From: Psammoneis japonica
Taxonomy: Eukaryota
Direction of reading: 5' to 3'
Assembly (NCBI GenBank): GCA_008632985.1
Contig: QPGO01000024.1
Coordinates: 449,848 to 513,847 of the forward strand
DNA: 64,000 nt
Position numbers and translations under genes: made by a program. The notes below the pieces were generated by a model. The model was not told the DNA's origin. It searched no databases and saw only the letters and a program-made list of their open reading frames with translations. The first letter of the stretch is position 1. Each line of letters starts with the position of its first letter. This document shows, in pieces, positions 1 through 64,000 of this stretch.

Positions 1-240
1 ACGCTGGCGGCCGCCGAGGAGCAGGTGAAGGCGGGGACCCATGCCGCCGTGAGCAGCGTGGTCATCTCGTGGCCTCAGAAGGCGGGGACAGCCATTGCGT
101 CATGAATGCAGCACGACCGCTGATTTCCCTGCAATTGCACACAATGCTGGGAACAGTGGCTTCATTGGACAAGAAGCACAAGAAAATCAATGACAAGCAG
201 CAAACAGCATGACGATGCAAAGAGCCACACTTGCACTTTG

Positions 241-267
241 GCAGCAGCAGCAGCAGCAGCAGCAGCA
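241..267 (+). repeat. (GCA)9 microsatellite
   Basis: Seen directly. Confidence 0.9.
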
Positions 268-959
268 ACAATGACAATGGCGAAGTGATTTGAGTGTTGT
301 TGTGGTTGTTGTGTGCAAGCAGTGAGCTTTGTTTTGAAACGACAAGTCGGTCTGCGATCATTGGATTTCCAACAAACTTTTTGGACATCACGCATTTAAA
401 GAAACTGAGTCATTTAAAAATGTGCAGCATGTAAAATCTCTCATGACCATGTGCTCAGAAAGACAAACAAACAGACAGACTGCCAATGCGGAAACCGCCA
501 GATGGGCATTTGTGCCGGGTGCTGGCAAAGACAGATGGACGGGCCACCAGGCCTCTTTGCATGTTGTGCCGCACCCAAGTTTAGACAGATGGAGATGACC
601 CACCAGTGGCACAACCACTCTGGACTTGATTCATTTGGAGAAGGGTGCCTCTCAGCCAAGTTGACCTGGTTGACATTTTTGACTGTGACCTGTCAAACTT
701 TGGTGCTCTTGCTTTCTCACTTTTCCAGCTTTTTGTTTGAACGGAACATTGATGGCTGTGGCTGGATCAGCACACTCCAGCTTGGAAAAGCCTGTTCTTT
801 TTTGCTCTTCTCTCTTCCCCATCATGTCAGACTTTTTTCTTCTGGTGTTGACAATGGTGCCTTCATCAATTTGGCTTGTCAGCTTGAATCTGATGTGTGA
901 TTTTGCCGCTGTTGTTGAGTTTCTCTCTCCTCCTCAGGCCCACCCTCCATGGGTGGAGC

Positions 960-1300
960 TTCAGTGGGGTCATGAGAGCTTAAATCCAGAATTTTCAAGC
1001 TTGAGTGTTGGTTTGAGACAGAGAGGAAATCATTTGCTGTCCTGGAGACATTGAAAGAAATTTGGTGTTGTTCCTTGGTCAATGTGTGCACTTGTTGTGT
1101 GTGTGTTGATTGCAAATGCATTTCATCATGTGGGGCATTTGATGCCCAAATGTGCCATGCATTTGCAGTTGATGTGCAATGAGTGCAGCCCCAAGTCACA
1201 GCACATCAAGGGGCATCATCACCCAGTTGCAGATGCCCTCAGCCATCTGGCAATGCAACCCAGCAGCAGTGGAGATGCTGGCTCTGCGCCCTTCACATGA
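960..1300 (+). mobile_element. Degenerate Ty3/Gypsy pol, RNase H region
   Basis: Translations ETERKSFAVLETLKE (cf. TEKELLSIVETLKEF) and HIKGHHHPVADALSHL (cf. YIKG..N.VADALSRL). Confidence 0.8.
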
Positions 1301-1859
1301 AGCACTCACTTTGCAGATGACCACAGTGCTGCCAGCAAGCTTTGTGCAAATGAAAAAAAGAACAAATCAGAGTTTTTGGCACTGCCACTCCATTGCCAGC
1401 TGGGCCATTGCTGGCCAACCCACACTCCCAGCATGCTGCTTCAGTGTGGCAGGAGCTTGCACAGGATCAGCCAGACTGGGTGCCACCAGAAGGTGACACC
1501 CCACCAAAATGACTGAAAAGGATTGACTTGCACAAGGAGTTCATTGTGTGCTCATTGGTGACAGCCACAGAGGGCACACCACCACAACTGCAAAAGGAGA
1601 ATGGCACTCATGCAGGTTTTCAAAAGAAGCAACAAGACACTTTGGAACATGCTGCCAAAACAAGTGCAAACTTGGATTGCAAGGCCGCTCATTCTTGACT
1701 GAGAAGAATTGTGACAATTGCAAGAAGCTTGGCCCTCAAAGCAGTGCAGAGCTGAGACAGCTGGCAAGCAGAGGAAAGACAGTGCAGGACTTGGATGCAT
1801 TGAGCCAGGAGCCTTGAAGGCAAGGCAGGCAGGTCATCAGGAAAAAGCACTCATTTCAT

Positions 1860-2310
1860 GTTGAAACAACACCACATCTTGTGCAGAAATGCCAGTGGCT
1901 CAGCAAATGGACAACAATCAAAGGTGTGGAAGGATGACTCTCATTTGTGCTCACAAGGGCAGCAACAGAGGCAGTGTTTTCCAACCCCAAAGAGTGAAGA
2001 ACTTGATTGAAGAGCAAAGAAAAGAGGTGGCATTGAAGACTGACTGGAGCGGGTGGAAGCAGTCATCCAGAGTTGTGACAAGCAGATCATCAGCAGCTTC
2101 ACACAGAAACACAGCCAGATCTTGTGCAGAAATGCCAACAGGCACAGCAAATGGATGACAATCATCAAAGGACACTGAAGGATGACTCATGCTCATGCCA
2201 GAAAGTGCCACAAGCAACAGAGGCAGTGCATTTACCCCAGAGAGTGAGGGGAAAAGAAGCAGTGTTGAAGACCAGCTGGCATGGACAGAAGCAGTCCAGA
2301 GATGCAATGA
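1860..2310 (+). repeat. Two diverged ~245-bp tandem units inside a ~1.3-kb insert splitting the Gypsy pol
   Basis: Shared blocks atcttgtgcagaaatgcca, cagcaaatgga, gaaggatgactc, agcaacagaggcagtg, ttgaagac at about 1875 and about 2119. Confidence 0.75.
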
Positions 2311-2739
2311 TGTGCAGATTGTCAACAATTTCTGCTGAACTGTGTGGAACTTGTGCTGAAACCTGTGCAGAAAATTTCTGAGATGACAGAAAATTGAAAG
2401 CAACAAATGTTGCTTGCAATGCTGCAATGAGGTTGAGGCTGCCATTGGCAAATGTGAACAAAATGGGCTTGTTGGAGCCAACATCACACTGTCTGAGAAG
2501 GGCAACATCAGCACAAGAAGTTGTGCAGAAAACAATGTAGAGACAGGGGTGTGCAGCTGACATTAAAAAGTGTGATTGCAAAAAGAACAGCTGCCTGTTT
2601 GCTGAAATGCACTGCACTCCAGTGTGCACTTCACCTGTGTGCTTTGTGGGGGAGGCACACAATGACAGCTGGCATGCCACGAGGACAAAATTGTTGCACT
2701 GGAGGTGTTGACAAAACCTCCAGCTGTGCAGTGCCTGAA

Positions 2740-3600
2740 CAGCCGCACTGCCCTGGCAAGACATGTGCAGAAGCAAACACCCCGCTGCCCATCACTTTCA
2801 CTGGCCTGGCATCATGAGGGCTGGAGTGCATTCTGCATGTGTGAAGTGAAAACAATGCCAGGAAATGAAATGCCAAACACAGCCAGCATTGCAAGAAGCT
2901 GCCAGAAAAAGCAGCCAAGACAATCCTTTTGGATGTGACAGGGGTTTCACCAAATTGAGCAATGTGGAAAAAACACTCTGCAAAGGTGAGCAGCAACTGT
3001 GATTGCCTTGCCAGCAGGGTGGTTCAAGTGCCAAGATTTTAGAAGTGTGCACCAAACATGCGGGTGTCACAGAGATGCAGCAAATGTCATGGAGCAAACC
3101 TGGCCATGCAGGCATCCAAATCCACAGGTGAGCACTTCTGTGAAATGCACACACCAGACACTTGGAGATGTGGTGTGCTCATTTTCAGTGCAAGACATGG
3201 AGTTGGACAAGGGCAGCCCATGGAAGGGCATCTTTTCAGCCACAGCTTTTGCCATGCATCCTGCATCACATGCCACTGCATGTGCAAGTCCCAAACAATT
3301 GGTCTTTGATGCAACGCAGCTCTTTTGTTCACCACCCTTTGTGTCAAGTGCCAAGTGGAAGCACACCTGATGCAGAAAGCCAAGCTGATGCACCCAAATG
3401 ACAAATGCAAAAGCACGAAACAAAAGGAGTGCCAACACACCACAGGGCAGTTGGTGCTTGCTGTCAAACAAGGACAAAAGACAAAACACACCAGAACTGG
3501 CTGTCGCACAGGTTCTGCCAGCATTGTCAGCATGAGCAAAACAGCACCACTTTGCATGCACAAGATGGTGTGCTGACACAGATGCACTGCCATGCCACAT
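2740..3600 (+). mobile_element. Degenerate Ty3/Gypsy integrase
   Basis: PGKTCAEA..HFHWPG (zinc-binding region), WPCRHPNP (cf. WLCRYPRP), HQTLGDVV...PWKGIFSATAFAM...SPKQLVF (cf. HQTLGNMLR...PWSGILSA.AFA.R...TPGQLVFG). Confidence 0.8.
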
Positions 3601-3619
3601 CACATTTTTCTTGATGCAA

Positions 3620-4110
3620 CAATTCAGATGAGCATTGCTGATTGATGCACTGCTGGAATGGCCCATTTTGTGCTCAAACTGCAGGGGTGGTCAGCTGCTC
3701 CAAGTTTGCATGAGAGGCCAATGGACAAACATGATGATGTTGTGGTGGCAGCATCATCAGCACTTTTCCACTGCCATGCGACAGCACAATGTTGTTTTTG
3801 ACACAACAACACAGATGAGCACCAACAGCTGGTGCATTAGAATGGTGACCCATTTTGCTCAAACTGCAGGAGCTTGTCATTTTGTTCAAACTTGTGTGAG
3901 GCCAACACCACTTTCATGATGATGTTGCAAGAATTTTGCTGCAGCCTTGTTGCAGTGTGTTTTTCTTTACAACACAGATGAGCACTGATGGCCAGCACAA
4001 CAGAACAACCAAATTTGCTCAAACTGCAGGAGTCACCAGCTCATTCAAATTGAAATGAGAGGCCAGTGGTGCCAAAATGATGACAACATGGTGGCGGCAT
4101 GTCAGCAATT
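3620..4110. repeat. Three diverged ~165-185-bp tandem units
   Basis: Anchors cagatgagca and gctcaaactgcagg and gaggcca recur in units starting near 3626, 3811 and 3975. Confidence 0.75.
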
Positions 4111-7100
4111 TCCCACAGTGCATTTGTCAATTTAGTGTCTTGCAAGTGGCAGTGATCAATTGGCGATCAATTGGCCATTGTTGCAGCGGCAAAAACAAAA
4201 ACCTCTTCCGTTTGCCATTTGCACTTCCTGTGCATGAAAAAGTGGCCAATTTGTCTTTGTGGTTGATTTTCCGTGCAACTGGCCAGAGCAGCAGCTGGCT
4301 GGAGAGCAGCTCCACTCCAGCCAGCCAGCTGGTCATCTGCACAAGCAACAAGCAGCGTGATGTCATGTGCAACATTCCTGGCCACGGCGATCCTGGCTGT
4401 GAAACATCACATTTGGGCAAAAAATGGCATGCCAGCAATTGATTTGTGGCCCCGGACTGCAACGAACTCATTTCTCATGTGTGTGTGCATGAGCCTTCAA
4501 ATGCTTCTTCGGATCACTTTTCCCTTGTGTCAACCATGTGCCCTCATGCCCTGCGGTGTTCAACGCTTTGCTGTCAATGGCAAAACAATCAGGGGTCATT
4601 GGAAAAACAGTGGTGGCATTTGGGATTGGAGCATCACATGACATCATGTTTTTGCAAAATGTGATCTGCTCTCTGCAGCAGAGAGGAGAGAGAGTCTGAG
4701 TCTGCCGCACACCAACGTGTGTGATTTACAACATTTTGCCACTTGTGGCAGTGTCCATGAAATGGAGGACTGATCAATGCCACAACAAACATTGTGAGCA
4801 TCAAAGAAAGTTGCATCATTTTTTGAAAACAAAAGGATGCTTCTTGAGTGAGGAGGAGGAGTTGCAACCCTTTTGAAGGGTCATGGTGACTGAAATGAAT
4901 GGGATGGGACCACCTGACCTGATGCCATTGGATCTCAGGTCATGGTTTGTGGGCTCATGGCAGTTTGCACTGTAGAGATAGAAATGGCAAAGCAGACAAC
5001 TCAGGAGGTGTGAATTGACCAGTTGCCAAATTGTGAGAACAAAAACCACTCCACTCAACAACCAACAACAACTTGTGGGAAACAACAAGTGAACCGCACT
5101 CACACCAAACTCAACACAGATGCACTTGGTGCAAAGGCCTGTCAAGAACGAGAAGTTCTTGATTGCATGAAAGAAGAACAGAAGTGAGGCTCATTCTCAA
5201 TTTGAACCCCAGACCTCCGATCTCATTCGTTTCTTGATCTGTGATTGGGTGAGTCGTTGATGGTGGTTGATGGTGGTTTCTGAGCGGTCATCATCACACG
5301 CAGCACATGTCACGTTGGAAAGGGGCCTTTGCAAGCAAGGGCAGGTTGTCAAATGGTGTGCTTGGCGCATTTGCACATGACGATGTTGCTGACACAGCCG
5401 GTCATCCCCTGAGTGAGCAGCGCTGTGCACGCTGTGGTTTGTGGCACACAGCACATGAACACTTGCTGACAATGCAAGGTCATTTTTCCCTTGTGTGCGC
5501 AACAAATCTCCCTTGTGTTGCACGCTGCAACATCAACTTGGCTGATGTGGAAGGTCATCCTTTGAGTGATTGCACCTTGTGTGTGGCACAAATTTGATGC
5601 CATGCACAGCACATGACATGAAGGGAAAGCAACTTTTAGAGTCATCACACATTGCCCCTTTGTCACTTTAATCTAGCTGGTCAAACACAGCTTTAAATTG
5701 CCATGATGCAGCACGCAGAGAGAGGACAGATCTTGGCACAAATTTCACCAGTCTAACACAAGCAACAAGGAGAGTGAACTCAGAAAATGCAAAGGCATTC
5801 TGAGCAGAAAGAAGCATCATTGTCAGCTGTTGCATGTTTGCCATCTCTCTTTGGTCTTTTTTTCTTTGCAGTGTGTGGCAGCTGCCCCCCTCTTCCTCTC
5901 TCAGAACAAGCTTGTCTCATCCACTTCCTTCCTGTCACTGTGTGCCACACAAACTGGTCAAAGCATTTTGCTTTTTAACTTTTCCACAAAGTGTCCTGAG
6001 TTGGTGCTGATGCAAGAGGAGGCCAAGCTCTTGCAGCTTGGAGCTGACCAGCAGCGTGTGCCTTCTGTGCTGCATGCTTGATGTCTCTTGCAAGCAGCGG
6101 CGGCTGTGCGAAACAATGTGTGCATGAGCTGCCACCTGCCCAAGGCTGCAAAAAATGGTTTGCTTCTCTCTGCATGGCTTTTTGACTTTTCTCATGCCCT
6201 CCTCACAAAAGCAAGCCTTTGTTTGCTCTTCCTGCTTCTGCTGCTGCCCAGAACCTTGCGCCAGTGCATGCTGGGGGTCATTTCTGTCTACCTCAGATGC
6301 TGTGTGCCTGTGAACACTTCCACTTTTTTCATTTTTTGTTGCTGTTGTTGCTCTGGCTCCTTGCTGCTCCAACATGCAGCACTGCTTTCTGCTGCTGACA
6401 CTGCTCCTTTTTGATGGTCTTGGCAGAGCACCTCTCTGCGAAGGAGCATCATGTTGGGAGCTCTGCACCAAAGCTGAAAGACAATTTTCCAGCTCTAAAG
6501 AGAGCTCATGCCAGAGGACATGCTTTTTTGTTCTTGTTTGACACAAGCAGCACGCGGCAGCACCAGCACAAAGCAAAGACATTTTCAGGGCAAGCTCCGA
6601 TGATGCTTTTTGGGCAAGCTTGGAGATTTTGCAACAAGCGCCAATGCAAAGTGCTGAATGCACTCTTTGTGGGGTGATGCTTGGTTGTTGACAACATGCA
6701 GGGATTTTTTGCTGGCCACCAGCTGGGGTCAACAACGAGCTCTTGCTCTGCTGGGTTGTGCTGCAGAGCATCTCAACTGCTTGCTTTTGGTGCCAAAAAA
6801 GTCTCGCCACTCTCCATTTGGCACCTTGTTGGTCCCTTCCACCTGCTTGTTCAAGCTGCAGCACACAGGCACAGCTGTCTGTGAGAGCTGGCACCAGCAC
6901 CCTGGCCCTCCTCCTGTGGCTTCTTTTTCATCCTCATCATTGGTGCCTCTTGCAGCCATCAGCACTGTGTGGATGGACACACTGCTTCTACACCAAATTC
7001 TTGTGCCTGTGCATCACACTTTGCTTCATAAATTTTTCCTTTTCCTTGAGTGCTGCAGCTGCCTTTGGTGACGGTGCTTGTGAAAAATCATCATTTGTTC

Positions 7101-7295
7101 ACCCCAGGTGAAAGTCCGGGTTACTTTTGCCTGCTGACTCTCGCTTCGCTCGAGTTGAGTTAAAAAATCAAAACCCTCTGCCCACACCAGGTAAAAAAAA
7201 AGCCTTTGCAAATCCACTGCCGAGGGAGGATTAGGAATGGCGCTACGAGAGCCAATCAGAATTCAGCATTTGGGATTTCTACTTAGGGGAGACCC

Positions 7296-7318
7296 TCGGA
7301 AAGTCGAGGACTTTCCGA
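7296..7318. other. Perfect 10-bp inverted repeat upstream of the transposase
   Basis: tcggaaagtc-gag-gactttccga; a CCAAT element (gagccaatcag) lies at about 7250. Confidence 0.7.
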
Positions 7319-7482
7319 CTAATTAATTGGCACTTTTTTGGAAAATCTGACGCAATCACTTAGGGACGAGGAGGTTGAGACAACTCTCCAAAAGCAGACA
7401 CAAGAATCAGAATGATGCGGAGACCGACTGTCATCTTCCTTTCGCGCCACGGAAAATCACAACAACACAGACTTCTCACGCG

Positions 7483-10400
7483 ATGAGAAAAATTCTCTCA
7501 CAAAAAAAACCCACGAGAGAGAAAAGTACAATCTCTACTGGTGCTTCGATGATGACGGACGTAACGGAAGAATCTGCTCCAACAAAAGAGGCCGAAGAGC
7601 GGCAGCTGCATCCTTTCTTTAGAAACATGGGCATTCAATCCCAGAAACGCAAAGGCTCCATCAAAACGAGCAAAAGCCAAGCGCACACACGCCAGAAGCG
7701 GACGCATCAGAGCGATTTTAGTGGGCGTAAGGTAGCAAGAGTAGACGACGGAACGAAGAAATGCAAGAGATGTGAGAGAGGTCCTACACATCATCATGGC
7801 CATGATCCCACATGTAAATTTTCAAAAAGGCACTCGCAAGTGAACGTCACCAAAGCTACCATGGATGCAGAGCGACGCGATAAAGAGCTGCACGAAACGA
7901 ACAACACGATTCCGGCTGCCCCAGTTGAGGGAGTTTCGACCATACGAGACCATTTTGGAACACAGAGACCTGAAGCTCGCATCATGTTGCCTCCTCCAGG
8001 TGTTTCCAATGTTTGCAAGCCGGTGAATTCGGGGGTGGCTGGTGCTGCAGGCCCCGTGGAGTACACGGATAATACTTGCAAGGCGGCCGCTATTACAAAA
8101 TTTTTGGTTGAGACTTTGAAACAAGAGATTCGAGCAAGAGTAAAAAAATACGAGAACTCCGAGGAGAGGACGAAGTGCCCGGCTGCAGTAAGTGCTCTCA
8201 TCAGCTATCTGTTGGACTCTATCAAGCCCAGATTCGAGCAAGGCAGCAACAAGTATCCTGTGGCTACAGCAAAAAGTATTAAGCTCAACGAGATGCTGGA
8301 GCTTAAGGATGAAACTTTTCCTCCTGGTACAATGTCATTTGAAGTTCCCAAGGATGACTGCACATTGCCACCTGATTGTTACTACCATCAGCTGCAAGGT
8401 ATGATAATACACATTGTTTGTTGGGAGCTGAATTATCCTAACATCTACATCCCCTGCATTGACGGAGAGTGCGACGGTGAAATGATTCATGACCGTATGG
8501 ACTTTACTCGATACGGTGGGGCGACACCAATATATTGCATCAGCGGGAAGACGCACATGGCGGTGTCAATGTGGTACGAATGCAATCAATGCAAAATTCG
8601 ATGCAAGGGCAACGACGGTCGACTACTGCACAAGCTGCCAAAAAGCCTACAGTCAGCATATCCAACGTTGCCTAAGTATGCTAGTGCAACCAACAAGTGG
8701 CATCTTACCAAGGAAACTACAAGACTCCTTGAGTCCATTATTGTCACGTACGCAGGCGGGGACAAGTTCTCGCACATGCTGCACCAAATGCGAGCCGACT
8801 ATTTCAAGGACCTCCAGAAAGAATACTATGACCGAGCCATAGACAAAACCGAAGACTGGGTGTCTTTTGAGGATTGGATGGGCGGGTACAGTCCATCAGG
8901 CTCTGCACTTCTCGATCTTTATGACGAAAGCGGCAAATCAAAATTGACAGCTCTGGCCACGTCCTCGTATGACAGGTGCACGAGATTAATACAGATGGTT
9001 GGAGCCGCCGTGAGTGTCGCATCCGATCACACTTTTCAGATTCTCAAAAACTACTCAAAGAAAGCAGGTGGAGCAGCTGGCCTGTTCACCATGTGCAATG
9101 AAAAGGGGCAGGTAGGAACCGCTTGCCTAACCCCAACATTGGAAGCAAAAGATTTTGCTCACGCGGCAGAACAGTTTGCCAGGCGAAAAAACGTACGACC
9201 GAAAATCCACTACAGCGACACCTGGCCGCATAAGTCGCAGCTATGGAAGACAATTTTCGGAATGAACCTAATCTGTCTGCTCGGGCTCTTTCATTGGATG
9301 CATCGAATTGTAAGAACGCTCCGAAAAGAGCATGCTGATTATTGGCAAGCTGTAAGTGATCTTAAGGCGACCGTATCGTATGCCGAGTGGTCCGACCGCC
9401 AAGCTGTGATACAAGCCCTGAAGGATGGCACTCTAAACAACAAAAAGCATTCTGACGAGGAGATACAAGATGTCATCCACTCTTCAAGGTGGAAGCACTA
9501 CCAGGAATACATTCGTCTCTGGAGGCACCCGCTGGAGAAAAGGCTCACTTTGCTTGAGGATTGGTTTGCTCGATACAAGTGCACTGCCTCCGACGGAGCC
9601 CCCGCTGCCGGAGGACGGCTAGATCCAGACAGTGGACTAACACTGTTTACAACCGACACAAAGGATGCAATTTTGAATGCGAAAGAAACCTCTAAGGGAT
9701 TGGACACTCCAGTGCCGAAGTCGGAGCAGTGCTGGCCAGTAGCGCCGTCCCTGCGGTCGAAAGCAAAACCAGTAAAGTGGCGAACGCTGCTAGGACCAGA
9801 ATCCAAATTGGAGAAGGCACACGATTCACTGGCACATTATGGAAATTGCGGAATGAGACATTCATTGATGGACTTGCTTACGTTGGAAGGATTAGTTTTG
9901 TACAATGAAACAATCGAAGAGAAGGAGCGAATCGAGAAAATGGATGCAACGGCGCGAGCCAAGATTCCATACGACTTTCGGGGCGTGGTTACTCATCGGA
10001 ATGTACTTGATCTAATTGAAATCAATAACCTTGCAATAAAAAAGGGGAAGAAAGCGCCATATCCGAATGTAAGGGAACTCGAGGAGGACACCGGCGAGCG
10101 TTTCTTGTCCCAGTGCCTGCTGGAGCAGAATGCAAGAAATGAAACGATTGCTCCACACCCCGAGACAGATCGATGCATGTGCAATCTCTGTGGGACGAAA
10201 CCGGTGCAAAATCCATACAAGCGAACAACAAGATCAGAAGTTGGAAACCGTGACGATGGGGAAACTGCAGCGGCGCCAACCGTTGAACCTACAAGCGGCA
10301 TTGTCGAAATTGCGATGGCTCCCGAGGTGACGGTTGAACCCATGTGCATGGATGCCACTCCATTGCTTAATGCAGCTCACGTTCAAGTCGAGGAGCAGTT

Positions 10401-10680
10401 CAACATGTTGCAAGCCATGAGAAGCACCCTCTCGCAACAGCTTGCTTTTGCATCGAGCATGAGTGCAGCCCTCCCATCTGTTCCATGTCAAGTGCAACCG
10501 GCTCTTTCAACTCTTAATGATCCAATACGAGATCAAAGGAAGCGAGACATTGATCCGTACTGTTGTCCTGCTTTCCTACAATACAAGCTGCAGCAAAGCT
10601 ACAGCGTGACGGGGTGCCGACCAAGAGGTCGACCAGCGCATTCTAAGGATTGCCCAAAGAGACAGCAGTCAAGAAGGTAG
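7483..10680 (+). mobile_element. Intact Dada-like DDE transposase ORF (1065 aa from ATG 7483)
   Basis: Uninterrupted ORF with normal composition. Cys-rich N-terminal region (PC...YECNQC), then SDHTF, MCNEKGQV..LT, P.IHYSD, LGLFHWMHR, H.DY...SDL and GPESKLEKAH, in the order typical of Dada-type transposases (DHTFK / NE.GQV / YxD / DxxH / GT..LE..H). Confidence 0.7.
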
Positions 10681-12877
10681 ATGTTATCATTGCTAGGCAC
10701 ATTTTATGCATGAGTTTTTGATTCACTATTTTATTTCAACGCTGCCGATTCCTACACTCCAACAGTATCAACAACCTTTGTTTTTAGCCGGGTTCGCAAG
10801 AGTTGCAGTAGTCGCAACAACAGCAGTAGTCACAAGAGTTGCAGCAGTGGTCGTAAGAGCTGAAGCAGCCGTCGTTCTTGCGTGCCCTATGGAACACGCT
10901 GTTAATGACTGAAGTCAGAAACAATGCCACAGAGATGAGCTCTAGGACAAAAGTAACGTTTGCAATGCAACAGAACCACGACCAGCTGCTCCAACACCGT
11001 AGACTCCCATGCTCCTGCACAACTGATCCAGTGCCACCTGCTCCCTGTGCCACCCAGCTGCAAAACTTTAACAATCCAAACCACCTTTGAGGGCAGGTGA
11101 ACCCTATCGCAACGGAGATTCGGGTCTGCGGCGATTGAAGGCACTCCCGTCCTTGGAAGTACCAGTCAACGCCTTACCGGGGAGCAACCCCTTGGCTCTC
11201 GTCAGCCGTCTCAATGTTCAGAGGTGGGGCCACATGAATATTATTGCAGAAAAAAATTACCGAGGCGCTGCTGCAGTCAGCAACCTCGGCAGTGGCCCGT
11301 GTTATTTAAAGACGAGGGCAACCTCGTCTGCCGCTTATACGCGGACTTTTCCAGCCAAAGTGGTAGATTGTAGATAAAAAAACGACACAAACCGCACCCA
11401 CAATCAATGTATGGCCATCAGTCTCTTCAAGTAGCGTGTCAATGGCACCTGAGGCAGCGCCGCAAGCAGCGATACTGCAAAAATCCTGAAACGCCACCCC
11501 GATGACTAGCAAACCCTCATTGACGACTGGAGAAGAGTCGACTGGAACCACAACGATTGCAGTGCGAAACATCAGCGTACGAGACGCCATTAATGCTCAA
11601 TACTTAAAGGAGGGCTCTTCAATCTGTCAAGAACGAACAGAAATTGCAACGCAAGAGTGAGAGACGAGTTCTAAAAATGGCAAAAGTACCAACGCATTTC
11701 TTATCCATTTTTCACGTTTTTCATACCTCTCTTTTCGTATATTCGTTTGTCAGAGAGAGCTTTAATGCGTGCTTTGTTGTCACGGCAGTATCACAAGTGA
11801 CGGCGACAATTTCAACTACCGGCTCTTGCAGCTGTCATGGTCGATTTTTTGTTTGGTGTCGGAGGGAAACTCCTGAATTGCGTAGATTTCTACGTAAAAT
11901 TCATACTAGAGATACTTCAACACTACAATGTCTCATCGGTGTCACCACGCCAAATTACTTCAACATGCGAGCACCCGGAGATCTGACACATCGGGTGGTG
12001 AAAAGGGAGAAAGAAGTGAGGATCGCTCTTCAAACCACTTCCGCAATTTAGATCAAGCTCGCTGCCCTCGCAACCCCTTCCTCTCTCCTTCCTTTCTCTC
12101 CTCTTCCTCCTTCTTTCTCCTCTCCCCTCCCCCCCTCTCGTGGAGTCACTAACCCCCCCAAAATCGGCACTGGATGGACGACTCATGGTGGCGTCGCCCA
12201 ACAATAACAGCAACAACAATTCTTGTCGTTGGGAGCCGTGGCGGAGGATGAAGACGGTGTGCTAGACGATATTCAAGCGGCATGTTGCGATGCCGACTAA
12301 CGACCTAATCGCGGATATACGTTTTGTGCATCTTGTGATTCATTTGCGTTTGATGATCCTCCCGGAATGGAAAGACTTGCTTAAACGTCGTGGTGTTCTT
12401 GTGGAAGATGATACAGTGACGGCGCCTCCTGAATACATTATCGTCCTCCAGAAGAAGTCGTAGAGCACCGCATTCAAGTAAATGAAGTGGACGGAGAGGA
12501 GTAGGAAGACGAAACTCACGAAAAAGCTAGACAACGAGAAGAAGAGATTCTTCATTAACGAAGACATGTTGCGTGCTGTTGTTTTGGAAGTGTAGGGGGA
12601 CTTGCCATCTGCCGGTGAGTATGATTGACTTGTGTGGTTCTGTTCTTTTTCTCTCAGCTGCACTGTGTTTCGTTTTATACCGTAGAGTAGTTATCAAGGC
12701 TCCCGAGAATTTTTTGTTTGTTTGCAAATTGAATCCAGTGACGGACGATGAGGACTCGGAACTGATCTTTTCACGCTTTGATCCTGAGGTCAAGGCTGAA
12801 ATTATTCGAGACACGAAACCGGCGCGTCTCTATTGCATCATGAAAACACAACATACGCATGATGCAACAATAAACAG

Positions 12878-13975
12878 CACTGGCGCATGTCACAATACCC
12901 ATGGCACTGCCAGAGGGTCAGAGGCGATTCAGATGAGGCACCGAGAGCCGCTTTTTGCTAAGTCTTCTCTCTCACGATCTCTTTAGACATTCGGTCGGTA
13001 TCTATGCTTCCTTTCGCTTCAACCTGCCCATTCCTCTATGCAGAGAAGTCGCAGCAACTTATCCTCTAAACCAGCTCGCATTCAATAAGGTCCGCCGAGA
13101 ACATTCTACTGCATCCACAATGAAGGAATCAGCCATTTGGTACCATACGTTGACAAAAGAATGAGAAATACGACTTTCATAAGTGCTCCTGCTGCGGCGC
13201 TTGGGCTTCTTGCAACTCACTTTACGCTCACTAACGAATCGTCATTCTCGTCTCACCTTGTCGAGCTACTTGGAAAACCTTTCAACGACGACAAGTCCCA
13301 TTACCTCCTCGACGATAACATCATCGTAGGCTCCCAGCTACATGGACTTTCAGTACGTGCCCGTTTTATGATAGCAGGCCGACGACTCGACTGCCAACAC
13401 GTCTCAACGCACCGGTACGCACGATGCAAGAATGAAACCTCAGTGGCGCGTGTCACGATACCCATGGCGCATGGCGCTCACAGAGGGCCAGAGGCGATTC
13501 AGATCAGGCATCAAGGAGCCGCTTTTCCCTAAGCATTCTCTCTCACGCTATCTTTGGACATCGTCGGTATCTATACTTCCTATTGCCTCAAACTGCCTAT
13601 TCCTCTACGCAGAGAAGTCGCCCCAACTTGCTTCTCCGGCATCCTCCAAACCTACTCGCATTCAACAAGGCTGAGAACATTCCACTGCATCCACACGGAA
13701 GGAATCGGTCATTTGGTACCATACGTTGACAAAAGAATGAGAATATGAGTTTCCTAACCGCTCCTGCTAAGGCGCTTGGGCTTCTTGCAACTCACTGTAC
13801 GCTCACTACCGAATCGTCACTCTCGTCTCACTTTGTCAAGCTACATGGAATCCTTTCAAAGACGACAGATCCCATTACCTCCTTGACGATAACATCATCC
13901 AAGGCTCCAAGCTACGCGGACTTTCAGTACGCGCCCTTTTTTGTTTCAGTCAGGCCGACTCGACTGCCAACATTG
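12878..13975 (+). repeat. Diverged ~565-bp tandem duplication with normal TpA content
   Basis: Colinear blocks tgtcac.atacccatggc, agaggcgattcagat, cagagaagtcgc, catttggtaccatacgttgacaaaagaatgagaa, ggcgcttgggcttcttgcaactcac, gactcgactgccaaca occur at about 12878-13400 and 13441-13975. Confidence 0.9.
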
Positions 13976-15899
13976 TAATTTTCAGCTGCAAGCGAAATGG
14001 TTTCAATCCTGTCACTTTAAACGTGCTGGACGCTTCTGGTTCATCGCTCGTATCAAAGCGAGGGACGCAGTCCAGTTGGGCTGCTTCATTTTGCCAAGGC
14101 CAAGGCGTTTTCGAGCATTGTCAACAAGTACCCGTTCGAGCCTTTCGCGTGAGTTCATATTTCATGCCTTTATTGTCTGTCCGCATTGACGCCCCTGGCT
14201 TCTCTGCTTGGTCTTGATTCTTTGGACTACTCACTACCTCATCATTCATTTCTAGTAGAGAAATATGACAAGCTGCACTAGATTAGAGCAGTCACAAGAC
14301 ACGCCTCAAGTATAAAATAGTCTACCTCCATCCCAGAGAGTGAATCATGCCGATGGGTGTCCTCAGAGGCAGCCTTCAAGTGGCTGTAAGTGACGGTTCC
14401 TTGTATCGCTGACTCGATAGGCGAAGACACACACCTAAAGAGTGCAGGCGTGTTTATCGGGGTTATCTAATGTAGGAGGGCCGGTGCACCATGGGGTGTA
14501 GTCGTTTAGTTTTGAACGACCTTCGCGAGGCTTCTAGAGATCACTTTGACTTTGGATGACTTCTACAAGTATCCCCAGTGCTGAATGACCTCACAACTTT
14601 GACTGTGCGGTTTCTGTCATCAGGATTCATCGTAGAAAACGGTTTGCTATCTATACTGACAAGCGTAGGAGTCAAGAGATGGTGCTGGAATGGCATTAGT
14701 GAGTATCGTTTGGCAAGAGTTCCGCTCTCATGCTCGCGGAGATCAATAAACTTTGGGATTGTTCAAGGCAATTGCATTCATTGTTCCGACTCAGTCAGAA
14801 ACGCGGCGATATTCGAGCGTGACAATTCTCCAGCAAAAGAAACAACAGGTATGAAAGGGAAAATCGGAAAAGTTGAGGAAGCACTATGAGAAAGACGACG
14901 AGTTTCAAGTTCAAGTTGTGCTCGAAAATCGAGCGCGAAAGAATTTCCGAGAGATTTTGTTTGTTTCGTGACCGTTGCTCTCATTGCCTTTGGCTATTGT
15001 TTGATTGACTCTCAAGATGCGGCTGCGAATGAAGCAAGGTCACTGGTATAGTTGGAGGGCTTTTTGTTGGCCACTCTTTGTCGGAAATGCGGCTAGCCAC
15101 CTCTTTACAGATGTAGTCAGAATGTTGTCGCATTGGACTGGATTGGGCAGCACCGGTGTTCAAGGTATCTGGACATGAGCAGTACCGGCCGCCGCTCTCG
15201 TAGCAACTCTATGAGTAGCCGAATAAGTGAAAGAGTTCCATCCTTCTTTGTTTGATGGAGCACCCCAACGAGCTGAATCTTTGAATCGCCCACCATCTCT
15301 TCCGAAAGCTTGTTGGCGCAGTCGACAAGAACTCAGTTGTGATGCCGGTAGCGGAAATAGCTCTGGTTTGGCGTTGAGCAACGACGACATCCATTGGAAC
15401 TAGAATCGGCGTGGACAGACATTGCGTGACTCCATTAGACTATTTTCAGTTTGGTGTATCGCGAGCGTTGACTGCTGTCTCATGACACTTTCTCTAGATT
15501 TGTTTTCTCTAACGCCTTCATTCTCGAGCAAAACCTAGAACGCTCGCGAATTTCGAACATTTCGTTTCTGTATGCTAGTGGGCTAGAGAGTATCGTAGCG
15601 ACCTAATTCATAATTGAATTGGATCGAATAATCCCCAGGCAAGCGAGCGATCAGCGTCGCAAGAGTCCAGCACATGTCAATGACAAGCCTTGGGGCATCC
15701 CGCAATGAACACCCCAGCGTGGACCCCATCTGAAAGAAAGAGGAGAGTGGTGTAGCACTGAAGCAGAAACAACGACAGCACAGCATGCAATGACATCGCA
15801 ATCGCTACGACCGTCTTCGCAGTCCATTGACGTACGTACGGAATAACTTGCACGCAAATGAGGATTGCTGTCTGGTGCTGTTAGTCTTTCTACTTCTAT

Positions 15900-17900
15900 T
15901 GTAAAGTTTCAAAGTGTGTTTCACACATTTGAAACACGCCAACATGAAAATTGAGACACAAATCGGTCGCGCAGGGTAATTTTGCCTCAAGAGCGCCATC
16001 AAAAGATGGCGCTCAAGCTTTTTCGTATCTTCAGAGTGAAATGTCACCCCAAAAAAAGAAAAAGGGGGGACGCAATGCGGAGACAACAAGAAAACTTGCA
16101 AGTCAACCGCTTGCCAAGCCATTTCACTCCCTGCGAGTGAAGGCTTGCCGTGTCACCGTGTCGCCGGCACGGCGAAACCCCGATTCAGCGTTCCATCAAT
16201 GGCATGATCTGCTCGGCAAGCTCTTGCTGCTTTGCAGACAAACACTTGCTGTCTCTTTCAACAGCCGTGGTCTTGACTGACCAAGTGAACGGGCAACTTC
16301 CTGCGCTCAAAGGCACGAGAGTGACATGGACTCAAGGCTGGAGAGACGCACTTGATTTGCCCGACCTCTGGACTTAACTGGCAACACCCAAGCTGCCATT
16401 TGAGACAACACTTCGTGCAAGCAAAACATGTTGTGGAACACCAAACAAGAGAAAGCCATCAGAACCAGAGGAAGGGCGAGCCATCCTTGGGTGTCGCTGC
16501 ATTCCGGCTTGGCGAACAACAAACACATCATGCCGCAAACGATGCGTTGTGATCGAAAGCGTGAGAGATTTTGTTTGTGTTGTGACCGTTGCTAAATGTC
16601 TCATTCACTGTCACTTTTGTGCACCACAGCAGAGACAATGCCATCACTTCACATGCAGAAATGTGTTTTGAACTTGGCACTGACAAAATCATTGCTGATT
16701 CCTACGCAGACCATGCGGTTGCCACACAAAGCGCCAAAAAAACTGCCGCCGATGATGTCTGCGCCGTTGTCGAGGTCCGTCTGAGCACCATCAGAATTTC
16801 AAATTACTTCTCTACTGTGGCATGTGACGATGATGGCGCCATGCGCACATGGCATGACGATGACATTGGATGTGTTGTCGCAAAGCTCTGGATTGCATCA
16901 TCACAGCAGGAGACCACGGGAAAACAGGGCATCCGCCCAGATGGTGCGCAATTTTGCCTTGTTTTCCATTGAACAGTGTGCAACATAGAAGAGAAGGATG
17001 CACACATTCAGCGGTCGGCTGTCGCAAAAATTTGCGCGCGCTTTTGCTTGGACGTCTGACGTGCCAGCAGTTCTTTTCACCGGATCGCCAAAATGCGTGC
17101 CGTTCGAGCAGTTTTTTTTTACCGGATGGTAAAAAAAATGGCACTTCTTTTTTACCGTGCGGCAACGGAGACGTCAAACTTTTGCTGTTGAGGCAAATCA
17201 AAACCCTCTCGGTTTCAGCATGAGAACCGATGGACGTTTTCCATGCTGACGTTTGTCTTTGAGCTTTCCACATCCTCCGCCAAGCATCCAATCATCGCAC
17301 GAAGCCCCAAGGGAAGAAAGAAGGACTCAGCATGGGCCATGGTGGTTTTTTATGGCATCAGAGAGCGATCGCTGATGCTGTGTGCGAACAGCATTTTTAC
17401 CGGACGACGCAAAGTTGAGCCGTTCAAGCTGTTTTTTTTTGCCGCACGACTCAACATCAAGCCGTTCTTGCCAATGTTGTTTGGCGAAATCGCCAACACA
17501 AACTTTTTTAGCAATTGTCATCATTGCCCAAATACAAATTCCACATGGGCCCTTTGAAATGCATTTGACAACTTCTTTTCACAAATGTCCGAAGAACAAC
17601 AGCCATTCAATTTTCCCGTGCTCTCTGGTCGACAGGATGCATTGGCGTGTTGTTTGCATCCATTGTCAACTGATGTTCCCCATGAGCCAGCCGGGGCAGG
17701 GCTAGTTGGTCGCGCACATTTGGGTTCGATGCAGCCGTGCAACTGGCCATGCCCTGCAGGAAGAGCTGTTGGTGGCGCGCGAGCAGAAGCAACAAAGCAA
17801 AGAACACGGCGTGGGTCAAAACGTTGTAAAATGACACAACAACAAGCAGCGAGAAGAAACCCAACTTGACCCATGAATGCTGCGCATACATGTTGTCCAA
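15900..17900. other. Partially eroded domain B (TpA low, CpG largely retained)
   Basis: Few TpA in 16100-17800 while CpG remains frequent; no recognisable intact ORF. Confidence 0.6.
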
Positions 17901-18499
17901 CCACTTCAATAGTGTCTCGTATTCCCAGCTTGTAGATGAGGGGACGGCGTTCGCGTTTCTCGCCATGGTGTTGTTGTGCGTTATCGTGTTGTTTGCGCGC
18001 GAAGAACACGGGATCTATTTATCCGATAGTGAATCTGTTTTGGCAATAGTAGATGTTTTACTATATAGAATCTGAAGACATTTTCAGAAGCGCTTCGCAA
18101 CGACCCTGTTCGGACCGTTAAATAGAAATTTTTTTTATCCAGATTCCACAGTTCTTTCGGGGTGTTCTGTAAGATTTTTTAATTGCTGTATGTATCTATT
18201 AAAAGCATGACATAATTTTATAATATGTAAAAGCTTCAGAGACCCACATAAATTTATCTTTCATGTAGACCACGTAGGTTGTGTACCGGCGGAAAATCCA
18301 CCGCATGTCAACTCACTCAGTAGTAATTCTACGTATATTCTACTTACACCTCACACACGTACGCACGCCTACACAGTCTAATAACCGCGCACAAGTGCGC
18401 GAGACGAAGAAAACATGAAAAACGTAATCTTTTCCGTGGTACGTTGAGCAAGTGTTGAGCTTCTCAGAAAAAAGCATTTGATTACAGCAACGTATGCTT

Positions 18500-21400
18500 T
18501 GCTCTGGCGCATCCTTCTGATCCTGTGCTACTTTTACCTGTTTTTTAGTTGGCTTGCAATGTGGTTTGTGCTGATGTCTGGAGAAGGCAAATGCTCTAGC
18601 TTGTTGGGTCTCTGGTGCTTTGCCACTCAGTTGTTGTTGTCAGTTCGCGCCTTGTGATTCACATTGTCAACAGTGCAACACTGCATTTCACATGGATGCA
18701 ACTTACACGACCATGCTGCCGATTTGTGGAGTGTCGGGGTTCCCATCTACGACATGATTGTTGGACACACTAATTTCGTGATCGTTTGTCTGAACGCTTG
18801 TTGCTCTTGCATTCGCTGGTTCTTGTCGCTTGTCGCTGGCCCACAGTGCCGTGGTCACACATGCCGACAAATGACACTCCCAAGGCCTTCTCCTACGAAA
18901 GTCCAACTCTCTGTCAAGCACTGCGACTTTGTTGCCATTGGAGCGTTCTGAGTGCCGTGACATCAATGCCCTGGATTGTGGACTTGTGCAGACACATGAG
19001 TGGAGGAACTCTCCACGGAGGAAACATGCTTGGCCAAGGAGCCAGATGGGATTATGCTGCGTGGTGTCCTTGTCTGATGATTGCAACAAAAAAAGGCCTG
19101 CAAGCACTTGAAAACATGTGGCACTTTGACATCAAGAGGTCATGCATTCGTCCAGGTTTCAAGTGCTCCAGTTGTCATGCTGCATCGTTTCTCTTGGCGA
19201 TGTCCTCTGCGAAATTCAAAATGCCGGAGCTGACTGCTCCCGTCGCTGACATCCCATGCCTCTTTAAGCTGCAACTGGACTAGGGCCATGCCACATGTTG
19301 CTTCCGATGATGTCTGCCTCAGAATGGAGCTCCAGATTCCACTCCTGGCCAGGCAGATTCAAGCTCCTCACCCCTCACTCTACCCCGAGCCCAGCGCTTC
19401 TGCTCACAGGGTTCGGAGACCTGTGGTTGGATAGATGCCGTGTGGCTCCGCGGATGCATTGTTGTTGCTGCAGCTGGGGAACAATCTGTCCTTCTTGGAA
19501 AGAATGCATTTGAATTGAAAGGGCAAAGAAACAGGTTTTGTGCTGTGGCTGTGGTGGTGCAGGTGGAAGCAGCGGCAGGAACCAAGTGCTCTTTACCTTA
19601 GATTCGCGCAACTGTTTGCTGTTCTGACTTAATCGACAACATTTGCATGGTCATGACAGGAGTCAATTGAAGCCGTGAAGTTGGACGATGCTGAAATCCA
19701 TGTGTGCCACTGGCCCACACTCCTTCTCTGCCACCCTCCCACCCTCTGACACACCCTGCACTCTCCTCTTACAGCCCATTTGGTTTGCTGCATGTTGATG
19801 AGTCTGTGGCTCCCAGATCACACTGGAGAGGAGGCTGTGTTTGCACATTTTTGCAGATCTTTGCCAAAATCTTCAACTTCACATCACTTGCAGTGTTGTG
19901 CTTCATGCTTGGGGCATCATTGAAGATGTCATCTGGAATGGCATCTGAAACCTTTGAGAACCACTTGTCAGCATTGACAAAGATCCAGCATTGAGATGTC
20001 TCATTGCTCTCCTCAGCATGCTCCCTGATGAGATTCATCTCACGAACTGCTTTCAGTGGCTCTGATTGAAGTCTGTGCTTGGCACATTCTCTGTCAATCT
20101 CACCCTCAAATTGCTCACACTCATGTTTCTTCAGGATCTTGAGCTTGGAGATGTGCTCCAGCCCAGGTGAGACTTCATGTCATGGGTGCACAGAATTTTG
20201 CATGCAAGCTCAACAGCACCAGAGCCCAACTGGCAGATGTTTTGTCTTCAACATCAAACAAACAACAGAGTGTTTGTGGTGCATTTGTTGCACCTCTTGC
20301 AACTCAACGTTTTTGAAGATTCTCCTGCCCTGTGCCGTTTGCAAGACATGTGAGAATGGCGCCACAAAATGTCAAAAGTTGTTGGGTGGACAGCCCAACA
20401 AGTGCACTGCAAAATGACAAAATTGTGCCAAATCCATGCAGAAATGATGTGCGTGCATGACACACGATGGATGAAAAAACTTTTGTCACAGCTGTGGTGC
20501 ACCCAAAGGTGAAGCTCAACTTCTTGTTGCAGCCATGCATTTTGTGATCAAGAAGCTCTTGTTCTAGATGCGCGACACTTGCTTTGAGACCAAGAGGTTA
20601 GAAAAAGCAGTGTCCTGACAGTTGAGGTGAGATGTCTTTGCCATGCTTGAGCTTTTGTGCACAATTTGGCACCCTTTCCTTGCCCCAATGTGCTGCAACA
20701 TTGCTGGCCTTTGACTCTGCCTTTTTCCCCTGTGCTTTGAGATTTTGACCACAGGGATTTCCTGGTTTCTTGTTGGCATTTCAAAAACTTGGTTGGTCCA
20801 AGCTCAGCCACAGTGGTCAACAATTGAGTTTCCAGGTGAAGCATGGTGCACTCAAGCTAAGGCATCTTCTTGACACCACAAAAATGCCCACACTTGTGCC
20901 ACTTTGGCAAGCTCTTTTTGTTGTCCCCTTTGTCAGATCTTCTGAGCATCATTTGCTCTCTGCACTCCATTGCCTTCCTTGTTGTCATGACACTCTCTTG
21001 TGAAACCATTGCTTGCAATTGCGCATGCATGTGCTGCTGTCTTGCCTTTTCCAGTGGATGCCACAAGAGCACCCAGCTTTGCCAATCTCTCACTTGTTGT
21101 TGTGCTGTGTGGAGGAATGATTTCCTTTAGAAATCACTGCAAAACACTTGGGGGAGTTTGGATTTGTTGAGTCACAAACAATGAGGACCCTGCCAGCAAT
21201 CTTGTCAATGGCCTTGCTGTGGAACACTGCCAGCAGGCACAGCAAGACAGACCTCAAAAAGCTGTTGTGCTGTGGAGCTTCCTTCTGGAGAAAGAAATGA
21301 GCAGAACTTGGCAAGACAGCTTGGATGAAAGAGTGTGGGCAACTGGCTTTCTTGTCAAAAAGCATGCAACAACTTGGCCGGTTGGTTGCTTGGTGCAGAC

Positions 21401-23640
21401 AGCTTTTTTGATTTTCTGCTCTGTTGCGAAGCAATGTGCACTGCATTTCTTGACATGCGATGTCATTTTCTTGACAAACCAACCATTCATTCAATCTTTG
21501 CTTGAAGTGCAGTGTCTTGCATCACTGCAATGTGATCCTAAACACCTTGAACTTGGCCGCTGTTTTCCATGTTCCTGTTGTGTCTTTGAGGTCCTGGATC
21601 TTGAGAGAAATGGCACACAAGGCAATGTTGTGACATCAGATGCCCTGGCACACCAACCACAGAATCAGGTCCTTGGCACTATTTCATGTGTGGGTTGACC
21701 TGTTTTTGTGTGAGTCCTGCAAGGAAAATGTGTCAGCAACAATCCATTCTGACAAAGCAAGCAACAGAAAGTTGGAGGAAAGGGTGCTCTCTTTTGCTTT
21801 TGTCATTGTCACTTTCCTGACACCTTCTGCCACTGCTTTTAAAACTCAAAATGCTTCACAGGAAACAAGCAAGATAGCCAACTGTCCACCAGTGTGCAAT
21901 GAGCAGCTCTTGCATTGCCCCGAGCAAGTCACCCAGCATCTTGAGTTTAAACAGCAAGTTTCCTGGCATTTCAGTGGCTGCCACAGGCATCTTTGTCCAT
22001 GCTGCATCTGCTGGCTGCCTCCACTTCAACTTCAGTTCTTTGCAAAAATGTGCAGGCTGTGCGAAGGAGTTGAGCTGCACTTTAATTGTCTGAACCACTG
22101 CTGCCAATGTGGTTTGCACTGGAAGCTGAAAGGCAGACTAGATGCCATGAATGCTGAATGAATCGGATGTCACTGGCTTGCAAAACATGCCTGCTGTGGT
22201 CAAAGCTTTGCCAGTGGACACTCAGAAGCACTTTGCCCCCACAGTTGCATGTTTGTCCCTTGAACTTTTGATTTTAATTGCCAAGGCATCACAGGCTCTG
22301 CTTTGCACCAGTGGTGATGTCTTTGCTGTGCTCTTCGTTCTGTTGCAGGTGAGGTTGGCAGAAAATTGCATCAAAGAGCCATGTTGGAGTGTCACAATTT
22401 TGTCTGCTTTGCTCCAGATTCTGAGCATTCTCACTTCTTGCATGTTTTGTCCACTGTCAGACTGCACAAATGAACAACCGGTCTTTGACACTGTGTTTCC
22501 AAAGATGACAAGCTGTGTGATGGCAAGTTCCACCACCCAGTTGTCCAGCATGGAATGCCCTGGACTTGACTTTGCAACAACTGTGAAGTGCCCTGGGCTT
22601 GACTTTGCAATGAAGAGCTGGTTGAAGGAGAAGCATTTTCCACAGTCTTTTTGTCTACAATGCACTTCCAGTTCAAGCATGAAAGTGCACCTTGAAAGTC
22701 AAATCAGAATCTCTTGGTTGATTCTTGACATCCGCAGATGCACAACTCAATGTGAGTGTGGCAAAAAGCTGCTTGGTGCATGGTGTCAGCAAATTTTTCC
22801 TTGTTTGCAAAGCTTCTTCATTGTGCTCACCACTGCTCTTTCTTGTTTGCAGCACCCAAGGTCTCCTTTCTTGGTGCAGCAACAGCTGGAGCTTGTTTTT
22901 GCGAAGCACCCATTTGTTGGAGGAAGCACCTGTGGTGCAAGGATCGGTCTGTCACTCTTGCTGCTGGAAAGAATGCAACAACATCTGAAGGAAATGGAAG
23001 TGATGGGTGTGCAACCTTCCAACAGGCTGGTGACATGAAAATGCACCATTGAAGCTTGTTGGCAATTTTTCCTTGGGTTCTTTTGGGTCGGGTGTTGTTG
23101 TCCTTTGCTTCTTCTGACTAGAAAGAGCTGTTGTCCCATGCATGCAAACAAGTCAGGTGATCTGTTGGAACAGCAAAATTGTCTTGTTCTGAAACGCAGT
23201 AAAGTGGCACATTCCTTTTTTGCGTTGGACTGACAGCGATGTGCAGGCTGTTGAAACCCAACGTGAATCCAGGCACAAGAGTGGGCTTGTTGCTGCTGAA
23301 CATCAAATGCCTTGACATGCCAGAAATCACATTATTCACATTGTATTTGAAAGAAAATGCACCCAGACGAAGCGGACCCAATCTTTGTCAGGGAACCCAT
23401 CAGTTGTGTGTCTTGGTGTCGTTCGACGCATTGATGAAGGCCTCGAATGCTTCGAGACGCGCTGAGTTCATTTTGCCATCAATTCGTCAAAGCAGCCCAA
23501 TCAAAAGAATGATCAATGTGTTTTTGGTCTGTGTCTTTGTTCGATCGGGCTGCTGATGCTGTCTTGTCAAGAAATGCCCTGCAACGACAACTGTCATTGT
23601 CTGTGGCAAATCGATGCCGTGATGAAAGTGCGGCATGGTG
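18500..23640 (-). pseudogene. TpA-eroded domain C, probably a decayed long minus-strand gene or TE of unrecognised family
   Basis: TpA/CpG depletion strongest centrally. Protein-like minus-strand fragments (e.g. 19769-20038, 22222-22680, 23118-23381); no family motif recognised. Confidence 0.5.
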
Positions 23641-24678
23641 CGTTTTTTTTGGAAGGTCGACAGACCCCAAGTCGAACTACTCTCTACTCCACTAGCCAGA
23701 GTAGCTAGAGTGGTAGTAGCCCGCCTCTACCGGTGGCTAGAGAGAGAGAGCCACTCCCGGCTTGGGAGGTCAGAGAGAGCTACCGGCACTAGTGGACAGC
23801 CAAGGGGCCACAGAGTCGAGAGCGAGTTGTTCATAGCTAGAGACTACTCTAGAGTTGGTGCCGCAGGGAAAGTCTAAAAGATGTGTCAAAAGTTATCACC
23901 CTCTTTTCAGACCAGAAAGAACCCACCTTGCATCAAAACGAAAACCAGACAGTGCTGCTTAGCCCTGCATAGAAGCTCCGAAGCTCGCCACTCTCTCTCT
24001 CTCTAGAGCTACTATATTCTATATTGTACCTCTACTGAGTAGAGTACCCTACTATCGGTATCTACCAGAACATATGGGTAGCTAGGCCCACCCTTGACAA
24101 ACTTTGAAGCTGCAAAATGTGATGGGATCAAACCGCATGAAGAATCTGGCAACTTCTGAATCAAACCTGTCCTTCCCCCAAAATCTCGCCATTCACTCAA
24201 ATTTCTAGTTGACGTGCACACAAAGCATGGCTTGCTGTGTACTGTAGTGATGTAAGCCAGAGGAAAGCAGTGGCGCCAACACAGTCGGATACGTGTCATT
24301 GAAGCCCTATCTTCTTGATGTATTGGGAAGTTCCCGGCACTCTTGGATGAATGCAAGATGCAAGCCAACACTCTCAGACCGCGCGTTTGCGTGGCCAGTT
24401 TCTCGCAAGAAAGATTGTTTGCAGGAAAAAGCTAAAGGCAAGCCATTTCGGTTGTAACAAAAGTTCTTACATAGTGAGGTGTTATCAAGGACCAGGCAAA
24501 AGTACGGTGGCAGATTAGGCAATAAAAAAGTTCGATGGGTAGGTGTGTCAAAAAGTGATCCGTCGTGTGGGTTGCATTGTATGTACACGATCTTCATCAG
24601 CTGTTTGTTCTTCCAAATTGACACATGGGGTATATCATAGGTCTCTGTTGATATCTGTTTTACATCATGTCAGTCGCT

Positions 24679-25339
24679 CTAGGCTTTGTCGTCGTCGGTC
24701 AGAGCTTTCCATAAACCAACTCCGGCTTGAAAGAGACCACTGCTGACACTACTCAAACCCCAACCAACAGCACCAACTGCGGCGCGCTTCATTGCTGCAC
24801 CAGGATCGGCAATGGTAGAGTGTCGATCGTATCGTTTACGAGTGCGCATGTCGGAAAGAATTTCATATGCTAACTTTATTCGCTCCCATTCATCTCGAAC
24901 TTCATCGTGATTGTTGCTGAAGCACGGATTTACAAAAAAAAGGTTTTGAATGCATCTGCTGTGCATACTGTACAAGTAATGCCAAAAAAACCTAGAAATC
25001 ATACAGTACGTACCAGCTTCCTGGAAGAATGTCGCGGTGCCTTGCTCCATCGGGGTGGTATCGACGAGATAGCTTTTTGTATTTATCACGAATCTCTTTA
25101 CGGTCGGCATTTCTCGGAACCTTGAGGACTCGGTATGGATCGAGTATCTCACCGCTTGCTGTTTTAAATTCATCCAATAAGAACGAGGATTCGCTGTCTT
25201 CCGATGGAAGATTTCTTATCGGAGATGCTACGTTATGGGGCGCAACGCGAGCAATGCTTCGACCGACAGAAGTGGGACAGAAACCGGCCACAGTCGAGTC
25301 CGAAACAGCCAGAAGAAACAGAAGATAAGGAAGTCTCAT
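24679..25339 (-). CDS. DnaJ (J-domain) protein, probably plastid-targeted; exons 25339-25014 and 24916-24679
   Basis: DPYRVLKV...EIRDKYKKLSRRYHPD; GT-AG intron 25013-24917 joins GSC-NNHDEVRDEWERIKLAYEILSD..RKRYD; signal peptide with VAG-FCP motif. Confidence 0.9.
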
Positions 25340-25557
25340 ATTCGCGAACGACAAAAACAATCAGGAAAAGCTTAGAAGTAGTTTCAACCACAAGGCACCT
25401 CGAGCCTCAAGTAATGCAGACAAGTGGAACGGTAAGCTGTGCAAGTATGAAACGATAGGGCTAACTCTAGAGCGCTGTCTGTAGCTAATGCCCATGTCCG
25501 TCGAAGGCAGAAAGAGAAAAAGTTGAAAGTGTCACAAGAAAGCAAAATCAGCAATCG

Positions 25558-27705
25558 CTGACCAGGGATACAGCATTTTATGAGAAAAGGAAAAGAAAGC
25601 AAAAAATAAACATTTTTTAATGAAGTTTTGACACGGGGCGCTGTAGCACCGCAGTGCGCAGTGCAGACGGACGCATGCAGGTGCAGACGCGCCACGTCCC
25701 GGCGACAATTGCAAGCAAGTGGTGGAGGCAGGCCGTTGAGGAACTCGGGAGCGGCAGGCAGGGTGCGTCAGGCACGTCGAATTCGGTACGAAGTGTCATG
25801 CGTTCATGCGCGCAGAAGGATGTGGATCGCCAATGCCTGGAACACAGCACACAGCAGTCAGCACACCTCTGTCATCATGGCATCAGAATGGCAGAGGAGA
25901 ACATCGTTCCGTCTGGCAAAGCAGCTCCGGAAGTCGTGGCACAACTCACGGGCACCAAAGGCATGACTGCGGCGGCAGTTGCCACAGCTGCACTCGGTGC
26001 CGCGGGAAGTGCCGAGGGTGTGTCCGTCGAGTCTGAACACGCAAGGATGTCAGAGAAGCCGGCGCAGCCCCAAAGTGAAAATGGGGAGAAAGCCGTGCCG
26101 CCGGAGCCAACCTTTCAAATTTGCAGTTTGAAAGAAGTGGAGCAGCTGGGTTGCACCGCCGAGCAGCTCCTTTTGGCTGGTTGCAAGATTGACGTGTTGG
26201 GTGGACAGGCCACCATCCTGAAACTGAGGTCCTGGCTCTTTGCGGCGGCAAAAGCGAGGAGGCAGCCAAGCCGCAGCTGAAGTGGCCGCAAAAGCAACGG
26301 AGGAAGAGAAAGAGGAAGGAGGAAGAAAAGCAATTTCCGGACCCCAGCGAGCCGTCACTCGACTTGTGGGACTGGTTGTGGTGGCACGAAAAACCCGAAA
26401 ATTTCCAGGAGGCCATGTGGATGATGAAGGATGCGTCGAATCATCCCGGCCTCTGGTTCCCCATGCTGGGAGAACTGTGGTGCATCAGGAGTGACCCTGA
26501 AGCCGTCGCCAATGCCCACGGCGAATGCTGCAATTGCGCAAACACAAAATTGGGGTGCCCAACCACTGCACAACTGTCCAGCAAAACCAACAGTAAAAAT
26601 GCAACAATTTCGTAAAATCGAAAATTTCGATTGGACCAGCACACCACGCAGAAATCTGCACATGCGTCACACAACGTCGAATGGATTTCAACCAACAAAC
26701 CAAGAATGCGTGAACGCAAACGTCCCACAAAACAAAGCAACAGAGAAAAAAATGGATTTGCAACAACAAACAAAGAAGGCAGACAAGCCAAAGAAAACTG
26801 GAGAGGACAAGAAAAGGGTGCAGACAGATGCCGAACTGTTTCAGTCAGCAATGAGAACAAAGAAGACAGGGAGAAATTACGGCGGAAGAAGCAAGAGCGG
26901 CGTTCGAGCTTGCTTCAGGAAATTGTGATGTCTCATCTGCACTTGTGCCAGACAACACGAGAGTGGACGGTTGTCGTGTGGAAGCAACGGTCGTGCCCAG
27001 GGATGATTCAACCATGGAGGAGCCAAAGGCAGCATGGGCGGCAGCACCACCACAGACTGGTGGGAGATTTTTCACCGAGGAGGAGCTGGAAGAAGCAGGA
27101 GCAATGGAGCAGGAGAAGGAGCAAGCAAGGATCCTACAGAACAAGTGTGGACAGAAACAATGGAATGGGCGCAAGTTGCAGCCAACTGTTTGGCAAAGAC
27201 AACCGCATCAATGCGCAAATTTCACACACTCAGACTTTCACTTGAGCCACCGCGGATCGAGCATGGACAGAAATGATGGAATGGGTGCAAGTTGCAACCA
27301 ACTGTTTGGCAAAGACAACCGCATCAATGCGTAAATTTCGTGCACTTACACTTTCACTTAAGCCACCGCACCTCGAATTAGACAACATCAATTGCACTGC
27401 TCTGGCCCCAACGCATGTTAGTCAGGTCGCGTGGGTCGCGCAGAAGTGCGTATGGTACCGTAGCTAGCACCCTGTTACGAAAAGCAACCGTTGTATGTTT
27501 TAATAAATTTGGACGCCCGGCGCAAAACTCACTTAACAATGCAGCAAAATGATTGGTGCAAGCAATCGTCACGCCTCTATTTTCTGATAGTAGCGAGCGC
27601 GGCAATCCAAAATCTTTCGGTTTCAGACTTCGATGTAGAGAGTTCCACCTATGTATAAGAGAGGAGGAACCAATTTGTGTACTTTGCAATATCTATCCTG
27701 GTCAG
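25558..27705. mobile_element. Candidate 2.15-kb non-autonomous or decayed element with short imperfect terminal inverted repeats (domain D)
   Basis: ctgaccagggata (25558-25570) versus tatcctggtcag (27694-27705); interior is TpA-free but CpG-rich. No target-site duplication found. Confidence 0.4.
27148..27379 (+). repeat. 116-bp tandem duplication
   Basis: Units start tggacagaaa at 27148 and 27264. Confidence 0.95.
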
Positions 27706-28192
27706 GGGTGACACACACGCGTGTGTGGCTTTTCGGCTTTTCCAACCAAGCCCAAGGGCCTATCTCCTTTAGGCCTATCTACTCTCTACTCTAGCTAGCT
27801 AGCTCCCGCGGCCGCGCCGCCCCTGCTCTACCTACCGCCCGGCAGAGTAGAGTAGAGTAGTCTATAAATGGCCCGAGTTTAATATCGAGCGGATAAAGGT
27901 GGGATTGACTGAAACGTAACGTCACAAGGACAGGTGAATTGAATTGGGTGATGCTCTGTTATTGGAGATCCTTGTCTGTCGTGGTCTCGGGTCTCGGGAA
28001 CTAAGTGCCCTACTAGGAAACCTATGACAAGGAACTGGAGTTCAGACTCAAAGAATTCGGTGCTTTTTGCAGATTTGCGGTATTTATGATTTTGGGATAA
28101 GAGAGCGAAAGACGATTTCGGTCGCAGCTCAAGTGGCGCCATCAACCTGTCCAGTTTCGACAGACAAAATTCCTTCTTTACTGTGAACTTAT

Positions 28193-31100
28193 GGATCGGT
28201 ATGTTTTGGTTATGAGAGACTGCGTTGAACAGTTGAGCGGATACTCCAAATTCTCATCATTCAGTTCTTCTCCTCTGTACTAACAACAATCCATATCGCG
28301 CGTGCAGAAATCGGGAATCAGTTGGAGGCGGCAGAACTGGATCAGGCGGTACTTGCGCAAGCATAGCTGTCAGCTGTTCTCTGGGACGAGTTATCTCAGA
28401 GCACGACGTTTTCAAAGAGAGCTACAGGAGACATGCACCACGTTGTGAGGAGGGTTGGAGCTGCAAAGAAGGGACTTGATTGACAAGAAAGGACGAATTG
28501 AACCATCAACGAGTGCTGGTGGAACAAGAACGTCGGGAATCTGAAAAAAAACAATACCTGGCTCTATCATGAAAAGCAATAGTACTCAGGATACTTCTAT
28601 TCACACGCAACTAGGAGAACATTTTCCGTTTGCGTCTGCGGGTGAGAAGGAAGTTCGTACTAGTACCATACGCTCTAAACTCGCCGACAAGGCGGTTTTG
28701 CCAAATTGGTAGAGTTTCGAAAACGCGAAGAGAAGATTATCAAGCAGGACCCGCTACTGAAGCAATTGAGACAGCGACAACACTCATCCGAATTCACCAC
28801 CTTCCTTATTCCCATCTTCTCATCTCCACCTTCCACGGGCTGGGCCAGCTTCACCTCTAGACTACCGACAGCAGACCACTGCCACGTCGAACTTGCTTAT
28901 TCATTGCAGCCTGGCCGCACTCCAACCGAGCGAATTCCTTTTTCTGTTTCCTTTCTCATCTGCGCCGCATCTCCACGAGCTTTCGTCGCTGATCTCCGAT
29001 GAACGGCTATCAGCAGGTACTATGGGACCGACTCCAGGCGATCCTCCAACGAATATGCTGCCACCGTCGCCCTCTCCGATACCTCCCAATAGTCTTCCAC
29101 CATAGAATCTACTACAACTCCAGGTGAACCTTCACCATATTCACCCACTACTCCGCAGCCAAATAATGCTCCACGAACTGATTCAGCAGGTTCAGCATCG
29201 GCTTCTGGAGAGCACAACACAGCGCCTCCAAGAAAGTCTTCGCCCACTGCGACCCGCACCCCACCGCCAATAGCACAAGAGATGCGTCCACCGACTGCAA
29301 CTCCAATGCGAAAGCCAAGCCTGCCGCCGACTTTGCAGGCATCACAGAATGCGCCTCCTACAGTTGATCCAACTACACCGCCCCGACTCCAAACCCAACA
29401 TTTGCCTCCCACGTCATCGCCGAAACCATCTCTTCCTCCTACATTAAATCCAACAACGTCTCCCACGCAACCAGTGTCACAAAATCCTACACCGCCTTCT
29501 ACAGCTAATCCGACACCGCCGCTGTCACCGAATCCATCTTTGCCACCGACGCCATTTCCAACGTCACCACCAACACCTCGCTACCTATCATTAATCCAAC
29601 ACCGCCGCCATTTCCTAATCCATCTCTACCACCATCGCACAGTGCGATACCGCCGGCGGAAAAAACCAACCCTAACTCCGACACCTGATCCATCGCCGGT
29701 CACCTACCTGCTACAATTGCACCAGCCTCAGTGTCTCCAACGACAACTGATGGCGTGCTTTCTTCGGTTCTTTCCCGGTGTCCAAAAGGACTGATTGGAG
29801 TACCCAGCTGCAGCTACTGGAGCACTGCCCTCGGCAATCTTTTCGGGTAATGAACCGAGTGGAGCTCCAAGCGCTAACCTTCGAGTGCTTTTCTGCCTTT
29901 TCAAGTCAATCTCCTTCCAGCGAATCAAGTGTGCTCCGTCCACCGTATGTTACCGTCAACGTACTCAGTGACGTGCTGATTTCCGTGCCATCTACTGCAC
30001 CGTACGATGCTCTTTCTTCAGTACCAATTCTGACACCAACAGGAATTGTGCCTTCGTCAGCTCCCTCAACAGCTCAATCATCTATATAAGGGCAGTACAC
30101 CAAGTGAAGCTCCGAGCCTTACCCCCAGTGACGAGCATACTGGTGCCTGTCTAATGCTACATGTCAATCTCCAACAGGTGAATCTAGTGTTGAACCATCT
30201 TTGTCTCCATCCGCGGTTCCCAGTGACGTGCGGATATCGATGTCATCTACTGCGCCCTCCGACTCTCCGTCTGTTGGGCCAAGCTTATCGCATGTGGTAC
30301 AGGACTTGCACTTTTGTCAGCTCCTTTGACAGCTTCATCATCTGTTTCGGGCTGTACACCAAGTGATGCTCCGAGCGAAACGCCGAGTGACAAAATTCTT
30401 GGTACTCCGTCGGTTTTGCCAAGTCAATCTGCAATAGGCGGATCTAATGTTGCACCGTCTTTGTCGCCATTCTGGTTGGCCCATTCAATCACCTACAGGA
30501 TTTTTAGCTTCGTTAGCTCCTACGAAGGTGCCGTTGTCTGTTCCGAGGGATTCACCAGGCGAAGCTCTGACCGAAGCCCCAGTGATGTACCTGCTGATGC
30601 TCCGTCTGCTTTTCCAAGTCGATCTCCAACAGGCGCATCCAGTATTACACCGTCTTTGTCGCCATCCGCTGTTCCCATTGACGTGCAAAATCGATGTTGA
30701 TCTCTTATGCCCTCCGATTCTCCGTCTGTTGGGTGTAGACAATGGCCCATAGGACTTGTACCTTTGTTAGTTGCATCAAGTGAAGATCCGAGGGGAGCCC
30801 CCAGTGAGGCACCCTCTGGTTTTCCGTCAATGTTTTAAGTCGGATGCCGTCAGTTGCTCCCACTGCTTCGTGTTCCAGTGTGCTGTCAACTCTACCCATT
30901 GCTGTTCCGTCCGGAGAAACCTTCAACTTGGTCAGACCTTCTGATGTACCAAGTCAGATCCCTTCCGGTGCTCCGAGTAAATTCCCATCTACCGTAGTGG
31001 ACCAAGGACTGTCCTGAGTGCATTGCTTTCATCATCACCAACTACAGGCCTCAGTGATGCCTCTTCCGGATCATCGTCGACTGCGCGAAGTGGTGCCAAC

Positions 31101-31945
31101 GGTTACTCCGAGTACGGCCGCGCATGCCGTCAGATGCTCCTAGGTCTGATGATATGCCATTCAGCTATCCAAGTATTGTCCGGAGTTCCGAACCATCATC
31201 AGCTCCATCCAAAGGCCCTAGTGGAGCACCTTCGATGGCTCCAAGTGAGTCGCCTTCTGATGTACCAAGATCCCAGTGATCTACCTTCGGTCTTACCCGG
31301 CAGTGCAGCAAACCATGATCCTTTGGAAACATCCACCTCTACACACCCTTTTGCAGCTCCAAGTGCGGACCTCAGTGATACGCCATCGACTACTCCCTCT
31401 GATGTGGCTTCAACAGCACCTTCAGCAGAGCCAGGTGATGTCCCGTCTCCCAAACCTTCGACGGTACCCTTTACAACTCCGTCTGCAATACCGAGTACTG
31501 CTCCCAATCACGTGCCTTCAACAATGACATCTGCAGAACCAAGTGATACCCCATCTCTCACCCCTTCCATTTTGTCCTTTACTACTTTGTCTACAATGCC
31601 GAGTGCTGTTCCTAGTGATGCGCCGTTAACAATGTCATCTGCAGAGCTACAGTATGTGATGTCCCGTCTCTCACCCCTTTGATGGTGACCTCAGCCTCCA
31701 TATGCAGTCCCGAGTGTAGCGCCGACTGATTTACCTTCTACTGCACCTTTGGCAGAACAGAGTGCCCATCAACGGTGCCATCTACTACTCCGTCGTCCAA
31801 ACCAAGTGCAGCTTCTAGTGATGTAGAGTTCCTTCTACAACACCTTCGGCCGAGTGATGTTCCATCTACGATACCCTTGACGGTGCCCTCTACTAGGTTT
31901 CAAGCGTCTCATCCTAGTGTTCAGCCGGATGCCCCAAAAGAGTAA
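28193..31945 (+). pseudogene. Frameshifted gene for a Pro/Ser/Thr-rich (PT / PSxxPS repeat) mucin-like protein
   Basis: Successive frames give PTxxP and PSxxPS repeats (29282-29794, 30314-30700, 31023-31682) interrupted by many stops and frameshifts; internal duplication about 30197-30322 / 30652-30772. Boundaries approximate. Confidence 0.65.
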
Positions 31946-32840
31946 AGGATTCGTTAAAGCTAGTCTCGTGTAATATTTCTATGCATACATGTATTACAAC
32001 TGATTCCAGAGATGCTAGATAGAAGTTAGTTAGACTAGAAGTAGTATCCCCTCGGAAGCGCTATGTCCGGCATCACATTGGCGGTGGGACAGCTCTCGCC
32101 TGAGCCGCTCAATCTCTGCGAATGCGTCATCGCGCTCTTGTCGTAAGCGTCGCGCTTCGGGATTGTCGGGAACCAATCTCCAGTTTGGGCAGAGTTCTTA
32201 TCAAGACAGGGAACAGCTGCACAGGAAGAACTCTGACAGGGAGTTTGCCTTGATCTTCGGACAACAATGCACCCAGGCATTGTGCAATTGCACAGAGGTG
32301 CACAAGGATTCCTTGGGTGGATGTTGATAACAGCAACAATGTCATCCAACAGCTCAAGTCAATTGGGAGCTGCACAATGCAGAGGCAAACACACCAAGGT
32401 CCCGTGCACACAGTTGTTGACTCCAAACACTTGCTGATCACATTGGAGCGCGCAATGTGGTGATCCAGACCACCTTTCTCATGGCGATTTTTTGTTAATC
32501 TATTGTGGCATGCAACTCCATTGTTTCAAACTTTGACAGTTGTGCACATGGTGATAATTTGTTAAATGTGATGAGCAAAAAAGTGCCATTGTGGGTGACC
32601 TCCATTCCCCATGAGATGCAACCTTTAACTGTAAAAATGCAACCTGTTCCCCCTTCAGAGTGCATGCCTTTCTTACCTTTTTAATGTGACATTACAAAGC
32701 CTTTTGACAAAACAAATTTGTGCTGACAAACACTTTCAACGTGGTTTACAAAATTCACATTTCCAGGCATTTGTCAATCAATGGGATGAAACATCTCTCA
32801 ATGAACACTGAATTGCTGCATTCCCAGTTTGTAATTGTTT

Positions 32841-33815
32841 TCAATGAACACTGTTGCATTGCTTTGCCACACTCCATTGTTGCATCAACACAAGGCTCCA
32901 CTCTTTCTCTGCACCGAAGTTTGCCCATTTCCTGCCTCTTCTTATCTTTGCTTCCATCCTCACTTTGTTCTTGTCCGTTGCCTCTTCCTTGTCCTTGCCA
33001 TCATTGCTGGAAAGCTCTGTCATTGCCTGTTTTCTTGCCTCCTTCTCCACCGGCATTTTCTTCCTTTTTGCTCCCTTTCCCTTTTCATCATTCTCCCTTT
33101 TCTTGCCACCACTGTGCCATGTGTTGAACTGCACACCTTCCTCACTTGTCCTGTCTTCTTTCACTTCAGCAAGCAGGGCATTGAATTGCAATGTTCCTTC
33201 ATCATTCCACAAGTCACGCTGTTGGGTTGGGTCTGGTTTTGAGTCCTCTTCCTCATCGTCCCCTGAGTCTTCCCCCCCTCCCACAGTTTTCTCATGAAGG
33301 GCCTTGTGCTCCCAAATCTTCCAGCAGTTTTCCAATGTCAACAGCCCCAGAGCCTTGTTGCTTGCTGCAGTTAGATCTGGAGCCTTGGTCTCACATGACT
33401 CCACCTTCTTTCTCCATGCCACGGTGCTTTTTGTGAATTTTAGGACATTGTCATAGAACCATGCATGTGCTTCCTTGTTCTTGTGCTTTTTGTTCACAAT
33501 TGTGTTCACTGTCTGCTCCTTCCAACTTGCCAGGAATGGTTTTTCATCCGTTGCTTGATCCTTCTTCTTCCTCTTGTGTCTGGCAGTCCACAGGACAAAG
33601 ATTTTGGACACCCAAAATGCAAGGTTTGGGGAACAAAAATTTTGTCTGACTTGCCCTTTTTCATCGATGACACAAGAAATGTGATGATTGCACTGATCTT
33701 GAGAGCTCGCGTGCAAAGAATTTGGCGTTTGACTGGACACAAGGACAAAAGCAGAATTGGCAATGTCATTGACCAGGGGAAACACACTGTGAATCCATGA
33801 TTTTGTGACTTCCAC
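32841..33815 (-). mobile_element. Decayed TE accessory ORF next to the Plavaka-like transposase
   Basis: ASNKALGLLTLENCWKIW and WNDEGTLQFNALLAEVKEDR resemble the S.EA..LL.LENY..W / W..EG..RFN.L...V..DR family seen in diatom transposon neighbourhoods. Confidence 0.55.
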
Positions 33816-34009
33816 ATCAGATCAATCTTGGTCTGAGGTGGCACACACACTTGAAGGGGGGGTCCAACAGGCAGGGCTCACCAGTGCCTGATTGCGGGTG
33901 CTCGAAATTGAACCCTCCCCCAACACAACACACACATGACAGAAAAGTTGTTGTCACTTCTGAGTCCCAGGGCAATCCATCCCCATGCATGCCAGTGAAT
34001 GATGTGAGT

Positions 34010-34270
34010 GACCAGACAAGCCAGACAACATTCCAGTTTGTTCCTGGATCGGCAGCTGGGCCAGTCCAGGCTGGCTGAGGACCAACAACAGAGACAACAA
34101 ATCTGACATTTTTAAAGTCTGACTGGACAGACTGGACAGTGTGGTTGCAGCTCATTCCTGGGTTGGCGGCCTGGCCGGTCCAGGCCGGCTGAGGGCCAAT
34201 GACAAATGATGAATCTGATGGCAAAAATCTGACTGGACAGACTGGATGGCATTCTAATTTGTTCCAGGGT
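34010..34270. repeat. About 2.4 copies of a ~110-bp unit
   Basis: Recurring gactggacag, gtccaggc.ggctgagg, aatctga blocks. Confidence 0.8.
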
Positions 34271-36210
34271 CATGGGTCTTGGGCTCTCTCATCCATTTGT
34301 GTTTCACCGCTTGACTCAATCACCACTTGCCTGCCCAGCTCTGCAGCTGATCAGCTCAACCTGTGTGGGCATGGCTTTGATGCTTTGATGATGTGGTTGT
34401 GAGTTCTCATCTGCCAAGGTGAAAAAACACTTTTGCAGCTGCGCTGTTGTTGCACTCTTGATGCATGTCATGCCAAGACAGTCCCACATCCATTTCACCA
34501 TGGACACCACCAAAACTTGTGGCAGCAGCTCACCAACAGAAGCATGAGGGGCAGGTCTCTCAACGCATGAGGAGTGTCAGTGCCAATGAGAACAGAGGTG
34601 CTTTGGATGCACTCTGTTGTTCAATCACTTGTTTGATGGTCTGCAGCTCTCACTCTGCTTTCAACTGTGTCCAGAATTGATGTTTTTAATCAGAGGGCAA
34701 TGGTTGTTTGTTGGATCCAGAACAAGTTGCAATGTGGACGATCCATTTGGCATTGCTCTTGTGCTTGCATTGGGCGGCATTTTTGCACATCATGTGGCTC
34801 ACATTTGGGCAGATTGCATTGCAGCAATTGGTGGTGTGACATGTGAGGAGGAGCACAGCAGTGCTGCTGATTTTGTCTCACCTCATAACCAACAAATTGA
34901 TGAGTGCTCTGACAACTGCACAGAGTGGACAACACGATTCAGTGTGGGCTGCTTGTGACAATTGCATGTTTTGTTTGACCCACCCATTTTGGTTCTTGTG
35001 CCATGTGCTCATGAGCATCAGTGCCAATTCACTGGTGAGGAGCTGCTTTTGTTTTCCTTGACCAAGGCGTCACTTGCAGTTGACAACACTGTGTTGGCGG
35101 ACAACTGCTTTAGAGGCAGGGATTTGACTGGGCGGTTGCATGGATGCAAGTTGTTTTTGATGTTTCTTGATGACAGATGTGCTCCTGCACTTGGGCAACA
35201 AGGTCTTGAAAGGCAGATTGATGAATTTTTCTTGTTTGCAAGAGCAGCGGAGCGCAAACTAAAGCAACAGGCTACTTGGACTGACCTGGATGCTGCTCAA
35301 GCATGCAACCTGTCCCCAGCCTTGTTTGTCCACCAGGGAATTCAACATTTTTGGTTTTTTAATTTTTCAACATTTGAAACAAATGCTCCAGGGACAGGGA
35401 CAGTTGAGGACTGGGCAGCAGATGCACTGCATTGCCCTGATGCAGATGGCATTCAGTGATTGGTGCACACAGGGTGCAAGAAGTGCACTCATGGCACAAA
35501 GACACTTGCAATGACTTTTCCAAATGGCCTGAGCATCACATGGGGTGCCACTTCAGCTCACAGGCAAGCACACAGTTGTGTGTTGCCAATGTGGTGCTTT
35601 GCATTTCCTGCAAAAACACAGCTGCTTGTCATTCTCACTGCCCTTTGCATTGTTCAAGTTCACCAGAGCTTGCACTGATTTGCAGCACTTGTCAGCCGTG
35701 AACCAACACTTGCTGGATCTTCCGCAAGGCTGCTTTCCAAATGATGGCATGGCATTGTGCTGTGCACGCACAGACCAGGGATTTGCTCAACAAGAGTGCA
35801 TCATTCACCTGTGTCACCCCAGCCACAACAGGCTGGCTCCACTCACACCCATTCAGGTGCTTGAAAATCATTGGCTCAAGGCAGTGCACATCATGGCAAA
35901 GTGGAGCTGCAGCATTGCATGCAATGTTTCTCAAATTTGCAAGGCATTGTGTCCTTTCAAGCCATGCTGTGAAACACCGCATGCTTGTGAGCAGCTTTGC
36001 GTGTCTTTCTTGCTCACAAATTGTTGCATGTGCTTCAACCACAACCAGATTGGTGTGACTGGCACATTTGGTTTTGATCCACCATCAATTCAAAACCACT
36101 TGAATTGCATCAGATCTGTGCCATTACAAACTTGGCGTAGAATGTGGCTTCTTGCATCTTTGTGTTGCATGTTGTTGCCAAACTCATGGCACTTCCATTT
36201 CCTGAAAACT
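34270..36210 (-). mobile_element. Degenerate Plavaka-like transposase
   Basis: Minus-strand fragments HCLEPMIF (cf. LEP..FTL), QCHAII (cf. YH..L) and RVHPKHLCSHWH at about 34617-34580 (cf. RAHP.Y...WYDW). Confidence 0.5.
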
Positions 36211-36214
36211 CGCT

Positions 36215-36920
36215 GGGAATTTAGTGTGCATCAACTGTGGGGTCGTTTGGACACATGGGACACAATTCTGTTCTGCTCAAGGCATGGAAACAAAAATGCT
36301 GCCATTGGAAAGTGCTTGTTCTGCAGATGACATTGATGCTGTTTGTTGTTGCAAAACTTCCATTGCTTCTGGAGCAACACCTGGCTCATGATGATGTGCT
36401 GGGAATTTGGTGCACAACTGTGGGGTTGTTTGGATGTGTGAAAGAACTCTGATCTGCTCAAGGTGTAGAAACAAAAATGCCACCATTGGAAAGCACTTGT
36501 TTGACAGATGACATTAACTCTCTGTTTGTTGTTGCAAAGCTCCCATCACTTCTGGAGCAATGCCTGGCTCATGACAATGCCCTGGGAATTTGGCATGCAA
36601 CTGCGGGGTTGTTTGGATGCACAAAAGACAGTTCTGATCTGCTCAAGGCATGGAGACAAGAACACTGCCATTGTCATTCTGCAGATGACACCAACACTGT
36701 TTGTTGTTGCAAAACTCCTGTTGCTTCTGGAGCAATGCCTGGCTCATGATGACGCACTGGGTGTGAATTTGGCATGCATCTGTGGGGTTGTTTGGACACA
36801 TTTAAGACAATTCTGATTTGCTCAAGGTGTGGAAACAAAAATGCTGCCATCAAAAAGTGCTTGTTCTGTGGATGACATTGGCACTGTTTGTTGTTGCAAA
36901 ACTCCAATTGCTTTTGGAGT
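36215..36920. repeat. About 4 tandem copies of a ~183-bp unit
   Basis: Units start (gg)gaattt near 36215, 36401, 36584, 36766 and share ctgctcaagg, gatgaca, ctgtttgttgttgcaaa, cttctggagcaa, cctggctcatga. Confidence 0.95.
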
Positions 36921-39049
36921 GACACTTTTGACGACCCGGAAGCAACTCAAGAAATCAACAAGCACATTGAAAATGGTGCCAAGCTCACTGTCATCTGGTC
37001 TTCTTGCCACAAAGTCAGCGATTGCCTTCTGCTTTCCTTGAGCAGAGAAACTGGTGTCAAGAAGGATGAATGCCTGGAACAACAGATCATCATCATTAAA
37101 TTGGAGACTGGGGATCAGCACTGCCTTCATTTTTCCAAGAATGCTCTCAACCAAGCATTCAACAGCAAGGACAATGGAGATTCAGGCACAAAGGAATGTC
37201 TTTTGCACATTGGTGCAACCACATCCTTTGCTGTTGCCATGGAGTTTGGAGCTGGGGCCAGCCTCTTGTTGGCTGTTTTGAACATGGCTTGCAAAGATGT
37301 TGAGCAATGTCATGATGCCCACCATCAAGGACTTGAAAATGTGCAAGTTCTCTGCACACACCAAAATGGAGTCTCCGCACACACCAAAATGGAGCTGCCC
37401 ATGAGAGCAACGGCTGTGGAGAACGTGCTGGGTGTTCCTGTTTTGGAGCATCCAGCTTTCCATCATTTTGAATTCAACGAGGAGTTGCACTCAATTCTTG
37501 CCGGGTCTGAGGGCCGTGTCAGTCTTGACTTCAATGGGCACAGCTTGGTTCTGCAAGCGGGTGTCCCTGAATTTGCTTTGTTCAAGGAAGTGCCTCATTG
37601 CATTGAGGAAATCATGGGGCAACCACAAAAGTCACTTGTCAAATGAATCCCAGTGCTTGAGTCTGTGAACGAATTCATGGTCGCACTTCAAAAGGTTGAG
37701 ACTGTTGCAAACCTGCTTGAGGAACAAAAGGTTTTGCACCCTCTTGGACAGGCAGCTGGTGGTGAAGGAGAGTCTGAGGTCATTTGTGAGCAACTCCTTT
37801 TGTCTCAAAACAGTGTTTCACCAAATGACTTGGTGGTGCAGGCCCTGAAAGCCCGGTGGTGGGAGGCCCTGTCGGGGCTTGCATTGGTCCTGCTTGAAGA
37901 TGCTTTGAAAAAGATTGACTGCCAGCCAGCTGGGGCCATTGTCAATGAGTTTGCAGAAAGCAAAGTTCAAAAAGAAAAACAATGCCAAGGAGAAGCTGGA
38001 GGTGTTTGCAACTGAACTTGAAGACAATCCATTCACAGTGTTGCGATCCTCCCACAAGAATCTAAAAACCTGCATCTCAAACCTGCTTGACCCAAAGGCC
38101 ATTTTTTCCTCAAGCATCTGTCACTTGCAACTAGAGCTGCCAGTGGTGGACATGAATTGTGGCAACATCTGTGTTTGTGCAGCCAGCAACAAGCTTCTTG
38201 ATCCAGAAAATGGAGAAAACAAGCAAGAAGACTCAATGTTGTGCTTTGCAGAACTGGCTGGATTTGAGAAGTTGAGTGCAGTGTTGCTCAAAGTGTGAGA
38301 TGCCCAAGGCATTCTCTGTGATGCTGTTGTCTGTGTTGCCTGTTGAGACAACAGCAATTTTGATGCTGCAATGCCGGCAACAATTGTTGCCGGTGTTGAG
38401 GAACTTGGTTTGAATTGTTGCACACAGTGAGGTGGTCATCAGCTTGTTCGTCAAAGGGCCGGCATTGCAACTGCTTGGCGAGTGGCTCAAAACACTGTGG
38501 CTTGCTAACATGCACCTGAGCAACACTCAGCAGAAGGCACTTGTGCACTGTGAGTGTCTCTTGAAATTGCAGAACTGCAAGCATGACCATGATGGCCAAG
38601 GCTTTTTGGGAGACCAACACCTTCATGAGCCTAAATTGAACTTGGACATTCACCAAGATGTTCCAAAACACTTCTTGGGGATGCTGGTCAAGGGCATGAA
38701 AAGTGGTGCTGTTTGTTCTCTCATGTTCAAAGGAGGCAGCAGCACTTTCAGAATTGAAGAGTAAAGAACATTGCACTCATTCTCAAAATTAATGGATGTG
38801 CCAAAGCCAGAGGCATGGCGTTCCATCTGAACCAGTTCAAGGTGCTAACTGACAAGAATGAGACCAGGTGGGGTCACAATCAGCCAGTGAGTGCAGCAGA
38901 TTCTGTTGCTGTGGCTGGCTTGGAGGCTGCCAAACCCAAAGTGATGAGTCCAGGAGATTCTGTGATGTGTCTTTTTGCAACTCTGTCTTGTCTTGTCTAG
39001 TCTCATCTTTTCTTGCTTTCACTGTCAGATTCTCAACATTGTGAAAGGG

Positions 39050-40200
39050 TTTGCAAACAGGCTCACGGTGGCCAGGACTGCGGCACAACCAGCAGTTGCC
39101 CCTGCAGGAAATGTGGTTGATCAAGAAGTTGTTCCTGATGGCAGACAAAATGAGATGGATGGAGGGGCTGCCAGCGGAGGTGGCCACAATGGTGAAGAAC
39201 AACCAGTGGCTGCAAGAGAGGGTGGCAGAAACAACAATGGAGTCAAGATGCATGGAGGAGCAGTTGCCGAAGGTGGACACAACGGCACTGGACAACCTGC
39301 AGTTGCAGGTGGAGATGACAACAAAGGAGGAAACGAGATGGACAGAGGGGCTGGACAACCAGCAGCTGCAGCAGGAGGTGACACAGAAAACAATGAAAGA
39401 GACAAGATGGACAAAGGGACTGCCGGTGGAGGCAATGGGAACAAGGTGAACACTTGTGCTCTGACTGCATTGACTGTGCTGAACACTTGGGGTGACACCT
39501 TCAAGGTTGACCCCATCTCTTGGTCATGCAACTCCTGCATGGTCAAAAACAAAGGGTTGGCCATTGCATGCATTGCCTGTGAAATGGCGCCGCCCACTGA
39601 AACGAGCAATGCACCAGTGGGTGCACCCGCTCAGTGCAACTTGGGTGAGGACATGCCAAATGCATCAATGGGTGCACCCGCTCAGCCCAGCTCAGATGGG
39701 GGCATGCCAATGATTTGATGGCTGCATCTGCTCAGCGCAACTCAGAAAAGGATGTGCCAAATGCAGTGATGAATGCACCCGCTCAGCACAAATTGGGCAA
39801 GGACACGCCAAATCCATCGTTGGCTGCACCACCAGCAAGTGGCCCAACTGGGGGTGTCAGTTTTGGATTCAATCCAACTGCATCCAACTCCCAGGTGAAG
39901 TCAGACAAGCCAGAATCCATGGGAGTGACACTTGCTCTTCCAGCAACTGCCTCTGGAACTGGAGGTTTTGGTTTCGGTTTCAAGCCAAATGATTTGAACT
40001 CCGATGCAAAGTCAGACAAGCCAATTAAATCCACAACAGTGCCACCCACTGGAGGTCTAAGTTTTGGATTCAATCCAAATGTGGACTCCCAGGTGAAGTC
40101 AGATGAGCCAATCAAATCCACTGGAGTGGCACTCACTCTTCCAAAGACTGGATTTGAAGGTTTTGGTTTTACGTTCAAACCCAATGCATTTAGCATCCAA
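39050..40200 (+). pseudogene. Nucleoporin-like fragment: RanBP2-type zinc finger plus FG repeats
   Basis: WGDTFK...SWSCNSCMVKNK..IACIACE (W-x-C-x2-C-x3-N-x6-C-x2-C), followed by GGVSFGFNP, GGFGFGFKP, GGLSFGFNP, GFGFTFKP; frameshifted near 39715. Confidence 0.75.
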
Positions 40201-43200
40201 TGCAAAGTTGGGCAAGTCAGTTGAATCTGCGGCACTGCCACCTTCTGCTGTTGCCACATTGAACAGGAAGTCTGCTTCACTGCCAAAGGAGGATGATTTG
40301 GAGTGCAAGGTTGTGGCCTGGGCGAGCCTGGATTGCAAGGTCCGTGGCTGATGCTCCAAAGCTTGAGGCAGGTGCACAGTGCCTTGGCCAAAGGAGGAAG
40401 GTTTGGAATGCAAGGTTGCATTTCCTGCTTGTGTGGCAGCACTGGAATTTTGTGGACAACCAAACAAAATGGACAGCTGCTGCAAGAAGCTGATGAAGGC
40501 AAATCCACAAAGAATCTCTTGCTGCAAAACTTTACAGACGTCTGTGGATCCAATGAATGGCACATTTTTGCCTCTTTGTGATTTGGTCACAGTGTGCTTT
40601 TTAATGAGTGCCATCACAAAATGCTGATGGAATGACTGTGCAACCCAACAGCAACTGGCAGGGCACAACAATTCTCATTGATTGCCCTTGCAAGTGGGAT
40701 GCTTTGTCACCAGATGCAAGCAGTTTGTTGTTGTGTCATCAAAGCTGCAGACTGTCTTGCTGTTTGTTGAGGCTCTGGTTTTTCAAAATGCAATGAGCAA
40801 TGCAGCCATGAAACAAACAAACTGAAAGCAGCTGTTTCCAATCAATGGTCCTTGCCCTTTGCTGGCCGCTTGTGAGGAACATCTGTGTTTGAGTGGGATG
40901 CCCATGTCTTGAAGGCAGTCGGCAGGGGAGAATCCAATGCCCAAAAGTCACCATGGTCTGCAAGGACAGAGGTGGCCTGCACCACCTGGGCTTCTTCCTT
41001 TTCCTGCCAATTGCCAAATTCAAGGGTCCAATCAAAGTGGCATTTCCATCTTCTCAGGGTGACGAACCAATGGACTGCCATTTGGATGTTGAAACTTTCC
41101 AAGCATTTGCGGCAATGGGTGGCCTCCAAGAGTTCAAACTCCAAGGTTTGATTTTGGCAAAAGAGCAGCAGTGCACATTGGGTGAGCTTCAAAAAGGTTC
41201 AAAAGTGGTGCTGAGAGAGTGTTTCTTTGACAGGGCTGGTGGGGGAATGAAGCTGTTCAGCAATTCAAAGTCTGAGCTGAACTTTCATGTCAAAAGATTG
41301 CCAAAATCGGAGCCACACTTGGGGTGATTCTCAGAGTGCAGGCGGTGTGCAACCGGATTCTCAAATGCTTTGTCATTCAACCAAAGGAAGGTGAACAGAC
41401 AACAGCACTGGCATCTGATGTTGACACTGTTCTCGTGACTTTGGTCATGTGCAAACTCATTTGTGAGCATTGAGGCATTGTCTTGTTTTCTTTGTTTGAC
41501 AAGAAAGCCGACTTCCATTTTGAGGGCTTGAGTTGGACGGACATGTGCAGCAGTGCACGGAGAAGGAGTGTCATGGAATGGGCAATCAATTGCATGGGTG
41601 TCAAGAAAGAAGTCAAAGCAGCCATGGCCACTGGAGATTTGGGGCTTGGTGGCAACATCAGTGCTTTTGACTGAACAAGTGAAATTGTGAAGGCTGAAGA
41701 TCTCTGTGTGGATGGCAATGTGTTGTGTTGCATGAAGAAATTTCATGTGCTTTGCACTGTTTTCATCATGTCTGTGCTTGAACCACATCTCACATCCCAT
41801 TCTGCTGCCTTCTCTTGCAATGGTGAGATGCCTCTTGCCAGAAAAAGAGGTTTTGGACAACTTTTAAAAAGCCTGAGCCTGTGGAGGCTGTTTCCATTCC
41901 TGGGCAGATTACAAAGTTGACAGAAGTGGTCGGTCGGTGCACCACAGCTGACCAACCAAGATGAGAAGAAGCCCTCTGCCCAAGAGTGTGGGCCCATTGC
42001 GGCAGAAGCAGTTCCCTCTGATGTGAAAGCCAGCACTGCATGTCATCTCCAGTGGCTGCTCTGGGGACAACAGATGCATCACCCACTCTTCACAGAGAAC
42101 AAAAAAAATGACAAAAATCTTCCTGTGCCACATCAGATCAATCTGCTCATGTGCTGCCACTTCTTCTCTTCTGAAGGCAAAAAAATCTAGGTTCAGCACT
42201 TGCTGAAGGATCGAATTGCCAAAATGTTGGCCCAACCATGAAATGCCAGTGCAAATGCCCACTCCACACAACACAGAGGGCTTTTTGGAAAGAAGGTGAG
42301 GGGCCTGGCATGTTCCACAAAGCAAGGAGCAGGGCAGTTGCAGTGGCAGTGCACCAGCACACCTGGGAGCTAAATGCAGCATGCCATCAAAAGGCAAAAC
42401 AAGCCAGTGGTGGCACTCAACCCAGCTTGCAAGGACTTCAGAGAACTGTGAAGAATCTTTGTGCAAAACCAAGCATGAAGGCTGAAGACCTGCCTCTGCC
42501 CCAAGTTGGCCAAGTGTTGTCTTTGTGTGTGGGCACAGCATGTGCACAACAAAGTGCACCCAAGCATGTTCCAAAGCCATGCCAGCAACTGTGATGCTGA
42601 ATTGCAAGAAGATGATGAAGAAGTGCAGTGCAAAGATTCAAAGCAGCTGACACCAAAAAACCTGGTCCTGCTGATGCCCAATGACAAGCTGGTTGTGACC
42701 AACAGCTCTTTGACTGGCTGGAGTCAATCTCTGAAAAATGCTCAAGACAACAATGCAAGAGAATGGGTCTGCTTGGGATGCACTGTGTTTTCTCTGGAGG
42801 GTTTTAAAAAGTTGCTGCATGACTTTGACTCTGGCCAACACCATGTGCTCCACAACAGCAGAAGTGTGTCACAGAACAACTTTTGATTTGGTGTGTTGCA
42901 ACAATCTTTTTCTGGACAGCAAGAAATGACAGCACAACAACAGCCAAGGATGGCTGCACATCAGGTCAACTGCAAAGGAGTGGAGCAAAACAAAAGTTTT
43001 GTTGCTGTTGAGAACATTTCTTGCACCAAAAAAGCCCACAAGTGCGCCAATGAATGGTCTTCTTGTCCATGGAGAAAATGGAGAGGACGTGTTGGAGAGT
43101 CAACAACATCTGAATCTTTGTTGCCAATGGGCACACAACTCAAGGCTTTGATGACCCACTGGATGTGTGAAAAGATTGACAGTGACCATCACATTCTTTC

Positions 43201-44765
43201 CCACAGGGGCGCTGCCATCTGCTTGAAGAATTGCTCTGACCCATCAAGGGCTTGAGAGTTGCACAGCATCCACTCATCTGAAATCAACTCTGCTTTGTGC
43301 TCCAACCCACAAGCAAAAAGGAGTGAAACACTAGAACCATCCTGCCTGGGAAAGCATGATGGCAGATGCTGCAGCACTTTGGCTGCTTCTACAACAAAGG
43401 AGCGATGTGCAGAACATCATTTGGTGTGGCAAATGGAAATGAATCTTGACCTCAAGGGCTCTGTGGTTGCAGAAGAGTCATGCATGCATGGTTGCTCATC
43501 TTGGCACCAGTTGGTTGACTGACTGCTAAACACATGAAGCACTTGCTTGAGTGCCAGGAAATCAGACCTGCAAGCAGAAAAAAGAGCAGGCACTTGCCAT
43601 GTCAGTTCCCTCTTGGCACAAATCTAAACAGGGAGGTCAAGTTGGCAATGAGGATGAGTTGGCCAAGAGAGCCTTTTTTGGCATGGGTCAAGAAGCTTTG
43701 CACCCATGCCACAAGCAAGAGCAAGTGCCATCAAGCCAGCATTGCAGAAAACAGTTCAAAGCAGCACATTTGGCCTTGTGACATGGACAGCACTGGTGAT
43801 GAATGGTGTGTGGCAACACCATCAGGAGAGAAGTGCTAACACCCATTGCCATTGCCTTTGGTGCTCAGTGTCAACACAAACTTTGTGCCAACAGAAAGCT
43901 GGCTCAATCAAAATGGCATGCTTGGTGGCACTGTTGGAGCAAGCACACTTGGCAGAAATGCCAAAATCATGTGCACACTTTGTCAGATGCTGAGAACAAC
44001 AATGGCAATGAACTGCAGGAAGGCTCTCCTTTTCATGATGGCCAAGTCCCACTGCAAGATGTTGCACCCAGAGTGCCAAGTGCTGAGGTGTGCCTCCAAA
44101 GATGACAATGACAAGGGCAGCAGCAGCAACAAGAACAGACACCATCACAGCTGATTTGGCAGACAAAAGCTCTAAAAATGATGACAAAGCTCCACATCTT
44201 GTGCACCAGGAGTTGAGTGACCTCTCAAGTGTCAAATGCAATGAGGTTGATTCAAGTTGGCTTGTGTCTGATGCAGCTGCACTTTCCTCATTGCTCCAAA
44301 CAATTGATGCTGACTGGGTGAGATGTGGGTTGAGCACACACATTGCCCTCAACTCCACACAGCCACAGCTTTTTGACAACCCAGAAGCAAGCCCATTGCC
44401 TGGCATCCTGCACCCAATGCCACACAACCATCTTGCCAACAATGCAAGAAGCCCACTCAGGCATGGCCAATGCAGGCATCATCAAGCAGGTGCCATTTGT
44501 CAAGCAGCTGACTGACAATGAGAGTGTCTTCTGACAGTCCGCTGCTGCCTTCACAAGCACAAGGGCAAATTTTTGCACTGGGCAGCCAGAAGGAGCACAA
44601 AGTGCTGCAAAAGCAGCTGCCAATCCCAACTGCATTCCTGGCACTGTTGAGCAATCAAAGAGATGAGAAGCTCATCTCCCAGATGGCACCAAAAAACATG
44701 ACTGAGCATTGCCGTCCACCACTTGTTATGCTGCATGGAGGGCCAATGACAAAATGAATGAACGG

Positions 44766-45011
44766 AGTGCACATTTGCTTCTGGCAGGACAGTTTGCCCA
44801 ACTGGGTGAGCTCTTTGTCAAGCAAATGTTTGTCACTGTTGCTGTTGCCACACTTGGGACACCATGACAAGTTGCTGGCAGGCATGTCCACAAACAGAGT
44901 GCACATTTTGCTTTGCAGGCAGTTTGACTGGTTGTGAGCTTTTGTCAAGCAAATGTTTGCCACTGTTGCTGTTGCCACACTTGGGAGACACCAAGACAAG
45001 TTGCTGGCAGA
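44766..45011. repeat. ~130-bp tandem duplication
   Basis: gagtgcacattt ... tttgtcaagcaaatgtttg.cactgttgctgttgccacacttggga ... gacaagttgctggcag occurs twice. Confidence 0.9.
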
Positions 45012-45693
45012 TGGTGCAATGCCCCACAAAGTTCAAAAAATGGCAGCATTTTCCATTTGTGCTGTGGAGTGCTGTGACACAAAATTGCACAGCACACAAC
45101 TTGTCATGCCATCTGTCCTGGAATGCACAAGGGACATTTGCAAAAAAAGCATGTGCAAGGTGGGAAATCAAGCATGAGTCATTCAAGTGCATGTTGATGA
45201 AACAATGAGCAACACACATTGCCAAGTGCATTGTGGCAGTTGCCAAATGGCACTGCAATGGACAAAGTGCACCTTTTAGCACTTTTGGAATTCCACAGAT
45301 GTGGTCAATTGCACAATGGTGCAACAGCACTTTTGTGAAGGGAGAAGAGGCAACAGCAGAAACAGAACAAAGTGCAAAGACAAACAAGAGCCAACTGCAA
45401 GTCAAACATGACAACACACCACAAAATTGTTCTCAATCAAGCCCATGATGCTTGTCAGTGCATCAAACCACAGATGCTTTCCTTGGGCAAGTTAAAGTGC
45501 CAGCGTGCAATGTGATGAACCATCATGTTGGGAGATGAGACAACAATCAACCACAACAGTCATGAGCAAACACAAGAGTGCATGCTGCTGAATGTTGCCA
45601 TTGTTGAGTCAAGGGCATGACTGCACATCATGCTGCCATTTCTTCATCAGTTGGTGGAGGTCTTGGAAAAGTGCAGGGGCAATCATTGTGCAG

Positions 45694-45796
45694 CACCTGC
45701 TTGAGGTGCTGCTTTTGTGTTGCAATGATTGCACCAGAGGCAGCGCCACCTGCTTGAGGTGCTGCTTTTGTGTTGCAATGATTGCACCAGAGGCAG
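45694..45796. repeat. Exact tandem duplication, 53-bp period
   Basis: cacctgcttgaggtgctgcttttgtgttgcaatgattgcaccagaggcag at 45694 and 45747. Confidence 0.95.
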
Positions 45797-48204
45797 TGCA
45801 AAGAGTGTGCACTTGCCCATGCATGGGGAGATTGGGTCAGGAAAATCCAAGAACCTGTTGGCCAACAGATGTGGTGGTCATCATTTGACAAGGATCTCCT
45901 CTGTGGCAAGGGCTGGCACTCTGAAGAGAGGTGCCAAATCCTCAGGCACCTGCAATTGTCCCCCCACTCCCCAGCACTTGAAACAAAGAAAATGGTCAGA
46001 CATTGTTCCTCCCACACTTCAAGATGCTTTTGTCAAAAAAAAGAAACAAATTTGGGAAATGCTGTGCAACTTGGTGGCTTGCCAACATTGAGGCCATCAT
46101 GCTGATGCAGCGACAAAGCCAAAAAACTTGCTCAAACAAACATTGGCAAAGGAAGCAAGTGCTGCAAATGACAATTTTCATGTCAACCACAAACATCAGA
46201 ACAGATGAAAATGACAAGGCAGAATTGATTGTCATCATCAGTGTGAAGAAAAGTCCAACAGTGTTCCAAAAAGAAACAATGCAAAACCTGCCCCAGCTGT
46301 GTGATCAACCACTGTGGTGCATCTGTCACAAAAACTTGAGTGCAATGACCACAATGCTGGCTCCACTCATTCCAGTGGTTGCGCATCATGTCATTGCTGA
46401 TGCAAAAGATTGAACAGTGCACCAAACTCTCTCGTGAAAAAACACAATGTGGTGAGTGCAACCCAGCTGCCATTTTTGCTCCAGTCACAAAAGCACAGTG
46501 TTTTCTTTTGAAACAGCTTGTTGGAAAAAATGGCTTGAAATCTGTGAGGGGGATGAAGGCAAGAGGCAGGCTGGGCTGAAAATTGTGCAAAAACACACTG
46601 CGCACTGACTGCGCAGAGACTTCCATGCATGCAACATGACATCAACCATGCTTGCACAGTTGACCTCTCATCTCTTGAGCACTGGAGAATGTGGTTGTTG
46701 CCCTGTTGCACTTGGACGCAGTGCAGACAATCCATGACCATGATTTGAACTCATCCAAATCCAGCACACTTCTTGAGCATGCAGCACACTGTTGCAAAGA
46801 AAGCACTTTTTTCACATTTTGGATTCCTTGGTTTCACACAACAAAATCACAAGCCACTGACTTCTTCTGCACAAAGCGTTGTGGTGTCTGCTCTGTCCAG
46901 GCATGATGTGGAGGTTTGTCAAGAGCAAACCTGGATTTCATCCACTTCTGCCTCCTGAGAAAGCTGCAGCATGAAAAAATTCTTGCCTGGCATTGTTGAG
47001 TGTTGTGTGCTCAAGTGTGTTTGTGCATCATTGGTGGGCCACCTGGTGTCTCTTGCAATCCTGCTCCTGCTGCAAACTGTGCAGTGGCTTTTCAATTTTT
47101 TGTGTCACTGAGATTTCTTCAATGGCAGCCTGGAGTTGTGTTGGCTAATGCTGCCAGAAAAGGAGCTTGACTTCTTGCTTGAAAGCATTGAGAGATTTCT
47201 TAGAGTCCTTGGAAGAAAAATGAGGATGAGTGTTCCAACAAGAGCACTCATCTTTTGTGGGAACACAAGGAGAGTTGTGGCAACTGCAAAGCATTGCTCC
47301 AAAAAGATCCCAAGCTGGCAAGATGTGAGAAACATGTCACATAAAAAACACCAGGAAGACAGCTTCTCAAAAGACATGATTGCAGAGTTGGACTTGGCTG
47401 ACTTTGTTTAGAAGGCAGTTGGAGACAAGAGTGTGGGACATTTGTTTTGATGAACTCATGGCTTGCAAGGAAAAGCAGGGCCATTGCAATTGCCAAAAGA
47501 CTGGAAAAAGAAAACAAGAAGCTGGAAACCTCAGTCAACAACCAGCACACTGTCCATGGAAAAGTGGCCACAAAACCAGAGAGGTTGAACAAGCTCAACT
47601 TGATTCGCTTCACTTGGAAGAAAAGTGACCAACGTATTTTGGGGATGAGTTGTGTGCAACAGAGTTTGCAGCGCGCAAAAAAAAAAACCAGGTGCACACA
47701 CAGTCCCCAGTTCCACAGTCACTGTTTGTCTTTTGTGACTGTGTGCAACACCTTATGCTCGCGTTTATGCTCACGATGGTCTATGACTGGCGGCCTGCAT
47801 TGCTGTCCTACCCTTGTCCTTGGCTCACAGGACTTTTGATGGATCATTTAATCATAGATGGTCCGGGTCTACTAACTAGTTGCTTACGAGAGAAGCTTTG
47901 CTCTGTCAACGACCAAGTTGGATTGAGGAGAGCATGGGCTATTTTCTGAACTCAATGTACAATAAAAAAGGCAAAGGCAGCAGGGTCGATTCATGGACGT
48001 AGGGCCCTACATCAGAGCAAGAAGATTTACTCCAGCTAGTAGCCAGCCTCGCATGAGAGCTGCTCCATTAAAAAAAAAAAAATTGCCATCGATTGCTCTC
48101 CCCATTTGACAGTGATGATTCTTTAATTGTCTTAACTGTTTTTGCCATATATTCGATCGAACCCATCTGCTCCAAACAACGCCGTACAGCAAGCAAGACA
48201 ATCA

Positions 48205-49155
48205 TCACGAGACGTTCTCTCGTTGCAGCCTCTCCCGCATTTCCTCCAAAAGCTGCAGAACCAGATGTTTTGCCAGACCCATGACACTGTCTTGCGTGCC
48301 ATCGATATGTTCGATGTGTTTGGTCACCAGTGGGTGTTCCACCATGAGGCCACCAGCACAAGAAAGAATCGGGGCATCTTCGTCTCGAAGAAGATCGACA
48401 AGGTCTTTGCCATCTCCGTCAACAAGAGCCACAGATTTCTTAAAGTGTATGGTAGCACTGTCCACCCCAGATATTTGTATGCCACTTGGTACGTGTGTCA
48501 AAACGCACGCTCCAACAGTTTTGGGTGGGCTTTCAGCATAGCCTCTTATAAACTTCTTGGCTTCTTCGATCGATATCGGTTTTTCTAATATTCTATCTTC
48601 GTGTGTTACCACTTGGTCTGCAGTCAAAATAATCCAACTCTTCTCGCTATCGTTTGCTGGCATGTCTGACCGCTCGATCTCTCCAGAATTGATGAGTTGC
48701 ACCAAATGATTTCCCTTCGCCGTCGCAAGGGCTTTTACCAATGATCGTGCGTCTCCTTTCGTGCGATCTCCAATAGCATGCTCATCAATTGAGCGTACAA
48801 GCAGATGGAACTTGACATTCATTTCTTCCAGAATGAGTTTACGAGTAAATGATCCCGATCCTAAAATCAACGGCGACGGCAAGCCAAGCAAAGTAAGAGG
48901 ATCTTGAACGTTCTGCTCGTCAAAGCTTTCATTCGTTTCTGTTTGGCTTGAAAATGACATTATTTGCTGTTGTCGTGCTGCACGTGTTGCGGAAGTAGGG
49001 TTATTGTATATTTGTGAGAATCTATGGATGGACGTGCCACGAGAAAAAGCTGTTGCAACCGAGACAACGAGACAGCACACCAATGCACTCCGCTGAGTCC
49101 GTATTGACGAAGAAAGAAGGGAACCGTAGCTGTAACGACGAGGAAGACGGAGCAT
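48205..49155 (-). CDS. maf: Maf-family nucleoside triphosphate pyrophosphatase, probably organelle-targeted
   Basis: LILGSGSFTRKLIL, IDE, TADQVV, ILEKP, AGGLMVE, DSVMGL motifs; VATA-FS targeting-like motif. Start codon uncertain. Confidence 0.9.
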   Translation of the reverse strand: MLRLPRRYSYGSLLSSSIRTQRSALVCCLVVSVATAFSRGTSIHRFSQIYNNPTSATRAARQQQIMSFSSQTETNESFDEQNVQDPLTLLGLPSPLILGSGSFTRKLILEEMNVKFHLLVRSIDEHAIGDRTKGDARSLVKALATAKGNHLVQLINSGEIERSDMPANDSEKSWIILTADQVVTHEDRILEKPISIEEAKKFIRGYAESPPKTVGACVLTHVPSGIQISGVDSATIHFKKSVALVDGDGKDLVDLLRDEDAPILSCAGGLMVEHPLVTKHIEHIDGTQDSVMGLAKHLVLQLLEEMRERLQRENVS

Positions 49156-49338
49156 CTCGGCGACAAGGTGAGTGCTGTTGCATGGGAAAATGGGAACGCT
49201 ACCGACATAACCGACGCACCGCACCTCGAATCCGCTTCCCCCCGTGCGTCGTGTCGATGATTTTTGAAAATTCAATATATTCTACGTGCCTGAAGCTTTT
49301 CCGGTAAACCCATCTCTAATGAAAACCTTCATAGACTG

Positions 49339-49450
49339 ATGTTATATAACTTTTCCCGCCAAAACCAGTTACAGCAGCAACGTCAGGAGTTCAGTCCCCC
49401 TAAAATAATAAAGGAGGCCATCGAGAGCAAATTGTCCAGGACAATGGTCA

Positions 49451-49488
<38 letters not shown>

Positions 49489-50581
49489 GAAAAGCTGTTT
49501 CAGAAGCTTCAAGAAGTGATTGGATCGGATGTGGGAGATCGTGGCATGAAGAGCTTGATTGTGCAAGGCGACTTGCAGGAGGCGTGTTTGAAGCTCGCCA
49601 CGTTGCGCGAAGATTCCCAAGTTGTGGTCTTGTCTGGGTTCCCTTGCTGTGTCACGAACGACCCGCCCACAGAAACCGACGGTCCACCAGGAGCTGCAGC
49701 CATTTGCCGTGCGTTGGTGCAACTGCCATACAAAGTGACTTTGGCGACGGATGAGTGTAACCGGGCCGTTTTTGAGGCATCGTTGAAAACGGATGATAGT
49801 TCTTGGTCGTCGGGTGTTAAGCTCCAATGCTTTCCGAGCGTCAACTGTTGGACGAACGAAAGAGAAGAAGAACTGCATTCTCTAGTACGTACGTGCGATG
49901 CAATTGTGGCTTGCGAACGGGCTGGTCCTGCTGCTGATGGGCACTGCTACACAATGCGCGGTATCGATATGACGGAATGTCATCTCATTGCTCCCCTAGA
50001 TCGTATAGTTACGGAAACTCGTTCACGGAAAGTTCCGTTTATTGCGATTGGAGACGGTGGTACGTTCATATTATGTGAAAGATTCCTACAAAAACTCATG
50101 TTAGACAATTCACAACGAAAGCCATTGCATTCTGCTCTGTCTGTTTCAAACTGTAGGCAACGAAATGGGTATGGGAAAGGTACTCCGGCATATTTTGGAT
50201 AATCCGAAGATCCAGAACGCGTCCAAGATTGCATGCGTGGTGGCAGCGGACTATCTAATTGCTGCGAGTGTCAGTAATTGGGGTGGCTATGCGCTGGCGG
50301 CTGGTATAGCATACGTTGCAGCTCAACGAGAGTACTCAACATCTACGTCAAAGGAGAAGATGCTATCTCGCTTTGTCAACGAGTGGGTAGACCGTTTCCT
50401 TCCTACACGTAAAGAGGAAACTCAATTGTTGGATCGGTGTGTTGAAAATGGGTGCCGAGACGGGGTCAGCGGATTGAAAGAAGCCACTGTTGATGGCATG
50501 CCTTTAGAGACAAGCCTTCAATGCCTTGACGACGTCCGTCAAGCGGTGTTGCATTCTGTGGATCATGGCAAGGAGTTGTAG
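49339..50581 (+). CDS. D-glutamate cyclase-like protein (DUF4392); intron 50060-50156; polyQ tract near N-terminus
   Basis: D.G.RG, GFPC..PPTETDGPPGA, CERAGPAADG..YTMRG, spliced IGDGGNEMGMGKV, SVSNWGGYAL, DGV. Start may be 49339 or 49444. Confidence 0.9.
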
Positions 50582-50958
50582 CAAACATATTGAAGGTCAC
50601 GCGGAGAGTTCTAATCCATAATACCATAATATCTGTTTTAAAGAGCCGCGCAATTCCGTCGATTGAGATGCGTCAATGATTTCTCCATTATCAAAATTGA
50701 GACTAGGATGTCAACAATCACGGACAAGCTCAGCTCTTTCTATAAGGTCGCTATCCCTCGGACGGTTTCCCTCACCAGCAGCGCTATGGATTCTAGTTTG
50801 GACAGTGTGTGACAGAAGTGAGGAAGAGTCGCAACTAGAGAGTCAGAGGTCTTCAAGCTTTCCGATGAGCTGGTGAGTATCCGGATCTCGTTGCCACGTT
50901 AGGGGTGGCGGGAGCAATATCACCTCCCACGGGTCCCTCGAGACGTCAAAAACTAAGT

Positions 50959-52557
50959 TCATTTTTGTTCAGAAAATGGATATCTTGCAAAAACTTCATG
51001 CCCTTGCGGCTCGTCTGAACTCCCAACCAGTATACGTTCAACAGCCGCCCATGCACTCATAGCCCCTTGATCCGTACAGAGCCGCGCTGGAGGAACAAAA
51101 ATCTTCCAAGGTTCTGGTCTGTTGAAACAGAGAGCCTCCAACCGAGTCCGCAGCTCAGTATTGGCGGCTACTCCACCTACAACAGCAAGTTCCCTAATGC
51201 CGCAGTTTTCATCTTCCAATGCTGTCATGGCTCGATTCAATCGTTGTTCAATGTGTCAATAGCCACGTCTTGAAATGACGCTGCAATGTTTGCCTTGTCC
51301 TGATGGGATAAGTCCGAAACCGAGTCAACGTCACGTTCTTTTCGAAGCTTCTCTGCGGCAAGCATGACCGCAGTTTTGAGCCCAGCATACGAAAAATCGC
51401 AATCTTTACGTTTCTGCAGAGGAACTGGTAATGCCACCGCTTTTGGATCCCCGTCTTTCGCCAACCGTTCTACTGCAGGTCCACCACCGCCACCTACAGG
51501 CAAGCCCAAGAGTCTCGCTGTCTTATCAAAAGCTTCTCCTGTTTCGAATGAAAAGAAAGACTAGCAAATGAGCGAAATGATTTGTAGATACACATCAAGG
51601 ACCGGAGAGCGAACCCACGTAGTACGTACCCAACGAATCATCAAGCGTGCCCCCCATTATTGTGTATCGTCCAACCCCCATACACTGGAGGATTTGACAA
51701 TGTCCCCCAGAAACCAACAGGGCAAGAAACGGAAATTCTATGGCTCTCTCCAACTCATGAGTGGTTGACGTGGCTGGGGTCTGAATCATCATGTCCGTGG
51801 AATCGCCACTGGCAGCCGCTGGCATTCTCGCCATTAGAATATGTGCCTCCAAATGATGCACTCCAACAAAGGGTAGGTGATGCTTTATAGCCAAGTCGCG
51901 TGCCCTGTTGCATCCGACTCGTAGACATATTTCAAGACCAGGCCCTACCGTGACACCAATAGCATCCACCTGCGGTAGCGTAAGGTTTGCATTCTGCAGG
52001 GCCTCCGCAATGACTCGGTCAATCTGATCTTCGTGAGCGTCCCTCGCCAAGCCAGGGACGACACCGCCCCATTCCTCATGAATCTCATTCTGAGACGCTA
52101 GCGATTCACCTAATATGATACCGTCACTTGTAACAATCGCAGCCCCGGTGTCATCACAGCTACTCTCAATCCCCAGCACTGTGAAAGGTTTGGTACAATC
52201 TGGCAAACCAGACTTAGCTTCAAAAGAAAAGCCATCTGAGCCGCCCGGTTGATAAATATTTTTGAATTGACCTCGATCAACAGCCTTGGCCATTCCAATG
52301 AATTCGCGTCGCTTTTCCCGACTTGACTTTCCTCCACTTTTCCTTTGATGCATATTACTGGTCGAATTCACAGATGATACGTCGCTAATGTCCGCCGTCG
52401 AAGAGAGCAGGACCCGACTCGAGCCGACGAAGGCCGCTGGGGATCTTACTCGTGACGACACACACCAAGCTTTTCCGAGATGGCTGGCAGCCAAGAGCAT
52501 CGTGCTAACAGTCATGGCAATAAAACGGTGACTGATCACACGTGACTTGAGCGGCAT
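50959..52557 (-). CDS. tsaD: Organellar tRNA N6-threonylcarbamoyltransferase (TsaD/Qri7 family); intron 51629-51539; apparent 1-bp deletion near 51257
   Basis: LGIESSCDDTGAA, GGVVP..A...H, GPGL, VHHLEAH, LLVSGGH, TLDDSLGEAFDK, FSYAGLKT, GGVAAN, CTDQGAM. Confidence 0.92.
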
Positions 52558-53101
52558 GATCCGACAGCGTGCTATTGATGTTGGATGGGCTGTGCTTGAT
52601 GGAATGTTTTATGGTTGCCCTACAGAACGGCGTCAAAGTGATTTAGAAGTGGTGCCGACATACGCTCAAGGCTCGATGGCTTCGTCCTTTCTTTTCGCTC
52701 TGTCCTTCTTTCTCTGGATGAGCAGGTGAATTGGTGCCATTCACCATGGGCGGGCCGATGTTTCTTGGTGTTTGTTGTTGCTTGTTGCGGCAACGAACTA
52801 GCCCTACTCACTCGTATTGAGTGGCTCGGGGCATGTCTTTTGTGCGCGCATCGCGCGATCCAGTACTTTTTTGGCGCGCGATGGATGATGGACGTTTGAT
52901 CGACAGAGCTCAACTTCAACTTCGCCACGTAGTACACGATTCGCGTTGATTTCTACGCAACACCGTAACGACGCCATCCGACGATTTGAAGGACCGGGCG
53001 GTGTGAAACGACTGGCTTTTCTGACACCTTCTACATGGTACCGGTAGAGATACCATAGACTCACTTGCACAAACAACAAGCTCAACGGCGAGATTTCAAC
53101 A

Positions 53102-53761
53102 ATGAAGTGGTGCGGTGTGCTTGTCGTTTTGGTATTTTATACTGTCGATGCTTTCTCTCCATCACCTTTGTCGTCGATGCAACGCATCGCATGTCGGAAT
53201 ATCAAGTCGTCTTCATGTCGTCCGAGTCCTACAGCTTTTGTTGGACGGTTCGACCGACAGAGTGAACTCAACATGAAACTCTTGGACAGGTTTCGTAACA
53301 AAGAGAAAGGTACGGATGATAGTGAGGTGAAAGTGATGGAACCAAATGATACAGAGGCATCAGACGATGATGAAACGTGCATTGCTCCAGAGGATGTTGT
53401 TGAAAAGACGGAAACCGAAAACCTTATGGAACAAGTAAAGGAAGCCGGGTTAGCTGGTGTGATTAGTTACGCTCTTTGGGAGCTGGCATTTTGGGCTGTT
53501 TCTGTCCCAGTATGCGTTTTTGGTTACCGAGAAGTCACGGGACATTGGCCAGACTTTAATAATGCCGAAGACATGGAGAAGTTGGGGGCTGAAGCCTTTG
53601 CGTTTGTCAACTTTGCTCGGTTTGCCGTCCCTCTACGTATTGGGTTGGCCTTAAGCACAACTCCATGGATTGATGAAAACATTGTTCGAAGGTTCTTCAT
53701 GAAGGATGAAACGCCTGTCTGTGATCCCGCAGAGGAAACAACAGATGACGATGCCGAATGA
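53102..53761 (+). CDS. Conserved plastid-targeted membrane protein of unknown function
   Basis: Signal peptide plus VDA-FSP motif; hydrophobic core AGLAGVISYALWELAFW...ARFAVPLRIGLAL; normal composition. Confidence 0.8.
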   Translation: MKWCGVLVVLVFYTVDAFSPSPLSSMQRIACRNIKSSSCRPSPTAFVGRFDRQSELNMKLLDRFRNKEKGTDDSEVKVMEPNDTEASDDDETCIAPEDVVEKTETENLMEQVKEAGLAGVISYALWELAFWAVSVPVCVFGYREVTGHWPDFNNAEDMEKLGAEAFAFVNFARFAVPLRIGLALSTTPWIDENIVRRFFMKDETPVCDPAEETTDDDAE

Positions 53762-54309
53762 ATCAGAATATGACAGAAAGATGAGTTGAGAGGCAAGGCG
53801 ATATTAATTATATCGCTGAGACTGAGCGAATACTGACAGTTTGCGTTGTCACATAGTGTAGTAGCTTTCAGCCCAGCTCAAATCCCTTCTACTGTAAAAC
53901 GCCACAGCCAGCTATGTGGTTTTCCTATGCCTCCTCGCGCCCCAAGTGTGCGACATTCTCAGAAATACCTTTCCACTCTAGAGCAAAGTAGGAAACAAAT
54001 AGCTCTCAATGGAGCTAAACGTATTGATTGACGGTGAACTTCTGTGGCTAGCTTGAACATTGAGACAAGAGATAGTAGCAACCAACAAAACTCTATGTAT
54101 CCAAGCCGATGGGAGCCTCTGCTCCAAGCAGTAAGCACTTTGGGGCGTAAAGTACTTTGGATTACATGGAGGGTGGAGTGGAAAACGCACTAAAAGAATA
54201 CAAGTGGGAAGAATACCCAAGCGGGAAAGAAAGAAACATCTTCGAGCTCGATGTTTTGGAGCTCGATGGTTGATCTGAATCATCTGCTCTTTTATTTGCG
54301 CAATAATCC

Positions 54310-55131
54310 ATGATGTCCATGATTTCCAACAGGTTGGTGGCGATGACGATGACACACGCGCGCCCAAGGAACCTCATACAGTACTTTTGCAAGAAGATCA
54401 TAATGATTCCTATGCAACTCAGGTGCACCAACGTTCTCATCCTTTTCGTCATCACGCTGTCTGTCGTCGCCGCAGAAAGATGCTTCTTTGGAACAACGGC
54501 GGCCTTCGTTTCCGTACCATCTCGATCGCAGCGCTCGCCGATCCGTCTAATGGCGGCGCTTGGTGATCCAGTTTGCCACTATCGGCAAGTCCCCATAGAA
54601 ACGTCCCAACGAGGACCACCGAAGCAAAAGATCAGTGTTGAAGACTTAACTCCCACTGTAGCATCACTTCTGGAGGAAAGTGGCATGCAGAATGGGGTTG
54701 CTGTTGTAATCAGCAGGCACACGACCACTGCTGTCACGATTAACGAACGTGAAAATCGGCTAGCGCAAGATATGGAACGTTTCTTTCTATCACTTGCGCC
54801 TCCCGACGAGAGATCTTCCTCTGAGGCAGCAACGGCGGGAGTCGCATATTTTCATAATGACATTGACAAACGGCCTGACGGAAAAGAGGAGGCACAACGC
54901 TGCCTCGATAATGGCTGGAACATTACGGATCCAGTAGTGCTCGAAAGGTGGCGAGCGCAGGAACCAATCAACGCACATTCACATCTACTCTCTATGCTTC
55001 TCGGGAGCTCAGAGAGTATCCCAGTTGTGGACGGCAAGATGGTAATCGGTCAATGGCAGAGTATCCTGCTCGTGGATCTTGATGGCCCACGCGATAGAAC
55101 CGTCGGGATTCAGTTCCTTGGTCACAAATAG
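54310..55131 (+). CDS. yjbQ: YjbQ/UPF0047 family protein
   Basis: SRHTTTAVTINERE, NAHSHL, GQWQSILLVDLDGPR.R; true start probably at a downstream Met (about 54412). Confidence 0.9.
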   Translation: MMSMISNRLVAMTMTHARPRNLIQYFCKKIIMIPMQLRCTNVLILFVITLSVVAAERCFFGTTAAFVSVPSRSQRSPIRLMAALGDPVCHYRQVPIETSQRGPPKQKISVEDLTPTVASLLEESGMQNGVAVVISRHTTTAVTINERENRLAQDMERFFLSLAPPDERSSSEAATAGVAYFHNDIDKRPDGKEEAQRCLDNGWNITDPVVLERWRAQEPINAHSHLLSMLLGSSESIPVVDGKMVIGQWQSILLVDLDGPRDRTVGIQFLGHK

Positions 55132-55619
55132 CAATCTGTTGGTCAAACGAAATCCTATCTTTTGCTTTCTTAAGCCTTACGTTTGTACACATAGATTTGC
55201 CCACGACGATGATTCTGTCACTTCCTACAGTCTTTGATCCGTAGGGAAGAAAGGAAATGTAAGAATCGAATGATGGCATGGCTTTTATTTCGTCGACGGT
55301 GTGTTGGTCCAGTGGCTCTACTTTAGACGTCCTCGCGACAATTGACCAAACAAGAATTAAACTACCCACGTTGCTTCGACTACAAGACATAGCATATAGG
55401 AGCTGTGTTCCTGCACTTATAACGTCCTCTTCTAGAAGCAATCTATGAATTTGAACTGTTGAGAATCTTGCTCTCTCTCGTCGGGACACGTCAAAGCTAC
55501 CCTTGACTATTTCTCTGCGATCTGCCATGAGCATCGTTGCATGCTGTAATCCAATACAAGGTATTGAGGTCGGTGATACCTCCTCGTTGCACAATCCCGT
55601 GGTTGTGTTTGTTCCGAGG

Positions 55620-58600
55620 CTAAGCCCACTGGGGACCTTTATCCTTATTGTTCTCGGACCACTCACGTGGAAGTTGTGATATCATCACTCGTGGCTTTCT
55701 TACTCGAGCAGTTTCAGGAATCTCGTCCAGAGCAGGGGCGACAAGTGCCCGGTATTGATCACTTGATGCAGATTTTCGAAGTCTATCTAAAACGAAATTG
55801 CTCAGTTTTCCGTTCTCACAGCAAATGTTGAAAGCTCTTTCAACATTGGATTCTCTCACATCTCTAGGGAGTGACAGTCGTCCGGCAGCCTCGATGAACC
55901 AGCCGAATGTCAGACTTGACGGCTGCATACTTTCTGACGCAACTAATCGATCAAAAATTGACCGAGCTACGAAGAAGGACTTATTCTTCTCTCTGGCATG
56001 CCCATTTGCGAAAGCACATGTGTTAATGACCAGGGCATATGCGTGTTCATTGCGTTCAACCTTCTTGTTTCCCTGGCGGTGCTGAGATTCCATTCTACGT
56101 AGAACCCCAAGGGCCCTTTTTATCTTCTCGCGTTTGCCGCTTCTTGACCAAGTAGAAAGAGCCAATCCGTAGCTTCGCGTTTCTGGTTGCATTTCTTTCA
56201 CTCCTGAAGCATACAGGGATTCCATTTCCTCTAACCTCATGTCGACCCGTTCTCCTGCATCCTCGTGTCCAGATAAGGACCATGCGTGCATCACGGCATT
56301 CAAGGTGCTGGAGTCAGGGCGCAATCCAGGAATTTCACCCTCATCGCAGAGGCGCCTCATAACCTTCAGGAGACGGTCGGCTGCTTCCCCAGCATCAGCG
56401 TTTTTGCTATAGGCGAAAACTTCTATGACGGATTCGAACGAAAAGTTGTTGGGAGCCAAGCCGTCGTAAGCCGTTTGCTTGTAAAGAACTAACATTCGAT
56501 TCAAGAGATACTCCGCACGGTAAGGAAAGTCTGGAGCCTTGTCCCTCGAGAAGCGATAAAACCCAATGATGTGGTTGAAACACCTAGCGTCGGGCGAGAC
56601 TTCGGGATTTTCGACCTCGCAGTATTCAATTAAGCGTTCTAGGATTGCTTCGGCTCGTTTACCATTCCCCTTAGCTTTCGTTTTGGTCCATGCGCTGATG
56701 GCAGCGTTGAAGGTAAATGCGTCCGGCGCCGCGTCTTTGTCGCCCTGGTTGTACAAGTTAAGCATATAGTATAGCAATTGTTCTGCCCTTTCTGGGTATT
56801 TTCCCCGCGTCAAACAGTCCATGACAGCATTGTATGTTCTACAATTGGGCTTCACGGCCGGGTAACCCTCTTCATGGCGATGTATCATGTGCGAAAGAAT
56901 TTGGGCACATCGAGCTGGCGCAATCTTTTGCCCACTTTGCGCCCATGTGCTACACAAAATAGTATAGTGATAAACATCGGGTGGACTATCAATGTCACCG
57001 TTCTCATACAATTCTTCCATCTCCCTCACAAGTCTGTCACCCTTTTCTGGTTCGATTGTCCGTTGATAGCACGCAAGAACTGCTGCATAGCTGTAAATAT
57101 CTGGTTTGGTATTTGCCCCCTCCTGGTGCATCTTATACATACGATGAAGCAAATCATGTGCAGCCTGTGCGGCATCAGGTCGTCCTGATCGCGAATATGC
57201 GTTCAATACCATGTTCCAGCTTCGAACGGTGGGACGAAGCGATTCCTGACCATCAGCAGCATATGCTTCCATGCGGTTTACAATAGCCATGGCACGATCC
57301 ACTGCCCCGATTTGTCCAAGTGATCGAAGTACACAATTGAATGATTCGAAATCTAACTCCACATTTGCTGGAGCGGCGCTTGAAATTTCTCTTTTTCGCT
57401 TCAGCTCCTCCGTTGCCCGTGCTTCCAACCGTTCTAGAAGAGACTCTGCACGTTCAGCAGCTTTGGTGGAGTTGCTGCATCTGACGGCCGTAAAAATTGT
57501 CAATGAATAGCTTAGACGATCGGGTTCCACGTCATAACCGCCTTCACTTACATCGAGCTCCATTCTTTTCAGAAACTGCTCTGCTTCATCTATCAACTCG
57601 TTATCGGGACTGTTGCAGAAGGCACTGATCATGGCGTTGAAGTTAATAACATTCGGTTTCAAAAGCGCATCCTCGCCCCCCTCGTACGAATCAAACATTT
57701 GCTGCAACACTTCCATTGCCTTGGAAGCGGAATCTGGCAAGCCGCTCCTGGCGTAGACGGACTGAAGCGCCGAGTAAGAGTAGACATTTCTCTTCACTTT
57801 AAGTTCATCCATCATGTCGAAGAGTTCCTGAGCGCGTTTAGCTCGATTTGGAGACTTGCATCTTCCATAGCAGTCAATCAAGGAGGAGAAAGTGACACTA
57901 TCTGGCTTCATATTTTCGTCTCCGGTCATTTTGTACGATTCCATCATGTCTCCAAACGCCTTTTCCGCCATTCGAGCTGCCACATCGGGTTCACCAGCTT
58001 TAGCCCACGCATTAATAAGAGTATTGTAGCTCACGTTTGACGGTGCTATCGCTTCATCGCCGGTTTGCTTGTACATTTCAACCATACCATCATGGATGTG
58101 CTGTGCGCGTTGTGCCACACCCTTCTGTCCAGATTTCGCCCATGCATCAATTGCCTTTCGTAAGAGGGAAGTAACGACGCCTACAGGTGAGCTACACTTG
58201 AAATCTTAAGTACAATAGTAGCCAAAAGGTGATTCACAACAAGGCTTACCATCGTGTAGAGACGCGTAGAAACTTCTATGCTTTTATTCCCTTCTCGCAT
58301 GTCGTCTACTACGCGTTTCCTTTTCACGGGGGGCACCGAAAATAACCGAAAAGAACCAAAATACTGAATTAGCAAGGATGAAACGAAGATAGATGCAACC
58401 ATAACAAGCGAAATACCAATATCGCACTTACAGCAGCTTTTCTACCACAAGAGCAGCATCAACTGATTTCCTCTTCGCCCATGCAGTCATGATTCCTGCA
58501 ATGGTGTCAACGTCATCCATAGTCAACGATCCCAACGGGAACTTTTCAAAGTCTAAGATGGCCTCAGTGCCTTGTTCCAACCATTTTTTGTTTCTTTCCG

Positions 58601-58814
58601 AGAACGACGATGAAGGGGACTCTTCCAAAAAAGACTCATCTAACCCTTCGAAATCATGAATGAATTCCTTGTCAACAGAAACAGCGATCTTCGTTGATCT
58701 ACTCACAAGAAAAGTTCTATACCCCACAATGGAAGCGGCTCGACCTCCATAGGTAAAACTTACTGCGAAATCTCTATTCAATATCGCACTTAAGGCTACC
58801 CAGCGAATGAACAT
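55620..58814 (-). CDS. Pentatricopeptide repeat protein; exons 58814-58432, 58319-58250, 58154-55620
   Basis: Many P(D/N)xxSY/TFNxxIxAWxK repeats; two GT-AG introns keep the frame (KLL-KRVV, YTM-AIDAW). Confidence 0.92.
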
Positions 58815-59189
58815 AGTTGTGATACATCCATCCAGAGCCCAACTCTCTCTCTCTCTCCCTCACTCTTGCAACGCCAATAACAGCAGCATTATTTCTGTTT
58901 GGGTGTGCGATATAGCATCCAGCATCCAGCGCACGCAAAAGCAACGCACGCAAGGAGAATCCTCATCGCAGTGTGGCAGTCTGTCTGTTTCTAGCTACGC
59001 ATCGCGTGTTACTGTATTTTCTACTTTGGTCCGTCGATCCGCGAGCCGCGACCAGACATGCAGCCAGCCAATGGTGCGGAATGCACCATTGATCCAGCCG
59101 TGCTCTCTCTCCAACGTGAGTCTCTACTCTAAGCCAGAGCTGCGGTGCTCTCTGCTCCACTCTAAGCCAGCTAGAGAGGGCCCTGGAAC

Positions 59190-62100
59190 ATGGCATGCAT
59201 CTGCCGTTCTCTTGTTCGAGTGCTCACACACACCCGAAGGTCACAGCACGCAACAAATGCCAGTGCACATGCCCGAGACAGAGGAGAGTGGGACAGATCC
59301 ATTGATCAAAAAAGGTCTGATCTAGATTGCCAGCAGCATGTCAAGCAAGAGAAGTGCGCGCAATTGCATGCACACATGTGTGTGCCAACAGTGCAGACAG
59401 TGGGGGAGGTGCTCTCTGCGTGTGTTGCGCCGCTCCTGTGCATTTTGTGCTCGCCAACGGCTGCGCCACATGCACCGCACCATGGCAGATTGCAACCCTG
59501 AGCACCTGACAGCACAGCTGGCCATGGTTGACCACAGCAAGCAATGCATGAAAAGGAGCTGCAAAAGCACCAGATGATTTTGTGATTTTCAGAGTCAAGC
59601 CCCAGCGCCCAAAAGCTTGCTTTCTTTGCCACTGGACCTCTCCTTGAGGCACACAGCACATTGTCAACATCATCCACAGTGCCAGCTCAACATGAAACCA
59701 GAAGATGTCAAGCACACATTTGTGTGCTCAGCTCATGAAGGCTCTGTTGAAAAGCTGCAGACCCAGTGCACTCTGCACCAGATTTGGGAGAGGTGCTTGT
59801 GTGGCTGCTCAACTCTCTCCAGTGCGCTCTCTTTGTCTCACATGCCAAACACAGCATTGAGTTTGTCAAGGAAATGTTGCAAAAGAAAAGTGCTGCAGTG
59901 AAAACAAAAGGTCAACACACACCATCCTGGAAGGTGTTTTTTGGAAAGCTGGGTGTGTGTCACTCTGTGCTGGGCCCAAAAGAGCTTGAGAGAGACAGAG
60001 CTGCAAACAATGCTGCAAATGTTGTTGCAGGTCTGCCTGCAATTGGCTGACAGCACTTTGCAGTGCATGAAAGGGGAGCCCAAGTGATGCCATTTCAATG
60101 TTGCACTGCACTCAGGTTGGCCCAGACTTGCAACAATTTTCTCCACCTTTCAAGTGCTTTTGCAGAGCCAGCAAACACTTCAATGAGGGTCATCACAAAA
60201 CATGAAACAGCTGCAAGGGCCTCCAACTGCTCTCCCCAGCTTGATTGTGCAACTTGTTTGTTGTTGAAGCTGTGATGTTGGTGTGTGTGTTTCTGGACTC
60301 ACTGGAGAGAAAACATGACAGCTGCTGGCAAGGAAGCTGAGCCAGAGCCAAAGGTTGCTGCACTGCAAGAAGAGCTGCTTCATCTGCCTTGTTCAAAGTG
60401 GGAGATGATGAACAACTTCAAAAGCACCAGAGAGAGGAGTTTGGCATCAAGAGCATCCTCCAAAAAGAGCTGCCCACAAAAGAGAAAGTCTTGGAGCTGG
60501 CTTTTCATGTGTTTGAAAAACAGAGCTGAGATGAAAACAATGCTGTGGTGTGACAATGAGTCTGTCTCAAAGTGCCCCAAGAATTTGCTGCATGGCAGTG
60601 GTCTCTTGTGGATTGCAAGAAAGAAACTCAGTCAGGTGAACAGAGAGGCACCAAAGCAGCATTGAGTTGCCTTCTCAGAGACCAGCTTTTCTTTCTCATC
60701 AATCACAGAAGTTGCGCAAGCAGTCAAAGAAGCATTGACAGCAAACAAGCTGAGGCAAGCAACTGCTCACATGACTCAACTCTGTCTGGCAGGGATGTGT
60801 TCTCAACACGCAGGCTGTGCCGCCAATGTGCAGAGTTGCTGCCCAAAGAGCAAGGTGCACAGCACCCTTCCTCTCTCATTTTTCAAGCAAGCTCCTGCCC
60901 CTTGATCCTGACAAGCACGGCAGTGCACAACCAAATTGTGCACTCTCTTCTCCTTTGCACCAACCAGTGTGCAGTGCATCCGAGATGCAAGACTTGACAA
61001 GGAGACCACAAAATTGTCAGGCACACTGCAATGGTGCAGCATCTGCATGACCCTGGCAGATGAACACTTTGGTAGCTGCCTCATTCCCAGTGGGGTGCAA
61101 ATGGCCAAACAACAAAGAGAAAAATGGAACTTGCCATCCCATGTTGCGCCGTTCAGTGTTTTTGTGGTTGCACAATGATTCGTTGGGTTGCTTGTGTTCA
61201 ATGCTTGTCATGTGCAGTTGCGGCAGGTGTGTGTCTGTCAATGTTTTCTGTGCAATCTTCTTTCTTCTTGCATGGGCACGGGCACACACACGGGTGCCAG
61301 AAAAAACACTGCCATGCTTCCCACCCTTGGCAATGCATTCACTCCACCCAACTTGCTGCAAACATCAACAGCCTTCACACCACCTGCGCCCGAGTCACTT
61401 CCTCCCTTCCTGTCACATCTCTCACCCCTGAACACATGGAACTCATCAAACAACTCCACCCACTGCACAAACACCTGCCCCTTCCTTCAACTCCATCCAC
61501 CCGACATCACCGCCCTGCCTCCACCCCTTTACACTTCACCACGGATGACCTTCAGAAAGCACCAGCCAAATGCCAGCCTGGCAAAGCACCAGGGGTGCCT
61601 CTGCCAACTCCACCGACCTGTTAAAAGCCTGCACCCTTCACCATTGCTCTGTGCCAACATTTTTCTCTCACCCTTGTCTGCTTGCTTTTAAGCAACTCCT
61701 CAACCTCATCCTTGCCGCAGACATCCCCACATCTGTCAAGCCTGCTTTCTCATCCAACCACTTCCTCACCCTGCACAAAGACAAATCCATCCTCTCTAAA
61801 CTCTGCCCAATCGGCATCGGCACTGCCTTGTGACGGATCGTCTGCACCCTCATCATGTTCCTTCTTGCCACCACCTTTGCTGCCAACCTCCTCCTCTCTG
61901 GCCAATTTGGAGTTGGTGTCAAAGGCGGCCTCATCGAACATTTCTTCTAACCTGAATCTACACCAACAAAGGCTCTCCCACTCCTCGACCTCTCCAACTG
62001 TTTCAATGAATGCTCTCACAACACTTGCCATGACACCCTTGTCAACTCAGAGGAATGCCATTCCATTGCACCTTTCTTCAACCCACTTCATCACAACCCC

Positions 62101-64000
62101 ATCACCTGTTGGCATCAAGACCATCACCTGCAATGGTCTTCCTTTTCTCAACCCAAAGGATTTGCCCAAGGCTGTCCCCTGAGCCCCGCCTTTTCCTGCC
62201 TTGTCCTCTCCCACACATTCAAGCCCATCAATGACGAGCTGCACCATCAGCTTCCTCCCCACTCCAAATCTGCCACCTCATCATGTGTTGACAACACCCA
62301 CACACTCCCCCCCCCCCCCCCCCCTTTTTTCAACTCCCTTGGTTCCTCAAGCGCCTTTCTCCTCTTGGCCCTCAATTTGGAATCAAACTCAATGCATCCA
62401 AAACCAAAATCCTTGTGTCTGCGTCCGGCACCTCTCCCATCAACTGCCTCCCACCTGCCAATGCTCAGGCCCTCTCCAAAGCCCTCTCCTTTCTCAATCC
62501 CACCAATGACCCACAGGGCAAACCTGAACTCACATCCAGCATCCGCTTCCTCGGCCAACCCATCGGCTCCTTCACCTTCGCCATCAACTTCCTCCACAAC
62601 AAAGCCATTTCCTTTGCCACAGACCTCCTGTGCCTCACCGACCGCCTCACCGACAAACAAACACAAAGCACCCTGTTCCGCACATGCTCCATCCCCTCTG
62701 TCACCCACCTCCTTGCAGCTGATGCATGCTGCAATCTCAAGCGCTCCAATGACTTTTCAAACCCCCCCCCCNCCCCCCCCCCCCTCTCCAATGGGCATCT
62801 CCTTTTGTTGACAAGGTCATCGGCCACTCCCTGCATTTCCTTGCTCATCTCATTGAACACACTGCTCCTTGCCCTCTGCAGCCAAACTCATTGCCAACCT
62901 CCCTGTTTCATTGGGTGGCGTCGGATGCTGAGACATCTCTGCTGTTGCCATCCCTGCCCTCATCACCTCCCTTGCAAGATCAATGTGCCACACCAAACAC
63001 ACGGCATCCCACTCACCGGTGGTGATGTTTTTCATCTTCCTTTGAGCTGCTCTGCTGCTCTCAGCTCATGGTCTAACCCATGCTCCACCCTTGTTCCTTT
63101 TGTTGCATTTTCCACCACTGTGCTCCCATCCTCCTCCGATTTGACTCTTCCTCCTTCACCTTCCTGACACATGCTGTTGAACACCACAACCCACAAGGCC
63201 CACCGCAACGCCTTCACCTGTGTCGCCACCAAACCAACACTCTCCCTCAGATCCTTGCTGATCCTTCCATGCAACCTGCCCTTCTGTCCCTTCCATCTCC
63301 ACCAACAAGCTTGTGTCTTCACTCCTTCTCCCAAACTCCCGCCACCAACCGTCTCCCATCACATGTTTTCATGCTTCTTCTTCTCCGCAAACTGTGCCTT
63401 CCAACAATTTCTTCCACCTTTCTCCAACATGACTGCCCATGTGGCCACGCCCACCCAGACCCTCATAGAGACCATGCTTTTGAATGCTCCAAAATGCACA
63501 AAAGCCCACTGTCAAACCATGTCCGCGACACTGGGTGTCTGCACTGTCATCAAAACACTGGGCCCCCTTTGTGGCCTGTGTCTCTCCCGCCAACAAGTTC
63601 ATCTCAACCCAGCTGGTCTTTGGCTGATCACCCCCTCAAACGCCCCGCCAATGTTGGCATTCAACTCACCCCTGGCTCCACCACACCTGATGCTCCATCT
63701 GCCCACCACTTCGTGGCCATTGATGTCAATGTGGTGCCACCAGCACCCCGGCCTCCTGCATCTGGTTTGCCTGTCTCTGAAAACCCATTGAGCAAGGCTC
63801 ACCTCAGCAGCGCACAGGACAAGCTGCTTGGTTGCTCTGCACCATCTGCCCCAACTTCGATGTCATCGACGCCATCAACCAAGCCAGACTTTTCCTTCTC
63901 TCTTTTGCAGCATTCGACCATCTTGGTGGAATCAGGCGTCATTTTCACATTTTCTTCTTCGGCACCTCCACCTCAACATCCGCCTCCATCCCACCCCTTC
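59190..64000. other. TpA/CpG-eroded repeat domain F
   Basis: Abrupt loss of TpA after about 59190, continuing to the window end. Confidence 0.9.
61450..64000 (+). mobile_element. Degenerate non-LTR retrotransposon reverse transcriptase, CRE/SLACS-like
   Basis: PGKAPG, LHKD...KLCPIGIGTAL*R, GQFGVGVKGG, LLDLSNCFN, GFAQGCPLSP, CVDN (in place of YxDD), RFLGQPIGS. Confidence 0.85.

What the first reader, a model, noticed from the sequence alone, without database searches (positions are those of the whole stretch)
61780..62300. Reverse transcriptase active site destroyed by exactly one TA-to-TG and one CG-to-CA change
Seen: TGT GTT GAC AAC (CVDN, 62284-62295), in frame with GFAQGCPLSP, derives from TAT GTT GAC GAC (YVDD). 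Nearby, KLCPIG (from KLRPIG) and TAL*R (CGA to TGA) record CpG decay. Established: YxDD is the RT catalytic motif. This shows direction and functional knock-out in a different TE class from the Gypsy element.
Basis: partly seen in the sequence, partly recalled or inferred. Interest (0 to 1): 0.75.

Follow-up and report, generated by a model that had tools for sequence, protein, structure and literature searches.

The report
Dead retrotransposon in TpA-erased DNA domain
A broken copy of a jumping gene has lost its reverse-transcriptase active site through two single-letter changes, and these belong to a sharply bounded stretch of the genome where nearly every TA and CG step has been turned into TG or CA.

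Summary
TGT GTT GAC AAC (CVDN) lies at 62284-62295, in frame with GFAQGCPLSP, KLCPIG and TAL*R. The stretch is a real reverse transcriptase: it matches unnamed eukaryote-type proteins at E 2e-44. In 44 long relatives the aligned columns read Y (30/44), x, D (44/44), D (44/44).

The copy (61331 to at least 63925, + strand) is a dead non-LTR element with RT, then CCHC, then an E-PD-D-K module. It has 3 in-frame stops, 4 frame changes and no Tyr codon in 778. So the motif-C hits are two of many lesions, not a special knock-out.

The surroundings are the unusual part. From 59324 to the window end, and in about 28 kb of the 64-kb window, TpA is at 0.02-0.10 and CpG mostly at 0.06-0.39 of expectation, while TG and CA rise by the same amount. 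80 relatives elsewhere do not show this.

The TpA signature matches the TpA-only hypermutation reported in 2026 for Bigelowiella natans.

The parts
59324..64000 (.). TpA- and CpG-depleted domain that holds the element. It has a sharp left edge and runs off the window end.
   Evidence: There is no TA between 59324 and 61072, while TA is dense up to 59323. CpG is dense up to 59476 and sparse after that. The two runs 59426-61648 and 61923-64000 have TpA O/E 0.02 and 0.04, CpG 0.18 and 0.39, and TG about 2.0.
61331..63925 (+). Decayed non-LTR retrotransposon ORF in five frame pieces: 61331-61591, 61594-62298, 62340-62741, 62860-62985 and 63086-63925. The 3' end lies beyond the window.
   Evidence: tblastn of 10 relatives onto the window. 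P0004 residues 188-975 map to 61331-63727 and P0005 residues 618-886 map to 63086-63925. There are 3 in-frame stops, at 61831 TGA, 61948 TAA and 62929 TGA.
61798..61836 (+). RT N-terminal motif KLCPIGIGTAL*R. The Arg column reads Cys (TGC at 61804) and another Arg column reads stop (TGA at 61831).
   Evidence: Relatives have R41/44 and R40/44. Both changes are CG>TG transitions.
61984..62031 (+). RT motif A region LDLSNCFNECSHNTCH. The catalytic Asp is kept (GAC at 61987). Met reads Cys, and two Arg columns read His.
   Evidence: Relatives have D42/44, M40/44, R41/44 and R36/44. CGC>CAC and CGT>CAT are CG>CA transitions.
62155..62187 (+). RT motif B KGFAQGCPLSP. The conserved Glu reads Lys (AAA at 62155).
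   Evidence: Relatives have E41/44, Q43/44 and G44/44. Other copies in run X1 read G at 62155.
62284..62295 (+). RT motif C, read as CVDN instead of Y-x-D-D.
   Evidence: Y30/44, x variable, D44/44, D44/44. TAT>TGT is a TpA transition and GAC>AAC after a C is a CpG transition.
62307..62324 (+). Run of 18 C at the frame change between motif C and motif D.
   Evidence: A short-read contig that is identical to the window ends at 62324, so the run's length, and hence this frameshift, is uncertain.
62340..62741 (+). RT motifs D/E and the following region (FGIKLNASKTKILV ... FLGQPIGS), in another frame.
   Evidence: tblastn at 37-48% identity to 10 relatives; translation.
62762..62784 (+). Second C run (10 C, N, 12 C) at the next frame change.
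   Evidence: The N is at 62772.
63434..63485 (+). CCHC motif after the RT (C, C, D, H, F, C kept).
   Evidence: Relatives have C39, C39, D37, H39 and C36 among 44 rows. These positions are invariant in alignment A3.
63605..63724 (+). Putative restriction-like endonuclease core. Glu reads Gln (CAA at 63605). The R-P-A-D Asp reads Asn (AAT at 63650). The second Asp is kept (GAT at 63722).
   Evidence: Relatives have E37, D35 and D37 of the rows with a residue. E84, P97, D99, D118 and K151 are invariant in A3. The fold was not tested.

Best explanation
61331-63925 (+) is a dead copy of a non-LTR retrotransposon. Its single long ORF has the order reverse transcriptase, CCHC knuckle, then an E-PD-D-K endonuclease-like module, which is the architecture of R2-type (restriction-like-endonuclease) LINEs. 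The family is common in unnamed marine and other eukaryote-type contigs, and other copies exist in this genome. The copy sits in a sharply bounded DNA domain in which two context-dependent transition processes have run almost to completion: CpG>TpG/CpA and TpA>TpG/CpA. Motif C was hit once by each (TAT>TGT, Tyr to Cys; C|GAC>C|AAC, Asp to Asn). The same two processes removed every Tyr codon, turned Arg codons into Cys, His, Gln or stop, and hit the endonuclease Glu/Asp pair. The loss of the catalytic Asp is therefore a by-product of domain-wide hypermutation or decay of silenced, non-genic DNA, not a distinct event. Shown here: the identity of the element, the lesions, their polarity, the domain structure and the dinucleotide balance. 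Inferred: that CpG loss comes from deamination of 5-methylcytosine in methylated repeat chromatin. Also inferred: that TpA loss comes from the enzyme-driven, DNA-level, TpA-specific A>G process seen directly in Bigelowiella natans mutation-accumulation lines, for which an ADAT2-like adenine deaminase was proposed. The flanks of surviving TpA suggest the preferred target is T-A-pyrimidine, which is exactly a Tyr codon.
For: Identity: E 2e-44 to relatives and 296 representatives. RVT_1 is in 9 of 10 relatives. The best solved-structure matches are R2 proteins (9nl3 at E 6.8e-10), and motif C aligns to YADD of R2Bm. The CCHC and E/PD/D/K columns are invariant in 29 C-terminal sequences. Dead copy: 3 stops and 4 frame changes, and 58 of 198 conserved columns differ. 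Polarity: 21 of 47 single-step differences are CpG transitions. The expected share among all transitions is 0.08-0.13 in 8 relatives' DNA, giving P about 1e-9. The copy has 0 Tyr in 778 codons against 2.5% expected, P 2.8e-9. Not a family trait: 37 relatives' coding DNA has TpA O/E 0.43-0.82 and CpG 0.61-1.26. 80 whole loci have TpA 0.45-0.85, with the lowest 1-kb window at 0.29. The window copy is at 0.06 and 0.38. The C-rich, G-poor sense strand, by contrast, is a family trait. Domain: there is no TA from 59324 to 61072, and 14 TA-poor runs total 28285 of 64000 bp. Genes and other DNA between them keep TpA 0.5-0.7 and CpG 0.75-1.03. Balance: TpA falls from 0.0366 to 0.0033 and CpG from 0.0518 to 0.0100, a loss of 0.0751. 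CpA+TpG rises from 0.1536 to 0.2284, a gain of 0.0748, at equal G+C. Both strands are affected: Tyr columns read His 5 times and Cys 2 times. Other copies in the genome: the contigs of run X1 differ from the window at 138 transition and 30 transversion places. Among the 40 places listed, 7 dinucleotides are CA in one copy and TG in the other, 6 are CA/TG here and CG elsewhere, and 4 are the reverse. Precedent: TpA>TpG/CpA hypermutation, with TpA-poor clusters and RT-domain enrichment in TpA-poor genes, in B. natans (preprint 10.64898/2026.01.13.699255; abstract and Results read). By that paper's cut-offs, 33 of 64 1-kb windows here qualify. Context: 67 of 98 surviving TpA are Y-TA-R against 240 of 1218 in normal DNA, and ATAC, ATAT and GTAC have 0 survivors of 83, 71 and 85.
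Against: At conserved protein columns, TpA transitions are only 6 of 47 single-step changes. That is not significantly above the 0.04-0.07 expected (P 0.11). The case for TpA loss therefore rests on Tyr absence and dinucleotide counts. The TA-poor domains were delimited by TA density itself, so only their CpG and CA+TG values are independent. The 'ancestral' composition in the balance is borrowed from neighbouring normal DNA. Apart from this element, no TA-poor domain gave a transposon or virus domain. None is a recognisable repeat of another, even in purine/pyrimidine coding. The stretch 59000-61015 is mostly at single-copy depth, about 61 with a few bins up to 87. So 'repeat' or 'foreign' targeting is unproven. 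One TA-poor run (25880-27059) keeps CpG at 0.77, so the two processes are separable. No methylation, mutation-rate or deaminase data exist for this genome, and the host is unidentified. The endonuclease fold is unverified: the PDB profile search of the C-terminal domain gave 0 hits at E<=10 and Pfam gave nothing consistent. Two of the four frameshifts lie at long C runs of uncertain length. 5 of 7 changed Tyr columns went to His, although the sense-strand TAY context would favour Cys under the proposed TAY rule.
Confidence: 0.8

Rival explanations
1. Plain old age. The element and the other TA-poor stretches are simply very old neutral DNA that drifted to the genome's ordinary mutational equilibrium, with no targeted or regional hypermutation.
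For: CpG decay of old repeats is commonplace. The other TA-poor domains have no recognisable coding remnants, as expected for old DNA. Even genic DNA has TpA O/E of only 0.5-0.7.
Against: The element still keeps 140 of 198 conserved columns and 35-48% identity to relatives, yet has lost about nine tenths of its expected TpA. It has 8 TA in 2670 bp, O/E 0.06, against 0.43-0.82 in relatives. DNA between genes outside the domains (10700-16500) keeps TpA at 0.036 and CpG at 0.055, like genes. The edges are sharp, for example no TA for 1749 bp after 59323. A genome-wide equilibrium would not be bimodal.
Confidence: 0.12
2. RNA-level editing. The element's transcript was A-to-I edited (ADAR-like, with a 5' U preference) before reverse transcription, so the copy was inserted already hypermutated.
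For: TA>TG on the sense strand, as in TAT>TGT at motif C, is what A-to-I editing after U would give. The preprint notes the ADAR preference for U before the edited A.
Against: Tyr columns went to His (T>C on the sense strand) 5 times and to Cys 2 times, so both strands were hit. TpA loss extends 2 kb upstream into sequence with no similarity to relatives (0 hits from 281 ORFs) that is mostly at single-copy depth. It also extends to about 24 kb of other domains in the window. This rival does not explain the CpG loss.
Confidence: 0.04
3. Composition, selection or artefact. The family avoids UpA and CpG by selection on its RNA, or the pattern is a sequencing or assembly error at modified bases.
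For: The sense strand is C-rich and G-poor throughout the family. The window has long C runs and an N, which hints at a difficult assembly.
Against: Relatives keep Tyr (2.5%) and have TpA O/E 0.43-0.85. The copy carries stops and frameshifts, so selection on coding is gone. A contig of run X1 matches 59000-61073 with 1 difference in 2074 bases, and other contigs match with 0-1 differences, although that run may be the assembly's own source.
Confidence: 0.03

Closest known systems
TpA-specific hypermutation of integrated viral DNA in Bigelowiella natans (Mettrop et al., bioRxiv 10.64898/2026.01.13.699255; abstract, Results and searched passages read)
   Same: TpA>TpG/CpA on both strands. Both have clustered TpA-poor, CpA+TpG-rich stretches. 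RT and endonuclease-RT domains are enriched among TpA-poor genes, whose mean TpA frequency of 0.0018 compares with 0.0033 in the depleted domains here. Ordinary genes have a TpA frequency near 0.04 in both.
   Different: Here 33 of 64 1-kb windows pass cut-offs that were 5% extremes there. CpG is lost in the same domains, whereas the word CpG does not occur in that text. A retrotransposon is the polarised witness, while that paper calls transposons only potential targets. Flank preference (Y-TA-R survives) is seen here and not discussed there. No de novo mutations were observed here. Whether the organism is the same is unknown: the stretch was found in one coded run of 2019 only.
R2 and other restriction-like-endonuclease (RLE) non-LTR retrotransposons (architecture as described in PMC4838377, passages read)
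   Same: The order is RT, then CCHC, then a PD-(D/E)XK-type module. The best solved-structure matches are R2 proteins, and motif C aligns with YADD of R2Bm.
   Different: PDB matches cover only the RT, at E 6.8e-10 to 2.7e-5. The C-terminal domain has no sequence match in the PDB or Pfam. No rRNA, snRNA or spliced-leader gene lies beside the window copy or 19 relatives. N-terminal zinc fingers were not identified.
CRE clade (CRE1/CRE2, SLACS, CZAR of trypanosomatids; recalled, no sequence at hand)
   Same: Also RLE-type elements with a C-terminal endonuclease. One Atlas neighbour cluster of relative P0004 has Euglenozoa members.
   Different: Placement in an RT phylogeny and insertion in spliced-leader genes could not be tested. 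No named CRE protein appeared among 296+54 hits.
Repeat-induced point mutation (RIP) of fungi
   Same: Regional, transition-only hypermutation that inactivates transposons and leaves a dinucleotide signature with sharp domain edges.
   Different: RIP is C>T, mostly at CpA, and raises TpA and A+T content (abstract of PMC2621366 seen in the listing). Here TpA is erased, CpA/TpG rise and G+C is unchanged. Duplication dependence is not shown, because the flank is mostly at single-copy depth.
Methylation-driven CpG decay of transposons
   Same: CG>TG/CA accounts for 21 of 47 single-step changes at conserved columns. Domain CpG O/E is 0.06-0.39 against about 1.0 in genes.
   Different: It cannot explain the TpA loss. 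One TA-poor run keeps its CpG. Methylation itself was not measured.

Membership tests
Reverse transcriptase (Pfam RVT_1, PF00078) | Profile match at or above the gathering score | tested here: inconclusive
   The window piece scores 20.1 bits (E 5.6e-4) against a cut-off of 29.6. 7 of 10 long relatives are at or above the cut-off, 2 are just under and 1 has no hit. The window matches relatives at E 2e-44.
Reverse transcriptase (active enzyme) | Motif C Y-x-D-D with both catalytic Asp | tested here: not met
   The window reads C-V-D-N. Relatives read Y30/44, D44/44 and D44/44. The family motif aligns with YADD of R2Bm 8gh6.
RLE-type (R2-like) non-LTR retrotransposon | Domain order RT, CCHC, PD-(D/E)XK endonuclease in one ORF | tested here: inconclusive
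   The order and invariant C, C, H, C, E, P-x-D, D and K columns are present in 29 relatives and recognisable in the window. However, the C-terminal profile gives 0 PDB hits at E<=10 and no consistent Pfam family.
RLE-type (R2-like) non-LTR retrotransposon | RT closest to R2-group RTs | tested here: met
   Among solved structures, the four best of six matches are R2 proteins (E 6.8e-10 to 2.7e-5). The fifth is 8c8j, an 'RNA-directed DNA polymerase', at 7e-5. Solved structures sample few clades.
CRE clade | Grouping with CRE1/CRE2/SLACS/CZAR in an RT phylogeny | not testable with these tools
   No reference sequences were obtainable, and all relatives are unnamed.
CRE clade | Site-specific insertion in spliced-leader RNA genes | tested here: inconclusive
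   Rfam gave 0 matches in the window and 0 in 19 relatives' loci with flanks. A recalled dinoflagellate spliced-leader word gave 1 match with 2 mismatches, as chance gives in 35 of 100 shuffles. The host's own leader gene may not be in Rfam, and the element's ends are not defined.
TpA-specific hypermutation (B. natans type) | Clustered TpA depletion with matching CpA+TpG gain | tested here: met
   [quoted passage not shown] The loss of 0.0751 matches the gain of 0.0748. 14 runs total 28285 bp.
TpA-specific hypermutation (B. natans type) | Direction TpA>TpG/CpA on both strands | tested here: met
   There are 0 Tyr codons in 778. Tyr-rich columns read His 5 times and Cys 2 times. Relatives keep TpA.
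TpA-specific hypermutation (B. natans type) | Elevated de novo mutation rate in the region | not testable with these tools
   Only one coded run, kept as contigs, holds the stretch.
Fungal RIP | C>T at CpA giving a TpA excess and AT-rich domains | tested here: not met
   TpA O/E is 0.02-0.10 and G+C is 0.484 against 0.485.

The most novel reading that the evidence does not exclude
The window records a genome-defence-like, DNA-level hypermutation that erases TpA steps in sharply bounded non-genic domains. The preferred target is T-A-pyrimidine, and only Y-TA-R sites are spared. It acts alongside CpG decay, and here it is caught on a retrotransposon whose conserved Tyr and Arg codons give the direction. 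This would extend the TpA hypermutation just reported for viral inserts of one alga to transposons, to a far larger share of a genome region, and possibly to another organism. It would also give the first sequence-context rule for the unknown enzyme.
Probability: 0.45. Interest if true: 0.75.

Novelty: new member of a known kind. Interest (0 to 1): 0.55.

Why it matters
On its own, a dead retrotransposon with a mutated YxDD box is routine. It is useful as a polarised marker. Tyr is coded only by TAY, and most family Arg columns here were CGN, so comparison with 44 relatives shows which way the dinucleotides moved. That turns a compositional oddity (TA and CG nearly absent, TG and CA doubled, in about 44% of the window) into evidence for two directional processes confined to particular domains.

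The TpA process has so far been described only in one 2026 preprint, for viral inserts, with transposons named only as possible targets. Three library searches found no other report. If the process is targeted, it is an adenine-directed counterpart of fungal RIP. The Y-TA-R survivor rule and the coincidence with CpG loss are concrete handles for finding the enzyme and its guide.

There is also a practical consequence. In such genomes, homology searches miss transposons and viral inserts, because Tyr and Arg codons are systematically rewritten and TAA/TAG stops vanish, which creates long false ORFs in all frames.

Tried and rejected
- Own genome search: none is held.
- Other copies inside the window: blastn found only the self match. 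Purine/pyrimidine-coded self-comparison, in direct and inverted orientation, found only local tandem arrays above the shuffle maximum of 108 bits.
- Dinoflagellate idea: a recalled spliced-leader word gave 1 match with 2 mismatches, no better than chance.
- Rfam on the window: 0 families.
A six-frame read-through with X at stops was too large for the tool and was not repeated in that form.
- 5' part of the element: 281 ORFs from relatives' loci gave 0 hits on 58001-61400, so the 5' end is undefined.
- Names and taxa: cluster look-ups and a profile search gave only 'hypothetical protein' or nothing. Atlas taxa were too thin to use.
- Target site: Rfam on 19 relatives' loci gave 0 hits.
- Endonuclease: the PDB profile search gave 0 hits at E<=10 and Pfam gave nothing consistent.
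- Expression: no RNA holder is listed.
- Earlier scan notes: nothing on this genome or this sequence. The phage dinucleotide notes concern other systems.
- Bacterial promoter/terminator scan of 59000-61600: not meaningful for a eukaryote.
Four frame changes and a TAA at a variable column could not be undone by reverting transitions anyway.

Full report
**1. Observation**

The window is eukaryotic, and no whole genome is held for it. At 62284-62295 the + strand reads TGT GTT GAC AAC. In the frame of base 61300 this is CVDN. The same frame carries KLCPIGIGTAL*R (61798-61836, TGA at 61831), LDLSNCFNECSHNTCH (61984-62031) and KGFAQGCPLSP (62155-62187).

**2. Is it a reverse transcriptase?**

Pfam on the window piece alone is weak. 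RVT_1 scores E 5.6e-4 and 20.1 bits against a cut-off of 29.6, and the match ends before motif C.

Homology settles the question:
- The read-through of 61600-62310 (X at two stops) matches three long proteins at E 2e-44, 1.5e-38 and 6.2e-28.
- In an exhaustive HMMER search it matches 296 cluster representatives at E<=1e-3, 94 at <=1e-10 and 11 at <=1e-30.
- Nine of ten long relatives carry RVT_1, seven at or above the cut-off.
- A profile of 26 relatives finds R2 retrotransposon proteins as its best solved structures (9nl3 at E 6.8e-10, 9dou at 9.6e-10). It aligns the family's 'sylDDts' with 'AYADDLVLL' of R2Bm (8gh6).

None of the relatives has an informative name.

**3. Anatomy of the copy**

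tblastn of ten relatives maps the ORF onto five pieces in four different successive frames: 61331-61591, 61594-62298, 62340-62741, 62860-62985 and 63086-63925. That makes four frame changes. Two of them coincide with C runs of 18 and 10+N+12 bases. A short-read contig ends exactly at the first run, so the lengths of these runs are uncertain.

There are three in-frame stops: TGA at 61831, TAA at 61948 and TGA at 62929. The window ends inside the ORF.

Downstream of the RT the copy keeps a CCHC motif (63434-63485). The Glu and first Asp of an E...R-P-x-D...D...K pattern, invariant in 29 relatives, read Gln (63605) and Asn (63650). This order, RT then CCHC then PD-(D/E)XK, is that of R2-type LINEs as described in PMC4838377 (passages read).

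The endonuclease assignment rests on the motif pattern only.

No similarity to relatives was found upstream of 61331. No RNA gene flanks the copy or 19 relatives.

**4. Motif C and direction of change**

Forty-four relatives of >=800 aa were aligned with the window pieces. The motif-C columns read Y30/I6/F3/V2/W1/S1 (one further residue not listed); M13/V13/I8/L6; D44; D44. The window's TGT is one A>G step from TAT, at a TpA. Its AAC is one G>A step from GAC, and the preceding base is C, so this is a CpG. The Arg columns behind KLCPIG (R41/44) and TAL*R (R40/44) read TGC and TGA, both CG>TG.

Over all 198 well-conserved columns covered by the window, 140 agree and 58 differ. Of the 58:
- 47 can be reached by one step and 11 need more.
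- Among the 47, 21 are CpG transitions (16 CG>CA, 5 CG>TG) and 6 are TpA transitions (4 TA>CA, 2 TA>TG).

In eight relatives' coding DNA, CpG transitions would make up 0.08-0.13 of all possible transitions and TpA transitions 0.04-0.07. The CpG excess is therefore strong (P about 1e-9), while the TpA excess at these columns is not significant (P 0.11). The CG>CA surplus over CG>TG is expected, because NNC|GNN changes are visible as amino-acid changes only on the G side.

The strong evidence for TpA loss lies elsewhere:
- The copy has no Tyr codon in 778, against 2.5% in 50 relatives (P 2.8e-9). Cys and His are raised and Arg is lowered.
- At the 11 columns where at least 30% of relatives have Tyr, the window reads His 5, Cys 2, Leu 2 and Phe 2.

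**5. Not a family trait**

The C-rich, G-poor sense strand (C 0.40, G 0.14) is shared by relatives, whose G content is 0.12-0.20. The dinucleotide pattern is not shared. 37 relatives' coding regions have TpA O/E 0.43-0.82 and CpG 0.61-1.26. 80 whole loci have TpA 0.45-0.85, with the lowest 1-kb window at 0.29. The window copy has TpA 0.06 and CpG 0.38.

**6. The domain**

The window is bimodal.
- Bins with host genes have TpA O/E 0.5-0.7 and CpG 0.75-1.03. The genes are PPR, Maf, TsaD-like, D-glutamate-cyclase-like, UPF0047 and DnaJ, several of them split by introns.
- Fourteen TA-poor runs totalling 28285 bp have TpA 0.02-0.10 and TG and CA at 1.3-2.1. CpG is 0.06-0.39 in twelve of them. The exceptions are 1-681 (0.55) and 25880-27059 (0.77).

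The run that holds the element starts abruptly. TA occurs every few tens of bases up to 59323 and then not once until 61073. CpG thins out after 59476.

Frequencies in the depleted domains (29568 bp) and the normal domains (33252 bp) balance:

| Quantity | Normal | Depleted | Change |
|---|---|---|---|
| TpA | 0.0366 | 0.0033 | -0.0333 |
| CpG | 0.0518 | 0.0100 | -0.0418 |
| TpA + CpG together | | | -0.0751 |
| CpA+TpG | 0.1536 | 0.2284 | +0.0748 |
| G+C | 0.485 | 0.484 | |

GpC rises and ApT falls, as expected if TAC>TGC, GTA>GCA, TAT>TGT and ATA>ACA.

Two cautions apply. The domains were delimited by TA density, so only the CpG and CA+TG values are independent. Normal DNA is only a proxy for the ancestral state.

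**7. Other copies in the genome**

One coded DNA run holds 0.92 of the sampled words of 59000-62770. It may be the assembly's own source. Its contigs reproduce the window with 0-1 differences, and most of 59000-61015 is at depth about 61 (a few bins up to 87). The summed depth over the RT rises to 751, and 71 contigs of 80-100% likeness were laid, so further copies exist.

These copies differ from the window at 138 transition and 30 transversion places. Only 40 of the 168 places were listed. Among them, 7 dinucleotides are CA in one copy and TG in the other, which needs an ancestral CG or TA that decayed independently. In addition, 6 are CA/TG here and CG elsewhere, including 62155 and 62538, where the column analysis had predicted G. 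Another 4 are the reverse. None of the listed places shows TA in another copy. Places 62285 and 62293 were not among those listed.

**8. Context rule**

Of the 98 TpA that survive in the depleted domains, 67 are Y-TA-R (TTAA 25, CTAA 20, TTAG 14, CTAG 8). In normal DNA the same four contexts hold 240 of 1218. ATAC, ATAT and GTAC have 0 survivors of 83, 71 and 85.

A simple reading is that a TpA is lost if either strand reads T-A-pyrimidine. Tyr codons are exactly that. This is an inference from survivors, not from observed mutations. The 5:2 His:Cys outcome in a C-rich strand does not fit it neatly.

CpG survives better in S-CG-S than in W-CG-W contexts.

**9. Comparison with what is known**

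A library search found a 2026 preprint on Bigelowiella natans (10.64898/2026.01.13.699255; abstract, Results and searched passages read). Its findings:
- Mutation-accumulation lines show about 1000-fold hypermutation confined to two integrated viral regions, all at TpA (TpA>TpG/CpA).
- There are 124 TpA-poor, CpA+TpG-rich clusters genome-wide.
- A TpA-poor gene set (mean TpA 0.0018) is enriched for RT, endonuclease-RT and DDE domains.
- An ADAT2-like deaminase is proposed as the enzyme.

The present window shows the same signature. By that paper's cut-offs, 33 of 64 1-kb windows qualify.

New relative to that text:
- CpG loss coincides with TpA loss in the same domains ('CpG' occurs 0 times there).
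- A retrotransposon provides polarised evidence.
- The domain edges are sharp.
- There is a flank preference (no occurrence of trinucleotide, flanking, context or neighbo- there).

Two further searches found no other report of TpA-directed hypermutation. Whether the organism is the same cannot be said. Fungal RIP is the functional analogue, but it has the opposite dinucleotide outcome.

**10. Verdict**

It overstates them as the knock-out, and it is unverified on 'CRE clade' and 'Gypsy'.

The element itself is an ordinary dead LINE of an unannotated RLE-type family. The interest lies in the domain-wide, two-target (TpA and CpG) erasure that it documents.

Confidence is 0.8 for identity plus decay by these two processes. 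It is about 0.45 that the TpA part is a targeted, enzyme-driven defence of the kind just reported.

Noticed in passing
window 1-6892, 19733-23378, 32983-47335, 59324-64000: Four blocks (fourteen runs, 28285 bp) have almost no TA (4-11 per run) and few CG, with TG and CA about doubled. Between them lies normal DNA with host genes. The edges are sharp. Apart from the RT element, none of the blocks has a recognisable protein domain or a repeat partner in the window.
   Followed up: partly
window 25880-27059: This run is TA-poor (O/E 0.05, 3 TA in 1180 bp) but keeps CpG at 0.77 and has G+C 0.53. It shows that TpA loss and CpG loss can be uncoupled. It lies next to a 116-bp tandem repeat at 27148-27369.
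   Followed up: no
TA-poor domains as a whole: Surviving TpA are mostly Y-TA-R (67 of 98 against 240 of 1218 in normal DNA). ATAC, ATAT and GTAC are wiped out. This suggests a T-A-pyrimidine target preference.
   Followed up: partly
window 61076-64000 and other TA-poor domains: TAA and TAG are nearly absent, so long open frames overlap in several frames and on both strands. Examples are 61951-62811, 62292-63167 and 62247-62756 on the minus strand. Gene finders would call false genes here.
   Followed up: no
window 36232-36919; 12853-13973; 29691-31899: A tandem array of 183-bp units (3.8 copies) lies inside a TA-poor domain. Two further internally repetitive stretches lie in normal DNA and are seen best in purine/pyrimidine coding.
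   Followed up: no
window 7351-10677 (+): This 1109-aa open frame has normal dinucleotide content (TpA O/E 0.54, CpG 0.88) and no Pfam match. It is probably a host gene of unknown family.
   Followed up: no
window 47336-59323: A gene cluster with ordinary composition: Maf-like (48208-49281, -), D-glutamate-cyclase-like in two exons (49294-50199 and 50105-50578, +), TsaD-like in at least two exons (51598-52608 and 51240-51560, -), UPF0047 (54307-55128, +) and an 861-aa PPR protein (55623-58205, -). The PPR frame ends about 1.1 kb before the TA-poor edge.
   Followed up: partly
window 28001-32000: The + strand is C-rich (GC skew -0.17 to -0.20), as in the RT element, but TpA and CpG are normal. 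ORFs of 233 aa have no Pfam match and no similarity to the RT family.
   Followed up: no
relatives' loci L001-L080: The RT family has a C-rich, G-poor sense strand throughout (G 0.12-0.20 in 37 coding regions), whatever the host contig.
   Followed up: partly
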